64,000 nt of DNA from assembly GCA_964559865.1 (NCBI GenBank), contig CAZLJD010000030.1, positions 125,196 to 189,195 of the forward strand, read 5' to 3'. The notes beneath the pieces were generated by a model. The model saw only the letters and a list, made by a program, of their open reading frames with translations. It had not been told where the DNA came from and made no database searches. This document shows, piece by piece, positions 1 through 64,000 of the stretch. How positions within the stretch are numbered: the stretch's first letter is position 1; every line of letters starts with the position of its first letter. Source of the DNA: an uncultured Synergistota bacterium (lineage in GTDB: Bacteria > Synergistota > JAGHAJ01). A program made the position numbers and the translations under genes.

Positions 1-740
1 TTCAGGAAGCTTTCTGCCCTTCCCGTGCCACAGTTGAATATTCCGGAGAGCTCCGGATGGCTAAAGAAGAAGAGGTTTACATTTACAACATCTTTTACAT
101 GGGTGAAGTCTCTTTTGTAGTCTTCGCTTCCCTCGAACAGAACCATTTTATTGTTCTCTTTTGCTTCCTTGTAGAGTTGGAACACGATGGATGCCATCTT
201 GCCTTTGTGATACTCCTTGGGACCGTAGATGTTGAAGTACCTTAACCCTACTATTTGGGAATGCACCTCGGAGGAGTTTAAATGCCTCTTTACATACTTG
301 TCGAACATGAGTTTTGAGAAGCCGTATATGTTCAAGGAGTATTCGGAGTTTTCGTCTTCTTTGAAGCCGTACTTCCCGGCACCGTAAACTGCTGCTGAAG
401 AGGCATATATGAGCCTTATGTGGTTCTGGATGCTGAAGCTCAGGAGGTTTTTGCTGTATTCGTAATTATTGAGCATCATGTATCTCCCGTTGTATTCCAT
501 GGTGTCCGTGCATGCCCCCTCGTGAAATATAACTTCGATACTGTTTGGAGAGATACCGGACAAGAACTTCCATAGTTCCGTTTTGTCCACGAAGTCGGCA
601 AAGGATAGACCGTTTAGGTTTTTGAACTTTTCTGAGGTTTTTAAGTTGTCTACTATAACGATCTCATCTATACCCAACTTGTTTAGCCCTTCCACGATGT
701 TGCTACCTATGAAGCCAGAGCCTCCGGTCACGATTATCAA
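1..740 (-). CDS. hldD: ADP-L-glycero-D-manno-heptose 6-epimerase (HldD/RfaD), 3' end truncated by window edge
   Basis: Own translation of minus strand starts LIIVTGGSGFIGSN at a TTG preceded by GGGGGGA, and continues with FHEGACTDT, YASSAAVYG, NIYGFSKLMFD, YFNIYGPKEYHKGKMAS, FEGSEDYKRDF, which match the HldD signature blocks; ORF runs off position 1. Not in the ORF track (non-ATG start, partial). Confidence 0.85.
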   Translation of the reverse strand, partial: MIIVTGGSGFIGSNIVEGLNKLGIDEIVIVDNLKTSEKFKNLNGLSFADFVDKTELWKFLSGISPNSIEVIFHEGACTDTMEYNGRYMMLNNYEYSKNLLSFSIQNHIRLIYASSAAVYGAGKYGFKEDENSEYSLNIYGFSKLMFDKYVKRHLNSSEVHSQIVGLRYFNIYGPKEYHKGKMASIVFQLYKEAKENNKMVLFEGSEDYKRDFTHVKDVVNVNLFFFSHPELSGIFNCGTGRAESFL

Positions 741-905
741 GGATATCCCCCCATTTAGATAGTTCCTGAGCTATTATATACTTTAGAACCGTTTGTATAA
801 AGGGTTATTCTTCACGAAAGGATGTATTTCCACTTTTTGGAATATTTTGCCATTTGACTGATTCCACTTCTTAGTGTTAAGATTGCGACTGAGGGGGGAT
901 CAGGT

Positions 906-1940
906 TTGCAGAGATGGAAGCAGGATGTCTTTACGAAATTGACATTTTTGATGCTGTGGTTTTTGGCAGGGATAACGCTTCTTAATGTGATTCAAGGGAA
1001 GCCTTTCTGTCATGTCCTTATACTGAGCGTAGCTACCTTACTGGATGCGTTTATGTTTTTTGTGGCTTTTTTCTACGAAAGGTATTTTATATCTGCGTGG
1101 TTGTGGTTGACCATAGGGGTATTGGTTGGGCTATGGTTCACTACAGGTGGGCTCCAGAGCGCCATCTCTTATTATTTTATAATACCGTTCTTGTTTAATC
1201 TTGTGTTCTTCGAGGGTAGGAAACGGGTGTTGGGTTTTGTAGGTATAGTTTTTGTCTTTCTTTCGCTTTCCATAGTGGAGTATCACTATCCTTACTTGGT
1301 GTATAGGTACTCGTCCCGGTTTGATAGGTGGTTGCATGTCTCGAGTGCAGCACTGTTTTACATGATAATCTCTGCGTTTTTTGTCTCTATAGTGCTGAGG
1401 GAGTTTGTAAAGGAGCAGATCATAGTGAAGCTACAGAACAGGCGTCTTGAGGAGCTCAGCATGAAGGATAGTTTAACGGGTTTGTATAATCACGATGCCA
1501 TTATAGAGATGTTGACCAAAGAGTTAGAAATGGTCAAGAGGTTTGGGAGTCCTCTCTCCGTTTTGATGTTTGATGTAGATGATTTTAAGAGTATAAACGA
1601 TGAGCTTGGTCATCAAGTAGGAGATGAGGTTTTAAAGGTGGTTGGGAGTGTTGTAAGGGAGAGTATCAGGGGTGCAGATGTGCCCGGTAGGTATGGTGGG
1701 GATGAGTTTCTGGTCGTGCTACCCCAGTCGAATATTACTGGTGCTCGCCTCGTTGCAGATAGAATAAGAAATAGATTGCGCTCTCTGAGAGTAAGTGGCT
1801 TGAATAGGGCCATAACGATAAGTGGAGGTATTGTTGGGGCGGATGGTCATACTGCAGAAAAATTAATAAGAATTGTGGACAATCTTTTGTATAGGGCAAA
1901 GAAACAGGGAAAAGACAGAATAGAAGTAGAATTAAGTTAG
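906..1940 (+). CDS. membrane-anchored diguanylate cyclase (GGDEF domain)
   Basis: N-terminal hydrophobic segments; C-terminal GGDEF domain with intact RYGGDEF active-site motif and LTGLYNHDA / FDVDDFKSIND blocks; TTG start. Confidence 0.85.
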   Translation: MQRWKQDVFTKLTFLMLWFLAGITLLNVIQGKPFCHVLILSVATLLDAFMFFVAFFYERYFISAWLWLTIGVLVGLWFTTGGLQSAISYYFIIPFLFNLVFFEGRKRVLGFVGIVFVFLSLSIVEYHYPYLVYRYSSRFDRWLHVSSAALFYMIISAFFVSIVLREFVKEQIIVKLQNRRLEELSMKDSLTGLYNHDAIIEMLTKELEMVKRFGSPLSVLMFDVDDFKSINDELGHQVGDEVLKVVGSVVRESIRGADVPGRYGGDEFLVVLPQSNITGARLVADRIRNRLRSLRVSGLNRAITISGGIVGADGHTAEKLIRIVDNLLYRAKKQGKDRIEVELS

Positions 1941-1961
1941 TTTAACTTTCACAAATACTGC

Positions 1962-1990
1962 TTGACATCGTTCAGTTAAGGCTGTATACT
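1962..1990 (+). promoter_or_regulatory. sigma70-like promoter for the 13-gene complex operon (TTGACA, 17-nt spacer, TATACT)
   Basis: TTGACA at 1962-1967 and TATACT at 1985-1990 read directly; lies between the GGDEF stop (1940) and the first complex gene (2058). Confidence 0.55.
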
Positions 1991-2057
1991 ACTAACAGAT
2001 ATTGCTGGTGTATAAGGGAAATGCCTGAAAGGAACTTAGTTTAGAAAGGGTGGTTCT

Positions 2058-2603
2058 TTGAAGCAAGAAGCCAGCAAGCTAAGTAGATTTCTCTACGCAT
2101 TTATCGTCTATTCCCTTTTGTGGTGTGTATTTGTCCGTTCCCCCGGTATGTTACCCGGTCAGTGCACGCAGGAGTATGTAGTAGGGATAGTTCTTTCCTT
2201 CTTAGCAGCGTTGGTTAGCTACAAGCATCTTTCCTCTCGTGGTTTAAGAAATTTCTCTCTGCACAGGATTTTGTGGGTTCTCGGATACATACCTGTGCTT
2301 ATATGGGCAATGATAAAGGCAAATCTGGATGTTGCTTACCGCGTGCTTCATCCCAAGATGCCCATAAAACCTGGGATAGTGAGGATAAGGACCGATTTGA
2401 AAAACCCTCTTGCCAAGCTGGTGCTTGCCAACTCTATTACGCTTACGCCTGGCACCATGACTATGCAGATAATAGAGGACAGGTATTACATTCACTGGAT
2501 ATATGTGAGGAGTGAAGATGAAAAGCTGGCAGGAGAGTACATAAAGGGGGAGTTTGAGAAGTACATTAAGGAGGCGTTTGATGACCACGATTACCCATCC
2601 TGA
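2058..2603 (+). CDS. Mrp antiporter subunit E-like membrane protein (MbxA/MbsA-type)
   Basis: Hydrophobic ~180 aa protein, first gene of an operon with MrpF/G/B/C/D homologues; TTG start after AAAGGGTGG. Confidence 0.65.
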   Translation: MKQEASKLSRFLYAFIVYSLLWCVFVRSPGMLPGQCTQEYVVGIVLSFLAALVSYKHLSSRGLRNFSLHRILWVLGYIPVLIWAMIKANLDVAYRVLHPKMPIKPGIVRIRTDLKNPLAKLVLANSITLTPGTMTMQIIEDRYYIHWIYVRSEDEKLAGEYIKGEFEKYIKEAFDDHDYPS

Positions 2604-2853
2604 TCTTTTTCTGTTTTTTATAGGTGTCATAGCTGTGGCAGCCTTTTTGTCGTTGGTGAGGATAATAAAGGGTCCTACGGCGGCAGACAGAGCAGTGGCC
2701 ATGGATATAATGACCAATATAACCATTGTGCTTCTGGTTATATTGGGACTTTTCTTTGATAGGTTTGTTTATCTTGATGTTGCTTTGGTCTATGGGATAC
2801 TCTCATTTGTTGGAGTAATAGCCATAGCGAGGTATCTTGAGAAGGGTATGTGA
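2581..2853 (+). CDS. Mrp antiporter subunit F-like (MbxB-type)
   Basis: Small membrane protein with GPTAADRAVAMD motif typical of MrpF/MnhF; ATG at 2581 preceded by AAGGAGG, overlapping the upstream gene. Confidence 0.75.
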   Translation: MTTITHPDLFLFFIGVIAVAAFLSLVRIIKGPTAADRAVAMDIMTNITIVLLVILGLFFDRFVYLDVALVYGILSFVGVIAIARYLEKGM

Positions 2854-2860
2854 TCTGGTA

Positions 2861-3193
2861 ATGGTGGAATTTTTGAGGGTTTTGGGTTACTTTTTTGTGG
2901 GTGTAGGTTCTTTTTTTCTTTTGTTAGCCTCTATAGGCCTTATAAGGATGCCGGATGTGTATAACAGAATGCAGACATCCACGAAGGCTACCACATTGGG
3001 AGCACTAAGCGTCCTGTTGGGGGTAGGCTTTTTGAACCTCTATTGGTTGCCGAAGAGTCTTGTCATAGCAGCTTTTATTCTGTTAACAGCGCCGGTTGGA
3101 GCCAGTGCTTTGGTGAGGGCGAGTTACAGATCCGGCATAAAGCTGTGGGAGGGTAGCGTCGTTAATAAGTGTAAAGAGGACGAGGAGGGCTGA
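2861..3193 (+). CDS. Mrp antiporter subunit G-like (MbxC-type)
   Basis: RMPDVYNRMQTSTKATTLG motif typical of MrpG/MnhG; start chosen at ATG 2861 (track ORF begins at 2837 TTG). Confidence 0.75.
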   Translation: MVEFLRVLGYFFVGVGSFFLLLASIGLIRMPDVYNRMQTSTKATTLGALSVLLGVGFLNLYWLPKSLVIAAFILLTAPVGASALVRASYRSGIKLWEGSVVNKCKEDEEG

Positions 3194-3195
3194 TT

Positions 3196-3447
3196 GTGGA
3201 GCTGTATGACTTTGTTTCCATTATCCTTATAGGGGGAATGATCGTGCTGGCTTTCATAGCTGCTGAGAGTAGAGACTTGCTTTCTGCCTCTATTGCGATG
3301 GGGGTAGTTAGTCTCATTGTGTCTATCTTGTTTTACATGCTTCAGGCACCAGATGTTGCCATAACGGAGGCAGCTATAGGTGCAGCATTGAGCCTGGCGG
3401 TTATGATATTTGGCATAAAGCACACAGATAGGTGGGAGAAAAAGTGA
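3196..3447 (+). CDS. small membrane subunit of Mrp/Mbx-type complex (MbxD-like)
   Basis: 83-aa two-helix hydrophobic protein, GTG start after GAGGAGGG, position in operon. Confidence 0.55.
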   Translation: MELYDFVSIILIGGMIVLAFIAAESRDLLSASIAMGVVSLIVSILFYMLQAPDVAITEAAIGAALSLAVMIFGIKHTDRWEKK

Positions 3448-4172
3448 AAAGGATAATAGCTATAACCCTTTCTGTGTTGATATTTCTTATATTCATGACT
3501 GCCTTTGCACGGGTAAAGTTTGGTAATATAGCCCTGAGCAAGTACTTTTACTTTAATCCCGTAAAGAAGCAGATGACGAGAGACTCTGTGCCAAGTCATT
3601 ACCTTAAAGAGGGGATAAAAGAAACGGGTTCGACCAACATAGTAACGGCTGTTGTGGTTGATTATAGGGGCTTTGATACTTTGGGAGAGGTTACCGTGCT
3701 GTTTCTTGCTTCTATAGGTGTAGGTGCACTGATGTATATAAAGAGAGAAGAGAAACGCAAGGTACGGGAGGCAAACGAGATAGTGAAGACTGCATCTGCC
3801 TTCCTGTTTGGTTTTATAGTGCTGTTCGGTGCTTATATATTCGTGCATGGGCACCTTACGCCCGGAGGTGGTTTTCCTGGGGGTTCTGTGATTGCTTCAG
3901 CTTACCTTCTGCTCTACCTTGCTTACCCAAAGTATGCGGCAGACCACAGTAAACTTAGTGTCTTGGAAAGCCTGGCAGGACTCACATTTTTGGTTACAGG
4001 TTTGTTAGGTATCATATTCGGGGGACACTTCTTGTACAACTTTTTGCCTTACGGAGTGCCGAGATACCTGTTTAGTGCTGGTGTTATCCCTGTCATATAT
4101 GTAGCAGTTGGCATAAAGGTTGGGTCTGAGCTTACTGGTATAGTGGATTCAATGATGGGGGTGAGAGAGTGA
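3432..4172 (+). CDS. Mrp antiporter subunit B-like (MbxE/F-type)
   Basis: NIVTAVVVDYRGFDTLGEVTVL and HGHLTPGGGFPGG motifs characteristic of MrpB/MnhB. Confidence 0.75.
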   Translation: MGEKVKRIIAITLSVLIFLIFMTAFARVKFGNIALSKYFYFNPVKKQMTRDSVPSHYLKEGIKETGSTNIVTAVVVDYRGFDTLGEVTVLFLASIGVGALMYIKREEKRKVREANEIVKTASAFLFGFIVLFGAYIFVHGHLTPGGGFPGGSVIASAYLLLYLAYPKYAADHSKLSVLESLAGLTFLVTGLLGIIFGGHFLYNFLPYGVPRYLFSAGVIPVIYVAVGIKVGSELTGIVDSMMGVRE

Positions 4173-4501
4173 TCTTCTATGCTGCATCGCTGGCACTCGT
4201 TGCCATAGGTATATATGTGGTCATTTCGAAGAGAAATCTCATCAAGATCATCATAGGGCTCGATATGATAGATACGGGTGTGAACCTCCTTTTGATTTCC
4301 ATAGGATATGTCCGTGGGGGAACGGCACCTATAGAAAATGGTAACTATCCGCTTTATGTGGATCCAATCCCTCACGCATTGGTTCTTACTGCTATAGTAA
4401 TAGGGGTTTCCGTTATGGCTCTCGCCCTTTCTATAGTGATAGGTCTTTATAGACATACTGGTACGCTTGAGATAGACGAGATAAGGGGGCTTGTAAAGTG
4501 A
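4169..4501 (+). CDS. Mrp subunit C / NuoK-like (MbxG-type)
   Basis: 110-aa three-helix protein resembling NuoK/MrpC; GTG start overlapping upstream stop. Confidence 0.75.
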   Translation: MIFYAASLALVAIGIYVVISKRNLIKIIIGLDMIDTGVNLLLISIGYVRGGTAPIENGNYPLYVDPIPHALVLTAIVIGVSVMALALSIVIGLYRHTGTLEIDEIRGLVK

Positions 4502-5919
4502 TAAGACCTGTTCTTTTGATCGCTTTGCCGTTGTTCTTTGCGTTTTTGCTGCCAGTTATTGGCTTATGGAACAAGAAGGGCGTTAAGTATGTGACTGTTG
4601 GTGTTATGGGAGTAGAGTTGTTGCTTGCAGTTGCCCTGCTTGATGAGGTCTTGTTGCACCCCGTTATAGATAAGATTGGTGGATTTGTTCCCCCAATAGG
4701 TATAGTGCTTATGGTGGGTAGGCTTGGTGGTTTTCTTACGCTTATAATAGCGCTTTCCGCCTTCGTGATCTCTATATACAACCTCTGGGAGGACAAAGAG
4801 CCTATCGTTAGGTACAACATGCTTTCACTCTTGCTCCTTATGGGTTCCGTTGGGATGGTAATTACAGGTGATATATTTAACCTGTTTGTTTTTCTTGAGA
4901 TTACATCTATAGCCTCTTACGGACTCGCATCCTATAATCGTGATGCAAGGGGTTTTTCTGGAGCAATAAAGTATGTAGTACTTGGTTCTATAGGCAGTAG
5001 TTTTGTTCTGATAGGTATAGCGTTGATATATGCCCAGTTGAGGACACTTAACATGCTCGACATAGCGCACAGGATAGGAGAGATGGACCCTTATGTTAGG
5101 CTGATTGCTTTTACATCTCTGTTCCTCGGTTTTGGAGTGGAAGCGGAGATGTTTCCTTTAAACACATGGGTACCAGGTGTTTATGATGGAGCACCCAACG
5201 CCGTTGTAAGTATGTTTGCTTCCATGCCTGCAAAATCTTCTATTTTTGCACTTGCAAGGATGATGTTTACCGTTTTTTCCTTTAGTGGCTTTATGTGGTT
5301 TGTTGCAATCTTGGGGCTTATTACCGTTTTCTTCGGCGAGATGGTGGCATTTGCACAGGATAAGCTGAAGAAGATGCTTGCCTATTCTTCCATAGGGCAG
5401 ATGGGTATGATCATTATGGGGTTGGGTATAGGCACTGCTATGTCTGTTGAGGGTGCGTTTTTTCAGATGTTTGGGCACGCGCTTGCAAAAGCTTTGCTCT
5501 TCTTGGCAGCTGGGTATATGATCTATGCGGTTAAGAGCGAAAAGATACAGGACATGGTGGGAGTTGCAAAGAATCCTTTGGTGGGCGTGCCGGTAGTTAT
5601 TGCCATACTTTCTCTCCTCGGTATGCCACCATTTGTGGGATTTTACGGTAAGTTTTATATAGTGCTTGGTGGTATCGATGCAAGGGCTTACGGGATTATA
5701 GCGCTGTTTTTGGCCGCTACGATTATAGAGGTTGTGTATTATGCCAGATTTATAAAGGTTGCATTTGCAAAACCCGTTAGGGAGTATGTTTCACCGGAGC
5801 CGGTTGTGTATTTGCCGATGATGGTGTTTGCCATTGTCATAGTGGTTTTTGGTATTTTCCCGGCACCTATCTTTGCTATTTTGAGCAAGGTTTCCATGTT
5901 TATCCTGGGAGGAATATGA
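4498..5919 (+). CDS. antiporter-like subunit, MrpD/NuoN family (MbxH-type)
   Basis: 473-aa polytopic protein with proton-pumping antiporter-type conserved blocks (AYSSIGQMG, HALAKALLF). Confidence 0.85.
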   Translation: MIRPVLLIALPLFFAFLLPVIGLWNKKGVKYVTVGVMGVELLLAVALLDEVLLHPVIDKIGGFVPPIGIVLMVGRLGGFLTLIIALSAFVISIYNLWEDKEPIVRYNMLSLLLLMGSVGMVITGDIFNLFVFLEITSIASYGLASYNRDARGFSGAIKYVVLGSIGSSFVLIGIALIYAQLRTLNMLDIAHRIGEMDPYVRLIAFTSLFLGFGVEAEMFPLNTWVPGVYDGAPNAVVSMFASMPAKSSIFALARMMFTVFSFSGFMWFVAILGLITVFFGEMVAFAQDKLKKMLAYSSIGQMGMIIMGLGIGTAMSVEGAFFQMFGHALAKALLFLAAGYMIYAVKSEKIQDMVGVAKNPLVGVPVVIAILSLLGMPPFVGFYGKFYIVLGGIDARAYGIIALFLAATIIEVVYYARFIKVAFAKPVREYVSPEPVVYLPMMVFAIVIVVFGIFPAPIFAILSKVSMFILGGI

Positions 5920-5920
5920 G

Positions 5921-7735
5921 ATGGGGCATCAGGACTTGTTCTGGCTATTTGTGATTCTTCCGGCATTTGGTGGTATCCTTTCTTTTTTTCTTGAGAGGTA
6001 TGCAGTGGCTGTTGCAACGCTCTTCAGTGGAGTAGTGCTTGCATTTGCTATGTTTGGCTATGGTATGGCTGGGATGGGGGTACTGCATGTTGGGTTTGAG
6101 ATGCACCTTTCCTTGGATGCTGTATCTTGGTTCTTCATGGTAATGATAGACCTCGTTGGGTTTGTTGCTCTTATGTTTTCAATGGAGTTTATTACAGATG
6201 GTAAGGGGAGCTTTTCCTTCTTTATGTTGCTTGCGTTGGCGGGTGCAAACGGCGTCGTAATGTCAAGGGATTTTCTATCCCTGTATATCTTTTGGGAGAT
6301 CATGTCTTGGTCTGTTTTCCTATTGGTGTTGCGGAGCTCTGGGGAGTGGGCTAAAAAATACATCGTTTTTGCCGTAATTTCTGCTGTGCTCTTGCTGATG
6401 GGTATAGGTGTTGTGTACCATTATTCTGGTAGCTTGGTGTATAGTGGTGCGGTGAAGGGGCTGTCTCTGTCTGCGTGGGGTGTTGCATTGTCTCTTCTGA
6501 TTGTTGGCTTTATGGTGAAAATGGCCGTTGTGCCGTTGCATGTGTGGGCACCGTATGCCTATTCTTCTGAACAGACATTTGTTGCGTTCTTGTCTGGGGG
6601 TTTAAGTAAGCTTGGTACATTTGGAGTACTCGTGGTGATGTATATGGCTGCAGGTGTTTCCGTGATGCACGGTTTTGGCGTTTTTAAGAATGTTTCACTG
6701 TTTGGTTATCCTTTTGCTCTGCTCGGTGCAATCACAGCTTTTGTGGGTACTATAGTTGCTGTGTTTCAAGATGACATAAGAAAACTCCTTGCGTATTCCT
6801 CTATTGGGCAACTTGGTTATGTAATGGTTGGTTTGGGACTTGGTATGCCACTTGCCGTTGGGGGGGCGATCTTTCACGCTTTTAACCATGCGATGTTTAA
6901 GTCCGTACTGTTTATGGGGGTAGCGGCGGTCTTCTATAGAGTAAAGACATACAGGATAAGTGAGATGGGCGGTTTGGGTTACAAGATGCCGTTTACATTT
7001 TTGGCGGTGCTTACGGCTATATTTGGTCTTGCTGGCATACCTGTAACATCTGGCTTTATTTCGAAGTGGATGCTTTACGAAGCGGCAATTCAGAACAGAT
7101 TTGTCATAATTGCTCCTCTCATGCTGGTTGCCTCTGTCGGGGCGTTTCTGTATTGCTTCAGAATCCTCTACGGGGTATTCCTGGGTCAGATAGATAGGGG
7201 TAAAGAAGAGGTAAAAGAGGTTGGCGTTTGGATGCTTTTACCGATGTACATCCTTGTTGTACCTCTTTTGCTCTTTGCACTGTTTCCTGGTTGGATACTT
7301 GCTTGGATAAATGACATGTTGGTCTACATGAATGTGGGAAGGTTGAGCTATACTACTTACAGTTTTTCCTCTCTTATAGGTAATGCAGATATGCTACTGT
7401 TTCTTGGTTCGTTCTTCGTTGCGTTTGCTATAGCTGTGGCACTGTTCGTTAAGAGACCTGCAACAAATGTAGACCAGTATGATAATTACCTCTCTGGAGA
7501 GGTAAGGGAGTATGTAAGGTTGCATGCTGCTTATAACTTTTACAAACCCCTGAAGGATGTGTGGGCACCACTCCTCAACAGGAGTATAGATAGAGGGTAC
7601 GATGCCTTTGGGAAGATGCTGGGGGTTGTGTTTGATAGGGTTAAACTCTTTTACACGGGCAATCCTCAGGACTATGCTGCCTATGTTGGTTTAGCGTTTC
7701 TCATATTTGTAGTGGTTGGATGGTGGTTGAGATGA
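5921..7735 (+). CDS. second antiporter-like subunit, NuoL/MrpA family (MbxH'-type)
   Basis: 604-aa polytopic protein with AYSSIGQLGY and HAFNHAMFKS blocks; RBS GGGAGGAA. Confidence 0.85.
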   Translation: MGHQDLFWLFVILPAFGGILSFFLERYAVAVATLFSGVVLAFAMFGYGMAGMGVLHVGFEMHLSLDAVSWFFMVMIDLVGFVALMFSMEFITDGKGSFSFFMLLALAGANGVVMSRDFLSLYIFWEIMSWSVFLLVLRSSGEWAKKYIVFAVISAVLLLMGIGVVYHYSGSLVYSGAVKGLSLSAWGVALSLLIVGFMVKMAVVPLHVWAPYAYSSEQTFVAFLSGGLSKLGTFGVLVVMYMAAGVSVMHGFGVFKNVSLFGYPFALLGAITAFVGTIVAVFQDDIRKLLAYSSIGQLGYVMVGLGLGMPLAVGGAIFHAFNHAMFKSVLFMGVAAVFYRVKTYRISEMGGLGYKMPFTFLAVLTAIFGLAGIPVTSGFISKWMLYEAAIQNRFVIIAPLMLVASVGAFLYCFRILYGVFLGQIDRGKEEVKEVGVWMLLPMYILVVPLLLFALFPGWILAWINDMLVYMNVGRLSYTTYSFSSLIGNADMLLFLGSFFVAFAIAVALFVKRPATNVDQYDNYLSGEVREYVRLHAAYNFYKPLKDVWAPLLNRSIDRGYDAFGKMLGVVFDRVKLFYTGNPQDYAAYVGLAFLIFVVVGWWLR

Positions 7736-8676
7736 CGGTTATGCTGGAGAACTGGCTTGTGTCTGCTTTGTATGTGTTTTTGGCGATATGTGTAGGATTG
7801 CTTTTTGGAGGAATAGCGAGAAAGGTTACTGCACGCATTCAGAACAGGGTAGGGCCACCTGTTTACCAGAACTTCATAGATGTGGGAAAACTCCTTACAA
7901 AGAAGTCAAACATCAGACACAATTGGATATTTGACTTTGCACCGGTATTTGCCCTGTCAGGGGTAATTATGATACTTCTCTACCTGCCTATGGGTGGTTA
8001 TAGGATGTTTGCCTCTAAAGGGGACCTTATCCTCCTTATGTATATAATGGTGATACCTGCACTGGGTTTTGCGCTTGGTGCTGGTGCAAGCATGAATCCT
8101 AATGCTGGCGTGGGCGTTATGAGGGCATTAACCCTTATGCTCTCTTACGAGATGCCCTTTGTTATAGTGTTACTTTCTGTTATGATATACTACGACACAG
8201 CTTCGCTTACCACCCTTCTTGGAAAGCAGTTTTCCGTGGGGTGGGCTATAGTTGCTCTCCCTATATCGGCAGTTGCGGCTGACATGGCTTTGCAGGGAAT
8301 GATGATGGAAAAGCCGTTTGATATACCGATTGCACCCCACGAGATAGCGTCCGGTCCGTTGGTGGAGTTTGGCGGCAAGTACCTTGGAATGTTGATGCTA
8401 TATTCGGCGGGCGGCATCGTGGTGGAAACCTCTTTGTTTGTGGATCTGTTTCTTGGTGGTGGAGTGGTTCTGGACCCAGCCGTATATGGATTTTGGGCTT
8501 ATTTGGTAAATTATGTTGTGTGGTTTGCCCTCATACTGGCAGTTTGGTTGATAGCGGTGTTTGTGAACGCTGTGTTTCCGAGGTTCAGGATAGAGCAGGC
8601 GTTTAAGTTCTACTGGAAGTGGCCAACGGTTATAGCTATACTGGGATTGGTTCAGGCATACTTTTTGAAGGGATGA
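7720..8676 (+). CDS. NuoH/HycD-like membrane subunit (MbxM-type)
   Basis: 318 aa, RKVTARIQNRVGPP motif typical of NuoH-family subunits. Confidence 0.85.
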   Translation: MVVEMTVMLENWLVSALYVFLAICVGLLFGGIARKVTARIQNRVGPPVYQNFIDVGKLLTKKSNIRHNWIFDFAPVFALSGVIMILLYLPMGGYRMFASKGDLILLMYIMVIPALGFALGAGASMNPNAGVGVMRALTLMLSYEMPFVIVLLSVMIYYDTASLTTLLGKQFSVGWAIVALPISAVAADMALQGMMMEKPFDIPIAPHEIASGPLVEFGGKYLGMLMLYSAGGIVVETSLFVDLFLGGGVVLDPAVYGFWAYLVNYVVWFALILAVWLIAVFVNAVFPRFRIEQAFKFYWKWPTVIAILGLVQAYFLKG

Positions 8677-8677
8677 G

Positions 8678-9208
8678 TTGTCTATGTCTAAGGAAATGAG
8701 TTACAGGGATTGGACAGAGGTAGAGAGGCTTCTTTCCAGGAGGTCCTTGTGGATAATACACTTCTGTACTGGATGTGGGGCAATGGAGATGCCCGCTATC
8801 ATGACCTCCCGTTACGATATGGAGAGGTTTGGTATAATGCCCATGGCGACTCCGAGGCAAGCAGACATCATGCTTGTTACCGGTTATGTGGCTGTTAAAA
8901 CTTTGAAGAGGATAGTTCGTGTCTATGAGCAGATGCAGGATCCGAAATATGTTGTTGCGTTTGGTTCGTGTCCTATAAATGGCGGTTTGTATTGGGATTC
9001 CTATAATACGATAAAGCAACTCGATAAGTACATACCCGTAGATATCTACATAGCAGGCTGTATGCCAAGGCCGGAGGCTATCATGGATGCACTTCTGAAG
9101 CTTATGGATATGATAGACAGGGGTGAAGCGGACGGGTGGCGGAGGTATAAGGAGCAGTTTGAGGTTTACAAGGCGAATCAGAACAGGGTTTTTAAGAGGT
9201 GGGATTGA
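8678..9208 (+). CDS. NuoB-like small subunit with [4Fe-4S] cluster (MbxJ-type)
   Basis: Four conserved Cys (CTGCG ... GSCP ... AGCMPRPE) in NuoB/hydrogenase small-subunit arrangement. Confidence 0.9.
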   Translation: MSMSKEMSYRDWTEVERLLSRRSLWIIHFCTGCGAMEMPAIMTSRYDMERFGIMPMATPRQADIMLVTGYVAVKTLKRIVRVYEQMQDPKYVVAFGSCPINGGLYWDSYNTIKQLDKYIPVDIYIAGCMPRPEAIMDALLKLMDMIDRGEADGWRRYKEQFEVYKANQNRVFKRWD

Positions 9209-9687
9209 TGGAGACTTTTGGGATAGATTTCAAGGAGCTTCCCGTTAAGGGCAATACAAGAAAGCGGCTTTATGGCAGTGTGGAACTTGATAGGATAAAG
9301 GAACACATTAGAAAGTTCAAAGAGGTAGGTTTTAATCACCTTGTTGCGATAAGCTGTATAGATTGGATAGACGATGGAAAGTTTGAGGTGGTTTATCATT
9401 TGTGGAGCTACGAGGAGTTGGTAGATATATTCCTTTCGGTGATGATAGATAGAGATAACCCCAGCCTTCAGAGTGTAAAGGAGCTTTTCCCTCAGGCTGA
9501 GACTTACGAAAGAGAGATGCACGAGATGTTTGGCGTATATTTTGATGGCAACGATAGGTTAACGGAGTTTATCCTTGAAGACTGGGATGGTCCTCCGCCT
9601 ATGCGCAAGGACTTTGACACTAAGAAGTATGCTGAGGAGCGTTTCTATTCTGTACCTCCGGTAGGTGATGTAGATGAAGGAGTATGA
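9208..9687 (+). CDS. NuoC-like subunit (MbxK-type)
   Basis: ~160 aa with NuoC-family blocks (ETYEREMHEMFGVYFDGN); ATG overlaps upstream stop (TGATG). Confidence 0.8.
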   Translation: METFGIDFKELPVKGNTRKRLYGSVELDRIKEHIRKFKEVGFNHLVAISCIDWIDDGKFEVVYHLWSYEELVDIFLSVMIDRDNPSLQSVKELFPQAETYEREMHEMFGVYFDGNDRLTEFILEDWDGPPPMRKDFDTKKYAEERFYSVPPVGDVDEGV

Positions 9688-10804
9688 GCTTTTCATAGGA
9701 CCTCAACATGTTGGTATTACGGGAAACTTTATGGTTCACCTCACATTAGAAGGAGATACAGTAGTAAGTGCGGAGGCACACCCTGGTTATCTTCACCGAG
9801 GTTTCGAAAAACTCATGGAGAGAAGAGATTGGTCCATGAATGTTGCACTTATACCAAGGATATGTGTTCCGGAACCAGATGTCAATGAGGCTGCTTATGC
9901 GATGGCAGTTGAGAGCCTGATGGGGTGGGATATTCCAGAGAGGGCTAAATACATAAGGACAATAGTGCTTGAGCTTGCAAGGATATCTGCATATCTGCTT
10001 GCGATAGGTGGATATGCAGGCACGATAGGTTTGTATACTGCACCACAGTGGATGATGGGGGACAGAGATTACATTCTTGACCTGTTTGAGGAGCTGACTG
10101 GTGCACGAGTGTATCACATATTTATATTTCCTGGGGGTGTGAGGTGGGATATCCCAGATGGCTTCGAGGAACGGGTGAAGAAGGTCATGGACTATCTTGA
10201 AAGCAGACTCCAGCTCTATGATGAGCTACTCTTCAAAAACGAGGTGTTCTTCAGAAGGGCGCCTAATATAGGTGTTATTCCAAAGGATAAGGCTGTGGAA
10301 TGGGGGGTTACTGGGCCTAATCTTCGTGCATGTGGCTATGACTACGATGTCAGGAGGCTTGACCCGTACGCTGCTTACGAAGAGATGGATTTTGATGTGA
10401 TCTCCTACCCTGATAGTGTTAAGGGGTTTGATATCCTTTCTGATGGGTGTGACTGTTATGCAAGGATGGTTGTCAGAAGGGTAGAGTTGCAGGAGAGTAT
10501 AAAGATAATCCGACAGGCTGTGGATAATTTACCTCCGGGTGAAGTAACTCTAAAGAGACCCAATCCCCTTGCCTGGAAAGTACCAAAGGGATATGCGTAT
10601 GCGAGGGTTGAAAGTTCAAAGGGGGAATACGGGTACTTCGTGGTAAGTAACGGTGGTAAGAATCCGTATAGGGTGCATGTGAGGGGACCATCTTATACGC
10701 ACGGCATAAATGTCATTGAGACGATATTGAAAGGTTCAAACATAGCAGATGTTTCTCCCATAATGTTTAGCTTGGATATATGTCCACCTGACATAGAGAG
10801 GTGA
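9674..10804 (+). CDS. NuoD / [NiFe]-hydrogenase large-subunit homologue with incomplete metal-ligand motifs (MbxL/MbsL-type)
   Basis: Group-4 large-subunit-like protein; the N-terminal site reads RICVPE (Cys codon 9863-9865, Glu in place of the second Cys) and the C-terminal site reads DICPPDIER (Cys codon 10781-10783, Asp in place of the second Cys). Confidence 0.85.
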   Translation: MKEYELFIGPQHVGITGNFMVHLTLEGDTVVSAEAHPGYLHRGFEKLMERRDWSMNVALIPRICVPEPDVNEAAYAMAVESLMGWDIPERAKYIRTIVLELARISAYLLAIGGYAGTIGLYTAPQWMMGDRDYILDLFEELTGARVYHIFIFPGGVRWDIPDGFEERVKKVMDYLESRLQLYDELLFKNEVFFRRAPNIGVIPKDKAVEWGVTGPNLRACGYDYDVRRLDPYAAYEEMDFDVISYPDSVKGFDILSDGCDCYARMVVRRVELQESIKIIRQAVDNLPPGEVTLKRPNPLAWKVPKGYAYARVESSKGEYGYFVVSNGGKNPYRVHVRGPSYTHGINVIETILKGSNIADVSPIMFSLDICPPDIER

Positions 10805-10805
10805 T

Positions 10806-11267
10806 GTGATGAGTATAGTCAAGCCTTTTAAGGCGTTGCAGCACCTGTTTAAGAAACCACACACGGTTAGGATCCCTTATCAGGAGCATACAGACATAAC
10901 AGGTTTGCCTGTACCTACCGAGAGGTATAGAGGCTTTCACTCCAATGACATACAGAAGTGTATAGGGTGTCAGTTGTGCGGTAGGGTATGCCCTGCAAAT
11001 GCGATTACGTATGAAAAGTTCGAAAATGTGGAGAGCAAAATAAAGCTCAGACCGGTTGTGGACTATGGCCGGTGCTGTTACTGTGGTTTTTGCGTAGATG
11101 TGTGCCCTACAAAGTCTTTGAAACTTACACCCCGATACGAACTGGTATCTCCTAATATAAAGGACTTCAAGTTTATACCCACGGCTGAGATTGCGGGCAA
11201 GGATGATAAAGCAATCTCCATGTCGGAGGTGTTGTTCTCCCCGAAAGATTATAAACCTTCGGAATAG
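10806..11267 (+). CDS. NuoI-like 2x[4Fe-4S] ferredoxin subunit (MbxN-type)
   Basis: Two CxxCxxCxxxCP motifs (CIGCQLCGRVCP, CCYCGFCVDVCP). Confidence 0.85.
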   Translation: MMSIVKPFKALQHLFKKPHTVRIPYQEHTDITGLPVPTERYRGFHSNDIQKCIGCQLCGRVCPANAITYEKFENVESKIKLRPVVDYGRCCYCGFCVDVCPTKSLKLTPRYELVSPNIKDFKFIPTAEIAGKDDKAISMSEVLFSPKDYKPSE

Positions 11268-11305
11268 GCTTTTGTGCCGTTAAACTCTTATGGTAAAATA
11301 TTGGC

Positions 11306-14116
11306 ATGAGAAAGAGAATAGCTGTACTTGTTGTTTCCATGCTGGCTATTATGGTGTCTATTATCTACTTTGTGGATAGGTGGGTGCTCATAGATTACAT
11401 AAGCTCCCAGCTGTCTACCTCATTTCGTCAGAGGCTCTCCGGCATAAGACAGCTCGTGGATGGTGGGGTAACTGCGAGTAAGCTTGTTAGAGAGTACAGA
11501 GGATATGTCACCAATCTGGTATTGGAGGATGACCTTCAGAGGGTAAAGGCATTCTTGCAGATGTGTGATTCGTGGTCGAAGGCAGGTATACTGAGTGAGG
11601 ATGATGCAAAAAGGCTTGCGCTGAGCTACTTAAAGTCGGTTGGTGCCTATGTGTTGAACTCTTCGGGTAAAGCGCTCGTTTTCCCTGTCTACATTGAGAA
11701 GTTTTCCAAGAGTTCCGGAAGGCATGTGGGTTGGAGGAGGTTTGCTCCCTGGGGCTGGAAGATAGGAATGGTAATGAGTGAGAGGGATATCTTTGGTGTG
11801 CAGTATGGAGGCTTTGAGAAGCGGATAAAGAGTGCTGTCTTGAAGAGGATTAGTTACATGCCCTCTAATGGATCTTATGTGGTGGTATACAACAGGCGTG
11901 GCAGGATCATATCCTATCCTCACAGAAAGGTTTCTGCGGATGACCTACCAAGTTCTCCTTATGTGAAGAAGGTGTTTTCGCTTAAGAGTGGTAGTTTTAC
12001 CTATTCTTTTAACGGTAAGAGAAAAGAGAGGGTGTTCTCTTATGTGCCACTTATTGGGTGGTACATAGTCTTTACTGCTTACCCTGATGAGATGTGTTAT
12101 CCGATGCTTGTGAATATGCTGAAAGGGGAACTACCGACTGTTGTGGTTATATTGGTGTTATTAGGAGCCCTTGGGTTGTACGCGTGGAACAAATGTGTGC
12201 TCCTTCCACTTACGCAGGTAACGACAGGATTTGAGGAGCTTGGCAAGGGAAACTACAACTACAAGTTAGACCCCGATACCATAAGATACCCTTATATGAA
12301 AAGCCTTTTTAAGGACTTTAACTATATGATAGAAAAGCTCAAAGAGGGAGAAGAGGAACTCGTCAGGGCTTACAGGAAGTTAGAGGTGCTCAATGCAAGT
12401 ATATCACGCAGATATGAGGACCTCCAAAGGGAGCTTGAAAGGTTAAGGGTTTTGGACGCAATAATATCTGCCACGATCGGACTTGTGGATCACAAGGAGA
12501 TAGCTGCCCGTGTTGTAGATACGCTGGCTTCTACTGGGAGGTATAGTGATATAGGTATCCTGCTGAAGGAGGGAGATCTCCTTAAACGACTTGCGCATCA
12601 CGGTATAGTGTGGAGTAAGTTTGAGCAGTTTCCCATTAATAGTGGAGTGACCGGATGGGCGGTTAGGGATAAGGAGATAAAAAATGTTCCCAATGTTTTG
12701 GCTGAGAGTCACTATGTTGAAGGGAATGCCGCTGTCCGTTCTGAGCTTGCGTGTCCTATAGTCCTTGGTACAGATGTCGTGGGTGTGGTGGATGTGGAGA
12801 GTATGGAACCCTCTTACTTCGTTAGGGATGATGAGCTTATGCTTAGGATGGTGAGTGACTACCTTGCGATGGTCTTCCGGAGGGCTGACTCTGTGAAGTT
12901 GCTTCAGAGAAGACTTAAAGATATGGGCTTTTTACTGCGTCTGCTTAGGAGCGTCTCTAAGACGGAGCACATAGGTGAGCTGTCGAAACAGGTATGCGAG
13001 ATGGTGCAGGAGTATGGTGATTACAATAATGTGACGATGTACATTAGGGACGGGAATTTGCTGGTTTTAACCTATATTGCCGGTTTGCCCATACCTGAAG
13101 ATGTGTATAAGGTAGATTGGGGGATAATCAGTATCTATGGGAAAGGGATATCTGCCAGGGCGGCAAGGACTGCGGAGATGCAGAATGTTCCGAACTGCCT
13201 TGAGGACCCTGATTATCTGGTGGGGGATCGCACCACCAAGAGTGAGCTTGCCGTTCCAGTAAAAGTGGGAAATGAGGTTTTTGCGGTATTGGACTTAGAG
13301 TCAAACGAGTTCAATGCGTTTGGTAAGGAGGATGAGAGGCTGCTTTACCTGATTGCTGAGAACCTTGGGGCAATAATTCGGAGGGTGGAACTGGTGGAGG
13401 GGCTTGAAAGCACCGTTAAGGCACTGGAGGAGAGGAATAAGGAGCTCACACTCAAAGATGAGGAGCTGGAAGTTTCTGTTGAACAGCTTAGGGCCTATAC
13501 TCGGGAGCTTGAGAGCGTTCATCGTGATATGGTACAAAAGGAGACGGAACTTGAGGAAGCGTACTTGGATACCATAAAGGCTCTGGCAAGGGCTATAGAG
13601 ATGAAGGATCCATATGCGAGGGGACACACTACGAAGGTGGCAAGCTATGCGTTGAAGGTGGGGGAGGCTCTAGGACTAAGTGAAGAGGATATGAGGAATC
13701 TCTTGTATGCAGCGATCCTTCACGATATAGGCAGGATAGGACTTAAAGGGGCTGTTCTCGACAAACCTCATGAACTCACAGAAAAGGAAATAGAGTATAT
13801 AAAGGGGTATCCTGCAAGAGGTGCAAGTGTGCTAATGCAGATAGACTACCTTAGAGATGTGGCAAATGTGGTTTTGCACCACCAGGAGAGATGGGATGGT
13901 AGTGGCTATCCTGCAGGTTTAAAGGGAGAAGAGATACCGCTTTTGAGTAGGATTATAGCAGTCGTTGATGCCTATGATGCCATGATCTCTGATAGACCTT
14001 ACAGAAAGGCACTCTCAAAGGAAGAGGCGTTGAGGAGGATAAAGGAGTCTGCGGGGACGCAGTTTGACCCGAGGATTGTGGATGTCTTTTTGAAAGTTGT
14101 AGGGGAAGAGGAGTAA
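11306..14116 (+). CDS. membrane sensor with periplasmic domain, two GAF domains and C-terminal HD-GYP c-di-GMP phosphodiesterase domain
   Basis: Two TM segments flanking a ~250-aa extracytoplasmic region, coiled coils, GAF-like regions, then HD-GYP (LHDIGRIG ... HHQERWDGSGYPAGL). Confidence 0.85.
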   Translation: MRKRIAVLVVSMLAIMVSIIYFVDRWVLIDYISSQLSTSFRQRLSGIRQLVDGGVTASKLVREYRGYVTNLVLEDDLQRVKAFLQMCDSWSKAGILSEDDAKRLALSYLKSVGAYVLNSSGKALVFPVYIEKFSKSSGRHVGWRRFAPWGWKIGMVMSERDIFGVQYGGFEKRIKSAVLKRISYMPSNGSYVVVYNRRGRIISYPHRKVSADDLPSSPYVKKVFSLKSGSFTYSFNGKRKERVFSYVPLIGWYIVFTAYPDEMCYPMLVNMLKGELPTVVVILVLLGALGLYAWNKCVLLPLTQVTTGFEELGKGNYNYKLDPDTIRYPYMKSLFKDFNYMIEKLKEGEEELVRAYRKLEVLNASISRRYEDLQRELERLRVLDAIISATIGLVDHKEIAARVVDTLASTGRYSDIGILLKEGDLLKRLAHHGIVWSKFEQFPINSGVTGWAVRDKEIKNVPNVLAESHYVEGNAAVRSELACPIVLGTDVVGVVDVESMEPSYFVRDDELMLRMVSDYLAMVFRRADSVKLLQRRLKDMGFLLRLLRSVSKTEHIGELSKQVCEMVQEYGDYNNVTMYIRDGNLLVLTYIAGLPIPEDVYKVDWGIISIYGKGISARAARTAEMQNVPNCLEDPDYLVGDRTTKSELAVPVKVGNEVFAVLDLESNEFNAFGKEDERLLYLIAENLGAIIRRVELVEGLESTVKALEERNKELTLKDEELEVSVEQLRAYTRELESVHRDMVQKETELEEAYLDTIKALARAIEMKDPYARGHTTKVASYALKVGEALGLSEEDMRNLLYAAILHDIGRIGLKGAVLDKPHELTEKEIEYIKGYPARGASVLMQIDYLRDVANVVLHHQERWDGSGYPAGLKGEEIPLLSRIIAVVDAYDAMISDRPYRKALSKEEALRRIKESAGTQFDPRIVDVFLKVVGEEE

Positions 14117-14140
14117 GTAGATGTCGGCAAAAATCCTTGG

Positions 14141-14169
14141 TTGACAATGTGATATTTTTGATGTATTAT
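14141..14169 (+). promoter_or_regulatory. sigma70-like promoter (TTGACA, 17-nt spacer, TATTAT) upstream of tRNA-Lys / trp leader / trpB2
   Basis: TTGACA 14141-14146 and TATTAT 14164-14169 read directly; tRNA starts 13 nt downstream. Confidence 0.55.
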
Positions 14170-14181
14170 ACAGTCGCAGGT

Positions 14182-14257
14182 GGGCCGTTAGCTCAGGAGG
14201 TAGAGCACCGGACTTTTAATCCGGGTGTCGCAGGTTCGAATCCTGCACGGCTCACCA
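14182..14257 (+). tRNA. tRNA-Lys (anticodon TTT)
   Basis: 76-nt cloverleaf folded by hand: acceptor GGGCCGT/ACGGCTC, anticodon stem CCGGA/TCCGG with loop CTTTTAA, T-arm GCAGG-TTCGAAT-CCTGC, encoded CCA. Confidence 0.9.
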
Positions 14258-14282
14258 CTCTTAGATTAGAGGAGGAAGAGAA

Positions 14283-14354
14283 ATGATAAGGCAGAGATGT
14301 TGTTTTCTGTTTGGGATGTTTTGGTGGTGCAGCCAGCATGCTGGCTGCACATGA
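14283..14354 (+). CDS. putative trp leader peptide (23 aa, MIRQRCCFLFGMFWWCSQHAGCT) with tandem Trp codons
   Basis: ATG 14283 preceded by AGAGGAGG; TGG TGG at 14322-14327; stop TGA 14352-14354; sits between tRNA-Lys and a terminator directly upstream of trpB2. Confidence 0.5.
   Translation: MIRQRCCFLFGMFWWCSQHAGCT
14327..14350. repeat. perfect 24-bp palindrome gtgcagccagcatgctggctgcac overlapping the leader Trp codons (candidate pause/anti-antiterminator hairpin)
   Basis: Reverse complement identical to itself; begins at the second base of the second Trp codon. Confidence 0.85.
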
Positions 14355-14392
14355 GGGATAGATAATCCATCTGTAGTGTAGGTAGTCGGCAT

Positions 14393-14430
14393 GCCGGAAT
14401 CCGTAAGTGGGTTCCGGCATTTTTGTTTCT
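14393..14430 (+). terminator. intrinsic terminator / attenuator hairpin followed by a U-tract, immediately upstream of trpB2
   Basis: 10-bp stem gccggaatcc / gggttccggc with 6-nt loop, followed by ATTTTTGTTTCTT; its 5' arm lies in a self-complementary cggcatgccg that can alternatively pair with the palindrome centre (gcatgc). Confidence 0.6.
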
Positions 14431-14458
14431 TACGATAGATTTCGGGAGGTGTAAACTT

Positions 14459-15730
14459 ATGGAGAGAAGGATACATTTGAGTGATAAAGATATGCCTAAG
14501 TTTTGGTACAATGCAAAGGCAGACCTACCGTTTGAGCTCGATCCACCATTGGACCCTGAAACAAAGGAGCCTATGGATCCGGCTAAGCTGGAGGCTATAT
14601 TCCCTAAAAATCTTATAGAGCAAGAGCTTTCTATGGAGCGGGAGATACCCATACCGGAGGAGGTAAGAGAGGCATACAGGGTTTACCGTCCGACCCCTTT
14701 GGTGCGTGCCATTGGCCTTGAGAGGGCTTTGGGTACACCTGCACACATATACTACAAGAATGAGTCCCTCAGCCCCACTGGGAGCCACAAGCTCAATACG
14801 GCGATCGCACAGGCGTATTTTAACAAGGTAGAGGGGATAAAGAAGCTCTCTACGGAAACTGGTGCAGGTCAGTGGGGAAGTGCGTTGGCGTATGCCACAA
14901 GGTTGCTCGGAATGGATGTGATGATATTTATGGTAAAGGTGAGTTTCGAACAGAAGCCGTTGAGGAAGTACATGGTAAACTTCTTTGACGGTACTATTTA
15001 CCCGAGCCCGAGCACGCTTACGGAGAAGGGAAAGTACTTTTTGGACAAGGATCCGGAGACTACGGGTAGCCTTGGTATGGCTATAAGTGAGGCCGTAGAG
15101 TTTGCCTTTAAGAATAATGGCGTTAAGTATTCCCTTGGGAGTGTGCTTGATCATGTCTTGCTGCACCAGACCGTCATAGGTTTGGAAACCAGGAAGCAAT
15201 TTGAGATTGTTGGGGAGAGCCCTGATGTGCTTATAGGTTGTTTTGGTGGCGGCTCCAACTTCGGTGGGTTTGTGCTCCCCTTTTTACCAGAGAGGTTGAA
15301 AGGTAGTGCACCGGAGATGATTGCCTGCGAACCCGTTGCTTGCCCTTCACTGACGAAGGGGGAATACCGATACGATTACGGCGATTCAGCAGGGTTGACC
15401 CCATTGCTTAAGATGTACACTCTTGGTAAGGACTTCGTTCCGCCCCCGATCCATGCAGGTGGTCTTAGATACCATGGGGCTGCGCCTTTGATAAGTAGGC
15501 TTGTCAAAGAGGGTATTATAGGTGCTGTGGCTATCTCGCAGGAAGAAGCATTCCAGGCGGCAAAGCTCTTTGGTCGTGTAGAGGGGATAATCCCTGCACC
15601 TGAAACGAGCCATGCAATAGCCTGTGCAATAAGGTATGCAAAGTTGGCAAAAGAAACCGGCGAAAAGAAAGTTATAGCGTTTAACTTCAGTGGCCACGGC
15701 TTGCTTGACCTGACAGCCTATATTAGGTAA
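14459..15730 (+). CDS. trpB: tryptophan synthase beta chain-like PLP enzyme (TrpB2 type)
   Basis: [23 protein letters not shown]-terminus and PLP-enzyme blocks ([25 protein letters not shown]); ATG 14459 preceded by GGGAGGTG (track ORF starts earlier at 14423). Confidence 0.85.
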
Positions 15731-15742
15731 CCTGATTTCAAG

Positions 15743-15772
15743 GAGGGAGAGATAGCTAATGATCTCTCCCTC
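15743..15772 (+). terminator. possible terminator hairpin after trpB2 (11-bp stem, weak U-tract)
   Basis: gagggagagat / atctctccctc inverted repeat, 8-nt loop; downstream T-run is weak. Confidence 0.35.
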
Positions 15773-15888
15773 TATCGTGCGCTGTTTGAGATACTAACAG
15801 TATGAAAAATACCCTTCCAAAGTGTAACGGAATAGTATAAAATATTGCATATTGATAATTAGGGATAGATGGGGGATGTTCTTCGGTT

Positions 15889-16968
15889 TTGAGGTACACT
15901 TTCCGATCACCTGGTAGAATCAACCTTATAGGGGAACACACTGACTACAATGGGGGGTATGTCTTTCCCGCAGCAATAGATAGATATACATACCTAACAT
16001 TTGAGGATTCGGACAAATTTGAAGTCTATGCCAAGCACTTTGACCAGAGGGTAGGGTTTTCTCTGGATGAGAGTGGAGTGGAAGTGGAGTGGGTGAACTA
16101 TGTAAAGGGTGCGGTATTGTATGTGGCTCGTGCTATGGGGAGGGAGATAGAGCCGTTGAGCATTACTATAGATGGTGACCTTCCTCTGGGTGCAGGACTT
16201 TCCAGTTCAGCCTCTCTGCTGGTAGGTGTGATGTACGGTGTGTCTGTAGTTAGGGGTGCGGGTTTATCCAGAAGGGAGATTGCCAAGCTTGCCCATGAGG
16301 TCGAGAACGATTTTGTGGGTGTAAACTGCGGTGTGATGGATCAGCTCGCCGTGGCGATGGGAAAGAAAGATGCATTCATGTTAATTGATACTCTTCGTGG
16401 ATCTATAGAGTACATAAAGACTGACCACTTTCCTGTGATTACAGTAGTGGACTCGGGAGTGAGGCACAGGCTGCTTTCTGGCGGCTACAACGATAGAAGA
16501 TTTGAGTGTAAGGAAGCAGAGAGGATAGTTGGGGTTCCTTTTAGGGAGATGACTCTGGAGATTATTGGTGCCAAAAGGGGGGGGTTGGGAGAGGTTCTTT
16601 ATAGGCGTGCGAGACATGTGATTGAGGAGAACGAGAGGGTGCTTCGGGCAGTTGAGACTATTAGGGCACGTAACTGGAGAGAACTGGGGAGCCTGCTTTA
16701 TGCTTCTCACGACAGCTTGAAGAACCTTTTTGAGGTTTCAATCCCGGAGATCGACTATATAGTGGATTTGCTCAAGTGTATAGAGCATGTTTACGGTGCA
16801 AGAATAATGGGAGGAGGATTTGGGGGTAGTGTGCTTGTGATCTCTGAGAAGGTTTTGGATGAGGAACTGGTGTGGCTAAAAGGCAAATATATGGATAGGT
16901 TTGGCATAGAATTGCACGGCTACTCGGTTGGCATATCCGATGGAGTCAAAGAGATCAAGCAGATATAA
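15889..16968 (+). CDS. galK: galactokinase (GHMP kinase)
   Basis: PGRINLIGEHTDYNGG signature near N-terminus and GHMP kinase motif PLGAGLSSSASL; TTG start. Confidence 0.9.
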   Translation: MRYTFRSPGRINLIGEHTDYNGGYVFPAAIDRYTYLTFEDSDKFEVYAKHFDQRVGFSLDESGVEVEWVNYVKGAVLYVARAMGREIEPLSITIDGDLPLGAGLSSSASLLVGVMYGVSVVRGAGLSRREIAKLAHEVENDFVGVNCGVMDQLAVAMGKKDAFMLIDTLRGSIEYIKTDHFPVITVVDSGVRHRLLSGGYNDRRFECKEAERIVGVPFREMTLEIIGAKRGGLGEVLYRRARHVIEENERVLRAVETIRARNWRELGSLLYASHDSLKNLFEVSIPEIDYIVDLLKCIEHVYGARIMGGGFGGSVLVISEKVLDEELVWLKGKYMDRFGIELHGYSVGISDGVKEIKQI

Positions 16969-16985
16969 ATAAGGGGTGACGGAAG

Positions 16986-18113
16986 TTGGCAGATATCAGG
17001 TTAGAGGAGATATGGAAGATATTTGGTAAGGTTGAAGCGGTGAAGGATATGAATATTCAGGTGAGAGATGGAGAGTTTATGATCCTTCTTGGTCCGAGTG
17101 GATGTGGAAAGACAACAACTTTGAGGATGGTAGCAGGCTTGGAAGAGCCTTCGAAGGGTAGAATACTTATAGGGGATAAGGTTGTTGCTGAACCGGAAAG
17201 AGGTGTCTTTGTTGCACCGAAGGATAGAGACATAGCCATGGTATTTCAGAGTTATGCCCTTTATCCACATATGACGGTTTACGAAAACATGGCGTTTCCT
17301 TTAAAGTTGAGGAAGATCAACAAGCGAGAGATAGATAGCAGGGTAAAAGAGGTTGCTGACCTTTTGGGATTGGAGAAACTCCTTGATAGGAAGCCGAGGG
17401 AGCTTAGCGGTGGGCAGAGACAGAGGGTTGCGTTGGGTAGAGCCATAATCAGGAAACCGCAGGTCTTTTTGATGGACGAGCCACTGTCTAACCTTGATGC
17501 AAAGCTCAGGGTCAGGATGAGGGCGGAGCTTAAAAGACTACAGAGGCAGCTGGGGGTCACTACCGTTTATGTTACCCATGATCAGGTGGAAGCTATGACC
17601 ATGGGGGATCGGGTTGCGATAATAAACAACGGTGTGCTGCAGCAGGTAGGCTCTCCCGATGAGGTTTACAATAGCCCTGCCAACATGTTCGTTGCCGGTT
17701 TTATTGGTTCTCCTGCGATGAACTTTGCAGATGCTACTGTAGCTGCTGAGGATGGAGGGCTCTGGATTACTTTTAGTGGTGTGAAGTTGAAGCTCTTGCC
17801 AGAACACCAGAAGATGCTGGAAGACGGAGGGTATGTTGGTAAGGATGTAGTTTTTGGTATAAGACCTGAAGACCTGTACGATGCAGTATTTGCACAGGTA
17901 AAGGTACCCGGTGAGAATATGGCGAAGGCCAAGGTAGACATCGTAGAAAACCTCGGCAACTCGAAGATAGTTTATTTCAGTATGGACAGTATCTCGTTTG
18001 CCGGTGCCTTTCATGCAGAATCACAGGTCACAGAAGGCCAGCAGATAGATGTTGTATTTGATATGAAAAAGGCACATGTCTTTGATAAAGATACTCAGAA
18101 AGCTGTATTCTAA
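16986..18113 (+). CDS. sugar ABC transporter ATP-binding protein (MalK/MsmK-like)
   Basis: Walker A GPSGCGKTT, signature LSGGQRQR, Walker B LLMDEPLSNLD, plus C-terminal regulatory domain; TTG start. Confidence 0.9.
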   Translation: MADIRLEEIWKIFGKVEAVKDMNIQVRDGEFMILLGPSGCGKTTTLRMVAGLEEPSKGRILIGDKVVAEPERGVFVAPKDRDIAMVFQSYALYPHMTVYENMAFPLKLRKINKREIDSRVKEVADLLGLEKLLDRKPRELSGGQRQRVALGRAIIRKPQVFLMDEPLSNLDAKLRVRMRAELKRLQRQLGVTTVYVTHDQVEAMTMGDRVAIINNGVLQQVGSPDEVYNSPANMFVAGFIGSPAMNFADATVAAEDGGLWITFSGVKLKLLPEHQKMLEDGGYVGKDVVFGIRPEDLYDAVFAQVKVPGENMAKAKVDIVENLGNSKIVYFSMDSISFAGAFHAESQVTEGQQIDVVFDMKKAHVFDKDTQKAVF

Positions 18114-18890
18114 CTATTTCATCTTCCACTTTGGTGCTCTTTTTTCCAAGAAGGCGTCTATTCCTTCTTGGGCGTCTTCAAGTGTGCATATCGTAGAGAA
18201 GAATAGGTTAGAGATTTCAACTGCTTCGGGTAGAGGAAGGTCTGCCATTTTGTAGAATGCCATTTTTGTCAGTTGAAGCGCAAGTGGACTCTTTGATGCA
18301 AGCTCTTCGGCGAGTTGTTTTGTTTCTGCTTCGAGCCTCTCCTTTGGAACTACCTTGTTTATGAGGCCTATTCTTTCTGCTTCTTTGGCCTCTATAATCC
18401 TGCCCGTAAGTAGTAGCTCTAATGTCTTTTTTCTCCCCAAGCTGCGTAGCATTGGGACTGCTGGGCCTATGCACGAGAGACCGATGTTTATTGCTGTCGC
18501 ACCGAACTTCGTGCCTTCTGCAGCTATCGCAAGGTCACTGGCAGCTACGAGTCCTATACCGTTAGCGACAGCGAAACCATGCACAGATGCTATCACGGGC
18601 TTCTTCATGGACGATATGGTAATGGTCATTTCTTCCATGAGCTGTGTCGTTTCGTAATACTGAAGCATGGACATATCCTTTAGCTCTTTTACATCTATAC
18701 CTGCTGAAAATCCCTTTCCGTTGCCCTTTATAACGACTACCCTGATGTCGCTGTCTTTGTCTAGCTCTCTTAGTGCACTGTTTAACTCTGCGGCGAGTTC
18801 CTTTGTGAATGTGTTCAGGCTCTCGGGCCTGTTTAGTGTAATTGTGCCGATATGACCTTCTCTTTGGGATAGTATGGTTTTGTATTCCAT
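18114..18890 (-). CDS. enoyl-CoA hydratase/isomerase (crotonase) family protein
   Basis: Crotonase-fold blocks (VVVIKGNGKGFSAGIDVKEL, ASVHGFAVANGIGL); start set to the ATG preceded by AAAAGGAGG (track ORF extends to 18920). Confidence 0.8.
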   Translation of the reverse strand: MEYKTILSQREGHIGTITLNRPESLNTFTKELAAELNSALRELDKDSDIRVVVIKGNGKGFSAGIDVKELKDMSMLQYYETTQLMEEMTITISSMKKPVIASVHGFAVANGIGLVAASDLAIAAEGTKFGATAINIGLSCIGPAVPMLRSLGRKKTLELLLTGRIIEAKEAERIGLINKVVPKERLEAETKQLAEELASKSPLALQLTKMAFYKMADLPLPEAVEISNLFFSTICTLEDAQEGIDAFLEKRAPKWKMK

Positions 18891-18965
18891 GTTATACCTC
18901 CTTTTGAGCTTGTTATTCAAATTATACCATAAACTTGAGTTGTATGGGTCTTTGTTGTATAATCA

Positions 18966-19658
18966 GTGCGAAAGGTGGGGGTGGTGTTGGAAGAGGAGCT
19001 GAAGGGCTGGCAAGAGTTAGCTCGTAACATGGTAGAAACGCAGATAGCGAGGAGAGGGATAAAGGATAAAAGGGTGCTTCAGGTAATGAGCGCACTTCCA
19101 CGCCATCTGTTCGTCCCGTCGAGGCTTAAAGACAGTGCCTACGACGATACGCCTCTGCCGATAGGAATGGGACAAACGATATCGCAGCCTTACATGGTTG
19201 CGCTGATGACGGAGTTGTTGGCTTTGGGCGGAGGAGAGAAAGTTCTTGAGGTTGGGACAGGTTCTGGCTATCAGGCAGCTGTGCTGTGCAAACTCTGTAG
19301 AGAAGTGTGTACGATTGAGAGGGTAAAGGAGCTGATACCTATTGCCGAGGAGAATCTCAGGAAGGTGGGGTTGTCAAATTTTAAGATAAAGTATGGTGAT
19401 GGGAGTCTTGGATGGAAAGAGGAGTCGCCATTTGATGCTATCATCGTTACAGCTGCAGCACCCAAGCTACCTCAATCTCTCGTTGACCAACTGGCAGACG
19501 GGGGAAGGTTGGTTATACCAGTTGGTGATAGATATGTACAGGACCTGCTGTTAGTGTCAAAAGACAGAGGCGATGAACTCAAGAAAGAAGTGGTATCTAA
19601 GTGTGTGTTTGTTCCTTTGATAGGCAAGGAGGGGTGGAAAGGAGATGAACTACGATGA
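18966..19658 (+). CDS. pcm: protein-L-isoaspartate O-methyltransferase
   Basis: TISQPYMVALMTELL and VLEVGTGSGYQAAVL SAM-binding motifs; exact start uncertain. Confidence 0.85.
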   Translation: MRKVGVVLEEELKGWQELARNMVETQIARRGIKDKRVLQVMSALPRHLFVPSRLKDSAYDDTPLPIGMGQTISQPYMVALMTELLALGGGEKVLEVGTGSGYQAAVLCKLCREVCTIERVKELIPIAEENLRKVGLSNFKIKYGDGSLGWKEESPFDAIIVTAAAPKLPQSLVDQLADGGRLVIPVGDRYVQDLLLVSKDRGDELKKEVVSKCVFVPLIGKEGWKGDELR

Positions 19659-20215
19659 TAACCAGAGAGGAAGCTTATGAACTGGTAAAAGGACATGTTA
19701 AAGAGGATTACATGGTGAAACACATGCTTGCGGTGGAATCTGTGATGAGGGCACTTGCAAGGCACTTTGGAGAAGATGAAGAGAAGTGGGGAATAGCAGG
19801 CTTGTTACATGATCTTGACTATATGGAAGCAAAGTCTAACTTCTCTAAGCACGGCTATATCACCGTGAAGATGCTTGAGGAGAAAGGGTTAGATGTCCCT
19901 GAAGATGTTAAAAAGGCAATAATAGCCCATGTGGGACATCCTAATCATAAGAGGAAGCTGTTGATAGAAAAGGCGATCTATCCCTCAGACCCCGTTACGG
20001 GATTTATCGTAGCGGCGGCGAAGGTAATGCCTGACAAGAAGTTGGCGTCAGTGGATGTAACTTTCCTTTTAAAGAGGTTTAAGGAGAAGAGGTTTGCAAA
20101 AGGTGCAAATAGGAAGGCTATGAAGGCGTGTGAGGACATGGGACTTTCCTTGGAGGAATTTCTTGGGATAGCATTGCAAGCGATGAAAGACATTTCAGAC
20201 GAACTCGGGTTGTGA
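19655..20215 (+). CDS. HD-domain metal-dependent phosphohydrolase
   Basis: H...HD motif (HMLAVE ... LLHDLDY) in a ~186-aa protein. Confidence 0.7.
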   Translation: MITREEAYELVKGHVKEDYMVKHMLAVESVMRALARHFGEDEEKWGIAGLLHDLDYMEAKSNFSKHGYITVKMLEEKGLDVPEDVKKAIIAHVGHPNHKRKLLIEKAIYPSDPVTGFIVAAAKVMPDKKLASVDVTFLLKRFKEKRFAKGANRKAMKACEDMGLSLEEFLGIALQAMKDISDELGL

Positions 20216-20229
20216 GGAAGTGATGGATT

Positions 20230-21024
20230 GTGAAGGATGTGGTGTTGGTTGAGGATACGGCTCTTTACGGTAGGATACCTATCCTGGGTGTCCATGGTCT
20301 TTCTCAGCTGCTACAGGTAGATGGTTTGAATATCCTATACGATGTTGGTTCTGACTATCGAGTGCTTTTAAATAACGCAGCGTTCTTGGGCGTGAACCTG
20401 AGAGATGTCGATGTAGTGGTGCTCTCTCACGGGCACTATGACCATGGTAATGACCTCCACAGGGTATTGCAGGTTATAGGGAAGAAGGAGATTCCGGTTA
20501 TAGTTCACAAAGAGGTCTTCTCTAAGAAGCCACCTCTATCGTTAAACACTACGCCGGAGGATATAAAATACTGGGGCGGTAGGTTGATATACATAGAGAA
20601 ACCTTACAGGATAGGAGACAATATCTTGATTTCTGGAACTGTGCCAAGATTGAAAGGCAATCCTCATCATCCGGTATTGGATGACGGAGGTAATGTAGTT
20701 GATGAAGTGGTAGATGACATGTCTATATTTATAGATCTTGGGGAAAAGGGAATAGCTGTATTCACCGGTTGTGGGCATAGCGGGATAATAAATATAGTGG
20801 AGTATGCAAGGGAGCTGTGGGGTAAGCAGAGGATATGTTGTGTTGTTGGAGGATTGCACGGGCAGAAACAGGGTAGGGAGGTTGTGCAAAGGAGTATTGA
20901 TTTTCTCAAAGGTTTGGGTGCAGATGTATTGGCACCTATGCACTGTTCTGCAGGTATAAGAGATGGTTTGAGAGATGAACCCTCCTTTATGGGTTTGTGC
21001 TCCGGGAGTGTACTTGAGATTTGA
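20230..21024 (+). CDS. MBL-fold metallo-hydrolase
   Basis: LSHGHYDHGNDL zinc-binding motif and downstream GCGHSG. Confidence 0.7.
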   Translation: MKDVVLVEDTALYGRIPILGVHGLSQLLQVDGLNILYDVGSDYRVLLNNAAFLGVNLRDVDVVVLSHGHYDHGNDLHRVLQVIGKKEIPVIVHKEVFSKKPPLSLNTTPEDIKYWGGRLIYIEKPYRIGDNILISGTVPRLKGNPHHPVLDDGGNVVDEVVDDMSIFIDLGEKGIAVFTGCGHSGIINIVEYARELWGKQRICCVVGGLHGQKQGREVVQRSIDFLKGLGADVLAPMHCSAGIRDGLRDEPSFMGLCSGSVLEI

Positions 21025-21030
21025 GGGGGG

Positions 21031-21984
21031 ATGGAATTGAGAAGGGTGGCATTTTTTCTGGCATTTACGCTTGTGGTCTCTTCGGGGGCTGTTGCATTTG
21101 CTACCACTTATCTTTCTATGGCTACGGGTAGTCCAAGTGGGGTTTATTACCCTGTGGGCAGAGCCATAGGGGGGTTGATTACGAAGTATCTCCAGAATGT
21201 AGTTGTGAATGTAGAGGTAAGTACTGCCTCTGTGTCCAACTGTGAGGCTGTGGGAAAACACGCTGTAGACCTTGCCCTTGTCCAGAACAATGTTGCTACA
21301 TGGGCATATACGGGACGATACATGTTTAGGGAAAAGGCTATAAAGAACCTAAGAGCCATCGCTACGCTGTATCCCGAAGCCATTCAAATAGTTACATTGA
21401 AGGGCAGAGGCATAAACACTATTACTGATCTTGTAGGAAAGAGGGTGTCGATTGGTCTTCCCGGAAGTGGAACATCTATAGATGCCGTTTCTGTTCTCCG
21501 GTTGTGTGGTGTTAAGATGGAGGATCTGAAGCTGTATCACCTCTCCTTTTCTGAAACTACAAGAAGGATAGAAGATGGAAAGATAGATGCAGGCTTTGTT
21601 ACTGCGGGTTATCCTACAGCCTCGATAATGAATCTCGCAGCTCACAAGAATATAGAGCTTGTATCTATCCCTGAGGAAATGATAGAGAAGATACATTTGG
21701 ACTATCCGTATTATGTGAGGATTGTCATACCGAAGGGTACATATAAAGGGCTTGTGCACGATGTTACTACAGTTAGCTGTATGGCAATGCTCGTGGTGAA
21801 TGCTGCACTGTCTGAAAGGCTCGTCTATGACATTACGAAGACTATGTGGGAGCATATAAAGGATATATATTCTGTTCACGAAAAGGCTAAGTATATTACA
21901 CTCAAAACGGCGCTTGATGGTCTTAGTATACCGCTTCACCGAGGGGCGGAAAGGTACTACGAAGAAAAAGGGATGTTGAAATAA
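21031..21984 (+). CDS. TAXI-family TRAP-type periplasmic solute-binding protein
   Basis: Signal peptide followed by TAXI-like blocks (YYPVGRAIGG, SIGLPGSGTS, LHRGAERYY). Confidence 0.7.
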   Translation: MELRRVAFFLAFTLVVSSGAVAFATTYLSMATGSPSGVYYPVGRAIGGLITKYLQNVVVNVEVSTASVSNCEAVGKHAVDLALVQNNVATWAYTGRYMFREKAIKNLRAIATLYPEAIQIVTLKGRGINTITDLVGKRVSIGLPGSGTSIDAVSVLRLCGVKMEDLKLYHLSFSETTRRIEDGKIDAGFVTAGYPTASIMNLAAHKNIELVSIPEEMIEKIHLDYPYYVRIVIPKGTYKGLVHDVTTVSCMAMLVVNAALSERLVYDITKTMWEHIKDIYSVHEKAKYITLKTALDGLSIPLHRGAERYYEEKGMLK

Positions 21985-21990
21985 AAGATA

Positions 21991-22491
21991 ATGTACTTTT
22001 TCAGAATAAAGGTGCTTTCTGCAGTAAGTGGTGCAGTATTGACTCTTTTCTTTCTCTTTCATCCAGTTGTTTACCTTCAGTTGAGTAAGGGTAAGAAGGT
22101 GTGTCTTTACCAACCTATGGGTTTGGGAGGTGTTATTCACTTTCAGACGAGGAATTCAGTTGAGGGTAGTAGATGGGATGAGTATTGGCAGGTAGGGTGG
22201 GATGGGAAACTTTGGGTTGTTGATACCGTGTATCGTGATGAGGGGGCGGGATTCCCTATCGCCCCCTCCAAAGGAGCGCACTTTAAACAGACGGAAGAGG
22301 GTTTTGAGATATACGGTATGCATAGAATAATAACTGTTCCTCTTTACGTAAGGTTTGATGGTAAGAGGGATATCGTTATAGAGGTGGGTGGCAAGATACT
22401 TGCCCTTAAAAAGTTTGGAGAGGGTCTTTATCGTTTGGAGCTCTTTAGGGTGCCGTGGTTGAGGACATTGTTTGGAGGTGATGTGAGGTGA
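21991..22491 (+). CDS. hypothetical membrane-anchored protein (possibly DUF1850-like, often adjacent to TAXI receptors)
   Basis: N-terminal hydrophobic anchor, 166 aa; family name recalled from memory, not verified. Confidence 0.45.
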   Translation: MYFFRIKVLSAVSGAVLTLFFLFHPVVYLQLSKGKKVCLYQPMGLGGVIHFQTRNSVEGSRWDEYWQVGWDGKLWVVDTVYRDEGAGFPIAPSKGAHFKQTEEGFEIYGMHRIITVPLYVRFDGKRDIVIEVGGKILALKKFGEGLYRLELFRVPWLRTLFGGDVR

Positions 22492-23324
22492 TTGTAGATG
22501 TTCATGTGCACATACTACCACCAGAAGTAATAAAGGACATTGATCACTATAAGGCTAAAGACGAATACTTTGCACTCCTTCATAGAGATCCAAAGAGCAG
22601 ATTTGCGACGGCTGAGAGTGTTATTGAGGAGATGAACCGTAGCGGTGTAGATAGAAGTGTTGTATTCGGTTTTGCATTTAAGGATATGGGTATTTGCAGG
22701 ATGCTGAATGACTATGTAATGGACGCTGTTAGGAGGTATCCAGACAGATTGATAGGGTTCGGGGTTGTGGATCCTTTGAGCAGCAGTGTTGAGAGGGAGG
22801 TTTTAAGGTGTAAGGAGGGAGGTTTGGTTGGAATAGGGGAGCTTTTTCCTGATGGACAGGGCTTTAATGTAGGGAAACCCGAGGATTTGAAGAGGTTTAC
22901 ATCCGTGTGCAAAGAGGCTGGTATGATTGTTTCTATACACAGTAACGAACCGGTAGGGCACTACTATGAGGGTAAAGATTCTACTTATCCGGAAAAGGCT
23001 TATAGGTTTGCGTTGGCAAACCCTGATCTTGATATAATATTTGCTCATTGGGGAGGGGGGCTGTTTTTCTACGAGCTCATGCCCGAGGTTAGAAAGGCAC
23101 TCAGGCGGGTATTCTATGACACGGCGGCTTCTCCTTATCTTTATACCAAGGAGGTGTACAGGGTTGCAAGTGCTGCAGGTGTCGTTAATAAGGTACTAAT
23201 GGGTACCGATTTCCCTCTCATTGGTCAGAGTAGATATATAAGGGAGATAGAATCCAGTCTTCTAAGTGGTAGCGAGAAAACCGAGATTCTGGGAGGGAAT
23301 GCTGAAAGACTGTTTGATCTCTAA
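22488..23324 (+). CDS. amidohydrolase-family (TIM-barrel metal-dependent hydrolase) protein
   Basis: DVHVHI N-terminal metal-binding motif, internal HSNEP, C-terminal MGTDFP. Confidence 0.75.
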   Translation: MIVDVHVHILPPEVIKDIDHYKAKDEYFALLHRDPKSRFATAESVIEEMNRSGVDRSVVFGFAFKDMGICRMLNDYVMDAVRRYPDRLIGFGVVDPLSSSVEREVLRCKEGGLVGIGELFPDGQGFNVGKPEDLKRFTSVCKEAGMIVSIHSNEPVGHYYEGKDSTYPEKAYRFALANPDLDIIFAHWGGGLFFYELMPEVRKALRRVFYDTAASPYLYTKEVYRVASAAGVVNKVLMGTDFPLIGQSRYIREIESSLLSGSEKTEILGGNAERLFDL

Positions 23325-23337
23325 AGGAGGTGTTTTT

Positions 23338-23991
23338 ATGAAACCGAGAGAGATGGCATCGGTGATAGACCTTACGGTGTTGAAGCCGGATGCGACGACT
23401 GTTGACATAGATAGACTCTGTAAACAGGCTAAGAAATACGGCTTTTATAGTGTTTGTGTTGCACCGTTTTGGGCGGAGAGAGTAAAGAGGAGTCTTGAGG
23501 GTACGGATGTGAAGGTTGCCGTTGTCGTTGGTTTTCCTCTGGGAAATACAACCACGAATAACAAGTGCAGAGAGGCGGAGGAGCTTATCTCCATAGGTGT
23601 GGACGAGATAGACATGGTTGTTAACATAGGTAAGATCAAAGAGCATGATTGGGAGTTTGTGAAGCAGGAGGTCTCTGCGGTTAAAAAGATAGTGGGAAAC
23701 AGGGTCTTGAAGGTGATAATAGAGTGTTGCCTGTTGACTGACAATGAGAAAGTATCTGCGACGAGGGCAATTGCAGAGGCAGGTGCGGACTTTGTAAAGA
23801 CATCTACGGGCTTTTCTAAGGGTGGTGCGACTGTGGAGGATGTGAGGCTTTTAAAGGAGGCTGGTGGCGGCAAGTTGAAAGTCAAAGCAGCAGGAGGAAT
23901 AAGGGATTTTGAGAAGGCGCTTGCTATGGTGGAAGCGGGTGCGGATAGGATAGGTGCGTCGAGGGGACTTTCTATTATAGGGGTGGAGTGA
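23338..23991 (+). CDS. deoC: deoxyribose-phosphate aldolase
   Basis: ASVIDLTVLKPDAT, VAVVVGFPLGN, FVKTSTGF (Schiff-base Lys region), AAGGIRD; ATG 23338 preceded by AAAGGAGG. Confidence 0.9.
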   Translation: MKPREMASVIDLTVLKPDATTVDIDRLCKQAKKYGFYSVCVAPFWAERVKRSLEGTDVKVAVVVGFPLGNTTTNNKCREAEELISIGVDEIDMVVNIGKIKEHDWEFVKQEVSAVKKIVGNRVLKVIIECCLLTDNEKVSATRAIAEAGADFVKTSTGFSKGGATVEDVRLLKEAGGGKLKVKAAGGIRDFEKALAMVEAGADRIGASRGLSIIGVE

Positions 23992-25074
23992 TTGAGAAGT
24001 GGGGTTGCTTACCTTCCACTGCATGGTGGGAGGGCACCAAAGTGGTTGTTTGATAGGATGAAGAAACTGGCAAAATACATAGTTATTGCATTCGTAGAGG
24101 AGTGGGGTCCGGACCTCTTTCTCCAGAGATTGTCAGATCCGTTTTGGTTTCAGGCACTCGGCTGTGTTTTGGGTTTTGATTGGCATTCAAGTGGGCTTAC
24201 AGTTACTACTACTGCGGCTATCAAGGAAGGCATAAAGGGGATAGAAAGTGATTTGGGGTTGTTCGTGGCTGGCGGAAAGGGAAAGAGGGCACTTAAAACC
24301 CCTGATGATATAAAGCGATTTGGAGATGTTGCTGGAGTTGATGCTGAGGAGCTTGTATATGTGAGCAGGGTGGTGGCTAAGGTGGATTCCTCTGCACTCC
24401 AGGATGGTTATCAGCTTTATCATCACACCCTGTTTTTCACCAGTAGTGGAAACTGGGCAGTCATCCAGCAAGGTATGAATGAATCCACCCTTTACGCCAG
24501 GAGGTACCACTGGTTGAAGGATTCTGTTGATAGCTTTGTAGAGGAACCGCACACTGCGATCATTTCAGATGGCACTTCTTCGGTGCTGAATATGGTGGCG
24601 AAGGAGAGCAAAAATGCCAGAGATGTTGTGGTAGGCCTCACATCAGAGAAGCCGGAGAGACTCCTTAAAGAGATAAAGTCTATAAGGGAGTTAAAGTTGC
24701 CGTCCCACCATTATGTAGTAGGAAGTGTTGATCCTGATAGGATATATAGGGGATTTGTTTCGGCATACGAGCGGAATCCTGCAGACTTTGAGGAGCTTTT
24801 GGTTACGAAAAATGTTGGTCCAAAGACTATAAGGGCACTTGCACTTATAGCTGAGATACTCTACGGTACGCCGCCAAGCTTTAGAGACCCTGCAAAGTTC
24901 AGCTTTGCGCATGGTGGAAAAGATGGACACCCTTATCCAGTGGACAGGAGGGTTTATGATAACTCTATAGAGGTGCTTAAGAGAGTTGTCCAGCGCTCGA
25001 AGATCTCTCCGTTAGATAAGAATAAAGTGCTTCGGAGGTTGCAACATGCTGTAAGGAGTGGCATCGGTGGGTAG
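23992..25074 (+). CDS. conserved hypothetical protein (possibly DUF763-like)
   Basis: 360 aa, TTG start immediately after the deoC stop; LPLHGGRAPKWL ... LSDPFWFQALGCVLGFDWHSSG N-terminus; family assignment from memory only. Confidence 0.45.
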   Translation: MRSGVAYLPLHGGRAPKWLFDRMKKLAKYIVIAFVEEWGPDLFLQRLSDPFWFQALGCVLGFDWHSSGLTVTTTAAIKEGIKGIESDLGLFVAGGKGKRALKTPDDIKRFGDVAGVDAEELVYVSRVVAKVDSSALQDGYQLYHHTLFFTSSGNWAVIQQGMNESTLYARRYHWLKDSVDSFVEEPHTAIISDGTSSVLNMVAKESKNARDVVVGLTSEKPERLLKEIKSIRELKLPSHHYVVGSVDPDRIYRGFVSAYERNPADFEELLVTKNVGPKTIRALALIAEILYGTPPSFRDPAKFSFAHGGKDGHPYPVDRRVYDNSIEVLKRVVQRSKISPLDKNKVLRRLQHAVRSGIGG

Positions 25075-26062
25075 CATAAAGGCTATTGTGCTGTTTTCGG
25101 GTGGGCTGGATAGTATACTGGCAGCGAAAGTGCTAATAAAAGAAGGTATAGAGATTATACCGGTGACCTTTCGTTCCCCGTTTGTTAGCATAGAGCATGC
25201 AGTTAGGCTCTCCGAAAGGCTTTTGGGTAGATCTACTATTGTGGTGGATATATCCAGCGAAATGATGGATGTTGTGAAATACCCTCGTTATGGGTATGGT
25301 AGCCAGATGAACCCGTGTGTTGACTGTAGAATACTCACATTCAGACTGGCTGGAAACATGATGGAAGAACTCGGTACGCACTTTATGGCTACCGGTGAGG
25401 TGGTTGGGGAGAGACCTTTCACTCAGAATAGGGGTACACTCCTTTTAACTGCAAGAAAGTCAGGGTATGATGGTTATATTCTCAGGCCGCTTTCTGCGAA
25501 GCTTTTACCTCCTACGGTGCCCGAGGAGATGGGGTGGATAAATAGAGAACACCTTTTTTCTATACAGGGAAGATCTCGTAAGGAACAGTTTAGACTTGCT
25601 CAAACCTTTGGGGTGGACGAATACCCATCTCCTGCAGGTGGTTGCATCCTTACGGACCCATCTTTTTCCAAGAGGATGAAGCGCATAATCTCTTACTGGC
25701 AAGATGTGGAACTCTTTGAGGTGGAACTTTTGAAGTTGGGCAGGCACTTTATCTTTGGAAAGAAAAACTGGCTCGTAGTTGGCAGGAATAGAAGCGAAAA
25801 TAAGGATCTTGAACGGCTTTCAGCGGATAGGGGACTTTGTGTGCTGCAGGTCGTCGGTTATCCGGGACCTGTAGGGGTTCTCATGTGTAGGGGGAAAAAT
25901 AGTTGTCCTGTCTTCCTCTCGGCAGGTATTGTAGCGAGTTACAGCGATGCCCCTGTGGGTGAGACTGTTGAAGTCTCCGTTAAGAGTGGTGCAGGAGTGC
26001 AGGTGGTTGATGTAGCTGTTCGGGACAAGAAGAGGTTTAGGAAGTACATGATAGTCGTATGA
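25058..26062 (+). CDS. PP-loop ATP pyrophosphatase, MnmA/ThiI-like (probable thiolation/adenylation enzyme)
   Basis: SGGLDS PP-loop at residues 13-18, NPCVDC and AGGCILTD cysteine blocks resembling tRNA thiolase catalytic Cys; likely true start GTG 25067 after GTAAGGAG. Confidence 0.6.
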   Translation: MASVGSIKAIVLFSGGLDSILAAKVLIKEGIEIIPVTFRSPFVSIEHAVRLSERLLGRSTIVVDISSEMMDVVKYPRYGYGSQMNPCVDCRILTFRLAGNMMEELGTHFMATGEVVGERPFTQNRGTLLLTARKSGYDGYILRPLSAKLLPPTVPEEMGWINREHLFSIQGRSRKEQFRLAQTFGVDEYPSPAGGCILTDPSFSKRMKRIISYWQDVELFEVELLKLGRHFIFGKKNWLVVGRNRSENKDLERLSADRGLCVLQVVGYPGPVGVLMCRGKNSCPVFLSAGIVASYSDAPVGETVEVSVKSGAGVQVVDVAVRDKKRFRKYMIVV

Positions 26063-26970
26063 GATACATAAAACTCTACCATTCAGGGGAACTTTTCAAA
26101 AAGATAAGAGAGATAGAGAGTTACCTTTATCCGTGTACTCTATGCCCGAACAGATGTGGTGTAGATCGGGCTTTTGGAAAGGTGGGGATCTGTCGTTCTG
26201 CTGTTTCTCCCCGGGTTGCGAGTTACAACCTGCACTTTGGTGAAGAGCCTCCTCTGGTAGGTGAAGGTGGGTCAGGTACTATATTTTTTAGCGGATGTTC
26301 TTTGCACTGTGTATTTTGTCAGAACTATCCTATAAGTCACTACAATGTTGGAAATGATGTTTCAATAGGCAGGCTTGCTGAGATGATGTTGGAGCTACAG
26401 AACAGGGGAGCTGTTAACATAAATCTGGTTACTCCTACTCACTATGTACACGCTGTATTGAGAGCATTACCTATCGCAATAGAGATGGGGTTGAGTATAC
26501 CCATAGTGTTTAATTGTAGTGGATATGAAAGGGTGGAGGTTCTAAAGATACTGGAAGGGGTGATAGACATTTACCTCCCGGATGCAAAGTATGGGGATAA
26601 CGGGGTTGGAAAGAGATATTCTGGAGTGAGTGACTACTGGGAGGTGAATCGGAGAGCGCTTAAGGAGATGTTCAGGCAGAAAGGGGATAAACTGGTGGTA
26701 AACAGTGATGGAGTGGCTGTTGAAGGGATGATTATAAGGCATCTCGTTCTGCCCTCCAATGTGTCCAATAGCATCAAGGTTCTGAGATTCATCGCAGAGG
26801 AGCTCTCGGTAAATATCCCAATTAGTCTTATGAGTCAATACTTTCCTGCGTTTAGGTCAAGTAAGTATAAGGAGATCAACAGAAAACTCTTTTTACAGGA
26901 GTATGAAGAGGTGAAGGAAGCAGCCATTTCGATGGGATTTAGGGACCTTTGGATTCAGGAGATTGGTTGA
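26059..26970 (+). CDS. radical SAM protein, PflX-like (pyruvate formate-lyase activase homologue)
   Basis: CSLHCVFCQN (Cx3Cx2C) plus N-terminal CTLCPNRCGVDR cysteine cluster; ATG overlaps upstream stop (ATGA). Confidence 0.8.
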   Translation: MRYIKLYHSGELFKKIREIESYLYPCTLCPNRCGVDRAFGKVGICRSAVSPRVASYNLHFGEEPPLVGEGGSGTIFFSGCSLHCVFCQNYPISHYNVGNDVSIGRLAEMMLELQNRGAVNINLVTPTHYVHAVLRALPIAIEMGLSIPIVFNCSGYERVEVLKILEGVIDIYLPDAKYGDNGVGKRYSGVSDYWEVNRRALKEMFRQKGDKLVVNSDGVAVEGMIIRHLVLPSNVSNSIKVLRFIAEELSVNIPISLMSQYFPAFRSSKYKEINRKLFLQEYEEVKEAAISMGFRDLWIQEIG

Positions 26971-27743
26971 CACTTTGGACAGTATCTGGACTTTCTGCTC
27001 CCTACGGTTGTAACTTCTATAGGCGTGCCACAGACTGCACACGGTTTGCCCTCTCTCTGGTACACTTTCAGGTGTGAGTCGAATTTCCCTATACCTGTGT
27101 AGTGTTTTGTGCCTTTCAAGTTGCAGGCTTGTCTAATTAATTCTTTTGTGACTTTAAAGAGCGTTTGAGCCTCTTCTGGGGTTAGTGTATGTGCCTTTCT
27201 TAGAGGGTGTATTTTGGCTCTAAACAGGATTTCATCGGAGTATATGTTTCCTATACCAGCCACTACAGACTGATCCATTAGAAGGGCTTTTACCATTTTC
27301 TTCCTCTTGATAAAGTTATCCTTGAAGTATTCGTAGGAAAAGGCTTCCGATAGTGGTTCTGGTCCCATGTTTTTTATGGTTGGTATCTCTTCTGGTGAGT
27401 TTACCACGCTGATGGTTGCGAGTCTTCGTGGGTCATAAAAGCAGAATTTCTTCTCGTTTCCGCACTCAAAGACGATGCCTTTGTCGTCTATTCCGTCACC
27501 AAACTCTATTTTGCCGTTTAACCTCAAGTGGAATACCATTACCTTTTCGACCGAGGTGTGAACTACGAGGAACTTACCCTTGTGCTCCACAGATAATACC
27601 CTGCTACCTACTACGGAGTTTATATTCAAGCTGTTCTTGTCTATCATGCTTTCCCAGAAGACCCTGATGTTGAATATAACTTCCCCTTTTATGTAATCAT
27701 TTAATCCGCTTGCGATTGCTACTATTTCTGGTAGTTCTGGCAT
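26955..27743 (-). CDS. mutM: formamidopyrimidine-DNA glycosylase (Fpg/Nei family)
   Basis: N-terminal MPELPEI catalytic motif and C-terminal zinc finger CAVCGTPI ... CPKCQ. Confidence 0.85.
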   Translation of the reverse strand: MPELPEIVAIASGLNDYIKGEVIFNIRVFWESMIDKNSLNINSVVGSRVLSVEHKGKFLVVHTSVEKVMVFHLRLNGKIEFGDGIDDKGIVFECGNEKKFCFYDPRRLATISVVNSPEEIPTIKNMGPEPLSEAFSYEYFKDNFIKRKKMVKALLMDQSVVAGIGNIYSDEILFRAKIHPLRKAHTLTPEEAQTLFKVTKELIRQACNLKGTKHYTGIGKFDSHLKVYQREGKPCAVCGTPIEVTTVGSRKSRYCPKCQPIS

Positions 27744-27877
27744 GATTTACCTCCGATCCGTGTACTTTTAATTACTATACACTTATTGTCCCTTTATTTC
27801 AAGGTACTTATTGTTTGGGGCATTTAAGGGTGAATGTGAGGTTCTGGATAATTTTGTGCTTAAAGCCACGAGTAGTG

Positions 27878-27886
27878 TGGTATAAT
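27878..27886 (+). promoter_or_regulatory. possible extended -10 promoter element (TGgTATAAT) for the peptide ABC transporter operon
   Basis: TATAAT at 27881-27886 preceded by TGG; no convincing -35. Confidence 0.35.
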
Positions 27887-27915
27887 AACATAATAAACTA
27901 AACGACGAGGGGGAG

Positions 27916-29481
27916 GTGTTGGAGTTGAAGGGATCTGTGAGGTTTTTACTGGTGGGCGTTTTCATTCTTGGGATGTTTTGGGGAGTAGCTGTTGCTGGTA
28001 ATCCGAATGTGGCAATATATGCCTACAACAGCGAGATGATAACACTTGACCCGAGTACCGAATTTTCTAACTCGGTGGTGGTATTGGCTAATCTCTACGA
28101 GTGTTTGGTGAAGTATACTCCATCTGGTTTAAAACCGTGGCTTGCAGTTTCGTGGGAGGCGCTAAACGGTGGTAAGGAATGGGTGTTTCACCTACGGAGG
28201 GGTGTTAAGTTTCACAGCGGCAACGAGATGACGGCGAAGGATGTTAAGTGGTCTGTTGAGAGAACTATAAAGATGGGTGGTGGTGCGGCGTTTATATGGG
28301 ATCCTGTTAAAAAGGTAGAGGTGGTAGATAGGTATACAGTTAAGTTTGTCCTTAAGTATGCAGCTAATCTTCCGTTGATTGCTTCTGCCGGTTATGGTGC
28401 CTACATCATGGATAGTAAGACACTCTCTGAGATAGGGGACAACAAGGCTATAGCGAAGTATCTTAACAAGGGGCACGAAGCGGGTAGTGGACCATATACG
28501 TTGGTAAAGTATAACCCTAAGACTGAGATTATAATGAAAAAGTTTAATGATTACTGGGGAGGTTGGAAGAAGGGACAGATAGATATAGCAGTGGTTAAGG
28601 TGGTTCCTGACGCTTCATTGAGGGAACAGATGGTGATAAGTGGACAGGCTCAAATTACCAGGGACCTGCCAATAGATGATATACCCAAACTTGAGGATAA
28701 CAAGAAGGTTACGATAAAGCGTTCTCTATCTTATCAGGAGCTTTATGGTATGTTAAACACCCAAAAGAAGCCACTTAACAACAAGCTTGTCAGGAAGGCG
28801 CTCTCTTATGCTACGCCTTATGAGAAGATATTAAAGTATATACTTCACGACTACGGTGTTGTAGCGAATGGACCTATACCCAAGGGGATGTTTGGTTACT
28901 TCCAGGATATGAAGGGCTATTCTTACGACATTTCGAAGGCAAAACAGCTGCTTTCTAAGGCAGGATATGCAAAGGGTGGAATAAAACTGTTGCTTACCTA
29001 TATGCAGGGGGATAGCTCTGAGAAGAAGGTCGCAGAGATATTGAAGGCAGAGTGGAAAAAGATAGGCGTGGACCTCGAAATCAAGGCAATGAACTGGGAG
29101 CAGCAGTGGGCACTTGCGAAGAGTGATCCTTCGAAGGCCCAAGATGTGCTTGTGTTCTATTGGTGGCCAACATATGCAACCCCTTACGACTTTTTGTTTA
29201 ACATGTTCCACAGCGAAAAGACGATCAACTTCAACCTTTGCTATTACAGAAACCCGAACTTTGATAAGTTGATAGATGAGGCCGTTGCCCTTGAGGGTAC
29301 TGATGTCAAGAAGTCTTCTGCCCTTTACAGGAAGGCGGAGGAGATCCTTTTAGACGATGCACCGGCTATATTCTTTTATTCTCCGGATGCGATATATGTT
29401 GTTAACAGAGGTGTAAAAGGGTTTAAGGCGAATCCAGGATACACGCAAGTTGTATTTTTCTATCAGTTGTTCAAGCGGTAG
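27916..29481 (+). CDS. ABC transporter substrate-binding protein, peptide/nickel family (OppA/DppA-like)
   Basis: Signal peptide; 521 aa with family-5 SBP blocks; followed by cognate permeases and ATPases. Confidence 0.85.
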   Translation: MLELKGSVRFLLVGVFILGMFWGVAVAGNPNVAIYAYNSEMITLDPSTEFSNSVVVLANLYECLVKYTPSGLKPWLAVSWEALNGGKEWVFHLRRGVKFHSGNEMTAKDVKWSVERTIKMGGGAAFIWDPVKKVEVVDRYTVKFVLKYAANLPLIASAGYGAYIMDSKTLSEIGDNKAIAKYLNKGHEAGSGPYTLVKYNPKTEIIMKKFNDYWGGWKKGQIDIAVVKVVPDASLREQMVISGQAQITRDLPIDDIPKLEDNKKVTIKRSLSYQELYGMLNTQKKPLNNKLVRKALSYATPYEKILKYILHDYGVVANGPIPKGMFGYFQDMKGYSYDISKAKQLLSKAGYAKGGIKLLLTYMQGDSSEKKVAEILKAEWKKIGVDLEIKAMNWEQQWALAKSDPSKAQDVLVFYWWPTYATPYDFLFNMFHSEKTINFNLCYYRNPNFDKLIDEAVALEGTDVKKSSALYRKAEEILLDDAPAIFFYSPDAIYVVNRGVKGFKANPGYTQVVFFYQLFKR

Positions 29482-29487
29482 ATACTT

Positions 29488-30507
29488 ATGAGATTCTGGG
29501 AGTATGTAGCTTACAGGTTGATACTTGCCGTTGTGGTTGTGTTTGGGGTAGTTACTATAGTCTTTGTGACTTCGAGGATAGTGCCGTCCGACCCAGCTGC
29601 ACTCTGGGTCGGATCACACCCCACGGTTGAGGCTATAAAGAAGGCACGCATAGAACTGCATCTGAACGAGCCACTTTGGAAGCAGTATGCTTACTACATA
29701 GGTGCACTTGTCAAAGGAGACCTCGGTGTTTCTATAAGGACCCATAACTCTGTGGCTTCTGACTTGAGAACAGCTTTCTCTGCAACATTTGAATTGATAG
29801 TTGTCGCAGAAGCTATAGCAATTCTTATAGGAGTTCCATTAGGCGTGGTTTCTGCTGTGAGAAAGGATAGCTGGGTTGATAACCTGAGTAGGATACTGGC
29901 GGTAAGTGGTGTTTCCCTGCCTGCGTTCTGGTTTGGCATAATCCTGCAGTTAATATTCTTCCGGTATCTGGGTATACTTCCTCTTTCTGACAGAGTGGGT
30001 ACTATCGTTTTACTACAGCATCCTCTGAAGGTGCTAACTGGGTTTTATCTCTTAGATTCTCTTTTAACGGGTAATTTTGCTGTCTTCTGGGATGCATTAA
30101 AGCACATAATATTACCAGCCTTTACCCTTTCTGTTTATCCGATAGGACTCATTACGAGGCAGGTCCGATCTATGATGGTAGAGGTCCTACAGGAAAATTA
30201 TGTCAGAACCGTTAGAGCTTATGGATTGCCTGAGCGCCAAATATATTACAAGTATGCTCTAAAGAACGCTATAACGCCGGCGTTGATATCTGTTGGATTG
30301 TCGTTTGCCTACACACTGGTGGGTGCCTTTCTTGTGGAACTTGTGTTTAACTGGCCTGGTTTGGGGAGGTATGCTGCGAATGCAATACTTAGTATGGACT
30401 ATCCTGCAATTTCGGGAGTGACGATAGTAGTAGCTACGACCTATGTGTTTGTTAACCTGGTTGTTGACCTCATACAGGTGCATCTCGATCCGAGGATAGT
30501 GCTATGA
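29488..30507 (+). CDS. ABC transporter permease (DppB/OppB-like)
   Basis: Polytopic; typical DppB N-terminus (RLILAVVVVFGVVTIVF). Confidence 0.9.
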   Translation: MRFWEYVAYRLILAVVVVFGVVTIVFVTSRIVPSDPAALWVGSHPTVEAIKKARIELHLNEPLWKQYAYYIGALVKGDLGVSIRTHNSVASDLRTAFSATFELIVVAEAIAILIGVPLGVVSAVRKDSWVDNLSRILAVSGVSLPAFWFGIILQLIFFRYLGILPLSDRVGTIVLLQHPLKVLTGFYLLDSLLTGNFAVFWDALKHIILPAFTLSVYPIGLITRQVRSMMVEVLQENYVRTVRAYGLPERQIYYKYALKNAITPALISVGLSFAYTLVGAFLVELVFNWPGLGRYAANAILSMDYPAISGVTIVVATTYVFVNLVVDLIQVHLDPRIVL

Positions 30508-31358
30508 AAGTGATCGATGGTGTAAGACTTGTGATGAGAAAGAAGATATCGGCTGTTGCCTTCTGGACGATAATTTTGCTTGTACTCATGGCAATATTTG
30601 CTCCTCTGATTGCTCCCTATCCGCAAGAGGCTACAGGGACACCTAATCTGAAAGCGAGGCTTTTGCCGCCCTCCTGGGAGCATCCGTTTGGCACAGACCA
30701 CCTTGGTAGGGATGTGCTCAGTAGGGTTATATATGGAGCACGCACATCTTTTGTGGTGGGTTTTTCTGTAGTTGCCATTGCGCTTTTGATAGGTCTGCCT
30801 TTGGGTTTAATATCGGGTTATCTTGGCGGGAAGTTTGATATGATAATCATGCGCCTTACCGATGTTTTTCTTGCCTTTCCCCCACTCTTGTTGGCTTTGC
30901 TTATATCCTCGTCCATTGGTAGTGGAATGTTCAATGCGATTCTTGCGCTGGCTATAAGCTGGTGGCCTTGGTACACAAGATTGGTGAGAGGCATGGCAAT
31001 ATCCGTTAAGCAACGCCCGTATGTGGAAGCAGCGAGTTGCATGGGGATCAGTCAAGTGAAGATAGTTCTGAGGCATGTTTTACCCAATTCTATATCCCCT
31101 ATGATAGTGCAAGCTACCATGGATGTGGGTTCAGCCATACTTGAGGCTGCTGCTTTGAGCTTCTTAGGATTGGGCGTTCAAGCTCCCACCCCTGATTGGG
31201 GTTTGATGATAAGTGAGGGGAAAAACTACTTTTTGAACTACTGGTGGTATCCGGTCTTCCCCGGTATAGCACTACTTGTAGTGGTTGTGTCGTTTAACAT
31301 ACTTGGTGATGCAGTTAGGGAGTTTATAGATCCCCGATTAAGGAGAAGGGTTATATGA
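30504..31358 (+). CDS. ABC transporter permease (DppC/OppC-like)
   Basis: Polytopic; LGTDHLGRDVLSRVIYGAR block typical of DppC. Confidence 0.9.
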   Translation: MKVIDGVRLVMRKKISAVAFWTIILLVLMAIFAPLIAPYPQEATGTPNLKARLLPPSWEHPFGTDHLGRDVLSRVIYGARTSFVVGFSVVAIALLIGLPLGLISGYLGGKFDMIIMRLTDVFLAFPPLLLALLISSSIGSGMFNAILALAISWWPWYTRLVRGMAISVKQRPYVEAASCMGISQVKIVLRHVLPNSISPMIVQATMDVGSAILEAAALSFLGLGVQAPTPDWGLMISEGKNYFLNYWWYPVFPGIALLVVVVSFNILGDAVREFIDPRLRRRVI

Positions 31359-32317
31359 ATGTAAAGCTTTCTATTAGAGACCTTTTCGTGGATTTTGCTA
31401 CTCCTTTAGGTGTGGCAAAGGTTCTGAACGGTGTAAACCTCGATGTGTATCAGGGGGAAGTATTTGGGGTAGTTGGGGAAACTGGTTGTGGTAAGAGTGT
31501 TACTTCTATGTCTATTTTGAGGGTGTTGCCTCAGAACGCATATGTTCGAGGGAGTATTGTGTTTGAGGGTGAGGAGTTGCTCGAGAAGACAGAGGAGGAA
31601 ATGCGTGAGATAAGGGGAAGCAAGATATCGATGGTCTTTCAGGATCCGATGACATCGCTGAATCCCCTTTTTAAAATAGGGGAACAGATGATAGATGTGG
31701 TGAGGGCGCACCGCTCTGTTGGTAAGAGAGAAGCACTGGATATGATCTCGTCTCTCCTTGCTGATGTGAGGCTTTCTGACCCGTCGAGGATCGTATCTTC
31801 ATACCCTCATGAGTTGTCTGGGGGTATGAAGCAGAGGGTTATGATAGCAATGGCGCTTTCGTTAAAGCCTTCTTTGATTATAGCAGATGAGCCAACGACG
31901 GCCTTGGATGTTACTGTTCAGAGGCAGGTTTTAGATCTTATCTTGGAGTTGCAGGAAAAGTACGGATTTTCTGTGCTTTTGATAACGCATGACCTTGGTG
32001 TTGTTGCTGAGACATGTGATAGGGTTGGAATAATGTATGCGGGGGATGTAGTGGAAATTGCACCGATTGAGAAACTATTTTCTAATCCACTCCACCCTTA
32101 TACGAGGGCATTGCTGTCCGTTATCCCAGACATCTCAGGGAAGAAGAGATTGACCCCTCTGGGTGGAAGCGTTCCCAGTTTGTTGCATCCACCTACTGGA
32201 TGCAGGTTTCACCCGAGATGTAGATTTTTGAAAGATGTGTGCAGACAGGATAAACCAATACTTCTGGAAGTTGAAGATGAGCACTTTGTTTCCTGCCATC
32301 TCTATGGAGGTAGATGA
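31355..32317 (+). CDS. ABC transporter ATP-binding protein (DppD/OppD-like)
   Basis: Walker A GETGCGKS, signature LSGGMKQR, Walker B IADEPTTALD, C-terminal oligopeptide-ATPase extension. Confidence 0.9.
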   Translation: MNVKLSIRDLFVDFATPLGVAKVLNGVNLDVYQGEVFGVVGETGCGKSVTSMSILRVLPQNAYVRGSIVFEGEELLEKTEEEMREIRGSKISMVFQDPMTSLNPLFKIGEQMIDVVRAHRSVGKREALDMISSLLADVRLSDPSRIVSSYPHELSGGMKQRVMIAMALSLKPSLIIADEPTTALDVTVQRQVLDLILELQEKYGFSVLLITHDLGVVAETCDRVGIMYAGDVVEIAPIEKLFSNPLHPYTRALLSVIPDISGKKRLTPLGGSVPSLLHPPTGCRFHPRCRFLKDVCRQDKPILLEVEDEHFVSCHLYGGR

Positions 32318-33276
32318 TGATAGAGGTAAGAGAGTTAAAGAAATACTTTCCCGTGAAGATAGGAGTATTTAAAAGACCCATCTATTTAAAGGCAGTAGAT
32401 GGAGTATCTTTCTCCGTAGATAGGGCAAAAACACTTGCACTTGTTGGTGAGAGTGGCAGTGGTAAAACAACAGTTGGTAGAACTGTAATAAGGCTTTACG
32501 AACCTACCTCTGGAGAGATACTGTTTAAGGGCGAGAATATTTCCACCATGAGTAGAGAGGAGTTTAAGAGCGTGAGGACAAAGATGCAGATGATATATCA
32601 AAACCCTTACTCTTCTCTCAACCCGAGACTCACGGTGTTTAAGTCTGTGGCTGAGCCGCTTGTAGAACATAGCTGTGCTGGTGTTAGGTCGAGAGTTTAT
32701 GAACTTCTGGATGCAGTAGGACTTTCTGTAGAGCATGCGAACAAGTATCCGGATGAACTTTCTGGTGGGCAGTGCCAGAGGGTGGCTATTGCAAGGGCAC
32801 TTGCATTGCAACCGGAGTTTCTTGTCTTGGATGAACCCACATCGGCATTAGATGTCTCTGTTCAAGCTCAGGTTCTAAACCTCCTCATAGATGTTCAGAA
32901 GGAGAAGGAGATCTCTTATCTGTTTATCTCGCATGACCTTTCTGTTGTCAGGTATCTTAGTGATAGGGTGGCAATTATGTACCTTGGAAAGATCGTAGAG
33001 ATAGGCTTTACAGATGATATATTTGATGATCCGCTTCACCCTTACACGAAGATGTTACTCGATTCTATTCCGGTTCCTTCCCCGGGGAGAAAGAGGGGGA
33101 GGCTACATATCCCTCTTGGAGAAGTTGCCAGTCCTTTGAATCCCCCAACAGGGTGTAAATTCCACCCGAGGTGCCCGTTTCGGGAAAAGCAGTGTGTTGA
33201 AGAAGAACCAGACCTTATTGAAGTTGGAAGAGGAAGGTTAGTAAGGTGTCACTTCGTTACCCAGAGGGAGGTGTGA
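32314..33276 (+). CDS. ABC transporter ATP-binding protein (DppF/OppF-like)
   Basis: Walker A GESGSGKTT, signature LSGGQCQR, Walker B LVLDEPTSALD. Confidence 0.9.
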   Translation: MMIEVRELKKYFPVKIGVFKRPIYLKAVDGVSFSVDRAKTLALVGESGSGKTTVGRTVIRLYEPTSGEILFKGENISTMSREEFKSVRTKMQMIYQNPYSSLNPRLTVFKSVAEPLVEHSCAGVRSRVYELLDAVGLSVEHANKYPDELSGGQCQRVAIARALALQPEFLVLDEPTSALDVSVQAQVLNLLIDVQKEKEISYLFISHDLSVVRYLSDRVAIMYLGKIVEIGFTDDIFDDPLHPYTKMLLDSIPVPSPGRKRGRLHIPLGEVASPLNPPTGCKFHPRCPFREKQCVEEEPDLIEVGRGRLVRCHFVTQREV

Positions 33277-33279
33277 ACT

Positions 33280-34368
33280 TTGAAAGAACTTACAGTTTTG
33301 GACTTAAAGGATATACTGCTTGGCTGTACACTCCTTGGCACAGGGGGAGGTGGAGATCCAGCGGAAGGTTGGCACTTGATTGAGAGGGCAGTAAATAGTG
33401 GGAAGAAGTTTGTTTTAGCAGGATTGGATGAACTCCCTGAAGATGGGATTGTTGCAGTGCCTTACTTTGTTGGTTCTCTTGGGGGAAAGAAATTAGATTC
33501 TGTATATAAGGAGGGAGAAGTTGTAAGGTCTTACAAGTTGCTCGAAGACTACATGGGTAAGCAATTTTACGGTGTCCTTTCTACGGAACTTGGGGGTGCT
33601 AACACTGCGGTAGCTCTAATGACTGCTGCTATGATGGGCTATCCTATTGTAGATGGAGACCCTGCGGGCAGATCTGTACCCGAGCTTCAGCATACCACAT
33701 ATTATATCAAGGGTATAGGTATGTGTCCGTTTTCGGTGGTTACACCGTTTGGCGATGAGATGGTGGTACCCACCGTGAGTAGTGACTTTATGGCGGAGAG
33801 GATCGTTAGAGCTGTGGTATGGGGTTGTGGCACGAATGTCGGTGTTACCTCTCACCCGGTTTCTGGAGATAGATTGAAAGAGGCGGTAATAGGTGGTGCT
33901 ATAACAGATGCGCTGAATCTTGGCAGAGTGATAAGGGAGCATGCAGGGACGATAAAAGGAGTTGTCGAGGCACTCGTTGGTGAAGGTGGTTGGTATCTCC
34001 TCTTTGAGGGCGTGTGTATAGATGCGTTGTATGAAGAGAGGGAGGGCTTTACTGTTGGTCATTTTGTTTTGCAGGGCGAAGGGGATTTTACTGGTCATAG
34101 ATATAAGGTTTATCTCAAGAACGAAAACATGTATTCTGAGAAAGATGGCAGGATAGATGTTACCGTTCCAGACCTGATAAGTGTGGTGGATGAAGAGGGT
34201 ATGCCGGTTACCAATCCAAATGTTTTGGTGGGGAAGCGTTATGCGGTTGTTGGACTCCCTGCACCTTCGGTGTGGAGAACGCAGGGTGGTTTGAATATAT
34301 TTGGTCCTAAGTATCTTGGGTTGGATGTGGATTATGTGCCGATAGAAGAGAGCCGTGGGGGTGTTTAG
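33280..34368 (+). CDS. conserved hypothetical protein (possibly DUF917-like)
   Basis: 362 aa with GTGGGGDP glycine-rich motif near N-terminus; family name from memory, unverified. Confidence 0.45.
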   Translation: MKELTVLDLKDILLGCTLLGTGGGGDPAEGWHLIERAVNSGKKFVLAGLDELPEDGIVAVPYFVGSLGGKKLDSVYKEGEVVRSYKLLEDYMGKQFYGVLSTELGGANTAVALMTAAMMGYPIVDGDPAGRSVPELQHTTYYIKGIGMCPFSVVTPFGDEMVVPTVSSDFMAERIVRAVVWGCGTNVGVTSHPVSGDRLKEAVIGGAITDALNLGRVIREHAGTIKGVVEALVGEGGWYLLFEGVCIDALYEEREGFTVGHFVLQGEGDFTGHRYKVYLKNENMYSEKDGRIDVTVPDLISVVDEEGMPVTNPNVLVGKRYAVVGLPAPSVWRTQGGLNIFGPKYLGLDVDYVPIEESRGGV

Positions 34369-34370
34369 AG

Positions 34371-35420
34371 ATGCCGACTAAGTTTTCTTTGGAGACCATG
34401 AGTGCTGCCTTCAAGTTGATGAGAGATATTGTTGGTGTGAAAGAGGGAGAGAGTGTTGTTATAACTGCAGATACGGGTAGTGACTGGAGTGTGGTTGAGG
34501 CTGTGGCAAAGGCATCGACTTTGCTGGGAGCAAAGCCGATGGTGGTATGGTATCCTATGCCACTGGGAGTGGGTAAGGCGGCTGACCCTTACTTGCCACA
34601 GAAACCGTTGGAGGCTGCGGTTTCCAGTGCAGATGTCTGGATAGAGTTTAACATGGGGTGGCTGCTCTATTCTACTGTTTGGGATAATGTGATGGCAGAG
34701 GGTAGTGTTAGGTATCTGTGTTTGGTCGGCATGGGCGTGGACATGTTGGTTAGAACGGTAGAACGGGTTGATGTCGATCTTGTGCTTGAATTCCAGGATA
34801 AACTCGTTGAAGTAACCAAAAGCACACGCAAGATGAGGCTTACCTCTCCTGTGGGTATGGAGCTTGAATTTGAGAATGACCCAGCAAGACCGATTTTCAC
34901 GGAGGGGCGTGTCATGGGTCCAGGGGATTACATGTTGATGGGACAGGTAGACTGGGCACCGATTGAAGAGAGCATAAATGGGGTTTTGGTCTTTGATGGA
35001 TCTGTCTATCCACCAGAGGATGTTGGACTTTTGCGTGCTCCTATATTTTTGGAAGTAGAGAAAGGTCGTGTAGTTTCTGTGAAAGGTGGCTCTGAAGCTA
35101 AGAGGTTTGAGAGATGGCTCAAGAGTTTTGATGACCCTGGTATGTTTAATATAGCTCATATCTCTTATGGGTGCAACCCAGGAGCAAAGCTAACGGGTAA
35201 TATCCTTGAGGATGAGAGGGTCTGGGGTGCTGTGGAGTGGGGGATTGGTAATCAGGCAGATAGCTTCAAAGGGTTAGCGGGTCCTGCTAAGAGCCATACA
35301 GACGGCATATGTTTGAATCCCACACTGATTGCTGATGGGGAGTACCTTATAAAGGATGGAAGTTATGTTCATCCACTGCTTGCAGATATGGAAAAGAGGA
35401 TAATCGGGTCTTCTGGGTGA
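34371..35420 (+). CDS. M29-type aminopeptidase-like protein
   Basis: C-terminal blocks EDERVWGAVEWGIGN and HTDGI resemble AmpS/PepS-family metalloaminopeptidases; tentative. Confidence 0.45.
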   Translation: MPTKFSLETMSAAFKLMRDIVGVKEGESVVITADTGSDWSVVEAVAKASTLLGAKPMVVWYPMPLGVGKAADPYLPQKPLEAAVSSADVWIEFNMGWLLYSTVWDNVMAEGSVRYLCLVGMGVDMLVRTVERVDVDLVLEFQDKLVEVTKSTRKMRLTSPVGMELEFENDPARPIFTEGRVMGPGDYMLMGQVDWAPIEESINGVLVFDGSVYPPEDVGLLRAPIFLEVEKGRVVSVKGGSEAKRFERWLKSFDDPGMFNIAHISYGCNPGAKLTGNILEDERVWGAVEWGIGNQADSFKGLAGPAKSHTDGICLNPTLIADGEYLIKDGSYVHPLLADMEKRIIGSSG

Positions 35421-35497
35421 GCTGGCGGATTCTTTGTATTGACAAAGTGGGCAGTTTGGGGTATCCTTTGTGTGGAAGAAGGGGGGAGGTATCAGGA

Positions 35498-36292
35498 ATG
35501 AAGAGGATAAGAGGGTATATGATTTTCTTTGTGGTGGTTGGAATTCTGGTGTCTTTGTTTTCAACGCTTGCTTTTGCGAAGAGTAATAAGGTGTATGAAG
35601 AATACAAGAAGACGCTTGCGCAGTTTCAGAAGACAGTGGTATATAGAGGGAAGAGGGCTCGTATTTCTATTACTGTTACGTACTACTCTGCAAAGCTGGT
35701 GGATGCCATAGTGAACTGGGAAGCCGAAAAGCACCTGTGGACGGAGGACGAGGCAGAAAACTACAAGTATCAGCTGTTGAAGACATTACACTTTGAAGAT
35801 ATGCTCCCGTTCAAAATTTCCATAGATAATAGAGGACCGAGCATGCACCCGGCACCGTTTGGTTCTAAGGTTACTCTTTGGATAGACAGCAAGAGCTACA
35901 AACCTAAGAAGTACGACTTGAGGTTTAACTTTAAGATAATAGGGAAAAGGGAAGGTATGGTCTTCTTTGCGAGGAGAGGCAAGAATGGGAAGCCGATAAT
36001 AAAGCCGTCGTCCTCTCTCATGCAGATAGTTATAGACAGTTCCATAAGCCCGGTGACCAGTGGGCGGAATTTTGACTTTACATTTAAGTGGGGACATCCT
36101 TACGAGAATCTCGAGGCGCTTGCGAAAGCCGATATAGCCAGAGCCCGTTTAGAGATTGATAGGCTTATGAGGAGGATACAGAGGCTTACGGATAAAAAGA
36201 AGGAGCTTCTGGAACAGTTGAAAAAGATAGAACAAGAGATCGAAATGATAAAGAAGAGAATAAGTGAGCTTGAAAGCGTAAAAGAGAAGTGA
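35498..36292 (+). CDS. hypothetical secreted/membrane-anchored protein with C-terminal coiled coil
   Basis: ATG 35498 preceded by GGGAGGT; N-terminal signal-like segment; K/E-rich heptad region at C-terminus. Confidence 0.5.
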   Translation: MKRIRGYMIFFVVVGILVSLFSTLAFAKSNKVYEEYKKTLAQFQKTVVYRGKRARISITVTYYSAKLVDAIVNWEAEKHLWTEDEAENYKYQLLKTLHFEDMLPFKISIDNRGPSMHPAPFGSKVTLWIDSKSYKPKKYDLRFNFKIIGKREGMVFFARRGKNGKPIIKPSSSLMQIVIDSSISPVTSGRNFDFTFKWGHPYENLEALAKADIARARLEIDRLMRRIQRLTDKKKELLEQLKKIEQEIEMIKKRISELESVKEK

Positions 36293-36302
36293 GGAGTTGG
36301 AG

Positions 36303-36887
36303 TTACGCGACGGCATCAAACCCGCTGCCTACTAACCCGGGTAGCGGGTTTATGTTTTCTGGTAGAGCTTTGTTGTTTTGGGCGAGTTCTATCCGTATCA
36401 GGATACTTTTGAGATTTCTAATCTTCTCCCTGAGCCTTTCTGCTTTTTGCCCTTCTGCAGGGTTGTTTTCTTCTTCTTGGAGTTTTTGAGAGAGTATCTG
36501 TATCTCTCGTTGGATTCGCTCTTTCAATCTCTTTGTACGAACCTTCTTTGCATCTATGTGGTTGGTGTTGCCGTTTGTCTCCTTATTTTTAGGTAGTGCT
36601 GTGTTAACTTTTTTGTGTTTTGGGAAGATGATATACGCCTTGGATTCACCAGACCTTGCAGCCAGAAATGAGCCAACAAACTGTCTGTTTAGATATATGT
36701 TTTCATATATGACTATACCACCTTTTTCCATCGCTTCTGCCTCGAAGCGGTGGATATTCCCCAATTCGTGGGATGCTACCCGTAGAACGCTTTGACTTGC
36801 GCTTGCAGGAGCAGCTATCCCCATCTCTCCTGGGTCGAGCTTATAGTAAAGAATAGGATTTGATACCGCTGTCAATCCTCTTAACAT
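36303..36887 (-). CDS. hypothetical protein (uncertain ORF)
   Basis: 194-aa ORF with GGTGA before ATG and a K/E/Q-rich coiled-coil C-terminal half; its last ~15 codons are encoded by the terminator hairpin of the convergent gene. Confidence 0.3.
   Translation of the reverse strand: MLRGLTAVSNPILYYKLDPGEMGIAAPASASQSVLRVASHELGNIHRFEAEAMEKGGIVIYENIYLNRQFVGSFLAARSGESKAYIIFPKHKKVNTALPKNKETNGNTNHIDAKKVRTKRLKERIQREIQILSQKLQEEENNPAEGQKAERLREKIRNLKSILIRIELAQNNKALPENINPLPGLVGSGFDAVA
36318..36360 (+). terminator. intrinsic terminator after the 35498-36292 gene
   Basis: aaacccgctgcc / gggtagcgggttt stem followed by ATGTTTTCT T-rich tract. Confidence 0.55.
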
Positions 36888-36942
36888 TACACTTCACCAT
36901 TACATATTATACCACAACTTTGCTAAAGAGGGGTATAAAAAT

Positions 36943-38595
36943 TTGTTGATGTTAGGTTTAGAGTACTGTAAACTTACAGTGATGTTTATTCTGGGGGTGG
37001 GAGATTTGGTTGATTTTGGGTGGGATTTTCCTTATCCTTCTGTTAGGATGCCTGTTATGGCTGGCAACATAGTAGCTACCTCTCAGCCATTAGCAGCGCA
37101 AGCGGGTATAGAGATGCTCTGGAGAGGTGGAAATGCAGTAGATGCTGCTATTGCTACAGCTGTGGCGTTGACGGTAGTAGAACCAACATCTAATGGTATA
37201 GGTGGAGACGCTTTTGCCATCGTTTGGGATACGAAAAGGCTGCACGGCCTTAATGCCTCTGGTAAGTCTCCTGCTGCTTGGAGTTTTGAGTACTTTTCGA
37301 AGAAGTATTCGTCTATGCCTATGTTGGGCTGGGATACGGTTACCGTGCCTGGTGTGGTTTCGTCTTGGGTGGAGTTGTCTAACAGGTTTGGTAAACTGCC
37401 TTTTGCAGATTTGTTTGAGCCTGCCGTTAGGTATGCTTATGATGGTTTTATAGTCTCTCCTTTTACTGCGAGAAGGTGGGAACTTGCGGCGGATATTTAC
37501 AAGGATTTTCCCGAGTTTGCCAGGGCATTTTTACCCGGGGGAAAACCACCTAAGGCTGGGGAAAGGTTTGAGTTCAAGGAGCAGGCAAAGACTTTAGAGA
37601 TGATAGCGGAGACAAAGGGAGAAGCATTTTATCGCGGTGTCTTGGCGGAGAAGATAGTTGAGCACGCTAAGGCTACTGGCGGAATGATCACCGAGGAGGA
37701 TTTAGCGTTGCACGAGGTGGAGTGGGTTGAACCCATTTGCATAGATTATCACGGATTTACTCTACATGAATTGCCACCCAATGGACAGGGGATAGCTGCA
37801 CTCATTGCGTTGGGTATACTGGACCGTTGGGATGTGAGAGATTACGGTGTGGACACGGGAGACAGCTTACACCTGCAAATAGAGGCTATGAAACTGGCGT
37901 TTGCGGATACCTACAGGTATATATCTGATCCACGGACGATGGAAGTGGACTTTAGAGAGCTGTTGTCTTCTGAGTATCTGGATATGCGTTCGAAGTTAAT
38001 TGATTCCAAGAGGGCTGGGGATTCTACTTACGGTACACCAAAACCTGGAGGAACTGTTTATCTAACCGTAGCCGATAGAAGTGGTATGATGGTTTCCTTT
38101 ATACAATCAAACTTTATGGGGTTTGGCTCCGGTATTGTGATACCGGGTACGGGTATCAGCATGCAGAACAGGGGTCATGGTTTTAGCTTGGAGAAAGGCC
38201 ATCCAAATCAAGTAGATGGTGGGAAAAAGCCTTTCCACACGATCATACCTGCATTTGTGACGAAGAACGGACTCCCTGTGATGAGTTTTGGTGTGATGGG
38301 TGGTCCTATGCAACCTCAAGGGCATGTCCAGGTTATGCTGCGTGTGTTTGACTTTCACCAGAATCCTCAGGCTGCATGTGATGCACCCCGCTGGCGTGTG
38401 CTTGAAGGTAGAAAGGTAGCTGTTGAGCCCGGGTTCAAACCAGAGGTTCTGGATGACTTGAAGATGCGAGGACATGAGATTGTCGTTACAGATGATTTTT
38501 TGATGTTTGGTGGGGCGCAGGCGATTTACAGACTTTCTGATGGTTATCTTGGTGCTTCTGATCCAAGAAAGGATGGACAGGCAGTAGGATTTTGA
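36943..38595 (+). CDS. ggt: gamma-glutamyltranspeptidase
   Basis: GGNAVDAAIA ... GGDAFAIVWD N-terminal blocks and nucleophile region GTVYLTVADRSGMMVSF, C-terminal GGAQAI; true start may be ATG 37047. Confidence 0.85.
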   Translation: MLMLGLEYCKLTVMFILGVGDLVDFGWDFPYPSVRMPVMAGNIVATSQPLAAQAGIEMLWRGGNAVDAAIATAVALTVVEPTSNGIGGDAFAIVWDTKRLHGLNASGKSPAAWSFEYFSKKYSSMPMLGWDTVTVPGVVSSWVELSNRFGKLPFADLFEPAVRYAYDGFIVSPFTARRWELAADIYKDFPEFARAFLPGGKPPKAGERFEFKEQAKTLEMIAETKGEAFYRGVLAEKIVEHAKATGGMITEEDLALHEVEWVEPICIDYHGFTLHELPPNGQGIAALIALGILDRWDVRDYGVDTGDSLHLQIEAMKLAFADTYRYISDPRTMEVDFRELLSSEYLDMRSKLIDSKRAGDSTYGTPKPGGTVYLTVADRSGMMVSFIQSNFMGFGSGIVIPGTGISMQNRGHGFSLEKGHPNQVDGGKKPFHTIIPAFVTKNGLPVMSFGVMGGPMQPQGHVQVMLRVFDFHQNPQAACDAPRWRVLEGRKVAVEPGFKPEVLDDLKMRGHEIVVTDDFLMFGGAQAIYRLSDGYLGASDPRKDGQAVGF

Positions 38596-38636
38596 CAAGT
38601 TTCTGTGAATCTGTATGAGAGTATGCTGCACGGGAG

Positions 38637-39401
38637 GTGGACATTATGAGTTTTATTTTTTTTGTAATGGTATTTGGTGTAGGTATAGCAGCTGGCTTTT
38701 TGAATGTGATCGCTGGTGGAGGGTCTTTGCTTGTCCTTCCGACTCTTGTTTTCCTGGGGCTTGGTATAGATATTGCGAATGCTACTAACCGTGTAGCAAT
38801 ACTCCTGCAGAATGTTGTTGCGGTTAGAGAGTTCCACAGGAAGGGTGTATTGTCTTTTAAAGATGTGCTACCTTTTATTATCCCTGCGATTGTTGGGGCG
38901 GTTGCAGGCTCCTTTCTTGCCATAAACCTGAATAGAAGGGTGCTTGAGGTTGTGGTGGCTATAGCTATATCTGTGATGGCAGTTTTTCTCGTTTTGAAGC
39001 CAAAGATGTGGGAAGAGAAGAGGGATACACTACTGCCCAAGTGGGCTGTTTGGGTGGTATTTTTTCTTATAGGTATGTATGGTGGGTTTATACAGGCAGG
39101 AGTTGGCTTTTTCTTTATATGGGGATTGGTCGGCATCGGAGGGCTTGATTTACTGACTACCAATGCAGTGAAAGTAACCATAATCGCCCTTTATACCGTC
39201 TTTAGCCTGACCATCTTTCTGTTACACGGATTTGTTGATTTGAAGGTAGGTCTTGTCCTTGCAGCGGGGAACATAGTGGGGGCCTTATTAGGGACTCACT
39301 TTGCTATATCAAGAGGTAATCGTGCCTTAAGATTGGTACTTGCAGTAGTGGTGATCGTTAGTGCAGTAAAGATGCTGTGGAGTGCGTTTGTAGGTAGTTA
39401 A
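38637..39401 (+). CDS. TSUP-family (TauE/SafE-like) anion exporter
   Basis: Two-repeat polytopic protein with AGFLNVIAGGGSLLVLPTLVFLG block. Confidence 0.8.
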   Translation: MDIMSFIFFVMVFGVGIAAGFLNVIAGGGSLLVLPTLVFLGLGIDIANATNRVAILLQNVVAVREFHRKGVLSFKDVLPFIIPAIVGAVAGSFLAINLNRRVLEVVVAIAISVMAVFLVLKPKMWEEKRDTLLPKWAVWVVFFLIGMYGGFIQAGVGFFFIWGLVGIGGLDLLTTNAVKVTIIALYTVFSLTIFLLHGFVDLKVGLVLAAGNIVGALLGTHFAISRGNRALRLVLAVVVIVSAVKMLWSAFVGS

Positions 39402-39480
39402 ACATTTCTCGAATACGGTTAAAACGGTGCATGGTTTAGTGGAGTGGAAGCGGAGAGGGTTAGTTTTTTAGAGATTTCCC

Positions 39481-39508
39481 TTGCATTTGTTTTAGGAAAT
39501 GGTAAAAT
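39481..39508 (+). promoter_or_regulatory. possible promoter for hypA (TTGCAT, 16-nt spacer, TAAAAT with upstream TG)
   Basis: Read directly; RBS AGGGGGA 9 nt before the hypA ATG. Confidence 0.4.
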
Positions 39509-39539
39509 GTTTTTATCACAAATGCAGGGGGATTTTTTT

Positions 39540-39881
39540 ATGCACGAGCTCGGTGTTACGCAGGAAATATTTAACATAGTTATGAGAGAAGCAAAGAAGC
39601 ATGGTGCAAAGAGGGTTTTGAAGGTTGAAGTGGAGGTGGGAGAGTTTAGTACGATAGAGCCCGAGCCTGTGAAGTTGTATTTTGAGGTTGTGAGTAAGGG
39701 TAGTATAGCTGAAGGTGCAGAGGTGGAAGTCAGGAAACTGCCCATAAGGGTGAAGTGTAATAGTTGTGGTCATGAGTATACGGCGGAGAAGTATGATCTC
39801 ACCTGTCCGAGGTGTGGGAGTATAGATGTTGAGATAATAGGGGGGAGGGAGCTGATAGTCACAAAGATAGATGTGGAGTAG
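39540..39881 (+). CDS. hypA: hydrogenase nickel-insertion protein HypA
   Basis: MHELGVTQEI N-terminus (HypA MHE motif) and zinc finger CNSCGH ... CPRCGS. Confidence 0.85.
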   Translation: MHELGVTQEIFNIVMREAKKHGAKRVLKVEVEVGEFSTIEPEPVKLYFEVVSKGSIAEGAEVEVRKLPIRVKCNSCGHEYTAEKYDLTCPRCGSIDVEIIGGRELIVTKIDVE

Positions 39882-39886
39882 CTTTT

Positions 39887-39915
39887 TTGACAAAGTTGCA
39901 AAGGTGTAGTATAAT
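39887..39915 (+). promoter_or_regulatory. consensus sigma70 promoter (TTGACA, 17-nt spacer, TATAAT) for the phasin-like / radical SAM pair
   Basis: TTGACA 39887-39892, TATAAT 39910-39915; RBS GGGGGGTGG precedes ATG 39943. Confidence 0.6.
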
Positions 39916-39942
39916 TATGCTAACTTTGGGGGGTGGTAGTTT

Positions 39943-40275
39943 ATGATAGAGCTACTGAGGAAGTTTTTGTTCAGTGGTTTAGGTGTAGTGGCGTTTACGA
40001 AGTCGCAGTTAGATGCGCTTGTTAAAGAGTTGGTCAGTAAGGGCGAGATGAGTGAAGAGGAGGGTAAAAAGATAGTTGAGGAGTTTACCAAGAGGATGGA
40101 AGTGAAGAAAGAAGAGATGATATCCACTATCAGGCAGGAGATAGGAAAGCTGTTTGATGTGGTAGATATACCTTCAAAGGCAGAGGTGAATGAGATAAAG
40201 CGTATGCTCAAAGCCTTGGAAAATAGGATAGAACTCTTAGAAGGAGTTGTCACTGACATTAAGAAGGGGGGATAA
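39943..40275 (+). CDS. phasin-like coiled-coil protein
   Basis: 110 aa, K/E-rich predicted helical protein resembling phasin/granule-associated proteins; no catalytic motifs. Confidence 0.5.
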   Translation: MIELLRKFLFSGLGVVAFTKSQLDALVKELVSKGEMSEEEGKKIVEEFTKRMEVKKEEMISTIRQEIGKLFDVVDIPSKAEVNEIKRMLKALENRIELLEGVVTDIKKGG

Positions 40276-40278
40276 CTC

Positions 40279-41751
40279 GTGGATATTCTTACCAGAGCGA
40301 AGGGGTATGTTTCTGCACAGGTAATGAAAGGTGTAGCGGCTTTTCTCTCTAAAGCGTCAGATGCACATGTGAAGAAGGTGTTTTTACTCCTTTCGAGAAT
40401 GTCTCCCACCAAGTTTCATAGAGAGACTTTCAGGGGTATTGCAGATATGGCGGACCAAAACCACCCGTTTTATGTCTTGTGGAGAAGCATATTTAAGGAC
40501 CTTCATCCAAACTGCAGGAACAAGCTTGTCATAAATTTGCTTGTCAACTCGATGATAATAGGTAGGGGTATCAGAGACAAGAAAGAGAAAGAGTACGATG
40601 TTCACTTGCCGTATTTTATGGTGATTAGTCCGACGATGAAGTGCAATTTGAGGTGTAAAGGTTGTTATGCTGCTAAGTACCCCAAGGCAAAAGAATTAAG
40701 CTTCGAGGATGTGGATAGGATTATTACTGAGGCTAAAGAGCTTGGTATGTACTTCTTTACTATGTCCGGTGGTGAGATATTTACGAGAAAGGATATGTTT
40801 GATATCTGGGAGAAACACAATGATGCTTACTTCCAGCTCTACACCAATGGTACACTCATAACGAGAGATGTGGCAAAGCGCCTTGTAGAGCTCGGGAATG
40901 TGGCCCCTATGATAAGTATAGAGGGTTCTAAGGAGGAGACAGACTGGCGCAGGGGGAAGGGCGTTTACGACAGAGTTATGGAAGCAATGGACATCTTGAG
41001 GGAAGAGGGGGTTTTGTTTGGCTTCTCAGCTACAGCTACGAGAACGAGCACTGAGGCTATATCCAGTGAGGAGTTTATAGACTTTATGATAAGCAAGGGT
41101 GCAAAGGTTGGGTGGTATTTCCAGTACATTCCTACTGGCGATGCACCAGACCTTGAATACATGGCCACTCCTGAGCAGAGAGCCTTGCTCCGTGAGAGAG
41201 TTCGAGAGTATCGTAAGACCAAGCCGATATTCCTCGGTGACTTCTGGAATGATGGTTTGTATGTAGATGGTTGTATGGCTGCTGGTGAGAGGTACATGCA
41301 TATCGTTGCAACTGGAGATGTTGAGCCGTGCGTGTTTGCACACTTTGCTGCTGACAATATACATGAGAAGAGCCTTGTAGAAATATTAAAGAGCCCGTTC
41401 TTCACTAAGATAAGAGAGGCAGCGCCTTACGATGATGATAACCTTACGAGACCTTGCATGATCATAGATCATCCGTGGGTGCTTAGAAGGATAGTTAAGG
41501 AGACAGGCGCTCACCCAACGCATCCGGGAGCAGAGATGCTTCTGGGTCCTCTGGCACCCAAGCTGGACGAGTATGCGAGGAGGGTTAAAGAAATATTTGA
41601 TCCTATATGGGAAAAAGAGGATCTTCCACTTTACATGAAGCTCCTTAGCAAAGAGGATAAGCCCTACAACTATGAGAGATTTATGCGTAGGAGGAGAGAG
41701 GTAGAGGAAAGGAGAAAGAAAAAAGAGACCGAAGAGATTTTGACGAAGTGA
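40279..41751 (+). CDS. radical SAM protein with N-terminal extension and Cys-containing C-terminal region; function unknown
   Basis: CNLRCKGC (Cx3Cx2C) at ~residue 122; additional conserved-looking Cys (GCMAAG, EPCVFAHF, RPCMIIDHP); GTG start after AAGAAGGGGGGA. Confidence 0.8.
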   Translation: MDILTRAKGYVSAQVMKGVAAFLSKASDAHVKKVFLLLSRMSPTKFHRETFRGIADMADQNHPFYVLWRSIFKDLHPNCRNKLVINLLVNSMIIGRGIRDKKEKEYDVHLPYFMVISPTMKCNLRCKGCYAAKYPKAKELSFEDVDRIITEAKELGMYFFTMSGGEIFTRKDMFDIWEKHNDAYFQLYTNGTLITRDVAKRLVELGNVAPMISIEGSKEETDWRRGKGVYDRVMEAMDILREEGVLFGFSATATRTSTEAISSEEFIDFMISKGAKVGWYFQYIPTGDAPDLEYMATPEQRALLRERVREYRKTKPIFLGDFWNDGLYVDGCMAAGERYMHIVATGDVEPCVFAHFAADNIHEKSLVEILKSPFFTKIREAAPYDDDNLTRPCMIIDHPWVLRRIVKETGAHPTHPGAEMLLGPLAPKLDEYARRVKEIFDPIWEKEDLPLYMKLLSKEDKPYNYERFMRRRREVEERRKKKETEEILTK

Positions 41752-41787
41752 GGTAGCTCTTTGCCAATATAGTTTGTGAGACTTTAA

Positions 41788-41820
41788 AAGGGTGGGACAT
41801 ACTCTCACCCTTTTTTATTT
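41788..41820 (+). terminator. intrinsic terminator after the radical SAM gene
   Basis: agggtg / caccct stem with 11-nt loop followed by TTTTTTATTT. Confidence 0.6.
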
Positions 41821-41829
41821 GGGGGTTTA

Positions 41830-43395
41830 ATGGTGCCTTCAAAGACTTCTTTCATGGTAAAATCTGCGGGCGTTATGATGGTTGCCACTCTTGTAAGCAG
41901 AGTACTGGGACTGTTTAGAGACATGATTATTGCAGCTTTCTTTGGTGCTACTGCCCAGTACGACGCCTTTCTGGTGGCATACACAATACCCAATCTACTC
42001 AGAAGGTTGCTTGCAGAGGGTGCGCTAAGTGCTGCCTTTGTGCCGGTTTTCACCCGTAGAATTGTAAAGGGTGAGCAAACAGAGGCATGGGACACGGTTA
42101 ACAGTCTCATAAACATCATGATTGTACTGTTTATCATTATAGTCTCTGCAGGTGAATTTTTTGCCCCGTGGCTTGTGAAACTTATAGCACCTGGTTTTGG
42201 CGAATCTACGCACTTGCTTGCCGTGAAACTCACTCGAGTAATGTTCCCTTTCATAGTTTTTATGAGTCTTGCAGCGATCTCTATGGGTATCTTAAACGCC
42301 TTGGGCAAGTTCTTTGTACCTGCTCTTGCACCTGCGATGCTGAACATATCTATTATATCTATTATGCTTCTCTTCGGGAAGGTAAGGTGGGCTATCCTCT
42401 TGCTTGCAGTTGCTGTGATGGTTGGAGGAGGGTTGCAGTTTTTCGTGCAGTTGCCCCTGTTGTACAAAAAGGGCTATAGGTATAGGTTTGTCTTGGATCT
42501 CCACAACCCAGATGTTTTGCAGATAGGCAGGCTCATGCTTCCGTATGTGTTTGGCCTTGCTGTTACCCAGCTTGATATTGTAATAGATAGGATACTTGCA
42601 TCTATGCTTACATCTGGTAGTATCTCAGTGTTGAACTATGCGCTGAGGCTCGTGTTGTTGCCTATGGGGGTCTTTGGGATTGCTATATCTACCGCTGTCT
42701 TTCCAACTCTCTCAAAGCACAGCGCTCAAGATAGCCCCTCTGAGTTTGTAGATGCTTTAACAGATGGGCTTGCGTTTGTTAGCTTTATAGTTGTACCTGC
42801 TGCCATAGGGTTGGCTGTGTTGGGTAAGCCCATTATAAGGCTACTCTTTGCCAGGGGAGAGTTTGGTGCTTGGGCAGTAGAGAGCACTTCATTTGTGCTC
42901 TATTTTTATGCTGCAGGATTACCTTTTATGGCGTACCTGAACCTTATACTGAAAGCGTTTTATGCAGCTTACGATACTAAGACACCGGTTAAAGTTGGTG
43001 CATTTATGGTGGGATTGAACTTTGTTTTGGCATATTCACTCATGCATGTGTTGGATGTTGGGGGGCTTGCCTTTGCCACTTCTGTAGTTTCTGCCATTAA
43101 CTTTGCGGTGTTGTTTGAGATTCTTAGGCGGCGATTTGACTTTCTGAGGTGGGGTGCTTTTCTCTTTCCCCTTCTTAGGGTATTGGGAGTAGGTGCGGTA
43201 ATGCTGGTTGTTGTGTATGTTCTGGGTGTGTACTGGATTGAGGATTGTTATGGGTGGATTTTGCTGGTAAAATTATCTGTAACGGTTCTTCTGGGGATGT
43301 TTGTCTTTCTCTTGCTGCTGTACCTGTTGAAGGTAAGGGAGAGGAGATATATCTCTGTAGTGTACGAACTATTTATGCAGAGGCTGAGGGGGTAG
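41830..43395 (+). CDS. murJ: lipid II flippase MurJ
   Basis: SAGVMMVATLVSRVLGLFRDMIIAAFFGAT ... ALSAAFVPVF N-terminal signature of MurJ/MviN; 14 predicted TM. Confidence 0.9.
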   Translation: MVPSKTSFMVKSAGVMMVATLVSRVLGLFRDMIIAAFFGATAQYDAFLVAYTIPNLLRRLLAEGALSAAFVPVFTRRIVKGEQTEAWDTVNSLINIMIVLFIIIVSAGEFFAPWLVKLIAPGFGESTHLLAVKLTRVMFPFIVFMSLAAISMGILNALGKFFVPALAPAMLNISIISIMLLFGKVRWAILLLAVAVMVGGGLQFFVQLPLLYKKGYRYRFVLDLHNPDVLQIGRLMLPYVFGLAVTQLDIVIDRILASMLTSGSISVLNYALRLVLLPMGVFGIAISTAVFPTLSKHSAQDSPSEFVDALTDGLAFVSFIVVPAAIGLAVLGKPIIRLLFARGEFGAWAVESTSFVLYFYAAGLPFMAYLNLILKAFYAAYDTKTPVKVGAFMVGLNFVLAYSLMHVLDVGGLAFATSVVSAINFAVLFEILRRRFDFLRWGAFLFPLLRVLGVGAVMLVVVYVLGVYWIEDCYGWILLVKLSVTVLLGMFVFLLLLYLLKVRERRYISVVYELFMQRLRG

Positions 43396-43405
43396 GATCG
43401 TTTAG

Positions 43406-44737
43406 ATGAAGATACTAATAGTTGGTGCTGGGGAAGTGGGGTTTAACCTTGCGAAGGTTTTGTCTTCCGAGGAGCACGATGTCGTTGTTGTGGACATAGA
43501 TGAAGACAAGGTATCTCGCGTGAAAGAAAGGCTTGATGTTATGACTATAAAGGGCAGTGGTTCAAAGCTGGGTATCTTGGAGAAGGCTGGAGTTGGTACA
43601 GATGTGGACATGATAATCGCAGTTGCTAACAGCGACGAAACGAACATAGTGTCCTGTATGTTTGGCAAAAAGCGGGGAGTTTCCACTACAGTTGCAAGAA
43701 TGAGAGACCTGAGGTATTCTGACAGAGATGCTACCTTTTCTCACAAGGAGCTCGGTATAGACTTTGTCGTGAGTCCTGAGAGGGTGATCTCAGAGGAGAT
43801 AGTGGAACTCTTGGCGTTGCCGTCTGCCATACAGGTTGCATATTTCTTTGATGGAAATGTGAAGATGTACGGCGTAAACATTAGAGAGGGACATGTGCTT
43901 GAGAATGTGAGGTTGAAGGACTTTGAAAGTATTGGGTGGAGGGGGGTTTTTCTTGTAGCTATTGTTGTTAGGGGTGGCAGGAGTTTCATTCCCAGAGGGG
44001 ATGACGTGCTGTTGAAGGGTGATAAGGTCTTTGTGTTGGGAAAGTCTGCCGACTTTGATCGGTTTAAGAGGGGAATCAAGAGTGTCATGATAGTTGGTAG
44101 TGGAAAGGTTGGATTTAGGGTAGCGAGGAGACTTTCTTCTATGGGAGTGCCTTTTGTGAAGGTAATAGATGTGGATAAGGAGAAGTGTCAGAAGGTTGCG
44201 ATGGAGTTGCACGATGTAGTTGTGTTGAATGGTGATGGTACTGACCTTGAATTTTTGATAAGGGAGGGTGTAGGTGAGGTGGACGGCTTCGTTACTACGA
44301 CGAGAAATGACGAGGTGAACTTGCTCTCTGCTGTGCTTGGGAAGTCTGCTGGAGCTACAAAGAGCATAGCGCTCGTCAGAAAGATAGATTACATGAACCT
44401 TTTGCCGTATCTTTCTATAGACTCTATCGTGAATCCCCGTGTTGATGTTACATCTGCGATCTTGAGGTTTATCAGGAGGAGGGGTTTTGTTAGTGGTGTT
44501 TATTTAGAGGGGGTAGATGTTCAGGCGTTGGAGCTGGTGGTCTCTGAGGATGCCCCTGTTGTGGGTAAGAGTCTGGTGGAGCTGAGGGGTTCTCGTGATT
44601 TTATCGTTGGTGCTATTATGCGTGGGGGAGATGTCTTTATCCCCAAAGGGGATGACCACATAGAGGGTAGTGACAGGGTGATAGTATTTTCTCCCACATC
44701 CAAAGTAAGTAAGGTGGAGAGGCTCTTCGTGGGGTAG
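43406..44737 (+). CDS. trkA: Trk potassium uptake regulatory protein TrkA (two RCK domains)
   Basis: Two NAD-binding Rossmann starts (MKILIVGAGEVG and IVGSGKVG) each followed by an RCK C-domain. Confidence 0.9.
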   Translation: MKILIVGAGEVGFNLAKVLSSEEHDVVVVDIDEDKVSRVKERLDVMTIKGSGSKLGILEKAGVGTDVDMIIAVANSDETNIVSCMFGKKRGVSTTVARMRDLRYSDRDATFSHKELGIDFVVSPERVISEEIVELLALPSAIQVAYFFDGNVKMYGVNIREGHVLENVRLKDFESIGWRGVFLVAIVVRGGRSFIPRGDDVLLKGDKVFVLGKSADFDRFKRGIKSVMIVGSGKVGFRVARRLSSMGVPFVKVIDVDKEKCQKVAMELHDVVVLNGDGTDLEFLIREGVGEVDGFVTTTRNDEVNLLSAVLGKSAGATKSIALVRKIDYMNLLPYLSIDSIVNPRVDVTSAILRFIRRRGFVSGVYLEGVDVQALELVVSEDAPVVGKSLVELRGSRDFIVGAIMRGGDVFIPKGDDHIEGSDRVIVFSPTSKVSKVERLFVG

Positions 44738-44743
44738 GTATCT

Positions 44744-46189
44744 ATGAACATTAGATTGGTTTTCTTCTTCCTTGGCCGTCTGTTGCTTCTTTTGGGGGTT
44801 AGTATGTCATTTCCTCTGTTTTGGGCGTTCTACTATCATGGAAACGACATACTCCCGTTGGTGTATGCGATGTCCATAACGATTGGTGCGGGCTTTTTAT
44901 TCTCGTTTTTGGGAGAGGGTGAAGGTGAGCTTGGGAGAAAGGAAGGGTTTGCCGTTGTGGCCTTTGGTTGGATACTTGCATCTGCTTTTGGTGCCCTTCC
45001 CTATGTCTTTTCGGGTGTTTTGCCTACATTTACGGATGCCTATTTTGAGGCAATGTCTGGTTTTACCACCACTGGGGCGTCTGTTCTTACGCACATAGAA
45101 GGTTCTCCTTTGGGTATATTATTCTGGCGGGACTTTACGCACTGGCTTGGAGGTATGGGTATTATACTCCTGTCTGTTGCAATCTTGCCTGCACTTGGAG
45201 TAGGGGGTATGCAGCTTGTTGCAGCGGAGGTGCCCGGGCCAGTTGCAGAGAAGTTGCGTCCTCGTATAAAGGAGACTGCAAAACTTCTGTGGATTGTGTA
45301 TATAATTTTGTCTGCTGCGGAGGTATTACTCCTATACTTTGGTGGAATGAATCTGTTTGAATCTCTGTGTCACATGTTTGGCACGATGGCTACAGGTGGC
45401 TTCTCGACTCGTAATGCGAGCATAGGTGCATATCACTCTGTATATGTAGATATTGTGATAATAGTGTTTATGTTTATAGCTGGTGCAAACTTTTCACTTC
45501 ACTACTATGCGCTTAAAGGTAGGCTGAAGGTGTACAAAGATGCAGAGTTTCTCTTTTATACGGTCTTTACTGCCTTTTCCGTTTTGCTAATTACCTTTGA
45601 TCTGTGGCATCACCATGTTTACAAGAGTATTGGACAGGATCTGAGATATGCCTCTTTCCAAGCTATATCTATAATGACTACTACGGGATATGCCACGGCT
45701 GACTTTGGTAAGTGGCCGTATCTTTCGCAGTTTTTCCTTTTGTTTCTCATGTTTGTTGGTGGATGTGCTGGTTCAACAGGTGGCGCTATAAAGCACATAA
45801 GGATAATGGTTCTACTTAAGGACGGCGTAAGGAGGTTGTACAGGCTCATACATCCTCGTGCGGTAATGCCTATTGTCTTGAACAAAGAGGTTGTCTCGGA
45901 AGAGGTAGTGGCTGACATACATAGTTTTTTCCTGTTGTATATGCTTATGTTTGTGGTGGCTACGATCTATATGAGTTCTCTTGGATTGGATACGATAACG
46001 GCAATATCTTCCGTTGCTGCTACACTTGGCAATATTGGTCCAGGCCTTGCACGAGTTGGCCCGGCACAGAATTATGCGTTTGTGCCAGTAGCAGGCAAGT
46101 GGTTGCTGAGCATGTGCATGCTGCTCGGAAGGCTTGAGATATATACGGTATTGGTTTTGTTGCTTCCTACTACTTGGAGGAAGGTTTGA
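44744..46189 (+). CDS. trkH: Trk/Ktr potassium transporter membrane subunit TrkH
   Basis: 481-aa polytopic protein with repeated selectivity-filter-like glycine motifs (MSGFTTTGAS, MTTTGYAT). Confidence 0.9.
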   Translation: MNIRLVFFFLGRLLLLLGVSMSFPLFWAFYYHGNDILPLVYAMSITIGAGFLFSFLGEGEGELGRKEGFAVVAFGWILASAFGALPYVFSGVLPTFTDAYFEAMSGFTTTGASVLTHIEGSPLGILFWRDFTHWLGGMGIILLSVAILPALGVGGMQLVAAEVPGPVAEKLRPRIKETAKLLWIVYIILSAAEVLLLYFGGMNLFESLCHMFGTMATGGFSTRNASIGAYHSVYVDIVIIVFMFIAGANFSLHYYALKGRLKVYKDAEFLFYTVFTAFSVLLITFDLWHHHVYKSIGQDLRYASFQAISIMTTTGYATADFGKWPYLSQFFLLFLMFVGGCAGSTGGAIKHIRIMVLLKDGVRRLYRLIHPRAVMPIVLNKEVVSEEVVADIHSFFLLYMLMFVVATIYMSSLGLDTITAISSVAATLGNIGPGLARVGPAQNYAFVPVAGKWLLSMCMLLGRLEIYTVLVLLLPTTWRKV

Positions 46190-46204
46190 GTGGGGTGATC
46201 GAAG

Positions 46205-46978
46205 ATGCTGTTGGTAATGGATGTTGGTAACACGAATACGGTGCTTGGCGTTTTTGAAGATGAGAGGTTGCTGGTCTCTTGGAGGATTTCTACCGAGAGG
46301 AAGAGGATGTCTGGTGAGTACCTTGCCATTCTCGATACTCTGTTTAAGTATGCCCACATCTCTGTAGATTACATAGATGGCATTGCAGTTTCGAGTGTTG
46401 TTCCTCAGATAGACAGAAACCTCAGAGAGTGTTGCAAGGAGCTGTTTGGTAGGGAACCCGTATTTGTCAGGGCGGACATGGACCTTGGGATAGAGGTGGA
46501 TTATGACCCCCCGAGTGGGGTGGGTGCCGATAGGCTTGTTAATGCGGTAGCTGCTTACTTTGTTTATGGGGCGCCTGCCATAGTGGTTGATTTTGGCACT
46601 GCATCTACCTTTTGTGCAATAGATAGGGGTGGGATCTACAGGGGTGGTGCTATAGCTCCAGGGCTTTTGATATCAAGGGATGCACTCTTTAGCCGTACGG
46701 CGAGGTTGCCCAGTGTCTCTCTTGAAATACCTAAAAGCAGCATAGGGAAGAATGTTGTTGACAGTATTCGTTCGGGGCTTGTCATGGGTTTTGCAGGTAT
46801 GGTGGAGGGTATGGTTAGAAGGTTTAAGGAGGAGCTTTCTGGAGATGCAAAGGTGATTGCTACAGGTGGACTCATAGAGCTCGTTGCGGCGAAGACAGAT
46901 GTGATAGATGTCGTGGACAAAGAGCTAACACTGAAGGGTTTAAGAATAATATACGAAAGGGTGAAGGTGAACTATTAG
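46205..46978 (+). CDS. coaX: type III pantothenate kinase
   Basis: MLLVMDVGNTNTVLGVF N-terminus and VVDFGTASTF, ATGG blocks. Confidence 0.9.
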   Translation: MLLVMDVGNTNTVLGVFEDERLLVSWRISTERKRMSGEYLAILDTLFKYAHISVDYIDGIAVSSVVPQIDRNLRECCKELFGREPVFVRADMDLGIEVDYDPPSGVGADRLVNAVAAYFVYGAPAIVVDFGTASTFCAIDRGGIYRGGAIAPGLLISRDALFSRTARLPSVSLEIPKSSIGKNVVDSIRSGLVMGFAGMVEGMVRRFKEELSGDAKVIATGGLIELVAAKTDVIDVVDKELTLKGLRIIYERVKVNY

Positions 46979-47009
46979 CTGGTGGAAAGATTTTTGGAGT
47001 AATAAAAGG

Positions 47010-47987
47010 GTGATCATTGCCCCTATGAGTGGTGTTACAAATATCGTTTTTAGGAAGCTTATGCTGAGGTACGGCGCTGACCTTGTCTTCACTGAGATGG
47101 TAAATGACCGTGGTGTAGTTAATGGCACTAAGAGGTCGATGGAGATACTGCATATTGGGCGTGATGAAGGACCTGTGGGGGTTCAACTTTTTGGGAGAGA
47201 ACCGGATGTTATGGTAGAGGCGTCGGAGATAGCTGTCAGCAGGGGTGCTGTGGTTGTAGATGTCAACATTGGTTGCCCAGTCCCGAAGGTGGTGAAGAGG
47301 GGCAAGGGTGCTTACCTTTTGAGGGAGCCTGAAAGGGTTTCTGATATACTCAGGGCGATGAAGGAAAGGATTTCTGTGCCTGTTACTGCTAAGATTCGGA
47401 AGGGTTGGTATTCTGATGGTAGAGATGGGATCAGAGTGGTGTCGGTTCTTCTGGATGCAGGGGTAGATGCCATTACAGTGCACGCAAGGACTGTTAAGGG
47501 TGGGTATGCGGAGGAAGTAGATCTGGAGTTTATAAGGCGTGTGAGGGAGATGGCAGATGTGCCCGTTGTGGGTAATGGGGGGATACTGACGGTTGACGAC
47601 GCTGTGAGGATGGTGGAGTTTACCGGTTGTGACGCTGTGATGCTTGCAAGAGGTGTACTGGGGAATCCCTGGCTCGTTGAGGATGTGAGGAGGGCGCTAA
47701 GTGGGAGGGCGCCAAGAGAGATTTCGAAAGAGGAGTACTTTTCAGTCTTAAGAGATTTTCTGCGTGATTATGTGGAGTTTAAGGGGCAACAGAAGGCATT
47801 TAGAGAGACGAAAAAGTTTATATCTTGGTTTATAAAGGATCTGCCGGGTGCTTCCAGGGTGAGGGACGGTGTAAATAGGGCTGGTAGCTGGGATGAAGTA
47901 TGGTATATAATTGATAGGTATGAAAAGAGTATTGATTATAGGTTTTTTAGGGGGAGGAGAAAAGAATGGAAGAAAACGAACTCATAA
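47010..47987 (+). CDS. tRNA-dihydrouridine synthase
   Basis: IIAPMSGVTN, FMN-binding TIM-barrel blocks (VDVNIGCP, TVHART, VVGNGGI); GTG start. Confidence 0.85.
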   Translation: MIIAPMSGVTNIVFRKLMLRYGADLVFTEMVNDRGVVNGTKRSMEILHIGRDEGPVGVQLFGREPDVMVEASEIAVSRGAVVVDVNIGCPVPKVVKRGKGAYLLREPERVSDILRAMKERISVPVTAKIRKGWYSDGRDGIRVVSVLLDAGVDAITVHARTVKGGYAEEVDLEFIRRVREMADVPVVGNGGILTVDDAVRMVEFTGCDAVMLARGVLGNPWLVEDVRRALSGRAPREISKEEYFSVLRDFLRDYVEFKGQQKAFRETKKFISWFIKDLPGASRVRDGVNRAGSWDEVWYIIDRYEKSIDYRFFRGRRKEWKKTNS

Positions 47988-49450
47988 GAGTCCGTAAGGA
48001 AAAGCTGTTTAAGATGAGGGAATCGGGCTTTGATCCGTTTGCCATTGATCACTTCTATAAGGATAAGCTCACTGCCGATATTTGGAAGGAGTACGAATAC
48101 CTGAAACCTGACGAGGTGGCTGATAAGGAGGTAAGGATAGCAGGCAGACTCGTCTCTTTCAGGAGGCATGGCAGGGCAGCTTTTGGACATGTGATGGATG
48201 ATGCAGGCAAGGTTCAGGTGTACTTTCAGGAGAATAAACTCGGAAAAGAGAGATATGAGTTTTTGAAGAAGATGGTGGACATAGGTGACATACTGGGTAT
48301 ATGGGGCAATGTGTTTAGGACGAAAACTGGAGAGATTACTGTTTGGGCAGAGGGTTTTCAGCTTTTAACCAAGGCGATAAGGCCACTGCCAGAGAAGTGG
48401 CATGGTTTGAAAGACATAGAGATCAGGTACAGACAGAGATATGTAGACCTTGTGGTGAATCCACAGACAAAAGATGTCTTTTTAAAAAGGAGTAAGATCA
48501 TAACTCTTCTGAGGGAATACATGAACAGTCATGGTTTTATAGAGGTAGAGACACCTATACTGCATCCTATACCTGGTGGAGCCAATGCAAGGCCCTTTGT
48601 TACCCACTTAAATGCGCTTGACCACGATTTTTATCTCAGGATAGCGCCGGAATTGTATCTTAAGAGACTACTTGTTGGGAGCTTTGAGAAGGTGTACGAG
48701 ATAGGTAAAGACTTCAGAAATGAAGGTATGGACATAAAGCACAATCCCGAATTCACGGCAATGGAATTCTACTGGGCTTATGTTAACTACGAAGATGTCA
48801 TGAAGTTTACAGAAGACCTCCTGTGCTATGTAGTGAAGGGGGTTACAGGTTCGCTGGAGATAGAGTATCAGGGTAGTAAAATAGATTTTACGCCTCCGTG
48901 GAGACGGTTGCCCATGATAGATGCGGTTAAGGAGTACGCAGGGGTTGACTTTAGGGAGATACATAACTTGGAAGAAGCACTCGAGCGTGCGAAGAGCTCA
49001 GGTATAGAGATAGAGGCAGGAGAGGTTGAGAATGTAGATGAAGTGATGGTGAAGTTCTTTGAGGAGAAGGTGGAAGATAAACTAATTCAGCCCACATTCG
49101 TTATAGGCTATCCCGTGGCAGTTTCTCCACTTGCAAAGAGGAATCCTGATAATCCAGAGATAACCAACCGCTTTGAGCTTTATATAAATGGCGATGAGAT
49201 AGTTAATGCGTTCTCTGAGTTAAACGACCCTTTAGATCAGAGGGAGCGCTTTGAGAAGCAAGCAGCAAAAAGGGCGAAAGGTGATGAGGAGGCTCATGCG
49301 ATGGACGAGGACTTTGTGAGAGCCCTTGAATACGGGATGCCCCCAGCGGGTGGCTGGGGACTTGGCGTCGATAGATTAGTCATGCTGCTTACCAACTCTC
49401 GTTCCATAAGAGATGTTATACTCTTTCCTTTGCTAAAGCCAGAGAAGTGA
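47966..49450 (+). CDS. lysS: lysine--tRNA ligase (class II)
   Basis: OB-fold N-domain, class II motifs (FRNEGMDIKHNPEFT, ELYINGDEIVNAFSELND, GMPPAGGWGLGVDR). Confidence 0.95.
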   Translation: MEENELIRVRKEKLFKMRESGFDPFAIDHFYKDKLTADIWKEYEYLKPDEVADKEVRIAGRLVSFRRHGRAAFGHVMDDAGKVQVYFQENKLGKERYEFLKKMVDIGDILGIWGNVFRTKTGEITVWAEGFQLLTKAIRPLPEKWHGLKDIEIRYRQRYVDLVVNPQTKDVFLKRSKIITLLREYMNSHGFIEVETPILHPIPGGANARPFVTHLNALDHDFYLRIAPELYLKRLLVGSFEKVYEIGKDFRNEGMDIKHNPEFTAMEFYWAYVNYEDVMKFTEDLLCYVVKGVTGSLEIEYQGSKIDFTPPWRRLPMIDAVKEYAGVDFREIHNLEEALERAKSSGIEIEAGEVENVDEVMVKFFEEKVEDKLIQPTFVIGYPVAVSPLAKRNPDNPEITNRFELYINGDEIVNAFSELNDPLDQRERFEKQAAKRAKGDEEAHAMDEDFVRALEYGMPPAGGWGLGVDRLVMLLTNSRSIRDVILFPLLKPEK

Positions 49451-50113
49451 CTATTGCATCTTTACTGGTATTTTCAGTACCTGTGGCTTTTCGGTAATAG
49501 CTGTCTTTGCGTCTGAACCATAACCGAGTAAAGTAGTGGTCTCTCCTCCAGAGGAGCGCGCCTTTACTATGCCGAAGGGAACCTTGTTGCTCTCCCATAT
49601 CTCGGTGTAACCTTCTCCAATAATCTTGATGTGCTTTGCACGAAATGTCCCTGCAGGTACCGTTATGGTTTGGGTACCGAGATCTTCTATCTTTGCTTTT
49701 TTACCTTTTGTAGGGCTTACTGGTGTTATCATGCTTCCTGCCATTGCAGCCATTTCTGGAGGTAATTCCATTGCTGGTTTTCCATCCTGTTTGAATATGA
49801 TTCTCTTTACCTCGATTATGTGCTTGGTTAAAGAATATCTCATGAGTACTTTGCTTATCATCTTTTTGTTCTTTATGGTGGTGCGCATTTCCATCCAGAG
49901 ATACCTCTTGCCATTTATTGTTTGTTCTCCCACAGCACCTATCCACATTACCATCTTGTGGTTGTTTGTTGTCTGCATGTACTTTACCCATGAGCCTACC
50001 TTTATGTTGTCCGTGTCCATCATCGTTGGCAGCATGGACATACCGTACGCAGATATACTGAATGTTACTACGGCTATCGCTGTTAATATTACTAACATGT
50101 TCAACCTTCTCAT
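49451..50113 (-). CDS. hypothetical secreted protein
   Basis: ATG preceded by AAAAGGAGG; N-terminal signal peptide MRRLNMLVILTAIAVVTFSISAYG; no recognisable motifs. Confidence 0.5.
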   Translation of the reverse strand: MRRLNMLVILTAIAVVTFSISAYGMSMLPTMMDTDNIKVGSWVKYMQTTNNHKMVMWIGAVGEQTINGKRYLWMEMRTTIKNKKMISKVLMRYSLTKHIIEVKRIIFKQDGKPAMELPPEMAAMAGSMITPVSPTKGKKAKIEDLGTQTITVPAGTFRAKHIKIIGEGYTEIWESNKVPFGIVKARSSGGETTTLLGYGSDAKTAITEKPQVLKIPVKMQ

Positions 50114-50223
50114 TTTGCATACCTCCTTTTGATTTTTGATTGCTTACAATAATTATACAGTATGAGGGTTGGTAGTCAAGTGCCAGTGGTGGTGTATAAT
50201 ATACACCTGAAGGGGTGAGTGGA

Positions 50224-51339
50224 ATGAAGTTGCGTCTGTTTTACATTACTGCTGGTATGGGACACAAAGTTGCTGCTGAAGTTATAGCAGATGTGGTACG
50301 ACAGACTGGGATGGAGTGCGAGAGTATCGACTTACTTGGATTTGCCAATCCACTGGTGAGGTGGATGTATAGCAGATTCTATGAAATTATGGAGAGTCAT
50401 TCCCATGTTGCCTGTCGTTTGTTTTACAGGTTGGCCAGTTTGATTGGGAGTAACAGGAAGGTATTTTCTCCCATGATTAGAGGTATAGTATATACTATGA
50501 GGAGACCTATGAAGGTTATAAGGGACTGCGATCCGGATCTTGCAGTGTGCACACACTTCCTACCGATCCTTATGCTCTCCTTTATGAAGAAAAAAGGTAG
50601 GTTTCATGGTAAGGTGGTAGCTGTTATCACCGATTACACGCTTCACAGCTTGTGGGTAGATGAGGTGGTGGATCTCTACATTGCACCTAACAGAACTGTA
50701 GCGGATGCACTTGTGGAGAGTGGCATAAGTGACAGTCGGGTAGTTGCCTCTGGCATACCTGTGGCACCGCAGTTCTCTGAGGTTGTCGGCAAAGATAAGC
50801 GTTTGCTCAGAAAAGAACTCTCTATTCCGCAGGATGATTTTGTCGTTCTCTTCGTGGCAAGCGGACTGCCGACCAGAAGATCTCTGAAAATAGTGTCTAC
50901 GATAATGCAGATAGATTTTCCGATGACCTTTGTTGTCGTTGCAGGCAGAGGTAACTCCATGGACAGGCACCTTGAGAAAGTGAAGGCCTCTAACTGCGTT
51001 AACTTGGTGAAACACGGTTTTGTGAGTGATATACACCGGTTACTGAGAGCTGCAGATCTGATCGTAACGAAGCCCGGTGGACTCACCGTTTCAGAGAGCC
51101 TGGCAGTTGGGTTACCCCTTGTGATGATTTATCCCGTTCCTGAACAGGAGGAAGAGAACATGAGATATGTTGTGTCTGAAGGGGCAGGTGTTTATGTAGA
51201 GGACTTGAATGAGATTCCTGTTATCATTCGGAGATTTCGTGAAGACCCTGAACTCTATGAGAGTTATGCGACTAATGCAACTCGTATAGGCAAACCCTTT
51301 GCCGTGTTTGAGATAGTGAATAATCTGCTTGAGATGTGA
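50224..51339 (+). CDS. GT28-family diacylglycerol glycosyltransferase (MGDG-synthase-like)
   Basis: ITAGMGHKVAA N-terminal motif and C-terminal GT-B fold blocks (IVTKPGGLTVSESLAVGLPLV); ATG 50224 preceded by AGGGGTGAGTGGA. Confidence 0.7.
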   Translation: MKLRLFYITAGMGHKVAAEVIADVVRQTGMECESIDLLGFANPLVRWMYSRFYEIMESHSHVACRLFYRLASLIGSNRKVFSPMIRGIVYTMRRPMKVIRDCDPDLAVCTHFLPILMLSFMKKKGRFHGKVVAVITDYTLHSLWVDEVVDLYIAPNRTVADALVESGISDSRVVASGIPVAPQFSEVVGKDKRLLRKELSIPQDDFVVLFVASGLPTRRSLKIVSTIMQIDFPMTFVVVAGRGNSMDRHLEKVKASNCVNLVKHGFVSDIHRLLRAADLIVTKPGGLTVSESLAVGLPLVMIYPVPEQEEENMRYVVSEGAGVYVEDLNEIPVIIRRFREDPELYESYATNATRIGKPFAVFEIVNNLLEM

Positions 51340-51545
51340 ATAAGATCCACACTTGGTAGATAGAGTAGATATTTGCCAAGTGCTTTTACTTCTTTATTGT
51401 CTGAAGAGTCACTTTGAAAGCCTTATGTATCTTAAGCACATTGCCTTTGTTTTGTGGTATTTCCAGGGGTGTATTTGCCCCTTTGTTCTATCATAGGACT
51501 GGTAAATATCTTCGTGCTTGTCTATCCATGTGAGCTAAATCTACC

Positions 51546-51575
51546 TTGACAATCTGTTTGTATGGGTGATATACT
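51546..51575 (+). promoter_or_regulatory. promoter for tRNA-Glu/tRNA-Thr (TTGACA, 18-nt spacer, TATACT)
   Basis: TTGACA 51546-51551 and TATACT 51570-51575; tRNA starts 15 nt downstream; AT-rich upstream region. Confidence 0.5.
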
Positions 51576-51589
51576 TAACCTGCTATGGT

Positions 51590-51665
51590 GCTCTCATCGT
51601 CTAGCGGCCAAGGACACTGCCCTTTCAAGGCAGCGGCGGGGGTTCGAATCCCCCTGGGAGCGCCA
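51590..51665 (+). tRNA. tRNA-Glu (anticodon TTC)
   Basis: 76-nt cloverleaf folded by hand: acceptor GCTCTCA/TGGGAGC, anticodon stem CTGCC/GGCAG with loop CTTTCAA, T-arm GGGGG-TTCGAAT-CCCCC, encoded CCA. Confidence 0.9.
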
Positions 51666-51669
51666 AGGG

Positions 51670-51745
51670 GCCGGTGTAGCTCAACTGGTAGAGCAGCGGA
51701 ATCGTAATCCGCGGGTTGTCCGTTCGAGTCGGATCACCGGCTCCA
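51670..51745 (+). tRNA. tRNA-Thr (anticodon CGT)
   Basis: 76-nt cloverleaf: acceptor GCCGGTG/CACCGGC, D-arm GCTC-AACTGGTA-GAGC, anticodon stem GCGGA/TCCGC with loop ATCGTAA, T-loop TTCGAGT, encoded CCA. Confidence 0.9.
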
Positions 51746-51747
51746 TT

Positions 51748-52746
51748 TCAGCATATCCTTGGGAGCTGTTCTCCTACGAGTGAGTCTACGATCCGCTTTC
51801 CCCCTATGTTTGTCTTCATTGCGACAATACCGGGGTGCTTGGCTGTAACCTCTCCTATGATTGCTGCGTCTCTGCCAAGGGGGTGTCTTTTCATTGTGTT
51901 AAGTATTTCTTCTGCTGCCTCTGGGGCTGCAAAAAGAAGGAACTTCCCCTCGTTTGCGAGGTACAGCGGATCAAAACCAAGGATCTCGCAGTATGCCTTT
52001 ACATCGGGTTTGATTGGTATCTTTGACTCCTCTATCTCTATGCCTAAGGTGTTATTAGCCAGAAATTCATTCAACACTGTCCCCAACCCACCTCGGGTTA
52101 CATCTCTCATAGCGTGTATGTCCTTCGTTTTTGGGAGGAGCTCCCTTACCAATGGGTATACAGATGTACAATCACTTCTGAGCCCTTTGGGCAATTCTAG
52201 TCCGTTTCTAAGTGCCATAAGAGTTATAGAGTGTTCGCCCAGGCTACCACTGAGTATTATTTTATCCTTCTCTGATATCCTGTGTGGACCTATATCTATC
52301 CCATCTGGAATAACACCTATGCCGGCTGTATTAATAAAGATCTTGTCTACCTTTCCCCTTTCCACAACCTTTGTATCGCCTGTGACTATCTCTACCTCGT
52401 TCTCTTTTGCTGTAGCTGATATGGACTTTATTATTTCCTCAAGCGTATCTTCTGAAAGTCCCTCTTCTATTATAAGTGAGAGACTCAAGTACATAGGGGT
52501 TGCACCAACCATGGCAAGGTCGTTTATCGTGCCTGTTACGGAGAGTTTGCCTATGTCTCCCCCGGGAAAGAACAGGGGTGAGACGGTGTGTGAGTCGGTG
52601 GTAAATGCGATCCTTGTTGCAGATATATTGAGTACGGCAGAATCCGTAAGTTGTGAGAGTATAGGATTTCCTATTTTCGGCATCAGTCTGTTTTGAATGA
52701 GCTCCCTACTCAGCTTTCCACCGCTCCCGTGATCTAATGTTATCAT
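51748..52746 (-). CDS. hypE: hydrogenase maturation carbamoyl dehydratase HypE
   Basis: MITLDHGSGG N-terminus, AIR-synthase-like fold blocks, C-terminal PRIC motif. Confidence 0.9.
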   Translation of the reverse strand: MITLDHGSGGKLSRELIQNRLMPKIGNPILSQLTDSAVLNISATRIAFTTDSHTVSPLFFPGGDIGKLSVTGTINDLAMVGATPMYLSLSLIIEEGLSEDTLEEIIKSISATAKENEVEIVTGDTKVVERGKVDKIFINTAGIGVIPDGIDIGPHRISEKDKIILSGSLGEHSITLMALRNGLELPKGLRSDCTSVYPLVRELLPKTKDIHAMRDVTRGGLGTVLNEFLANNTLGIEIEESKIPIKPDVKAYCEILGFDPLYLANEGKFLLFAAPEAAEEILNTMKRHPLGRDAAIIGEVTAKHPGIVAMKTNIGGKRIVDSLVGEQLPRIC

Positions 52747-53834
52747 ATCACCTTACCTCCATACTTGTAGTAGGCAGCACAACTCCCTTCGGTTGATACC
52801 ATGCAGGGACCTACAGGCTCTAAAGGTGTGCACGCCTTTCCAAAAAGAGGGCACTGATAGGGTTCAATTATCCCTTTGAGGACATCTCCACACCGACATC
52901 CGGGTGGATCTTTACTCTCAAGTTTAGGTATCTGGAATCGCTTTTCTGCGTCTATGTGAGTAAAGTCCCCTTTTAGCTGCATGCCTGACATCGGTATCGT
53001 GCCGATGCCTCTCCACTGTACATCTGTTGTTTGAAATACTTCCTTTAATACTGCTTGTGCTTCTTTGTTTCCCTCCTTCTTTACCACATATCTGTAAGCG
53101 TTTTCCACTGCAGGAGTTCCTTCTGCAATCTGGGATACCATTCGATATATGGCGTACAGGATCTCTGAGGCTTTAAATCCCCCTATAACGGCAGGTTTGT
53201 GGTATCTCTCTGGTATGAAGTGGTAAGGTTTTTCGCCTATTACTACACTCACATGTCCGGGGCACAAGAATCCGTCTATGGCAATATCTTTATCTTCCAA
53301 CAGCATTTGCATTACGGGAGGTATTACCTTGTGCATAACCACTATGGATAGGTTTTTTATCCCTTTTTGAACGACCTCTTTTGCCAGCACAGCAGTTGCA
53401 GGTGCTGTAGTCTCGAAACCCACACCCAGAAAGACCACTTCTTTGTCAGGATTGTGCTTAGCGATCTCTATGGAATCTGTTGCTGCATACACTATCTTTA
53501 CCGTTGCACCTCTGGCTATAGCCTTTCTCAAAGAGTTGCCGTTGCTACCGGGGACCCTTATCATGTCTCCGTAAGTTGCTATAATGACGCCCTTTTGCTG
53601 GCTCAACCATATAGCTTTATCTATCTCCGATGTCGGTGTTACACACACTGGACATCCAGGTCCGCTGATGAAATTTACTTCCGGGGCGATGGCTTCCCTT
53701 ATGCCATATCTGAACATGTTTACTGTGTGAGTCCCGCAAACTTCCATAAATCGTAGATTTCGGGGTGCTTTTTGCTTTATCTTTTTGATGAGTGTTTCGG
53801 TCCACTCGGGATTGTCCCAGTCAGGAAGACTCAA
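52743..53834 (-). CDS. hypD: hydrogenase maturation factor HypD
   Basis: MEVCGTHT, GPGCPVCVTP, GFETTAP, CPGHVS motifs and C-terminal Cys cluster. Confidence 0.9.
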   Translation of the reverse strand: MSLPDWDNPEWTETLIKKIKQKAPRNLRFMEVCGTHTVNMFRYGIREAIAPEVNFISGPGCPVCVTPTSEIDKAIWLSQQKGVIIATYGDMIRVPGSNGNSLRKAIARGATVKIVYAATDSIEIAKHNPDKEVVFLGVGFETTAPATAVLAKEVVQKGIKNLSIVVMHKVIPPVMQMLLEDKDIAIDGFLCPGHVSVVIGEKPYHFIPERYHKPAVIGGFKASEILYAIYRMVSQIAEGTPAVENAYRYVVKKEGNKEAQAVLKEVFQTTDVQWRGIGTIPMSGMQLKGDFTHIDAEKRFQIPKLESKDPPGCRCGDVLKGIIEPYQCPLFGKACTPLEPVGPCMVSTEGSCAAYYKYGGKVI

Positions 53835-54046
53835 TACCGTTCCATCTCCTCAAATAGGGAAAGCATCTCGTTGACCTCTTTTTCACTGATTCTCTCAATT
53901 GCAAAGCCGGAGTGCACCATTACATACTCTCCAACCTTCACGCCGGGTAGCATGTCTATCCTTATTCTCTGCCTTACGCCGCTTAGCTCACCTATTGCGT
54001 AAGGTGGCGATATTTCCACAACCTTTAAGGGAATACCTAAACACAT
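53831..54046 (-). CDS. hypC: hydrogenase maturation factor HypC
   Basis: MCLGIPLKVVEI N-terminus (HypC MC(L/A)xIP motif); track ORF extends 30 codons further upstream. Confidence 0.85.
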   Translation of the reverse strand: MCLGIPLKVVEISPPYAIGELSGVRQRIRIDMLPGVKVGEYVMVHSGFAIERISEKEVNEMLSLFEEMERY

Positions 54047-54093
54047 AAGTTCATCACCCTTTTTATATTTTACTACCACAGTCAAGCAATTTG

Positions 54094-54102
54094 TGATATA
54101 AT
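54094..54102 (+). promoter_or_regulatory. extended -10 promoter element (TGaTATAAT) upstream of ccdA
   Basis: Read directly, ~35 nt upstream of the ccdA start in the divergent hypC/ccdA intergenic region. Confidence 0.4.
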
Positions 54103-54135
54103 CACATGCATAGTTTTGGGGTAGGGAGGTAAGCA

Positions 54136-54828
54136 ATGTTCCCCAATGTAGGTTTTGTATCTGTTGACATTTGGACGGCCCTTGTTGCTGGGGTAGCTAC
54201 TTTCTTTACGCCCTGCATATTGCCGGTTATACCGGGTTTTATAGCGTACTTCATAGCCGATAAGGAGAATAACCTGTTTAGGACTACACTTAACGCTGTT
54301 GGTTTTGTCGTTGGGCTTTCTTTCGTGTTTATTAACATGGGGGTGCTCTCGGCGTATCTGGGTGGGTTTATAGAGGGTAACAAGGGGTTGGTAAATGTCG
54401 TCTCGGGTTTGATCGTGATTGCGTTTGGAATACACATAGCTGGTATAGTGAAGATACCTTTTGTTGGGAAGATGGGTTTTAACATCAATGTAAGTAGTGG
54501 AAAGAGGGGATTCATAAGAGCTCTTGTCTTGGGGTTGGCGTTTTCTGTTGTGTGGAGTCCGTGTCTTTCTCCCACTTTAGGTGCTATACTGATCATTGCA
54601 TCTAAGTCTGCGGAGATTTGGAAGGGGGCAGAGTTGCTTTTGTTTTACTCTGTGGGTATGGGAATTATGTTTGTTGCAACGGCGATGGCTACCAGAAGAC
54701 TCTTGTGGGTGATCTCCAAGATGCAAAGGTATCAGAGGGGCATAGAGATAGCAACTGGTGTTTTGTTAGTGGTAATGGGTGTTATTATAGCGTGTGGCAA
54801 GTTTGACTGGATAGCTACTCTGATTTAG
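54136..54828 (+). CDS. ccdA: CcdA/DsbD-family membrane thiol-disulfide electron transporter
   Basis: Two conserved Cys in TM helices (FFTPCILPV and WSPCLSPTLGAIL). Confidence 0.8.
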   Translation: MFPNVGFVSVDIWTALVAGVATFFTPCILPVIPGFIAYFIADKENNLFRTTLNAVGFVVGLSFVFINMGVLSAYLGGFIEGNKGLVNVVSGLIVIAFGIHIAGIVKIPFVGKMGFNINVSSGKRGFIRALVLGLAFSVVWSPCLSPTLGAILIIASKSAEIWKGAELLLFYSVGMGIMFVATAMATRRLLWVISKMQRYQRGIEIATGVLLVVMGVIIACGKFDWIATLI

Positions 54829-54838
54829 GGGTGGTAGT

Positions 54839-55147
54839 ATGGGTAAGTTGGAGGATGTGAAAGAGCGGATAGAGAAGGGCGAAGTTCTCCTTATAGAGTT
54901 TTCGAGCGATGGTTGTGCACCCTGCGAGGCGATGAAACCCGTTGTAGAAAAGGTGCTATCGGAGGAGCGGTTTAGAGGTGTAAGGTTTGAGGAGGTGAAT
55001 CTCAGTATGTATCCGGAATTCTCCGTTGAGTTTGGGGTGTTTGGCGTACCTACCGTCGTTGTGTTTAAGGACGGTAGAGAGTACAAGCGGAATGTGGGAT
55101 ATATGAGCGAGAAGAAGTTGAGGAAGCTTTTAGGGGGTGTGGTATGA
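54839..55147 (+). CDS. thioredoxin-family protein (CAPC active site)
   Basis: 102 aa; FSSDGCAPCEAMKP, thioredoxin-fold length. Confidence 0.8.
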   Translation: MGKLEDVKERIEKGEVLLIEFSSDGCAPCEAMKPVVEKVLSEERFRGVRFEEVNLSMYPEFSVEFGVFGVPTVVVFKDGREYKRNVGYMSEKKLRKLLGGVV

Positions 55148-55872
55148 GGAGATTTTTGTATTTTCTGTGCATACTCTTTTTGTTGGTAGGTTTTGAGGTA
55201 GGATATGCCAAGGTGCCCGAACCGTTGAAGTCTTTTGATGTAGCAGCCCAGCTTTCCAAAATAGAGGGTAAGGACCTCATCGTGATGTTTTCCAGCAATA
55301 GTTGTTACTATTGTAGAAAATTTATCAGCGTTACGTACACGGACCCTGCCGTTCAGAGATTGCTGAGCAACAATTACATCTTCTCTGAGTTACTGCTTGA
55401 GGACAAGAAACACAAGATGCACTTTATGGGTAAAGAGCTCACCTACCTCGATTTTGCGCGTGCATTTGAAATAAGGGGTACACCCACTTTTGTCTTTTTT
55501 GATGCAGCTATTAAACCGATAACTGGTTACCCGGGTTATGCCCCTCCGCAGGTGTTTGTGAAGGTACTCCGATATATATCTCAGCGGCTGTTCAAGAAGG
55601 TGAAGTTCGATGTATACTACAAACGGCAGGACAGCTTCTGGGGTAAGCAGAGCGTAAGAGAGATTACGAAACAGCAAGCCTCGTTTGTCCTGAGGAACGA
55701 TCCTTATGCCGTGCTACTTAAACCAGAAGACAATATAGAAGGTCTTGACAGAAGCAGGAGGTATGTGGTTTGCAGTGGTCAGTTCAGTGGTGATATCGTG
55801 AGTAAGATGAAGGAGATGGGTTTCTTTACCATTTTGGAGGTTAAGGGGTGTAAGTCTGGACTTGGGGATTAG
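55144..55872 (+). CDS. secreted thioredoxin-fold protein (CYYC motif)
   Basis: Signal peptide, then VMFSSNSCYYCRKF in a thioredoxin-like context and a ~120-aa C-terminal extension. Confidence 0.55.
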   Translation: MRRFLYFLCILFLLVGFEVGYAKVPEPLKSFDVAAQLSKIEGKDLIVMFSSNSCYYCRKFISVTYTDPAVQRLLSNNYIFSELLLEDKKHKMHFMGKELTYLDFARAFEIRGTPTFVFFDAAIKPITGYPGYAPPQVFVKVLRYISQRLFKKVKFDVYYKRQDSFWGKQSVREITKQQASFVLRNDPYAVLLKPEDNIEGLDRSRRYVVCSGQFSGDIVSKMKEMGFFTILEVKGCKSGLGD

Positions 55873-55877
55873 CTTGT

Positions 55878-56654
55878 TTATATGTCCAGTCTCATGCCGT
55901 CACTTGCTGCTATGACATTTATACCCGTTTCTTCGGATATTGACTGTGCAACTTTGTAAGGGTTTGCTTTCAGCATGGTGCCGCCAAAGTGCGTGAGAAC
56001 GATGAGCTTAGGTCTTATCTCATTTGCTACTGTCACTACATCTTCTACGGATAGGTGTTGTATTGATGTCCCCTTTACAGACTTGTATCTCACGGTATTC
56101 ATGACTATTATCTCAGAATCTTTGTAGCTTTCGATTAGCTCTGGGAAGAATCGGGTATCTACCATGAAGGAGAGTAGCTTATCTTTTAGTTTGAACTTTA
56201 TTCCGTAGGTTTCTACTGAGTGTTTGTGCCTTGTGGATGTACTGAAAGGTACGCCATCTATGTGGTACACTGAATTGCCCTTTAACACTTGGATGTTGGA
56301 AAGAAAGGCTCTTGTGTACGGGAGTACGACCCTGTTTTCTCCGAAAAGGGCATCTTCGGGTGCAAACAGCTGTCCTTTCTTTTTTATCCCTCCAAGTGTC
56401 ATGCCGTCTATGAGTATGTTTACATCGTTTGAGTGGTCTATGTGGAGGTGCGAAAGTATGATGGCATCTATGCTCTCGATGTCTATTTTAGGCCTTGATT
56501 TGGCCATTCTCACGAGCGTTCCTGGGCCGGGATCCAGGATGATGTTTATGTCATTTATATGTATGAAGACACCCCCAGACGCCCTTATTTGCTTTGACAC
56601 GATGAATCTAGCACCTGCTGTGCCGAGAAACTTTATGTAATTTTCGGACATCAC
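55878..56654 (-). CDS. MBL-fold metallo-hydrolase
   Basis: LSHLHIDH zinc motif; overlaps the upstream nifX-like gene by 4 nt. Confidence 0.7.
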   Translation of the reverse strand: MMSENYIKFLGTAGARFIVSKQIRASGGVFIHINDINIILDPGPGTLVRMAKSRPKIDIESIDAIILSHLHIDHSNDVNILIDGMTLGGIKKKGQLFAPEDALFGENRVVLPYTRAFLSNIQVLKGNSVYHIDGVPFSTSTRHKHSVETYGIKFKLKDKLLSFMVDTRFFPELIESYKDSEIIVMNTVRYKSVKGTSIQHLSVEDVVTVANEIRPKLIVLTHFGGTMLKANPYKVAQSISEETGINVIAASDGMRLDI

Positions 56655-57070
56655 TCAAGAGCAGGTATTACCTGCTCCCTTTCACCAGACTTTCTCTTCT
56701 GGATGAGTGAGTATATGGTGTGGAAGTTTTCTGCTATTACCTGCAGACACTCCTCAACGCTTTCCCTCTTGACAACCACAGGTTGTATTTCTGTTGACTT
56801 ACTCATCTTTATGAAGTTTGGACTCAGTACTCTTCCTACGAAGACCTCCACGGAAGGCAGAATGGACATGATTTTCTTCATCTTACCGCTGCTACCGTGT
56901 TTCTCTTCCTCTTCGTCTTCAAGAGCGATGTTCTTCACCTTTTTTACTAATTCGTACTCTCCATCCTCCTTGACCCTGTAGACAAGGAATTGTGATGTGT
57001 CGCCGAGATGTTTCTTTGGCATGCTCTTACCGTCATCACTTCCCAGTACTATAGTGATACACTTGTCCAT
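56651..57070 (-). CDS. NifB/NifX-family (dinitrogenase FeMo-cofactor-binding-domain-like) small protein
   Basis: ITIVLGSDDGKSMPKKHLGDTSQFLVYRV N-terminus resembles the NifX/NafY-type fold; acidic linker. Confidence 0.55.
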   Translation of the reverse strand: MDKCITIVLGSDDGKSMPKKHLGDTSQFLVYRVKEDGEYELVKKVKNIALEDEEEEKHGSSGKMKKIMSILPSVEVFVGRVLSPNFIKMSKSTEIQPVVVKRESVEECLQVIAENFHTIYSLIQKRKSGEREQVIPALE

Positions 57071-57082
57071 AACTATCCCTCC

Positions 57083-57967
57083 TTATACCCCTATCATGTC
57101 GAGTAACATGGGTAACTTGTTCAGTGATGCTATAGGCATTATGTGGATACCATCTGCGAGATGCTCTCTTCTTATGGCTATTATGATTTCTGCTGCTATC
57201 TTAAATCCCTCCTCCAGTGGGTTGCTGGCGTTTGCTATCCTCTTTATGATGTGTTCTGGCACTATTATACCCGGTATGTGCTCATTCATGAATGTTGCCA
57301 TTCTCACGGAGCGTACGGGTATTATTCCTGCCAGTATCTTGGTTTTTATACCGGAATCGCTCATTAGCTTTATGAAGCTTTTCCACCTCTGCAATTCGAA
57401 GACTGCCTGCGTTTGAAAGAACTGTGCACCTGCTTTTATCTTCTTTTTCATAGTGATTATCTGCAGCTCTTGGGGTGTGAAACTTGGGTTTGTTACTGCA
57501 CCTGCAAACAGGTTTAGCGGTGTGTCTATCTGATTATTGCCCATATCTCTGCCTTCTGATAGTTCTCTTATTGCCCGAAGTATTCCCACAGAATCTAAGT
57601 CGAATACCGGTTTTGCTGCTGGATTATCTCCTAATGAGGGGTGATCTCCTGTAAGTGCGAGAAAGTTCTTTATCCCTAAGGATGCTGCAGATATGATCTC
57701 TCCCTGTATAGCTATCCTGTTTCTGTCCCTTCCAGTAATGTGGAGCACGGGTTCAAATCCCTCTTCTATTACCGTAAGGGCTGCAGATAGGGCACTCATC
57801 CTTACTGATGCACCCTGAAAGTCGGTGATGTTTATGGCATCAACTCTTCCTATTAATGGTTTTATATGTTTCCTTAGGTGGGTTCTGTCTATGCCCTTTG
57901 GTGGTGCAACTTCCACCGTTATAACGAAATCTTTACTGTTAAGTGCTTTTCTGAACTCCATGTGCAT
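57083..57967 (-). CDS. metF: methylenetetrahydrofolate reductase
   Basis: VITVEVAPPKG, FALTGDHP, GAQFFQTQAVF blocks of MetF. Confidence 0.85.
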   Translation of the reverse strand: MHMEFRKALNSKDFVITVEVAPPKGIDRTHLRKHIKPLIGRVDAINITDFQGASVRMSALSAALTVIEEGFEPVLHITGRDRNRIAIQGEIISAASLGIKNFLALTGDHPSLGDNPAAKPVFDLDSVGILRAIRELSEGRDMGNNQIDTPLNLFAGAVTNPSFTPQELQIITMKKKIKAGAQFFQTQAVFELQRWKSFIKLMSDSGIKTKILAGIIPVRSVRMATFMNEHIPGIIVPEHIIKRIANASNPLEEGFKIAAEIIIAIRREHLADGIHIMPIASLNKLPMLLDMIGV

Positions 57968-58636
57968 CTACCTCTTTCTTACATTTATGTGTCTTGGTTT
58001 TATAACTTTAGAGTAGTCCTTTGGTGGCAGGATTTCCTCCATACGCTCCAGCTGTTTTAATCTCGACAGCCTTTTGTATATGGATACCCAGACGCACTCC
58101 TCTTTAGGGTTTACCTCACACATGCCGTTTTTTGCCCCTCCACACGGTCCATTTAGCAACCCCTTTGGGCATCTTGTAACCGGACATATTCCACCTGTGT
58201 AGTTTAAGACGCACGAACCACATGCACTGCAGGTTTCGTTAAAGTATCCTACTCTTTCTACTTCACCTATAAAGAGGGTGTTTGTTCCAGAGTACACGGG
58301 TATCTCCTCACTGAGAAGCTGTTCGGATGCTTTTGCAACCACTTGGACACCGTCACCGCATGCTATACTCAGTATCGAGTCGGAGTCGTTTAGCTCGTTA
58401 ATGTGTTTTTTTAGATCCAGTTTTACCCTCTGCAAGTTACATGAAGGGTCTATTACTACATACCCGGTGACGAGCTTTCCTGCAGATTGAAGTCTTTCCT
58501 TTAGCTCCAGAATCTCGGGTTCTCCTCCTACTTTTGCAAGTGCAGAACACACGGCACAGCCACTGAGAAACACCTTTTTGCTCCCTTTTAACACATCTAA
58601 GATCTCTTCAAAGGGTTTCTGCTCGGATATAATCAT
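57968..58636 (-). CDS. metV: MetF-associated Cys-rich subunit (MTHFR C-terminal-like, MetV-type)
   Basis: Cys-rich 222-aa protein (CAVC, CSACGSC, CPVTRCPKGLLNGPCGG) directly upstream of and abutting metF. Confidence 0.7.
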   Translation of the reverse strand: MIISEQKPFEEILDVLKGSKKVFLSGCAVCSALAKVGGEPEILELKERLQSAGKLVTGYVVIDPSCNLQRVKLDLKKHINELNDSDSILSIACGDGVQVVAKASEQLLSEEIPVYSGTNTLFIGEVERVGYFNETCSACGSCVLNYTGGICPVTRCPKGLLNGPCGGAKNGMCEVNPKEECVWVSIYKRLSRLKQLERMEEILPPKDYSKVIKPRHINVRKR

Positions 58637-58687
58637 CTTTCATTACTCCTTCCTTAATTCCTGCTGGTAAAAGATTTTACCACGCTT

Positions 58688-59617
58688 TTACTTGCTATAG
58701 TAGAATGTATTTCCTTTAAACACCTTTTTTATGACGCCTTTCGTGTTTTCGAGTTCTTTAAAGAAGCTTTTTAACTCTACATCGAAGTATGCTTTGACTG
58801 TCTGTTGTATCTGTTCTTTTCTCATTGGATGCCTTTTTATTATCTCCAATATGGCCTTTACGGGTGGTAGGTCTGTTTGAAGCTTGAATGTCCCTTCTTC
58901 CTGATATGCAATGCTTACAGCTTCTCCTATTATTGCGTGTGCATTTGCAATCGTTTCTATATCTGGCGGTTCTACCCATGGTTCAGCTGGTGGTCTTATA
59001 GGCACATTTATGTATGTCCTGTCTGGAGATATCTCTTTTAAAGTGTAATTTAGTTTTAAAAGGTGTTCGCTGGAGTCGTTTACACCTTTTACCAACATTA
59101 TCTCTATCCACAACTGTCCTTTGAACGCTTTTCTGAATTCTATCATTCCCTCGATGATCTCAGATATTTGCATCTTCCCGATAGGTCTATTTATCTTCTG
59201 GAATGTCTGCTGGTCAGATGCGTCCAGAGAAGGCATAACTACGTCAGCGTTTAGGAGTTCTGATCTGACATCTTCTTGGGATAACAGTGCGCCATTTGTT
59301 ATGACAGCTACAGGTATCTCCGTAAAGCCCTTTATGCTTTTGATGATTTTTCCGATGCTCTTGCAAAGAGTGGGTTCTCCCTCTCCCACGAGTGTGATGT
59401 AGTCTATTTCCTCTTTACCTGATACAGCCAGTTCCACCTCTCTTATTATTTCCTCTGGGGGAAAGTAGTCCTGCCTCTCATTTGTCATGTGATCGGTTCT
59501 GCCAAGCTGACAATATATGCAAGAGTAGTTACAGGTCTTTGAAGGGATGGGATTGACCCCGAGAGACTTTCCCAGTCGTCTGGAAGGTACCGGACCGTAC
59601 ACATACTTGTACTGCAT
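58688..59617 (-). CDS. radical SAM protein (function unknown)
   Basis: YGPVPSRRLGKSLGVN N-terminus and CNYSCIYCQ (Cx3Cx2C). Confidence 0.8.
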   Translation of the reverse strand: MQYKYVYGPVPSRRLGKSLGVNPIPSKTCNYSCIYCQLGRTDHMTNERQDYFPPEEIIREVELAVSGKEEIDYITLVGEGEPTLCKSIGKIIKSIKGFTEIPVAVITNGALLSQEDVRSELLNADVVMPSLDASDQQTFQKINRPIGKMQISEIIEGMIEFRKAFKGQLWIEIMLVKGVNDSSEHLLKLNYTLKEISPDRTYINVPIRPPAEPWVEPPDIETIANAHAIIGEAVSIAYQEEGTFKLQTDLPPVKAILEIIKRHPMRKEQIQQTVKAYFDVELKSFFKELENTKGVIKKVFKGNTFYYSK

Positions 59618-59767
59618 TTTATCCCTTCTTTCGCAAGTTGTCTGGTAAAATTATACCATCTTGTTGCAAATGGCACTCCGGGGGTGCAAAATTTTCTACT
59701 TCATTAAAATAGTAAATGTGTGTTATAATTTCCTGAGGTTGGCTATTCTGGTTCCTTGGGGGGCAAA

Positions 59768-60223
59768 ATGAAGGAGGTATATGTTTTTTTTCTTTCCATG
59801 ACGCCTGTGGGAGAGGTGAGGTTGTCCATCCCTATGGGGATATTCTACTACCACCTTTCTCCTATGACCTCGTACTTGGTAAGTGTTGTAGGTAATGTTC
59901 TGATAGCCATACTCCTTTTGTATATACTTCAATGGGTTGAAGCACAGCTTAGAAGGGTAGCGTTTATTGATAGGATCTATACTAAGTATGTAGATGCTTT
60001 GAGGGAAAGGGTCAGAGATAGGCTGAACAGGTGGGGGTATATTGCTCTCCTGCTGTTTGTGGGAGTGCCTCTGCCTGGTAGTGGGGTGTACACTGGTGCA
60101 TTGATCTCTTACCTCTTTAACATGGACAAATTGAGGTCCATGATATACATATCTTTGGGCGCTATTATGGCTTCCACGGTAGTTGTCTATCTGGTTGTTG
60201 CAACTAAGATGTTTATAAAATAA
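59768..60223 (+). CDS. small membrane protein (possibly COG2426 small multidrug export family)
   Basis: Four predicted helices, VGVPLPGSGVYTGAL motif; preceded by an extended -10 element TGtTATAAT at 59721-59729. Confidence 0.5.
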   Translation: MKEVYVFFLSMTPVGEVRLSIPMGIFYYHLSPMTSYLVSVVGNVLIAILLLYILQWVEAQLRRVAFIDRIYTKYVDALRERVRDRLNRWGYIALLLFVGVPLPGSGVYTGALISYLFNMDKLRSMIYISLGAIMASTVVVYLVVATKMFIK

Positions 60224-60244
60224 ACTTTCGGTGGGGGTATTGTA

Positions 60245-62719
60245 ATGATAGAGTACAATTTTAGGGAGATCGAAGAGAAGTGGCAGAGGTACTGGGAAGA
60301 GAATAAAACTTTCAGGGTGGAAAGGGACCCAAACAAAAAGAAGTACTATGTCCTTGAGATGTTTCCCTATCCTTCTGGTAAGCTTCACATTGGGCACTTG
60401 AGGAACTATTCCATAGGTGATGTGGTTGCCCGCTACAAGAGGATGAGGGGTTTTAATGTGTTGCATCCTATGGGGTGGGATGCGTTTGGTTTGCCTGCTG
60501 AGAATGCAGCGATAAAGATGAAGGTGCACCCGGCAAGCTGGACATATGGCAACATCGAGAACATGAGGAAGCAGCTGAAAGAGATAGGTGCAAGCTACGA
60601 TTGGGATAGAGAGGTTGCCACCTGTGATCCTGATTACTACAAGTGGACTGAATGGATGTTCTTGCAGTTTTACAAGGCAGGTCTTGCCTACAAGGCGGAA
60701 GCGCTTGTCAACTGGTGTCCTAAGTGCAAGACTGTGCTTGCTAATGAACAGGTGGAGCAGGGGAGGTGTTGGAGGTGCGGTAGCGTGGTTCAGAAGAAGA
60801 AGCTGGAGCAGTGGTTTCTGAAGATAACGGACTACGCAGAGGAGCTGCTCTCCGACATCGAGAAGCTTGAGGGTTGGCCCGAGAGGGTAAAGCTGATGCA
60901 GAAGAACTGGATAGGTAAGAGTGAAGGGGTGGAGGTAGACTTCGAGGTGGAGGGACTGGACGAAGTTATGCCGATCTTTACGACGAGGATAGATACGATA
61001 TTTGGTGTAACATTTATGGCACTTGCGCCGGAGCATCCACTTGTAGACAAGATTATATCTTTGAGCAGTAATGGAGATGAGATTAGGAACTTTGTTGATG
61101 AAGTGTTGAGGCAGGATCAAAGCTATAGGTCTGACATATCCACGGAGAAAGAGGGGATCTTTACAGGGTATTACGCCGTGAACCCGGTGAACGGGGAGAG
61201 AATACCTGTATGGGTTGCAAATTATATCCTAATGGAGTATGGGACTGGAGCTATCATGGGTGTGCCCGCTCACGATGAGAGGGACTTCGAGTTTGCTAAA
61301 AAGTATAACCTTCCTATTAGAGTGGTTATATCCCCGGATGGTAGTGCAAACCCCCATCTCGAAGAAGCCTACACCGGAGATGGGATACAGGTCAATTCTG
61401 GTGAGTTTGACGGTTTATCCTGCAAAGAGGCAAAGGAGAAGATAGCGGATTGGGTTGAAAGACAGGGCATTGGCAGGAGGAAGGTAAACTACAAGTTAAG
61501 GGATTGGCTCATATCCCGTCAGAGGTATTGGGGAGCACCTATCCCGATTGTTTACTGCCAAAAGTGTGGGATCGTGCCTGTCCCGGAAGATCGGCTTCCT
61601 GTTATACTACCTTTGGACCTGCAGATAGGGGAGGACGGGAGCTCGCCGCTTCCTAAGAGCAAAGAGTTTGTCGAGGCGAGATGCCCTGTATGTGGTGGTC
61701 CTGCTAAAAGGGAGACGGATACGATGGATACATTTATATGCTCTTCTTGGTACTTTGACAGGTTTACGAGCCCGAGATCTGATGATAAGCCGTTCGAGAA
61801 GGATGACATAGAGTATTGGATGCCGGTCGACCAGTATATAGGTGGTGTCGAACATGCGGTATTGCACCTTCTTTACTCACGCTTTTTCACGAAGTTTTTG
61901 GCAGATAGAGGTTTGTTTGAGTTTAGAGAGCCATTCAAGAATCTGCTTACGCAGGGCATGGTGATAAAAGATGGAGCGAAGATGTCTAAATCTCTGGGCA
62001 ACATTGTGGACCCAGATGATATCATAAAAAAGTATGGTGCAGACACTGCGAGATTGTTTATTCTGTTTACATCTCCCCCTGAGAGAGATCTCGAATGGAG
62101 CGACCAAGGTGTGGAGGGTGCTCACAGGTTTCTTAAGAGGGTCTGGAGATTGTATCAGCTTCTGATACCGAAACTGCCCCGGAAATCCTTTGAGGTAATA
62201 GATGTTGACGATATAAAGAGCAAGGAAACCAGAAGACTCAAGAGATTTCTCCACTATACGATAAAGCGTGTCACTATAGATATAGACAAGAGAATGCACT
62301 TTAATACTGCCATAAGTGCTCTTATGGAACTCACCAACGAGCTTTACAAGTTTAAACCCCAGACGGAGGAGGACTGGATGGTCGTGAACGAGGCACTTAA
62401 TGCGATGGTGTTGATGTTCCACCCGTTTGTGCCTCACATTGCAGAGGAGCTTTGGAGTCTGCTTGGAAATGACTCTACTCTGGCTTACGAGCCGTGGCCT
62501 CAGTGGGATGAGAAGGCGGCTACATTCGAGGAGGTTACCGTAGTAGTGCAGATAAATGGTAAGGTGAGATCCCAGTTTGATGCACCTCGTGGACTCTCTA
62601 AGGAAGAGCTAAAGGAGATGGCACTTTCGAGCGATGCAGTTCGCTCACGGATAGAGGGTAAGGAGATTGTGAAGGTTGTTGTGGTCCCAGATAAGATAGT
62701 GAGTATTGTAGTGAGATGA
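60245..62719 (+). CDS. leuS: leucine--tRNA ligase
   Basis: HIGH-type motif ([15 protein letters not shown]), KMSKS motif, editing domain, Zn-binding Cys pairs. Confidence 0.95.
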
Positions 62720-63642
62720 GGAAGAACCTTTATCTGCTCAGGGGGAAGGAAGGTTTTCTGAAGGAACTGTTTGTCAGAAGGAGAAGAGAAAGATACAGCA
62801 GCGTTAACATTGTTCGGGGTGGGGAGCTCGGATTAAAAGAGTTCGTGGGCATTCTTTCTGATAGAGGAGTCTTTGGTGGGGATTGTCCAAGGATGGTGGT
62901 TGTGAAGCATGCAGAGGCACTCCCCTTGAGTTCAAAGACAGAGGTTTCCTTCGTGCTGAGCTGTCTGTCTGATTGCGTTGACCTCTTTCTCGTCTTTGAG
63001 GAGGACAACAAGGTTTATGCGTTGTTCAGAGGTGCTGGAAAAGAGTTTACTTTCAGCAGACTTTACGGTGGGAGACTGCAGGAGTGGGTAGAAGGACTGC
63101 TTAGGGATTACGGAATAAAGCCACATTACAGGCTCGTTGATGCCCTTGTGAGCTTGCAGGAACCTCCTTTGATATACGACAAGGTGCAACAGATCTCTCT
63201 ATTGGCTTCTGATGGGATTTTAAATGAGAAAGATGTAGAGGAGCTCTTTAGCAGTGTGGAAGTGGTTAATCCGTTTGCCGTTATAGATGCCGTTCTGAAT
63301 AAGGATTTGGCTTTGATGATGAGGGTTATTTATAGTGCTAAGACGAAAGAGGATTCTCTTAAAGCATTTTATACGGTTGTGAAGTATGTGCATGCACTCT
63401 TTATTGCCAAGCTACTCGCTGAACGGGGGCGAGATGTTCAGCAGGAGTTGGTGTCGCTACTTAAGTTGCATCCATTTGTTGCTAAGAAGGTCTTAAGGGC
63501 GCTTTCGCTTTACCCTTTAGACTTTTTTGCTAAAAAAATACCTTACCTCTACTCTGTAGAGGTAAGGTTAAGAAAATCTCACCTTGACTTGAGGGATTCT
63601 ATCGCAAAAGGACTCTTTTATCTGTTTTCTGATGCCAGCTGA
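62716..63642 (+). CDS. holA: DNA polymerase III delta subunit (HolA-like)
   Basis: Size (308 aa), [11 protein letters not shown]-terminus, and conserved leuS-holA-rpsT neighbourhood; weak motif support. Confidence 0.6.
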
Positions 63643-63893
63643 TTGAGTTTTGAGTATAGGCGTGACTTCTTTCTGGCAGCGTTGTTCTTGTGTATGACGC
63701 CTTTGCGAGCGGCTCTATCTATTGTAGAGACGGCTTCTCTTAGGAGTTTTTCTATCTCTTCTCTGTTGTTGCCTTCCAAGGCTTTAAGAAACTTCTTTAT
63801 TCTCGTTTTTACTTCTGATTTTACTGCCCTGTTACGCATGCGGCGTTTTTCCTCTTGGCGTATTCTCTTTATAGCGGACTTTATGTTTGCCAA
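63618..63893 (-). CDS. rpsT: 30S ribosomal protein S20
   Basis: MANIKSAIKRIRQEEKRRMRNR N-terminus typical of S20; TTG start preceded by AGGAGGTGA. Confidence 0.9.
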   Translation of the reverse strand: MANIKSAIKRIRQEEKRRMRNRAVKSEVKTRIKKFLKALEGNNREEIEKLLREAVSTIDRAARKGVIHKNNAARKKSRLYSKLNQLASENR

Positions 63894-64000
63894 CCCTTCT
63901 CACCTCCTTACGGCTGTTATTCTACCATCTGTGTAGCTGTTTGACAACCCTTAATTTGGCTGGACTCTTTCTTTGTCTTTTATGGTAGAGGTCTTTGTGA

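What the first reader, a model, noticed from the sequence alone, without database searches (positions are those of the whole stretch)
23992..26970. Translationally coupled triad: uncharacterised protein, PP-loop thiolase-like ATPase and PflX-like radical SAM enzyme
Seen in sequence: three genes are tightly chained. The first starts at TTG directly after the deoC stop. The PP-loop gene overlaps the first by about 8-17 nt, and the radical SAM start overlaps the PP-loop stop (ATGA). The PP-loop protein has SGGLDS plus NPCVDC and AGGCILTD Cys blocks reminiscent of MnmA/ThiI-type sulfur-transfer enzymes. The third has Cx3Cx2C plus an extra N-terminal Cys cluster (PflX-like). Inference: a three-component adenylation, thiolation and radical chemistry module, for example an RNA nucleoside or cofactor modification pathway, whose substrate is not evident from context.
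Basis: partly seen in the sequence, partly recalled or inferred. Interest (0 to 1): 0.6.

Follow-up and report, generated by a model that had tools for sequence, protein, structure and literature searches.

The report
Three adjacent genes, not one pathway
Three tightly packed genes (a protein of unknown function, a predicted tRNA-thiolating enzyme and a radical SAM enzyme) are really there, but they sit together only in this lineage, whose genome packs nearly all genes this tightly, so they are probably three separate housekeeping genes rather than one pathway.

Summary
DUF763 (23992-25074), a ThiI-like PP-loop ATPase fused to an NFACT-R RNA-binding domain (25067-26062) and a PflX-type radical SAM enzyme (26059-26970) abut or overlap by 0, 8 and 4 nt, and all the named motifs are present.

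The inferred three-enzyme module is not supported.
- Overlap is the rule in this window: 24 of 50 co-directional gene pairs touch or overlap, and the triad ends a run of 10 unrelated, equally packed genes.
- The PP-loop protein belongs to the ThiI+NFACT-R family that Burroughs and Aravind (2014) predicted to be an alternative stand-alone tRNA 4-thiouridine synthase.
- Among 80 DUF763 loci from different species, only one has this PP-loop gene next to it. Among 80 PflX loci none has DUF763. Among 9 diverse PP-loop loci none has DUF763 or PflX.
- The triad recurs only in close relatives (72-83% identity), where the whole region is syntenic.

A weaker lead remains. DUF763 lies near PflA-like radical SAM genes (PflX or AmmeMemoRadiSam type) in about five lineages, and both families recur beside DNA, RNA or protein repair genes. 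DUF763 has no solved structural relative. Interest is low to moderate.

The parts
23338..23991 (+). deoC (deoxyribose-phosphate aldolase), the gene just upstream. Its stop codon abuts the TTG start of DUF763.
   Evidence: TIGR00126 E = 3.5e-78, 262 bits against a cutoff of 117. JGI calls it as 217 aa. The longest ORF starts at 23266.
23992..25074 (+). DUF763 protein, 360 aa, function unknown. It has a helix-hairpin-helix-like motif around residues 266-291 and many invariant His, Asp, Lys and Arg residues.
25067..26062 (+). ThiI-like PP-loop ATPase fused to a C-terminal NFACT-R_2 RNA-binding domain, 331 aa (an alternative GTG start lies at 25058). It is the predicted alternative tRNA 4-thiouridine synthase.
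   Evidence: Pfam: NFACT-R_2 2.2e-12, ThiI 23.2 bits and tRNA_Me_trans 23.7 bits, both just above the gathering score. Best PDB hit is T. maritima ThiI 4KR6, E = 0.003. Homologues are named 'tRNA 4-thiouridine(8) synthase ThiI' by NCBI. The family is described in PMC4075521.
25097..25114 (+). PP-loop motif SGGLDS (ATP pyrophosphatase signature).
   Evidence: Read in the sequence. Invariant S-G-G-L-D-S in 22 homologues.
25310..25327 (+). NPCVDC, the CxxC pair of the ThiI-type cysteine triad.
   Evidence: Read in the sequence. N82, P83, C84, D86 and C87 are invariant (numbering from GTG 25067).
25643..25645 (+). Third invariant cysteine, in the GGC motif (C193 counted from GTG 25067).
25739..26050 (+). 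NFACT-R_2 domain (formerly DUF814-like), with the two family-specific arginines R226 and R240.
   Evidence: Pfam match to residues 228-331 of the 334-aa ORF and the full profile, 1-104 of 104. The invariant arginines are; the family description is.
26059..26970 (+). PflX-type (COG1313-like) radical SAM enzyme, 303 aa. Its ATG overlaps the stop of the PP-loop gene as ATGA.
   Evidence: PF04055 33.8 bits. All glycyl-radical activase models of NCBIfam score far below their cutoffs. Identity is about 55% across phyla, and JGI names homologues 'putative pyruvate formate lyase activating enzyme'. hhalign against the AmmeMemoRadiSam radical SAM enzyme gives probability 97.8%, E = 1e-12.
26134..26193 (+). 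N-terminal cysteine cluster CxxCPxxC...GxC (C26, C29, C33, C45), probably the site of an auxiliary Fe-S cluster.
   Evidence: Invariant in 20 homologues. It aligns with the same motif of the AmmeMemoRadiSam radical SAM enzyme.
26296..26319 (+). Radical SAM motif CxxxCxxC (C80, C84, C87).
26955..27743 (-). fpg/mutM (formamidopyrimidine-DNA glycosylase), convergent with the PflX gene and overlapping its 3' end by 16 nt.
   Evidence: NF002211 226.6 bits against a cutoff of 212; all three Pfam domains are present.
18966..23324 (+). Upstream part of the same co-directional, tightly packed gene run: PCMT, HD hydrolase, metallo-beta-lactamase fold, TAXI-TRAP binding protein (NMT1_3), DUF1850 and Amidohydro_2.
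   Evidence: Gaps from -4 to +14 nt. Pfam assignments come from the syntenic relative L001 and. A promoter-like site lies at 18935-18963, but the number of such sites is no higher than in shuffled sequence.

Best explanation
The region holds three separately conserved, single-domain-architecture housekeeping-type genes. They have come to lie next to each other at the end of a long, compact, probably co-transcribed gene run in this one lineage. They are not a dedicated three-enzyme pathway.

Gene 2 most likely acts alone, or with general sulfur-relay proteins, as the tRNA U8 4-thiolation enzyme. The inferred mechanism is this: the NFACT-R domain binds tRNA in place of the THUMP domain of canonical ThiI; the PP-loop adenylates O4 of the uridine using ATP; and sulfur is delivered through the invariant CxxC plus Cys triad, as a persulfide or by way of an Fe-S cluster. 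All of this rests on family membership and was not tested.

Gene 3 is a PflA-like radical SAM enzyme with an auxiliary N-terminal Cys cluster. It is a full-length homologue of the AmmeMemoRadiSam-system radical SAM enzyme, and its substrate is unknown.

Gene 1 (DUF763) is a very conserved stand-alone protein with a helix-hairpin-helix-like motif and no solved structural relative. It is probably a nucleic-acid-binding enzyme.

The overlapping start and stop codons reflect genome-wide compaction, not a specific coupling of these three genes.
For: Compaction: 24 of 50 co-directional pairs overlap or abut, the median gap is 1 nt, and 10 unrelated genes are chained from 18966 to 26970. GC content is uniform and there is no island.

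Family assignment: Pfam and NCBIfam results. The PP-loop protein carries every sequence feature of the ThiI+NFACT-R family.

No conserved linkage:
- 80 DUF763 loci from different species: the PP-loop gene is adjacent in 1 (L023), and true PflX lies within 8 kb in 4 loci, or 2 lineages.
- 80 PflX loci: 0 hold DUF763 and 1 holds the PP-loop gene, 6 kb away.
- 9 diverse PP-loop loci: none holds DUF763 or PflX.
- The next-closest DUF763 (62% identity) has neither next to it.

The triad recurs only in relatives with 72-83% identity, where the whole 10-gene region is syntenic.

Each family has its own, different recurrent neighbours: TusA for the PP-loop family (literature); UvrB and Memo for PflX; PCMT and PolX for DUF763. 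DUF763 shows no domain fusions among the 150 best of 3745 representative clusters.
Against: - One independent genome (L023) also has DUF763 followed on the same strand by the PP-loop gene. The chance expectation for that exact adjacency in 80 genomes is about 0.03-0.04.
- DUF763 lies near PflA-like radical SAM genes (PflX, AmmeMemoRadiSam type or a relative) in 7 of 80 loci, about 5 lineages, against about 0.5-0.9 expected. A DUF763/radical SAM link is therefore not excluded.
- Neighbourhood samples were limited to the 80 best matches per scan, and the metagenome contigs are short (median 6.3 kb of flank in total).
- Co-occurrence of the three families across whole genomes could not be tested.
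- None of the three families has an experimentally shown function.
Confidence: 0.65

Rival explanations
1. DUF763 and the PflX-type radical SAM enzyme form a functional pair: either the radical SAM enzyme acts on or with DUF763, or both act on the same damaged macromolecule. The PP-loop gene is then a passenger inserted between them in this lineage.
For: PflA-like radical SAM genes with the same N-terminal Cys cluster lie within 8 kb of DUF763 in 7 of 80 species-level loci:
- True PflX in three Actinomycetota loci (L031, L034, L064) and in L045.
- AmmeMemoRadiSam radical SAM enzyme (TIGR04337, above its cutoff) directly upstream in L032 and four genes upstream in L081.
- A divergent relative directly upstream in L017.
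The expectation for two single-copy families is about 0.5-0.9 loci. PflX and the AmmeMemoRadiSam radical SAM enzyme are full-length homologues. Both DUF763 and PflX recur beside repair genes: PolX, Nth, PCMT, RtcA and a PD-(D/E)XK nuclease for DUF763; UvrB, Fpg, EndoV and PolX for PflX.
Against: - None of 80 PflX-anchored loci contains DUF763.
- Most DUF763 loci (about 90%) have no such radical SAM gene nearby.
- The three Actinomycetota loci are one lineage.
- Anaerobes carry several PflA-like activases, which raises the chance expectation.
- No DUF763/radical SAM fusions were seen.
Confidence: 0.17
2. One reading: the three proteins form one pathway that builds a modified RNA nucleoside or a cofactor. 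DUF763 would bind the nucleic acid, the PP-loop enzyme would adenylate and thiolate, and the radical SAM enzyme would finish the chemistry.
For: - The genes are co-directional and their reading frames overlap.
- The arrangement is kept in relatives with 72-83% identity.
- The PP-loop protein has an RNA-binding domain, and DUF763 has an HhH-like motif.
- PP-loop plus radical SAM pairs exist in known pathways such as QueC/QueE (my own knowledge, not tested here).
Against: - The full triad was not found in any of 169 loci anchored on the three families outside the close relatives.
- In those relatives the whole region is syntenic, so its retention says nothing specific about the triad.
- Overlaps are the norm in this genome.
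- The PP-loop family has a complete, self-sufficient predicted role.
Confidence: 0.07
3. DUF763 is a partner of the ThiI+NFACT-R enzyme, for example a tRNA-handling or sulfur-relay accessory that replaces TusA. PflX would then be unrelated.
For: An unrelated, apparently high-GC genome (L023) has RelA/SpoT, then DUF763, then ThiI/NFACT-R on one strand with a 130-nt gap. The chance expectation for this adjacency is about 0.03-0.04 per 80 genomes. No TusA-like motif is present in the window.
Against: - It is a single recurrence.
- Nine PP-loop loci lack DUF763.
- DUF763 has only two nearly invariant cysteines (C58, C74), which gives no evidence of a sulfur-carrier role.
- DUF763 is abundant in Dehalococcoidia and Actinomycetota, which are not among the phyla listed for ThiI+NFACT-R in PMC4075521.
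Confidence: 0.07

Closest known systems
ThiI+NFACT-R (ThiI+DUF814) family, predicted alternative tRNA 4-thiouridine synthase (Burroughs and Aravind 2014, RNA Biol 11:360, PMC4075521)
   Same: The architecture is the same: a PP-loop domain followed by NFACT-R_2, with no THUMP and no rhodanese domain. The protein has SGGxDS, CxxC plus an internal Cys, GRxRxxQ, TxxE and two conserved arginines in the NFACT-R domain. Homologues are annotated as tRNA 4-thiouridine(8) synthase ThiI.
   Different: The TusA neighbour that the paper reports as the family's only conserved association is absent from the window. Here the gene is instead flanked by DUF763 and PflX. The family's activity is a prediction; the searched papers held no experimental test.
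Canonical ThiI (THUMP, PP-loop, with or without rhodanese), e.g. Thermotoga maritima ThiI, PDB 4KR6
   Same: The PP-loop fold and the probable chemistry, adenylation of U8 followed by sulfur transfer. It is the best PDB sequence match.
   Different: Similarity is weak (E = 0.003, PP-loop region only). The THUMP RNA-binding domain is replaced by a C-terminal NFACT-R_2 domain, and there is no rhodanese domain.
AmmeMemoRadiSam system radical SAM enzyme (NCBIfam TIGR04337)
   Same: It is homologous to the window's PflX over about 250 columns, including the N-terminal CxxCPxxC...C cluster and the CxxxCxxC motif (hhalign probability 97.8%). PflX genes lie within about 1 kb of Memo genes in 4 lineages.
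   Different: The window protein gave no TIGR04337 match at E <= 0.01, and other PflX proteins score 21-38 bits against the cutoff of 220, so PflX is a sister family, not a member. No Memo gene is detectable in the window; AMMECR1 was not searched for. The function of that system is itself unknown.
Glycyl-radical enzyme activases (PflA/PFL-AE, NrdG)
   Same: The radical SAM core. The best PDB match is E. coli PFL-AE 3C8F (E = 1.4e-5).
   Different: All activase models score 16-29 bits against cutoffs of 126-430. No glycyl-radical enzyme gene is among the identified neighbours. PflX has an extra N-terminal Cys cluster that is not part of the stretch matching E. coli PFL-AE (the match covers only profile positions 79-197).
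Pfam DUF763 (PF05559)
   Same: Full-length, high-scoring member (E = 4e-134).
   Different: Nothing distinguishes the window copy from other members. The family has no known function, and the only paper found that mentions it does so in passing.

Membership tests
ThiI+NFACT-R (PMC4075521) | PP-loop ATP pyrophosphatase motif SGGxDS | tested here: met
   SGGLDS at 25097-25114, invariant in 22 homologues.
ThiI+NFACT-R (PMC4075521) | ThiI-specific CxxC motif plus a conserved internal cysteine | tested here: met
   C84 and C87 (NPCVDC) and C193 (GGC) are invariant. The feature is as described.
ThiI+NFACT-R (PMC4075521) | C-terminal NFACT-R (DUF814-type) domain with two near-invariant arginines and without the DxxxH of NFACT proteins | tested here: met
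   PF18297 NFACT-R_2, E = 2.2e-12, full profile length. R226 and R240 are invariant. The absence of DxxxH was not checked separately.
ThiI+NFACT-R (PMC4075521) | Family-specific loop motifs GRxRxxQ and TxxE | tested here: met
   GRSRKEQ (G168, R169, R171 and Q174 conserved) and T150-x-x-E153.
ThiI+NFACT-R (PMC4075521) | No THUMP and no rhodanese domain | tested here: met
   The protein is 331 aa, and the only Pfam matches are PP-loop families and NFACT-R_2.
ThiI+NFACT-R (PMC4075521) | TusA gene in the neighbourhood (the family's only conserved association, not universal) | tested here: not met
   No G-x-x-CP-x-P motif in any frame of the window. The neighbours are DUF763 and PflX. TusA was also not seen in 9 other PP-loop loci.
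ThiI+NFACT-R (PMC4075521) | Mutually exclusive with canonical THUMP-ThiI within a genome; forms s4U8 in tRNA | not testable with these tools
   This needs the whole genome and an experiment.
Glycyl-radical enzyme activase (PflA, NrdG and similar) | Score above the curated cutoff of an activase model, and a glycyl-radical enzyme partner gene | tested here: not met
   Best scores are 29 bits against a cutoff of 425 and 27 against 131. No glycyl-radical enzyme is among the identified neighbours.
AmmeMemoRadiSam system radical SAM enzyme (TIGR04337) | Score of at least 220 bits, and adjacent Memo and AMMECR1 genes | tested here: not met
   TIGR04337 is not among the window protein's hits at E <= 0.01. 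No Memo homologue is found in the window; AMMECR1 was not searched for. The protein is homologous, but it is a sister family.
Radical SAM superfamily | CxxxCxxC motif and a PF04055 match above the gathering score | tested here: met
   C80, C84 and C87; PF04055 scores 33.8 bits against 29.5.
DUF763 (PF05559) | Full-length match above the gathering score | tested here: met
   447 bits against 35.5, profile positions 1-319 of 319.
   The full triad was found in 0 of 169 anchored loci outside relatives of 72-83% identity.
Anti-phage defence systems (PADLOC) | A significant match to a defence-system protein model | tested here: not met
   No matches for genes 1 and 3. Gene 2 gave only noise (E = 0.0035-0.008).

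The most novel reading that the evidence does not exclude
DUF763 has a fold with no solved relative, carries an HhH-like motif, and is about 55-60% identical across bacterial phyla. It may be the working partner or target of PflA-like radical SAM enzymes that carry an N-terminal auxiliary Cys cluster (PflX or AmmeMemoRadiSam type), within an uncharacterised system for repairing or maintaining nucleic acids or other macromolecules. In this lineage that pair would have captured the tRNA-thiolase gene between its two genes.
Probability: 0.15. Interest if true: 0.7.

Novelty: new member of a known kind. Interest (0 to 1): 0.3.

Why it matters
As proposed, a new adenylation, thiolation and radical pathway, the finding would have pointed to an unknown RNA or cofactor modification. 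The evidence instead says the adjacency is lineage-specific, so the main value is negative: in very compact genomes, overlapping reading frames should not be read as functional coupling.

Two by-products are worth keeping.
- The window gives one more member of the still untested ThiI+NFACT-R family, which would be a simple target for a thiI complementation test.
- DUF763 and PflX are both very widespread, strongly conserved families of unknown function. Both recur next to repair genes (PolX, Nth, Fpg, UvrB, EndoV, PCMT, RtcA), and DUF763 recurs next to PflA-like radical SAM genes. This gives concrete, testable hypotheses for two 'conserved hypothetical' families.

Tried and rejected
- **Domain fusions of DUF763.** A profile search of 1.84 billion representatives found 3745 hits. 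The 150 best are all stand-alone, and Pfam found nothing else in nine of the longer or N-terminally extended ones.
- **Literature.** DUF763 is mentioned in passing in one 2005 paper. 'PflX' with 'radical SAM' and 'COG1313' each gave no paper. 'DUF814' with '4-thiouridine' gave only the 2014 prediction paper. 'AmmeMemoRadiSam' appears only in gene lists.
- **Defence-system membership.** Rejected.
- **RNA elements in 18000-28500.** None at Rfam gathering thresholds.
- **Promoter and terminator scan.** The counts equal those of shuffled sequence, so the scan is uninformative.
- **Horizontally acquired island.** GC content is uniform at 0.42-0.48, so there is no sign of one.
- **Source organism.** It could not be named: the cluster look-up returned no names.
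- **QueC/QueE-type pair.** Rejected. Only the first 32 residues (the PP-loop) match QueC, below the cutoff, and the radical SAM enzyme matches no QueE model.
- **My first 'PflX cluster' at DUF763 loci.** It was a single-linkage artefact that mixed true PflX with AmmeMemoRadiSam-type enzymes. I split it after pairwise identities and NCBIfam scans.


Full report
**1. What is there**

ORF listing and direct reading of the sequence confirm three co-directional genes.
- Gene 1 (23992-25074, 360 aa) starts at TTG immediately after the deoC stop codon. This start aligns with the first Met of 22 homologues.
- Gene 2 has two candidate GTG starts. GTG 25067 is preferred: AAGGAG lies 8 nt upstream, it agrees with an independent JGI gene call of 331 aa, and it aligns with the ATG of the 72%-identical homologue. 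With this start the overlap with gene 1 is 8 nt.
- Gene 3 (26059-26970, 303 aa) overlaps the gene 2 stop as ATGA. Its 3' end overlaps the convergent fpg gene by 16 nt.

**2. Is the chaining special?**

No. With a simple longest-ORF tiling of the window, 24 of 50 co-directional neighbouring pairs have a gap of 0 or less, 39 have a gap of 20 nt or less, the median gap is 1 nt and 97% of the window is coding.

The triad is the tail of a run of ten co-directional genes (18966-26970): PCMT, an HD hydrolase, a metallo-beta-lactamase-fold protein, a TAXI-TRAP binding protein, DUF1850, an amidohydrolase, DeoC, and then the three genes. All gaps lie between -8 and +14 nt once the supported deoC (23338) and PP-loop (25067) starts are used. 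Base composition is uniform. No Rfam element interrupts the run, and the promoter and terminator counts do not exceed those of shuffled sequence. Overlapping frames therefore say little about function in this genome.

**3. What the proteins are**

*Gene 2* combines a ThiI/MnmA-type PP-loop domain, which scores just above the Pfam gathering scores, with a C-terminal NFACT-R_2 RNA-binding domain (E = 2e-12). Its best PDB match is T. maritima ThiI. This is exactly the ThiI+DUF814 (NFACT-R) family that Burroughs and Aravind (2014) described and predicted to be an alternative tRNA 4-thiouridine synthase. In their model NFACT-R replaces THUMP, and TusA is the only conserved neighbour (PMC4075521). 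The window protein has every sequence feature they list: the CxxC plus Cys triad, GRxRxxQ, TxxE and two arginines in NFACT-R. I found no experimental follow-up.

*Gene 3* is a radical SAM protein (PF04055) that scores far below the cutoff of every glycyl-radical activase model. JGI annotates homologues as 'putative pyruvate formate lyase activating enzyme'. These homologues are about 55% identical across phyla and share seven invariant cysteines: C26, C29, C33 and C45, plus C80, C84 and C87. A profile-profile comparison shows full-length homology to the AmmeMemoRadiSam-system radical SAM enzyme, N-terminal cluster included (probability 97.8%, E = 1e-12).

**4. Is the linkage conserved?**

I anchored on each family in turn.
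- *DUF763.* In 80 loci from different species, tblastn with the window proteins found the PP-loop gene in one locus (L023, directly downstream on the same strand). True PflX was found in four loci, three of them from a single Actinomycetota lineage.
- *PflX.* In 80 metagenome loci, none held DUF763 and one held the PP-loop gene, 6 kb away.
- *PP-loop.* Nine diverse homologues were looked up with precomputed Pfam annotation. They came from Thermodesulforhabdus, Poribacteria, Synergistetes, Syntrophales and Syntrophobacterales records and four unnamed ones (names as given). None had DUF763 or a PflX-type gene beside it. One had an unrelated 620-aa radical SAM protein upstream.
- *Next-closest DUF763.* The 62%-identical homologue has ABC-transporter genes downstream.

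The triad recurs only in relatives of 72-83% identity, where the entire region from PCMT to fpg is syntenic. That retention carries no independent information.

**5. Residual signals**

Two things stop me from calling the adjacency pure chance.

First, L023 (RelA/SpoT, DUF763, ThiI/NFACT-R) is an independent recurrence of the DUF763 to PP-loop order. Its expected frequency is about 0.03-0.04 in 80 genomes.

Second, the BLAST cluster that I first labelled PflX at DUF763 loci turned out to be heterogeneous. It contains true PflX in L031, L034, L064 and L045. It contains the AmmeMemoRadiSam radical SAM enzyme, above its curated cutoff, in L032 (directly upstream of DUF763) and L081. It contains a divergent relative in L017, also directly upstream. 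That makes seven loci, about five lineages, against roughly 0.5-0.9 expected for two single-copy families. The true background is higher in anaerobes, which carry several activases.

Both DUF763 and PflX also recur beside repair genes.
- DUF763: PCMT (8 loci), PolX (7), a PD-(D/E)XK nuclease-like protein (5), Nth (4), RtcA (4) and a DNA methylase (4).
- PflX: UvrB directly upstream (8 loci, with the five complete PflX proteins about 60% identical to one another), Memo (6 loci, 4 lineages), and Fpg-PflX-EndoV-Memo-PolX in one lineage.

In the window, PCMT, DeoC and Fpg are nearby. These are leads, not proof.

**6. Most likely mechanism**

I take the three genes to be functionally independent, with confidence 0.65.

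Gene 2 would carry out ATP-dependent adenylation of tRNA U8 followed by sulfur transfer through its Cys triad, possibly by way of an Fe-S cluster as in other CxxC plus Cys tRNA thiolases (that last point is my own knowledge and was not tested). NFACT-R would act as the tRNA-binding module, as inferred in PMC4075521. PflX would cleave SAM at the CxxxCxxC cluster, use the N-terminal cluster as an auxiliary site, and act on an unknown substrate. DUF763 would bind nucleic acid through its HhH-like element and catalyse an unknown reaction.

The rivals are a DUF763-PflX pair (0.17), the full three-enzyme pathway (0.07) and a DUF763-PP-loop pair (0.07).

**7. Novelty and score**

Each gene is an ordinary member of a family already on record, so I rate the finding as a new member of a known kind. 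The proposed module is not supported. Interest is 0.3, and it rests mainly on the side leads for two widespread families of unknown function.

Noticed in passing
L083, L095, L100, L105, L106, L113, L114, L119 (metagenome loci): A PflX-type radical SAM gene lies immediately downstream of uvrB (median gap 55 nt) in 8 of 80 PflX loci. The five complete PflX proteins among them are only about 60% identical to one another. The expectation for one given single-copy gene is about 0.2 loci.
   Followed up: partly
L085, L097, L110, L150, L154, L161: PflX lies within about 1 kb of a Memo-family gene (PF01875) in 6 loci, or 4 lineages. PflX is also a full-length homologue of the AmmeMemoRadiSam radical SAM enzyme (hhalign 97.8%). 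PflX may therefore be a second radical SAM partner of Memo.
   Followed up: partly
L141, L150, L153, L154, L161: One lineage (PflX 86-92% identical) has the order MltG, Fpg, a small protein, PflX, EndoV, Memo, an unnamed gene, PolX, although not every locus holds every gene. In the window PflX is likewise next to fpg, but convergent (26955-27743).
   Followed up: partly
L031, L034, L060, L064, L022, L072 and others among L003-L082: DUF763 recurs next to PCMT (8 loci), PolX (7), Nth (4), RtcA (4, Dehalococcoidia), a PD-(D/E)XK nuclease-like protein (5), an N6/N4 DNA methylase (4) and Sir2 (4). It lies next to a Macro-domain gene in L045 and next to DeoC in the WOR-3 locus L054. This is a repair or ADP-ribose flavoured neighbourhood for a family of unknown function.
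   Followed up: partly
L032:6899-9068 and L017:299-2647: An AmmeMemoRadiSam-type radical SAM gene (TIGR04337, 278 bits, in L032) or a divergent relative (L017) sits directly upstream of DUF763 on the same strand. Sir2 precedes it in L032, and no Memo or AMMECR1 gene was seen among the neighbours I annotated.
   Followed up: partly
L023:1011-5729: RelA/SpoT, DUF763 and ThiI/NFACT-R lie on one strand in an unrelated genome that appears to be high in GC. This is the only independent recurrence of the DUF763 to PP-loop order.
   Followed up: yes
window 21031-22491; L164:6060-9815; L168:7086-10858: A TAXI-TRAP transporter gene pair (NMT1_3 binding protein plus DUF1850) lies within a few genes of the ThiI/NFACT-R gene both in the window and in two related loci, one of them from a Synergistetes record. 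This is probably coincidence.
   Followed up: no
window 2058-11267: A long run of overlapping membrane-protein and hydrogenase-like ORFs looks like an Mrp/Mbh-type membrane-bound hydrogenase cluster, judged from the translations only. Together with the hyp-like genes at 51748-54136, it suggests an anaerobe. The 45% GC content, Glu/Lys/Val-rich proteins and very compact genome may suggest a thermophile, but that is only an impression.
   Followed up: no
window 51562-51783: The short ORF here translates to '...RRGFESPWERQ...', which looks like a read-through of a tRNA gene (T-arm GGTTCGAATCC). It is probably a tRNA and not a protein gene.
   Followed up: no
window 18966-19658: A PCMT (protein-L-isoaspartate O-methyltransferase) gene opens the 10-gene run that ends with the triad. 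PCMT is also the most frequent specific neighbour of DUF763 in other phyla.
   Followed up: partly

Follow-up and report, generated by a model that had tools for sequence, protein, structure and literature searches.

A phasin/UbiK-like protein encoded with a probable Mss-type radical SAM enzyme in a Synergistota-like bacterium: a possible helper for membrane-lipid tail chemistry

In an anaerobic Synergistota-like bacterium, a two-gene operon encodes a small helical protein and a radical SAM enzyme, which most likely fuses membrane-lipid tails, while the small protein may assist this lipid-tail chemistry, a role not noticed before. Considering its phyletic distribution and its architecture, the enzyme is probably a lipid enzyme of the Mss type and the small protein probably a facultative lipid-handling accessory; that the operon as a whole constitutes a two-part membrane-lipid remodelling unit, i.e., an Mss-type tail-coupling enzyme together with a lipid-handling accessory, is a reading to which we give an even chance. 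Branched GDGTs and diabolic-acid lipids serve as major proxies in palaeoclimate work and are central to the debate on the “lipid divide,” and both their bacterial producers and their enzymology are poorly defined. As for Mss itself, its activity is known only from low-yield heterologous expression, and later co-expression yielded no membrane-spanning lipids (PMC11604127).

In the window, i.e., the whole 64-kb stretch of DNA that was analysed, the pair lies on the + strand between hypA upstream and murJ downstream, with hyp genes nearby. A sigma-70-type promoter (39,887–39,915), TTGACA - 17 nt - TATAAT, matches the consensus at 12/12 positions, starts 6 nt past the hypA stop codon (39,881) and ends 28 nt upstream of the ATG of the small ORF; nowhere else in the 64-kb window, on either strand, does an exact match occur, and none of 100 shuffles gave any match. 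The small phasin/UbiK-like ORF (39,943–40,275; 110 aa; ATG start) is preceded by the ribosome-binding site GGGGGGTGG, and only 3 nt separate its TAA from the GTG start of the radical SAM ORF (40,279–41,751; 490 aa), which is translationally coupled to it, the GGGGGG ribosome-binding site of the second ORF sitting within the 3' end of the first. An intrinsic terminator (41,786–41,820), with a 12-bp stem (AAAAGGGTGGGA / TCTCACCCTTTT), a 5-nt loop and a T-rich tail, ends 10 nt upstream of the murJ start codon; the hairpin proper (41,786–41,814) comprises 12 pairs followed by the T-run, with a folding energy of -22 kcal/mol and a z-score of only -1.9. The pair is a compact, translationally coupled unit, and the perfect promoter and clean terminator described in an earlier note on this DNA were both recovered. 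That note also called the unit self-contained, which holds for its own promoter, coupled ORFs and terminator but less so for its upstream border: no terminator was found between hypA and the small ORF, so read-through from hypA into the pair is possible. By tblastn, no match to an ABC1 kinase, an HTH-TM regulator, LapA or a second radical SAM gene of the family was found in the window, and no ger/plsA, ABC1 or other fatty-acid gene stands beside the pair within it.

The second gene product belongs to the radical SAM superfamily, as the earlier note had read from the CNLRCKGC at residues 122–129: it exhibits the CxxxCxxC motif, a partial TIM-barrel core and a SAM-binding GGE motif, matches PF04055 at 85 bits and PF13186 at 31.4 bits, and is modelled by AlphaFold with a pLDDT of 92 and a pTM of 0.91. 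Its N-terminus consists of a family-specific five-helix domain without Pfam match (residues 1–106; 40,279–40,596), the extension of some 110 aa noticed earlier, with conserved P63, N86, N90 and R99 and a common, though not invariant, C79; the domain also occurs in a distant family member (L087, 28% identity, E 1e-21). The core barrel (residues 113–321; 40,615–41,241) carries the cluster ligands C122, C126 and C129 (40,642–40,665) and the GGE motif at 164–166, and the family signature motifs in the core region are GW-FQYIP-G (278–287) and DFWNDG (321–326). It is followed by an auxiliary-cluster domain of the twitch type, i.e., a partial SPASM (residues 326–395; 41,254–41,463), with the Pfam SPASM match spanning 332–383 and three invariant Cys arranged as C332-X13-G346-X4-C351 plus C393. 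Invariance was judged from alignment columns across 73 sequences and 15 divergent members; of the seven Cys in the enzyme, six are invariant. The CX2CX5CX3C block of the full seven-Cys SPASM (CX9-15GX4C...CX2CX5CX3C...C, with two auxiliary clusters) is absent and, with only three invariant auxiliary Cys, there can be at most one auxiliary cluster, possibly with a fourth ligand that is open or non-Cys. The Cys-containing C-terminal blocks of the earlier note are thus present but reduced to C332, C351 and C393, and the HMM classification that it had proposed as a check, once run, gives a PF04055 core with a twitch-type PF13186 match, while no NCBIfam equivalog reaches its cut-off for the enzyme. 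The C-terminal helical region (residues 399–490; 41,473–41,748), again without Pfam match, forms two long amphipathic helices (426–456 and 462–489) and ends in a basic tail that varies among homologues. No transmembrane segment is found in the enzyme or in the small protein.

Among solved structures, the RiPP maturases SkfB and SuiB come closest, together with anSME, and weak NCBIfam matches concern StsB, WgkB and mycofactocin maturases, which would fit a SPASM/twitch RiPP or protein maturase (of the sactipeptide, ranthipeptide or sulfatase-maturase type) targeting a peptide encoded elsewhere or the small protein itself. This is very improbable. The StsB, WgkB and mycofactocin matches all lie far under the family cut-offs, the N-terminal domain is all-helical, with five helices, and not an RRE-like winged helix, and the locus shows no adjacent precursor, RRE, protease, exporter or other transporter; no short Cys-rich ORF that could encode a precursor is present nearby, in agreement with the earlier note. 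Moreover, the small protein has no Cys and belongs to a conserved 100-aa helical family (5227 representatives) usually found beside ABC1 kinases, and the enzyme family, about 50% identical across phyla and set in housekeeping contexts, does not resemble RiPP clusters. Of the lipid- and peptide-modifying options that the earlier note had left side by side, the latter is disfavoured on these grounds, whereas the former is favoured by every line of context evidence. Regarding defence, PADLOC returned only a generic viperin-core similarity, so that no defence-system assignment follows.

With 4216 homologues, the enzyme family is very large and its members remain about 50% identical across phyla. 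Among the best 80 of 585 loci, members at 45–60% identity occur in Synergistota, Atribacterota, Actinomycetota, Armatimonadota, Poribacteria and Omnitrophota, and further in Planctomycetia, Chloroflexota, Zixibacteria, CPR and Woesearchaeota; others are carried on gammaproteobacterial plasmids. Homologues of Mss, defined by an identity of 30% or more and an E no higher than 1e-50 relative to either T. maritima Tmari_0825 or T. ethanolicus WP_129545148.1, have been reported in Synergistetes, Atribacterota, gamma-Proteobacteria, candidate phyla and DPANN (Sahonero-Canavesi et al., 2022, Sci Adv; PMC13159169), and elsewhere in Actinobacteriota, Armatimonadota (7/13), Poribacteria (14/29), Omnitrophota and Patescibacteria, with Woesearchaeia as the only archaea (PMC11868695). 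The hosts of the present family, including those of the plasmids, agree with both lists. Mss and the enzyme are further alike as radical SAM proteins with CxxxCxxC from anaerobe hosts in the same unusual phyla; the probable membership of the enzyme in the Mss family is indirect, being drawn from distribution and architecture. The cultured producers of diabolic acid, namely Thermotoga, Thermoanaerobacter, Dictyoglomus and Butyrivibrio, do not appear among the 240 best homologues or the best 80 of 585 loci, and these 80 loci include none from Thermotogota or Dictyoglomota. Cultured Synergistota that carry the enzyme gene include Thermovirga lienii DSM 17291 and Acetomicrobium thermoterrenum. Most family loci sit in unrelated housekeeping contexts, e.g., secDF, thrS-infC-rplT, purD or rtcB.

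Like Mss, the enzyme is only remotely related to Tes (GDGT-MAS; PDB 7TOL/7TOM): sequence similarity reaches only E 5e-4 and covers the core only, full-length homology is lacking, and GDGT-MAS comes only tenth among the structural matches. Lloyd and colleagues are said to have reported in 2022 that Tes holds three [4Fe-4S] clusters plus a rubredoxin-like iron; three such clusters stand against only six invariant Cys in the enzyme, and the N- and C-terminal domains differ as well. A closer architectural parallel is Gms, in which an extension of about 100 aa likewise precedes an AhbD/NirJ-like SPASM/twitch radical SAM core and is predicted to shape a hydrophobic pocket for the lipid (Garcia et al., 2024, PNAS; PMC11214058). 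It is unlikely, though worth weighing, that the enzyme acts on membrane lipids or other hydrophobic membrane molecules without Mss-type tail coupling, the phasin/UbiK-like protein and ABC1/UbiB supplying the substrate; it could, for instance, build an intramolecular bridge as Gms does, introduce a cross-link independent of methylation, or react with lipids of the isoprenoid or quinone type. The same lipid-gene linkage would fit, ABC1/UbiB proteins are classically tied to prenyl-quinone lipids, and the N-terminal extension and the best NCBIfam matches (NirJ2 and AhbD) recall the description of Gms. Yet the AhbD model gives the enzyme only 99 bits where the cut-off is 500, whereas Gms is 36% identical to AhbD with an E of 7e-79 (PMC11214058), and it can hold at most one auxiliary cluster where two are proposed for Gms. 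Its N-terminal domain gave no match in Pfam (that of Gms is COG4001), and neither a linked tes, mss or gmm gene nor any second lipid radical SAM gene was found in the window. Bacterial homologues of Gms have been reported chiefly from Acidobacteria, Planctomycetes and Aerophobetes, where their genes cluster with tes or mss. As to quinones, many of the host phyla (CPR, DPANN, Synergistota) are not known for them. 

Turning to the partner of the putative Mss-type enzyme, the small protein contains 32 K+E, no Cys, and three long helices (residues 2–32, 38–73 and 79–107; AlphaFold pLDDT 86), in line with the K/E-rich helical protein of 110 aa first described, and its N-terminus bears a conserved hydrophobic G-x-G motif in which G14 is invariant (family alignments A2 and A4). 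The relationship to phasins read in the earlier note is supported: the protein passes NCBIfam NF047773 (“phasin-related domain”; 37.6 bits for a cut-off of 35), and although it remains below the gathering score of Pfam Phasin (PF05597; 24.1 vs. 28.8 bits) and the cut-off of TIGR01837 (33.1 vs. 94.7), its relatives L088 (49.5) and L087 (32.0) exceed the Pfam Phasin threshold. While the Phasin models match its N-terminal half and overall profile, the C-terminal half aligns with UbiK (YqiC/BMFP, PF04380): PF04380 gives no Pfam match for the window protein and an E of 0.066 for the relative L081, but hhalign of family alignment A4 with a verified PF04380 member gives a probability of 75% and an E of 2.5e-5 over residues 52–107 (56 columns), and one protein (P0187) bears PF04380 and PF05597 together. 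UbiK, phasins and the small protein are all helical coiled-coil proteins of about 100 aa, the last falling under both Pfam gathering scores. Foldseek against the PDB returned nothing below E 2 for the small protein.

The family of the small protein numbers 5227 representatives at E<=1e-3, i.e., about 5,000 clusters, and every context read for it contains a membrane-lipid gene beside or near it, coding for the present radical SAM enzyme, for an ABC1/UbiB kinase or for an MGDG synthase. At further loci without the radical SAM gene, the small gene lies directly upstream of ABC1/UbiB in 4/4 cases (L088, L089, L090 and L092). UbiK is an accessory factor of the UbiB-containing ubiquinone lipid metabolon, and the gene linkage of the present family to a UbiB-family ATPase/kinase in many lineages parallels this; to our knowledge, however, ubiquinone is not expected in the anaerobe host lineages, no UbiJ/SCP2 partner was seen for the family, and in the window the partner is a radical SAM enzyme, with no ABC1 gene. 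A granule-associated role, as the earlier note had suggested, finds no support in these neighbours, which comprise ABC1/UbiB kinases, MGDG synthases and the radical SAM enzyme and not PHA genes; no PHA gene turned up among the window ORFs scanned or in the neighbourhoods of family members, of which 12 were read.

The small gene stands immediately upstream of the enzyme gene in the window and at L081, L082, L086, L009, L012 and L013, with overlapping start and stop codons in L081 and L082, and the nearest relatives keep the pairing at 64–67% identity. Other arrangements include phasin-ABC1/UbiB-rSAM (L024 and L083, Bacillota loci reading phasin-ABC1-rSAM), rSAM-phasin-ABC1 (L044), rSAM-PagL-phasin-ABC1 (L067) and phasin-MGDG synthase with the rSAM gene about 3 kb off (L039 and L087). 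Among the best 80 of 585 family loci, 7 have the small gene within 5 kb for a chance expectation of about 0.5 (binomial p ~2e-6, under an assumed 0.7% per locus), and about 70 of the 80 have no small gene nearby. K/E-rich ORFs downstream of family enzymes were also considered as phasin analogues and rejected, those of Thermovirgaceae being LapA-domain membrane proteins and those of Actinomycetota IF-3. The pairing is facultative. Conserved pairing, whose lack was part of what the earlier note had named as refuting its reading, holds in part: it recurs in about seven divergent lineages, but most loci are unpaired and one Synergistota genome has lost the enzyme only. To our reading of the literature, a linkage of a phasin-like gene with this radical SAM family was not found reported, and the Mss literature examined, including PMC13274423, makes no mention of an accessory protein, an ABC1 kinase or a phasin.

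Sparse pairing could also mean that it is incidental, the small protein being an ordinary phasin of PHA granules or some general coiled-coil protein, and the enzyme an unrelated housekeeping one, e.g., for tetrapyrrole or cofactor maturation of the AhbD/NirJ type. The resemblance to Pfam Phasin and TIGR01837, the best HMM matches of the enzyme to NirJ2 and AhbD, the hyp genes near the pair, the many family loci devoid of the small gene and the genome where it outlasts the enzyme are all consistent with this. We nonetheless regard it as quite improbable, since overlapping or abutting gene order recurs in lineages whose paired enzymes are mutually only 41–67% identical, in three different arrangements, and no PHA synthase, heme d1 or alternative heme gene was found in the window ORFs scanned. 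The scores for NirJ2 (106 vs. 500) and AhbD (TIGR04545; 99 vs. 500) amount to one fifth of the cut-offs, that for NirJ is 76 vs. 515, and no ahb or nir gene context was found, the neighbours of the pair being hypA and murJ.

The anatomy of the operon, the domain layout of the enzyme, its set of conserved Cys, the gene linkages and the phyletic range are shown by the data. What we infer, within the Mss-type reading, is the substrate of the enzyme, the coupling of tails through a C–C bond, any contact between the two proteins, and what the small protein does, including the scaffold function suggested in the earlier note; a mechanism can be proposed as follows. The [4Fe-4S] cluster bound by C122, C126 and C129 would cleave SAM reductively, and the resulting 5'-deoxyadenosyl radical would remove a hydrogen from an acyl chain of a phospholipid, at its omega or omega-1 carbon, with that chain threaded through a pocket to which the N-terminal helices peculiar to the family contribute. 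The intermediate may be held or redox-managed by the single auxiliary cluster (C332/C351/C393); a second chain would be activated likewise, and a C–C bond would couple the two tails into a membrane-spanning lipid of the diabolic-acid type. A soluble enzyme must reach the termini of acyl chains, neither protein having a transmembrane segment, and a lipid-presenting helper is thus plausibly needed. As a phasin/UbiK-like accessory binding lipids or the membrane surface, the small three-helix protein could bring the enzyme to the membrane or offer it hydrophobic tails, and in other lineages it may serve lipid-extracting ATPases of the ABC1/UbiB type and glycolipid synthases. More doubtful, though conceivable, is the broader proposal that the phasin/UbiK-like protein, in some lineages with an ABC1/UbiB ATPase and an HTH-membrane regulator, forms a lipid-extraction and -presentation module without which Mss-type enzymes work poorly.

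The co-translated helper and the recurring phasin-ABC1/UbiB-rSAM order offer a hypothesis for how a soluble radical enzyme gains access to acyl-chain ends buried in the bilayer. If the broader proposal of a module is true, bacteria would make membrane-spanning lipids with a system of several components, the accessory ones having so far gone unnoticed, UbiB-family proteins would gain a non-quinone role in anaerobes, and the requirement for a helper could explain the weak or irreproducible activity of Mss in E. coli (PMC11604127). The analysis also places in a lipid context about 5,000 clusters of 100-aa proteins that had no annotation, along with the ABC1/UbiB kinases that anaerobes carry. The Synergistota genome in which the enzyme gene is deleted and the small gene kept (L084) provides, with its intact counterpart (L086), a natural deletion pair suited to comparative lipidomics, and the retention of the small gene after the loss of the enzyme indicates that the small protein has some function independent of the enzyme.

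The pair is a compact unit of two genes, both on the + strand (39887-41820), where all the elements listed in the earlier note were found, namely a TTGACA-17-TATAAT promoter (39887-39915, +; 12/12 consensus match), a small-protein ORF of 110 aa (39943-40275, +; ATG start, GGGGGGTGG ribosome-binding site upstream), a radical SAM ORF of 490 aa (40279-41751, +; GTG start, 3 nt past the TAA of the small ORF), and a terminator composed of a 12-bp hairpin and a T-run (41786-41820, +), directly before murJ. The promoter is the sole exact consensus match in the 64-kb window and 0/100 shuffles gave any, and the ribosome-binding site of the enzyme, GGGGGG, lies within the 3' end of the small-protein gene. 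As no terminator was found between the promoter and hypA, which stands just before it (39537-39881, +), read-through from hypA is possible. Besides hypA and murJ, the flanking genes encode a TauE exporter, a gamma-glutamyltranspeptidase and trkA/trkH-like ORFs (43406-46189, named by reading translations), none of which has an obvious relation to the pair.

The HMM classification called for in the earlier note went no further than Pfam matches to Radical_SAM (85 bits) and SPASM (31 bits); no NCBIfam equivalog came near its cut-off, the best being NirJ2 (106 bits vs 500) and AhbD (99 vs 500). A confident AlphaFold model (pLDDT 92, pTM 0.91; input alignment of 73 homologues) comprises (i) a five-helix domain (residues 3-106), which accounts for the N-terminal extension noticed earlier, (ii) the radical SAM barrel (residues 113-321), (iii) a small auxiliary-cluster domain (residues 326-395), and (iv) long C-terminal helices (residues 399-489); taken in isolation, neither the N-terminal nor the C-terminal part matched a Pfam family. 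Cysteines are indeed present in the C-terminal region, as previously reported, but only three are invariant there in the 73 sequences, i.e., C332, C351 and C393, along with C122, C126 and C129 of the SAM cluster, while C79 of the N-terminal domain occurs often without being invariant. The three C-terminal ones follow C-X13-G-X4-C...C, which corresponds to the first half of a SPASM motif, and the CX2CX5CX3C block is absent; the enzyme is thus of the twitch type, limited to a single auxiliary cluster at most and to three Cys ligands for it.

Several identities tested for the enzyme failed. The archaeal tetraether synthase Tes has no sequence homology with it, and the enzyme has too few Cys; the GMGT synthase Gms requires close similarity to AhbD, which is missing, and has in common with the enzyme only a design with an N-terminal extension of ~100 aa before an AhbD/NirJ-like core. 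AhbD and NirJ themselves were rejected on scores at one fifth of the cut-offs and on a gene context without match, and a defence viperin on a core similarity that is generic only. Of the two options of the earlier note, the peptide-modifying one failed, since a RiPP maturase would stand here without precursor peptide (the earlier note had likewise seen none), RRE, protease or exporter.

The enzyme belongs to a very large family (4216 matches scored at E<=1e-5), including a 97% identical copy labelled as a Synergistota MAG. Among the best 80 of 585 loci, the family is unusually conserved, with 45-60% identity across phyla, the hosts being Synergistota, Atribacterota, Actinomycetota, Armatimonadota, Poribacteria, Omnitrophota, Planctomycetia, Dehalococcoidia, Zixibacteria, Eisenbacteria, several CPR groups and Woesearchaeota. 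The bacterial membrane-spanning lipid synthase Mss is a radical SAM enzyme joining two fatty-acyl tails into diabolic/iso-diabolic acid in Thermotoga maritima and Thermoanaerobacter ethanolicus, with homologues in Synergistetes, Atribacterota, Actinobacteria, Armatimonadetes, gamma-Proteobacteria, candidate phyla and DPANN (PMC13159169). In the Black Sea, MAGs with Mss homologues belong to Actinobacteriota, Armatimonadota (7/13), Poribacteria (14/29), Omnitrophota and Patescibacteria, with Woesearchaeia as the sole archaea (PMC11868695). These unusual lists of host phyla coincide with that of the enzyme family, and this likeness in published distribution, an indirect basis for the assignment, makes it quite probable that the family is the one called Mss homologues in those papers. 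The enzyme thereby most likely adds a new member to a family that was recognised recently, and the chances that it really makes membrane-spanning lipids are about even. Of note, full-length homologues that include the N-terminal domain (38% identity, E 8e-96), annotated merely as radical SAM protein, are carried by IncF plasmids of Escherichia albertii (pEA5_1, L093:2254-3633; L-numbers denote comparison loci from other genomes) and Klebsiella pneumoniae (pFF1023_1, L094:7037-8338), where they adjoin rep genes and IS66 elements; a lipid enzyme of anaerobes would not be expected in Enterobacteriaceae.

The small protein is K/E-rich, lacks Cys and transmembrane segments, and is predicted to fold as three long helices (pLDDT 86). 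Its relation to phasins is supported by the NCBIfam phasin-related domain model, whose cut-off it exceeds (37.6 bits vs 35), but it falls just under the gathering score of Pfam Phasin (24.1 bits vs 28.8), which other members of its alignable family pass. A profile search of 1.84 billion representatives gave 5227 members (E<=1e-3), nearly all stand-alone proteins of ~100 aa. The C-terminal half aligns with UbiK/BMFP (hhalign probability 75%, E 2.5e-5), the UbiK sequence used being confirmed as a PF04380 member at 96 bits.

The pairing of the small gene with the enzyme is real, yet facultative. In the two nearest enzyme relatives (64-67% identity), the same small gene overlaps the enzyme start, downstream of secDF, and in other Synergistota (L086, L009, L012, L013) the order is secD-secF-phasin-rSAM-lapA-recJ-relA, phasin and rSAM denoting the two families. 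The order is HTH/TM regulator-phasin-ABC1/UbiB kinase-rSAM in Bacillota (L024, L083), rSAM-phasin-ABC1 in an unclassified bacterium (L044), and rSAM-PagL-phasin-ABC1 in an Omnitrophota MAG (L067); in another lineage (L039, L087), the phasin gene precedes that of an MGDG synthase, with the rSAM gene ~3 kb away. With the small-protein HMM, a gene was found at <=5 kb from the enzyme in 7/80 family loci (best 80 of 585), far above a rough chance expectation, and the paired enzymes, 41-67% identical, span the family diversity. Where the enzyme is missing, the small gene is directly followed by an ABC1/UbiB gene in 4/4 loci (L088, L089, L090, L092) and by an MGDG synthase gene in two (L085, L091), and L084 keeps the small gene after a clean deletion of the enzyme gene; L084 excepted, the immediate downstream neighbours read for the small protein are all membrane-lipid enzymes. 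The earlier idea of a partner for a lipid-modifying enzyme is broadly right, but the small gene is missing at ~70 of the 80 loci, where contexts are housekeeping.

A role in drawing hydrophobic lipids out of membranes is attributed to UbiB-family ATPases, the Ubi metabolon, which sequesters lipids, has UbiK as a small coiled-coil accessory factor, and phasins coat hydrophobic surfaces; a helper role is therefore proposed for the small protein, within a mechanism that, as a whole, we infer. For acyl-chain ends to be attacked by a soluble radical SAM enzyme, the chains would have to be lifted from the bilayer midplane. The 110-aa protein would use its N-terminal helix, which is conserved and hydrophobic, to dock on the membrane surface, and would recruit or open the N-terminal lipid-pocket domain of the enzyme. 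With the aid of its single auxiliary cluster, the enzyme would then abstract hydrogen twice in SAM-dependent steps and form a C-C bond, a scheme that has been shown for Tes and is postulated for Mss. A third component, an ABC1/UbiB ATPase, would take part in Bacillota and some other lineages.

The finding is real, and its new element is the recurrent linkage of the enzyme family to a phasin/UbiK-like protein and ABC1/UbiB; the Mss paper PMC13274423 makes no mention of phasin, ABC1 or UbiB, and a literature search combining these terms found nothing relevant. Since co-expression of Mss and Ger in E. coli gave no membrane-spanning lipids (PMC11604127), a missing helper is a useful, testable idea.

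Several neighbours deserve mention. In 14 Synergistota loci (among them L001-L008, L013, L016 and L086, at L086:5791-6153), a membrane protein with a lipopolysaccharide assembly protein A (LapA) domain, an extra envelope-lipid neighbour missing in the window, lies directly 3' of the enzyme. L084 (4315-4510) and L086 (4318-5757), syntenic Synergistota contigs with 77% nucleotide identity, are a natural knockout pair, the deletion leaving a 41-aa stub with the first rSAM codons and retaining the phasin-like gene and lapA. Directly after the rSAM gene of a 64%-identical relative stands a flavodoxin gene (L081:6545-7018), absent from the same position in the window, whose product could plausibly supply the electrons that reduce the cluster. 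A protein of ~250 aa, which has hydrophobic segments and a winged-helix DNA-binding domain at its N-terminus, is encoded directly upstream of the enzyme in Atribacterota and by the first gene of the Bacillota phasin-ABC1-rSAM cluster (L024:1878-2672, L083:3173-3880; upstream ORFs in L049, L050, L052, L053 and L073), and may regulate the system by sensing the membrane. The window itself has an MGDG-synthase-like glycosyltransferase gene (50215-51339, +) 8.5 kb downstream of the pair; as an MGDG synthase gene directly follows the phasin-like gene in L085, L087 and L091, a looser glycolipid link may exist here.

Elsewhere in the window, the hydrogenase maturation genes are split, hypA being alone and hypD and a hypE-like gene lying 12 kb off (51748-53834, -), and Mrp/NADH-dehydrogenase-type antiporter subunits (4498-7735) suggest a membrane-bound hydrogenase or Mrp complex; together, these genes fit an anaerobe. 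Another ORF (11306-14116, +) encodes 936 aa with two GAF domains and, at the C-terminus, an HD_5 domain of the HD-GYP type; its product is probably a signalling protein or a phosphodiesterase acting on cyclic-di-GMP. Three consecutive ORFs without Pfam match (34371-36887) encode 349 aa (+), 291 aa (+) and 194 aa (-), the second with a signal-like hydrophobic N-terminus and a coiled-coil C-terminus rich in K/E.

Follow-up and report, generated by a model that had tools for sequence, protein, structure and literature searches.

The Five-Gene Block

In the window (the whole 64-kb stretch of DNA that was analysed), positions 55878-59617 form a minus-strand block of five ORFs in the ORF list, which encode a radical SAM enzyme (rSAM), MetV, MetF, a NifX-like protein and an MBL-fold hydrolase (MBL). 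Five tightly packed same-strand genes had been predicted here; all five ORFs were confirmed in place on the minus strand, and the families originally assigned to them proved correct, with a Pfam match for each. The block is a minus-strand island between one divergent and one convergent gene.

The rSAM and metV genes are separated by 51 nt (58637-58687, minus strand; read from the sequence), which include a ribosome-binding site (GGAAGGAG) and an inverted repeat rich in A and T, TGGTAAAA-TC-TTTTACCA, with no T-run 3' of it. The terminator scan made no call at this repeat, and in a 79% identical relative two of the stem positions are mismatched with no compensation, so that the hairpin is not conserved. 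At the metV-metF junction, the stop TAG abuts an ATG, for a gap of 0 nt (6 nt if an alternative start is used). A gap of 12 nt carrying an AGGAGGG ribosome-binding site separates metF from the nifX-like gene, which in turn overlaps the MBL gene in a GTGATG, by 4 or 1 nt. The original prediction had named internal promoters or terminators as evidence against an operon. In the sequence scan, no minus-strand terminator-like site was found inside 55878-59617, and promoter-like matches showed no excess over chance (13, vs. 10.8 ± 3.4 expected from shuffles). No riboswitch or other Rfam family was found in the block, including SAM and THF riboswitches.

The divergent intergenic region upstream of rSAM (59618-59755) covers ≈140 nt from the rSAM start to a plus-strand gene with a match to PF06695 (Sm_multidrug_ex), and is the sole possible site for an operon promoter. 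Its single promoter-like match falls across the start codon of rSAM, and a convincing sigma-70 promoter was therefore not identified upstream of rSAM. We infer co-transcription, the five genes most likely making up a single transcription unit.

The Gene Products

The rSAM gene (58688-59617, minus strand) encodes a 309-aa protein of the "YGPVPSRRLG" family, with the N-terminus MQYKYVYGPVPSRRLG and homologues in at least 7885 clusters from bacteria and archaea. In an alignment of 18 sequences at 50-79% identity, which had 78 invariant columns, the cluster motif C29-x3-C33-x2-C36 was accompanied by no further conserved cysteine. The assignment to the radical SAM enzymes was upheld (PF04055, 72.9 bits), while no NCBIfam model reached its cut-off, all scores being far below (MoaA, 57.9 bits with a cut-off of 284; viperin_w_prok, 56.2 and 180; TYW1, 41.6 and 318). 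A Foldseek search with the AF2 model (pLDDT 78.5) gave NifB, viperin, PFL-AE and MoaA as inseparable matches, with E ≈ 1e-7 to 1e-6. For the C-terminal domain, winged-helix Pfam matches were weak and were seen only in a fusion relative, P0271.

A type II methylene-THF reductase is encoded by the next two genes, with MetV (57968-58636, minus strand; 222 aa; PF12225/DUF5981, 130 bits) as its Fe-S/Zn subunit and MetF (57083-57967, minus strand; 294 aa; PF02219, 130 bits) as the flavin-binding catalytic subunit. MetV is 53-58% identical to clostridial MetV, and it has 11 invariant cysteines (C27, C30, C66, C93, C136, C139, C142, C151, C156, C165, C173, C181 region) and a 6-residue insertion (EQLLSE region). 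For MetF, public gene callers choose an alternative start, the ATG at 57961, which gives 292 aa; the protein matches the MTHFR half of NCBIfam PRK08645 with 227 bits, and PDB MTHFRs with E ≈ 1e-10. The predicted MetV-MetF pair is a canonical type II pair, with MetV 55-58% identical to that of Clostridium, Romboutsia and Tepidanaerobacter; metF lies ≤100 nt 3' of metV in about 48 of the 62 MetV loci with enough downstream sequence.

Type II MetVF enzymes are described as containing FMN and Fe-S clusters and as accepting electrons from ferredoxin in vitro, but not from NAD(P)H (PMC8760232). By analogy, the enzyme encoded here would carry FMN and two [4Fe-4S] clusters, accept electrons from reduced ferredoxin in vitro without using NAD(P)H, and produce 5-methyl-THF. 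The window contains no Wood-Ljungdahl or other C1 genes beyond metVF, while an Mrp-Mbh hydrogenase and peptide transporters are present in the organism; a role in anabolism (supplying methionine and SAM) or in the methyl branch would therefore be likelier than acetogenesis.

The NifX-like gene (56651-57070, minus strand) encodes a 139-aa protein of the NifX/NafY fold (PF02579, 29.8 bits with a cut-off of 26.3). It belongs to a distinct subfamily of ≈135 aa, with 209 representatives at E ≤ 1e-3, in which H21, G23, N47, H58 and K63 are invariant, an acidic loop lies within the chain and a helix forms the C-terminus; on a generic model of rSAM-neighbour NifX-like proteins it scores just 24 bits. 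The AF2 model (pLDDT 68, pTM 0.66) best matched NifX in Foldseek (9ian_F; E 1.4e-5, TM 0.68), with NafY, ORP, PH0822, MTH1175, TM1816 and TM1290 as further top matches. What had been taken for an acidic tail, the run E50-D-E-E-E-E-K, is an internal loop, poorly predicted at residues 52-61 (pLDDT < 50); the C-terminus, QKRKSGEREQVIPALE, has a mixed to basic composition and corresponds to the conserved helix of the subfamily. The cluster binding proposed for this protein was not supported; there is no conserved cysteine in the subfamily alignment.

The MBL gene (55878-56654, minus strand), whose start shares nucleotides with the NifX-like stop codon, encodes an MBL-fold metallohydrolase of 258 aa (or 257 aa if translation begins at the ATG at 56651; PF12706, 65.7 bits) with an HLHIDH motif. 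All NCBIfam equivalog cut-offs are far above its scores (RNase Z, 71 bits with a cut-off of 293; cyclic-nucleotide phosphodiesterase, 40.6 and 400), and the likeness to RNase Z is the more distant one, made up of partial model matches. The best PDB sequence matches were to 1zkp, titled "hypothetical protein BA1088" (5e-12), and to 6kns, a "putative metal-dependent hydrolase" (2.4e-7); both share the MBL fold with HxHxDH, and neither has a named function in the PDB. A phosphodiesterase role would be a guess from the weak RNase Z-like similarity. The MBL found 3' of rSAM in Athalassotoga was rejected as a counterpart, being of a different type. No relative of the window MBL occurred in the 160 loci sampled (80 rSAM and 80 MetV), and its coupling to the NifX-like gene was seen in the window lineage only. 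It was presumably added in this lineage, with its translation coupled to that of the NifX-like gene.

Conservation of the metVF Linkage

We compared the context (±8 kb) of rSAM orthologues at the best 80 of at least 598 matches (43-56% identity; other species, many phyla) with that of MetV at the best 80 of at least 594 matches (42-56% identity). MetV, MetF or the window MBL was found within 8 kb at 0/80 rSAM loci, and the window rSAM, the window-type NifX-like gene or the window MBL at 0/80 MetV loci. The usual MetV neighbours in the 80 loci are FolD, FchA, Lpd-like and CooC-like genes (flanking ORFs: FolD, 24-26; FTCD_C, 12; Pyr_redox_2, 14; CbiA/ParA, 10-11). The arrangement in the window is common only to the 79% identical relative, which is collinear over 20 kb and therefore reflects shared ancestry, not independent evidence for linkage. 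The synteny search suggested with the original prediction thus revealed no conserved rSAM-metV-metF-nifX-like linkage outside the immediate lineage, an outcome named in advance as counting against that prediction, and the proposed tie to C1 metabolism is left unsupported. Among the loci sampled, the location of metVF next to the rSAM, NifX-like and MBL genes is a feature of the window lineage alone.

Association of rSAM and NifX-like Proteins

PF02579 ORFs were present within 8 kb at 30/80 rSAM loci vs. 1/80 MetV loci (Fisher p ≈ 1e-9, uncorrected for phylogeny). In the closest rSAM orthologues with readable context (L169, L171/L172 and L173, at 57%, 56% and 57% identity; a fourth in the 55-57% tier is on a 1.3-kb contig), a PF02579 gene of 116-117 aa overlaps the rSAM start by 11-20 nt. 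The encoded proteins share 26-31% identity with the window NifX-like protein (E 4e-9 to 4e-12), and the window-type subfamily model gives them 78-90 bits, vs. 36-40 from the generic model. In P0271, a metagenomic protein of 447 aa, the two proteins are fused full length, the NifX-like domain coming first. The fusion shares 35% identity (E 3e-29) with the NifX-like protein and 38% (E 9e-84) with rSAM, and its Pfam matches are PF02579 and PF04055. The gene fusion, the overlapping adjacency and the neighbourhood enrichment all back the earlier suggestion that rSAM and the NifX-like protein act together.

The rSAM neighbourhoods are mostly of a metal/Fe-S type, with PF02579, Mrp/NUBPL and MinD-ferredoxin ATPases (Mrp/MinD genes at 34/80 loci), DUF5320, DUF134, cation-efflux transporter-PF02579 fusions, NifU and FeoA/DtxR; at one locus (L073), a NUBPL-PF02579 fusion lies near the rSAM orthologue. 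The Athalassotoga locus comprises a sigma-54 activator, PF02579, two CbiA/Fer4 ATPases, a ferredoxin, rSAM and an MBL. The closest window-type NifX-like proteins outside the lineage (P0252, P0253 and P0254) have no adjoining rSAM, as far as their contigs extend. Gene order is reversed in the window relative to the other loci, with rSAM upstream and the NifX-like gene two genes downstream, so that a simple insertion of metVF between the two is insufficient as an explanation. The rSAM and the NifX-like protein appear to be partners in a widespread, uncharacterised pairing, normally without one-carbon metabolism.

Interpretation of the Block

The block is probably a composite operon built in the window lineage from a type II MetVF, a split rSAM/NifX-like pair and an MBL, and not a dedicated C1-cofactor system. 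Of the original interpretation, the families, the MetVF pair and the rSAM/NifX-like pairing were retained, while the C1 tie and the cluster binding were not. The rSAM and NifX-like proteins appear to be two halves of a partnership whose genes elsewhere are adjacent, in overlapping frames, or fused. The chemistry that we infer for the pair is as follows. The rSAM would cleave SAM at its single [4Fe-4S] cluster to yield a 5'-deoxyadenosyl radical, which may act on a metal-sulfur or small-molecule ligand carried by the NifX-like partner and presumably held through its two invariant histidines. In the window lineage, the pair would have been separated and reordered around metVF. On the other hand, the position of metVF exactly between the partner genes could itself point to selection for co-expression.

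Alternatively, the operon could be a functional unit in which rSAM and the NifX-like protein serve MetVF by building or inserting a metallocofactor, or else modify MetVF or another C1 enzyme. The tight packing and coupled junctions across five genes, the placement of metVF exactly between genes partnered elsewhere, the nature of MetV as a Cys-rich Fe-S/Zn protein (PMC8760232) and the retention of the arrangement in the 79% relative would all agree with this. However, the collinearity over 20 kb makes synteny with that relative uninformative, the linkage is missing from both sets of 80 loci, the characterised clostridial MetVF genes adjoin folD and lpdA with no rSAM or NifX-like genes adjacent (PMC8760232), and the rSAM family is also archaeal, with archaeal loci that lack MetV. 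We consider such a function unlikely. It is also improbable that the block serves SAM economy, with MetVF feeding methyl-THF to methionine/SAM regeneration, rSAM consuming SAM, the MBL hydrolysing a product or by-product, and the NifX-like protein serving SAM-dependent enzymes, which may modify RNA or nucleotides, as an accessory domain and not as a metal-cluster carrier. Window-type NifX-like domains are indeed fused to rSAM (P0271), a class I SAM methyltransferase (P0290), GNAT (P0283), ASCH (P0367) and TrmO_N plus a Ni-insertion domain (P0262), a methyltransferase gene lies 5' of the NifX-like/rSAM pair in L173, and TrmO-like genes recur near rSAM orthologues; the nearest rSAM sequence relatives (MoaA, viperin and TYW1) have nucleotide or tRNA substrates, and the absence of a conserved cysteine from the NifX-like protein points the same way. 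However, each fusion partner is a single observation, the dominant rSAM neighbourhood is metal/Fe-S and not RNA modification, metVF linkage is not conserved, no SAM or THF riboswitch is found in the block, and metK, metH and metE are absent from the 64-kb window.

We also considered the possibility that the genes are not an operon but neighbours in a compact genome, at least rSAM being transcribed apart from metVF-nifX-like-MBL. The 51-nt spacer 3' of rSAM is the sole real gap and holds the inverted repeat, promoter-like matches are present within the block, and the gene functions are heterogeneous; but the hairpin is neither conserved nor followed by a T-run, promoter-like matches are no commoner than expected by chance, there is no internal minus-strand terminator, the three remaining junctions measure 0-12 nt or overlap, and the island is bounded by divergent and convergent genes, all of which makes separate transcription quite doubtful. 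Least probable by far is a split NifB-like system, in which rSAM fuses Fe-S clusters or inserts carbide and passes a complex cluster to a NifX-like carrier. NifB does consist of an rSAM domain and a NifX-like domain (PMC5715403), its structures are nominally top in Foldseek (7jma, E 2e-7), and the small protein has the NifX/NafY fold. However, viperin, PFL-AE and MoaA score equally in Foldseek, and no NifB model is among the best 25 of 29 NCBIfam matches. The three Cx3Cx2C cysteines alone are conserved, which leaves no auxiliary K-cluster ligands and argues that the rSAM is not NifB-like; with the reversed domain order of the P0271 fusion and the absence of nif genes from the window, such a system is disfavoured. 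The composite operon is thus the preferred reading.

Comparison with Known Systems

As in the type II MetVF systems of Clostridium ljungdahlii, C. formicoaceticum, Thermoanaerobacter kivui and Eubacterium callanderi, metV in the window is directly upstream of metF, MetV is a PF12225 protein with all conserved cysteines and MetF a PF02219 protein, and neither rnfC2 nor hdrCBA-mvhD adjoins the genes (PMC8760232). In contrast to the 80 sampled MetV loci, the window metVF lies outside a Wood-Ljungdahl cluster (folD, fchA, lpdA, cooC). It is flanked by rSAM and NifX-like genes, and its MetV has the 6-residue insertion.

The pairing of an rSAM with a PF02579-fold protein, as separate genes in the window and as a fusion in P0271, is shared with NifB, and the NifX-like model superposes on NifX/NafY, with the HxG histidine conserved. 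However, the window rSAM lacks the auxiliary-cluster ligands of NifB and resembles it in sequence at the superfamily level only, the NifX-like domain is N-terminal in P0271 and C-terminal in NifB, and the window has neither a nif context nor a NifX-like protein with a conserved cysteine.

In the Desulfovibrio orange protein (ORP) complex clusters, which are sigma-54 regulated, PF02579 proteins occur together with Mrp/MinD-type Fe-S ATPases, including an MrpORP fusion; the five proteins listed for the ORP complex, on which this comparison is based, do not include an rSAM (PMC6345978). The window operon lacks an Mrp/MinD ATPase, DUF5320 and DUF134, and its NifX-like protein and the generic ORP-type proteins fall in different subfamilies, whereas orthologues of the window rSAM sit in clusters similar to those described around the ORP-complex proteins, with PF02579 at 30/80 and Mrp/MinD at 34/80 loci (PMC6345978).

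Organization of the five-gene block

The block at 55878–59617 consists of five consecutive genes on the minus strand. The first in the direction of transcription encodes a radical SAM enzyme (rSAM; 58688–59617, 309 aa, PF04055), followed by MetV (57968–58636, 222 aa, PF12225), MetF (57083–57967, 294 aa, PF02219), a NifX-like protein (56651–57070, 139 aa, PF02579) and an MBL-fold hydrolase (55878–56654, 258 aa, PF12706). The tight, same-strand arrangement of the original prediction was confirmed from the ORFs and the sequence: the junctions measure, in order, 51 nt, 0 or 6 nt and 12 nt, with a final overlap of 4 or 1 nt. The metV stop codon abuts the metF start, and good ribosome-binding sites precede metV, metF and the nifX-like gene. 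The MBL gene would be translationally coupled to the nifX-like gene.

No terminator-like site was found on the minus strand within 55878–59617, and promoter-like matches in the block occur at chance level. The sole σ70-like match upstream of the rSAM gene overlaps its start codon, and was rejected as a promoter, such matches being at chance level overall. A hairpin in the rSAM–metV spacer was also rejected as a terminator or processing site: it is not followed by a T-run and is not kept in a relative in which the rSAM is 79% identical. With Rfam, the sole matches anywhere in the window were three tRNAs; neither the block nor the region upstream of it showed a riboswitch or another RNA family. 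Upstream, the block is flanked by a divergently transcribed gene, and on its downstream side by a convergent thioredoxin-like gene; its neighbors include thioredoxin-like genes and DsbD.

The MetVF pair and the conservation of its setting

MetV is canonical, with a Pfam score of 130 bits (PF12225) and 55–58% identity to the MetV proteins of Clostridium, Romboutsia and Tepidanaerobacter, and, when aligned with 13 MetV sequences, it has every invariant cysteine. MetF contains the MTHFR TIM-barrel domain (PF02219, 130.3 bits; cut-off 24), and matches the MTHFR half of PRK08645 (NCBIfam, 227 bits) and MTHFRs in the PDB (E ≈ 1e-10). Neither type III RnfC2 nor type IV HdrCBA–MvhD genes occur among the block neighbors. 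Judged by its sequence, the pair is a type II MetVF methylene-THF reductase. The C. ljungdahlii MetVF is reported to carry FMN and two [4Fe-4S] clusters, and to be reduced by ferredoxin but not by NAD(P)H (PMC8760232). By analogy with the purified type II enzymes (PMC8760232), the same properties may be assigned to the enzyme encoded here. There are no C1 genes elsewhere in the window, which instead holds an Mrp–Mbh hydrogenase, Opp transporters, hypCDE and housekeeping genes.

The search for linked rSAM, metV, metF and nifX-like genes found this combination only in the 79% relative, which has the same five genes. That genome is uninformative on selection, because its collinearity extends through all of the 20 kb fetched. 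Among rSAM loci from other species (43–56% identity, flanks of up to 8 kb; the best 80 of at least 598 matches), MetV, MetF and relatives of the window MBL were found in 0 of 80. Conversely, the rSAM family, the window type of nifX-like gene and the window MBL were found in 0 of 80 metagenomic MetV loci (the best 80 of at least 594 matches). In about 48 of these best 80 MetV loci, 62 of which had enough downstream sequence, MetF directly follows MetV; the ORFs flanking MetV (FolD, FchA, Lpd-like and CooC-like) are those of a classical Wood–Ljungdahl cluster. Searches of the 160 fetched loci with the window NifX-like protein and MBL (tblastn and phmmer) gave no matches. For PF02579 this was a sensitivity problem, which was overcome with Pfam counts and purpose-built HMMs. 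The proposed tie of the rSAM and the NifX-like protein to C1 metabolism is thus not supported outside the immediate lineage, where the linkage is not conserved in either set of 80 loci.

The radical SAM enzyme

The rSAM belongs to a family of at least 7885 clusters in bacteria and archaea, including ANME, Asgard, Anaerolineae and Thermotogae, with ≈50% identity between the two domains. In an alignment of 18 bacterial and archaeal sequences (50–79% identity), the window protein has all 78 invariant columns, including the motifs VYGPVPSRRLGxSLG, KTCxYxCxYCQLGRT, GEP, PxD, NxPIRPPAExW and RHP. The only invariant cysteines are C29, C33 and C36 of the Cx3Cx2C motif; C85 is variable. Auxiliary clusters of the NifB or TYW1 type are therefore excluded.

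Assignment of the enzyme to a family, which the original prediction had called for, made it a PF04055 protein of an unnamed family marked by YGPVPSRRLG; it falls far below all NCBIfam equivalog cut-offs. NifB was rejected, since the K1 and K2 auxiliary-cluster ligands are missing and no NifB model appears among the 25 listed of 29 NCBIfam matches. TYW1 (COG0731) was rejected: the TIGR03972 score of 41.6 bits falls short of the 318-bit cut-off and covers residues 77–185 only, and the second cysteine cluster is absent. MoaA (57.9 bits against an equivalog cut-off of 284) and prokaryotic viperin (56.2 against 180) fared no better, and the PDB matches in this comparison span only the rSAM core (E ≈ 1e-7). 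JGI names many homologues “wyosine synthetase” (TYW1/COG0731), in a family that is widespread in bacteria; wyosine is not known from bacteria. The predicted structure (pLDDT 78.5) matched NifB, viperin, PFL-AE, MoaA and TYW1 about equally in Foldseek, and was discarded as a means of telling rSAM subfamilies apart. Neither an NCBIfam equivalog nor a solved structure exists for the YGPVPSRRLG family, and the searchable literature does not mention it; queries there on the motif, COG0731 and DUF5320/DUF134 returned nothing relevant.

The NifX-like protein

The NifX-like protein passes the PF02579 gathering score marginally (29.8 against 26.3 bits) and is not a NifX equivalog (TIGR02663, 21.4 bits against 112). 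A PDB sequence search gave only spurious L9 matches, and fold comparison was needed. Seven of the eight top Foldseek PDB matches of the AF2 model (pLDDT 68, pTM 0.66) are of the NifX family, the best being 9ian_F (E = 1.4e-5, TM 0.68); the matches include NifX, NafY, ORP, PH0822, MTH1175, TM1816 and TM1290. An exhaustive profile search defined a distinct subfamily of ≈135 aa proteins with 209 representatives at E ≤ 1e-3, in which H21, G23, N47, H58 and K63 are invariant. The acidic run, previously described as a tail, is an internal loop in both the model and the subfamily alignment.

The suggestion that this protein may bind a metal cluster is not supported. There are no nif genes in the 64-kb window, and the subfamily alignment contains no conserved cysteine, leaving only H21 and H58 as candidate ligands. 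Proteins of the subfamily also occur fused to TrmO_N plus a Ni-insertion (LarC-like) domain (P0262), a GNAT acetyltransferase (P0283), a class I SAM methyltransferase (P0290) and an ASCH domain (P0367). The domain composition of these four representatives hints not so much at metal-cluster handling as at enzymes that depend on SAM or modify nucleic acids.

Association of the radical SAM enzyme with NifX-fold proteins

Mrp/MinD-type ATPases, DUF5320, DUF134 and cupins recur around the 80 rSAM orthologues. For the two ORFs closest to the rSAM gene on either side, the Pfam counts were ParA/CbiA (+Fer4) 15+10, PF02579 7+8, DUF5320 5+3, NifU 5 and FeoA/DtxR 4. An HMM built from the PF02579 neighbors detected 52 ORFs in 30 of the 80 rSAM loci, compared to 1 of the 80 MetV loci (Fisher p ≈ 1e-9, not corrected for phylogeny). 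The window NifX-like protein scores 24 bits against this generic HMM when its own sequence is left out of the model, and an inflated 70 when it is included. Fusions near the rSAM gene comprise cation-efflux transporter–PF02579, PF02579–DUF5320, DUF134–PF02579 and NUBPL–PF02579, the last being the MrpORP architecture (PMC6345978).

The closest orthologues with readable context, P0005, P0007 and P0009 (57%, 56% and 57% identity; loci L169, L171 and L173), each have a PF02579 gene of 116–117 aa that overlaps the rSAM start; this comparison omits P0006 (58%, on a 5.4-kb contig) and P0004 (55%, on a 1.3-kb contig). The three PF02579 proteins score as members of the window-type subfamily and are 26–31% identical to the window protein (E down to 4e-12). 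P0271 is a full-length fusion of an N-terminal window-type NifX-like domain to a YGPVPSRRLG rSAM; its neighbor, YggS-like by eye from the sequence only, is uninformative. The N-terminal extension of P0053 was rejected as a second such fusion, as neither Pfam nor the purpose-built HMMs recognized it. The closest stand-alone NifX-like representatives (P0252, P0253 and P0254) have no adjoining rSAM gene as far as their contigs extend; they add no support and, like the weak 24-bit match of the window protein to the generic HMM, count against the pairing. In the window, the rSAM and nifX-like genes lie two genes apart in one apparent operon, in the reverse order to the other loci, and may represent a separated and reordered partner pair.

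A conserved protein of 138–140 aa is encoded upstream of the pair at L169:5254–5670, L171:4248–4670 and L173:3779–4198. In L169 and L171 it adjoins the pair directly; in L173 a methyltransferase gene lies between. Its only Pfam match is weak and SocA/Panacea-like, and the window contains no homologue of it.

The MBL-fold hydrolase

The block MBL is far below every NCBIfam equivalog cut-off. Its closest PDB entries are 1zkp (“hypothetical protein BA1088”) and 6kns (“putative metal-dependent hydrolase”), and it was rejected as RNase Z: TIGR02651 matches only its N-terminal half, with 71.1 bits where 292.95 are required. Positions 1–7676 of an Athalassotoga saccharophila contig (L170) form an apparent long operon of a sigma-54 activator, ZnuABC, PF02579, two CbiA/ParA–ferredoxin ATPases, a ferredoxin, rSAM and MBL. 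The rSAM–MBL overlap there raised the idea of a conserved trio with the NifX-like protein, which was dropped, the Athalassotoga MBL being of a different family. That family adjoins YGPVPSRRLG rSAM genes in 9 of 80 loci. Its homologue in the window is a 264-aa protein at 20230–21024 (plus strand), 36 kb from the rSAM gene (E = 6e-41 to the MBL-family HMM; 27% identity to the Athalassotoga copy).

Other features of the window

A complete Mrp-antiporter-type membrane-bound [NiFe] hydrogenase cluster occupies 1600–11300 on the plus strand (MnhE/F/G, MbhD/E, Oxidored_q2, two Proton_antipo_M, NADHdh, Oxidored_q6, Complex1_30kDa, Complex1_49kDa and a 4Fe-4S protein). At a distance of 40 kb from this cluster, beside the five-gene block, are the hypC/D/E genes for hydrogenase maturation (51748–54136), which are on the opposite (minus) strand. 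The interval between hypC and the block, at 54136–55872 (plus strand), encodes a DsbD_TM membrane protein and two proteins of thioredoxin fold, 102 and 242 aa long. These genes run toward the MBL gene, with 5 nt between the facing stop codons, and the arrangement is kept in the 79% relative. Nearly all genes are on the plus strand, and the GC skew is strongly positive (0.13–0.39) in every 2-kb bin of 1–52 kb; hypCDE and the five-gene block, both on the minus strand, are the only stretches where it turns negative. The tRNA genes are Lys-TTT (14182–14257, plus) and a tandem Glu-TTC and Thr-CGT (51590–51745, plus), the latter two directly adjoining the minus-strand block at its hypE end.

Two other radical SAM contexts were noted on the plus strand. 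At 23992–26970, preceded by DeoC and Amidohydro_2 genes, is a tight trio of DUF763, NFACT-R_2 (THUMP-like RNA-binding) and radical SAM genes, a second uncharacterized rSAM setting in the window. A radical SAM/SPASM protein of 490 aa at 40279–41751 could be of the peptide- or cofactor-maturase type. The stretch 33280–36292 (plus) encodes an S-Me-THD-like (DUF917) protein and, after it, two ORFs of 349 and 291 aa, neither of which matches Pfam at E ≤ 1e-5.

Discussion

The block is probably a single operon and a lineage-specific composite, in which a type II MetVF has been combined with a putative separated, reordered rSAM/NifX-like pair and, as the third part, the MBL. That the genes are instead separate transcription units appears quite unlikely; the 51-nt spacer is their widest junction, and the block interior is free of minus-strand terminator-like sites. 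A split NifB is highly improbable: the NifX fold of the small protein would suit it, but the rSAM has no auxiliary-cluster ligands.

Two further readings concern function. The rSAM and NifX-like protein could serve as a maturation system for MetVF, with which they are interleaved here and in the 79% relative; with no such linkage in the two sets of 80 loci, we regard this as unlikely. Fusion of the NifX-like domain to SAM enzymes prompts the other reading, a SAM-economy operon, but the same lack of linkage leaves it improbable. More speculative, and unlikely as a whole, is a two-component system, undescribed and widespread in anaerobic bacteria and archaea, in which the YGPVPSRRLG rSAM and a PF02579 carrier, paired as in NifB but with only one cluster and the domains in reverse order, would act on a metal–sulfur or small-molecule ligand; in this lineage it would have been recruited around metVF with MetVF or the methyl-THF/SAM branch as its client.

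For MetVF, itself already known, the outcome is mostly negative: its operon context is a new, poorly supported variant, and nothing conserved in its unusual neighborhood points to the electron donor that type II enzymes use physiologically. As far as the searchable literature shows, the association of the rSAM with NifX-like proteins is undescribed. A large orphan rSAM family thereby gains a partner hypothesis, a NifX-fold protein being fused to it, overlapping it or enriched beside it. The pair offers a defined target for co-expression and a testable idea of the role of PF02579 outside nitrogen fixation.

The pair is usually found within ORP-like metal and Fe-S neighborhoods, akin to the orange protein (ORP) clusters of Desulfovibrio. 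The window differs from these in having no Mrp/MinD, DUF5320 or DUF134 ORF anywhere (E ≤ 1e-5). The apparent Athalassotoga operon resembles a Desulfovibrio ORP cluster to which a radical SAM enzyme has been added.
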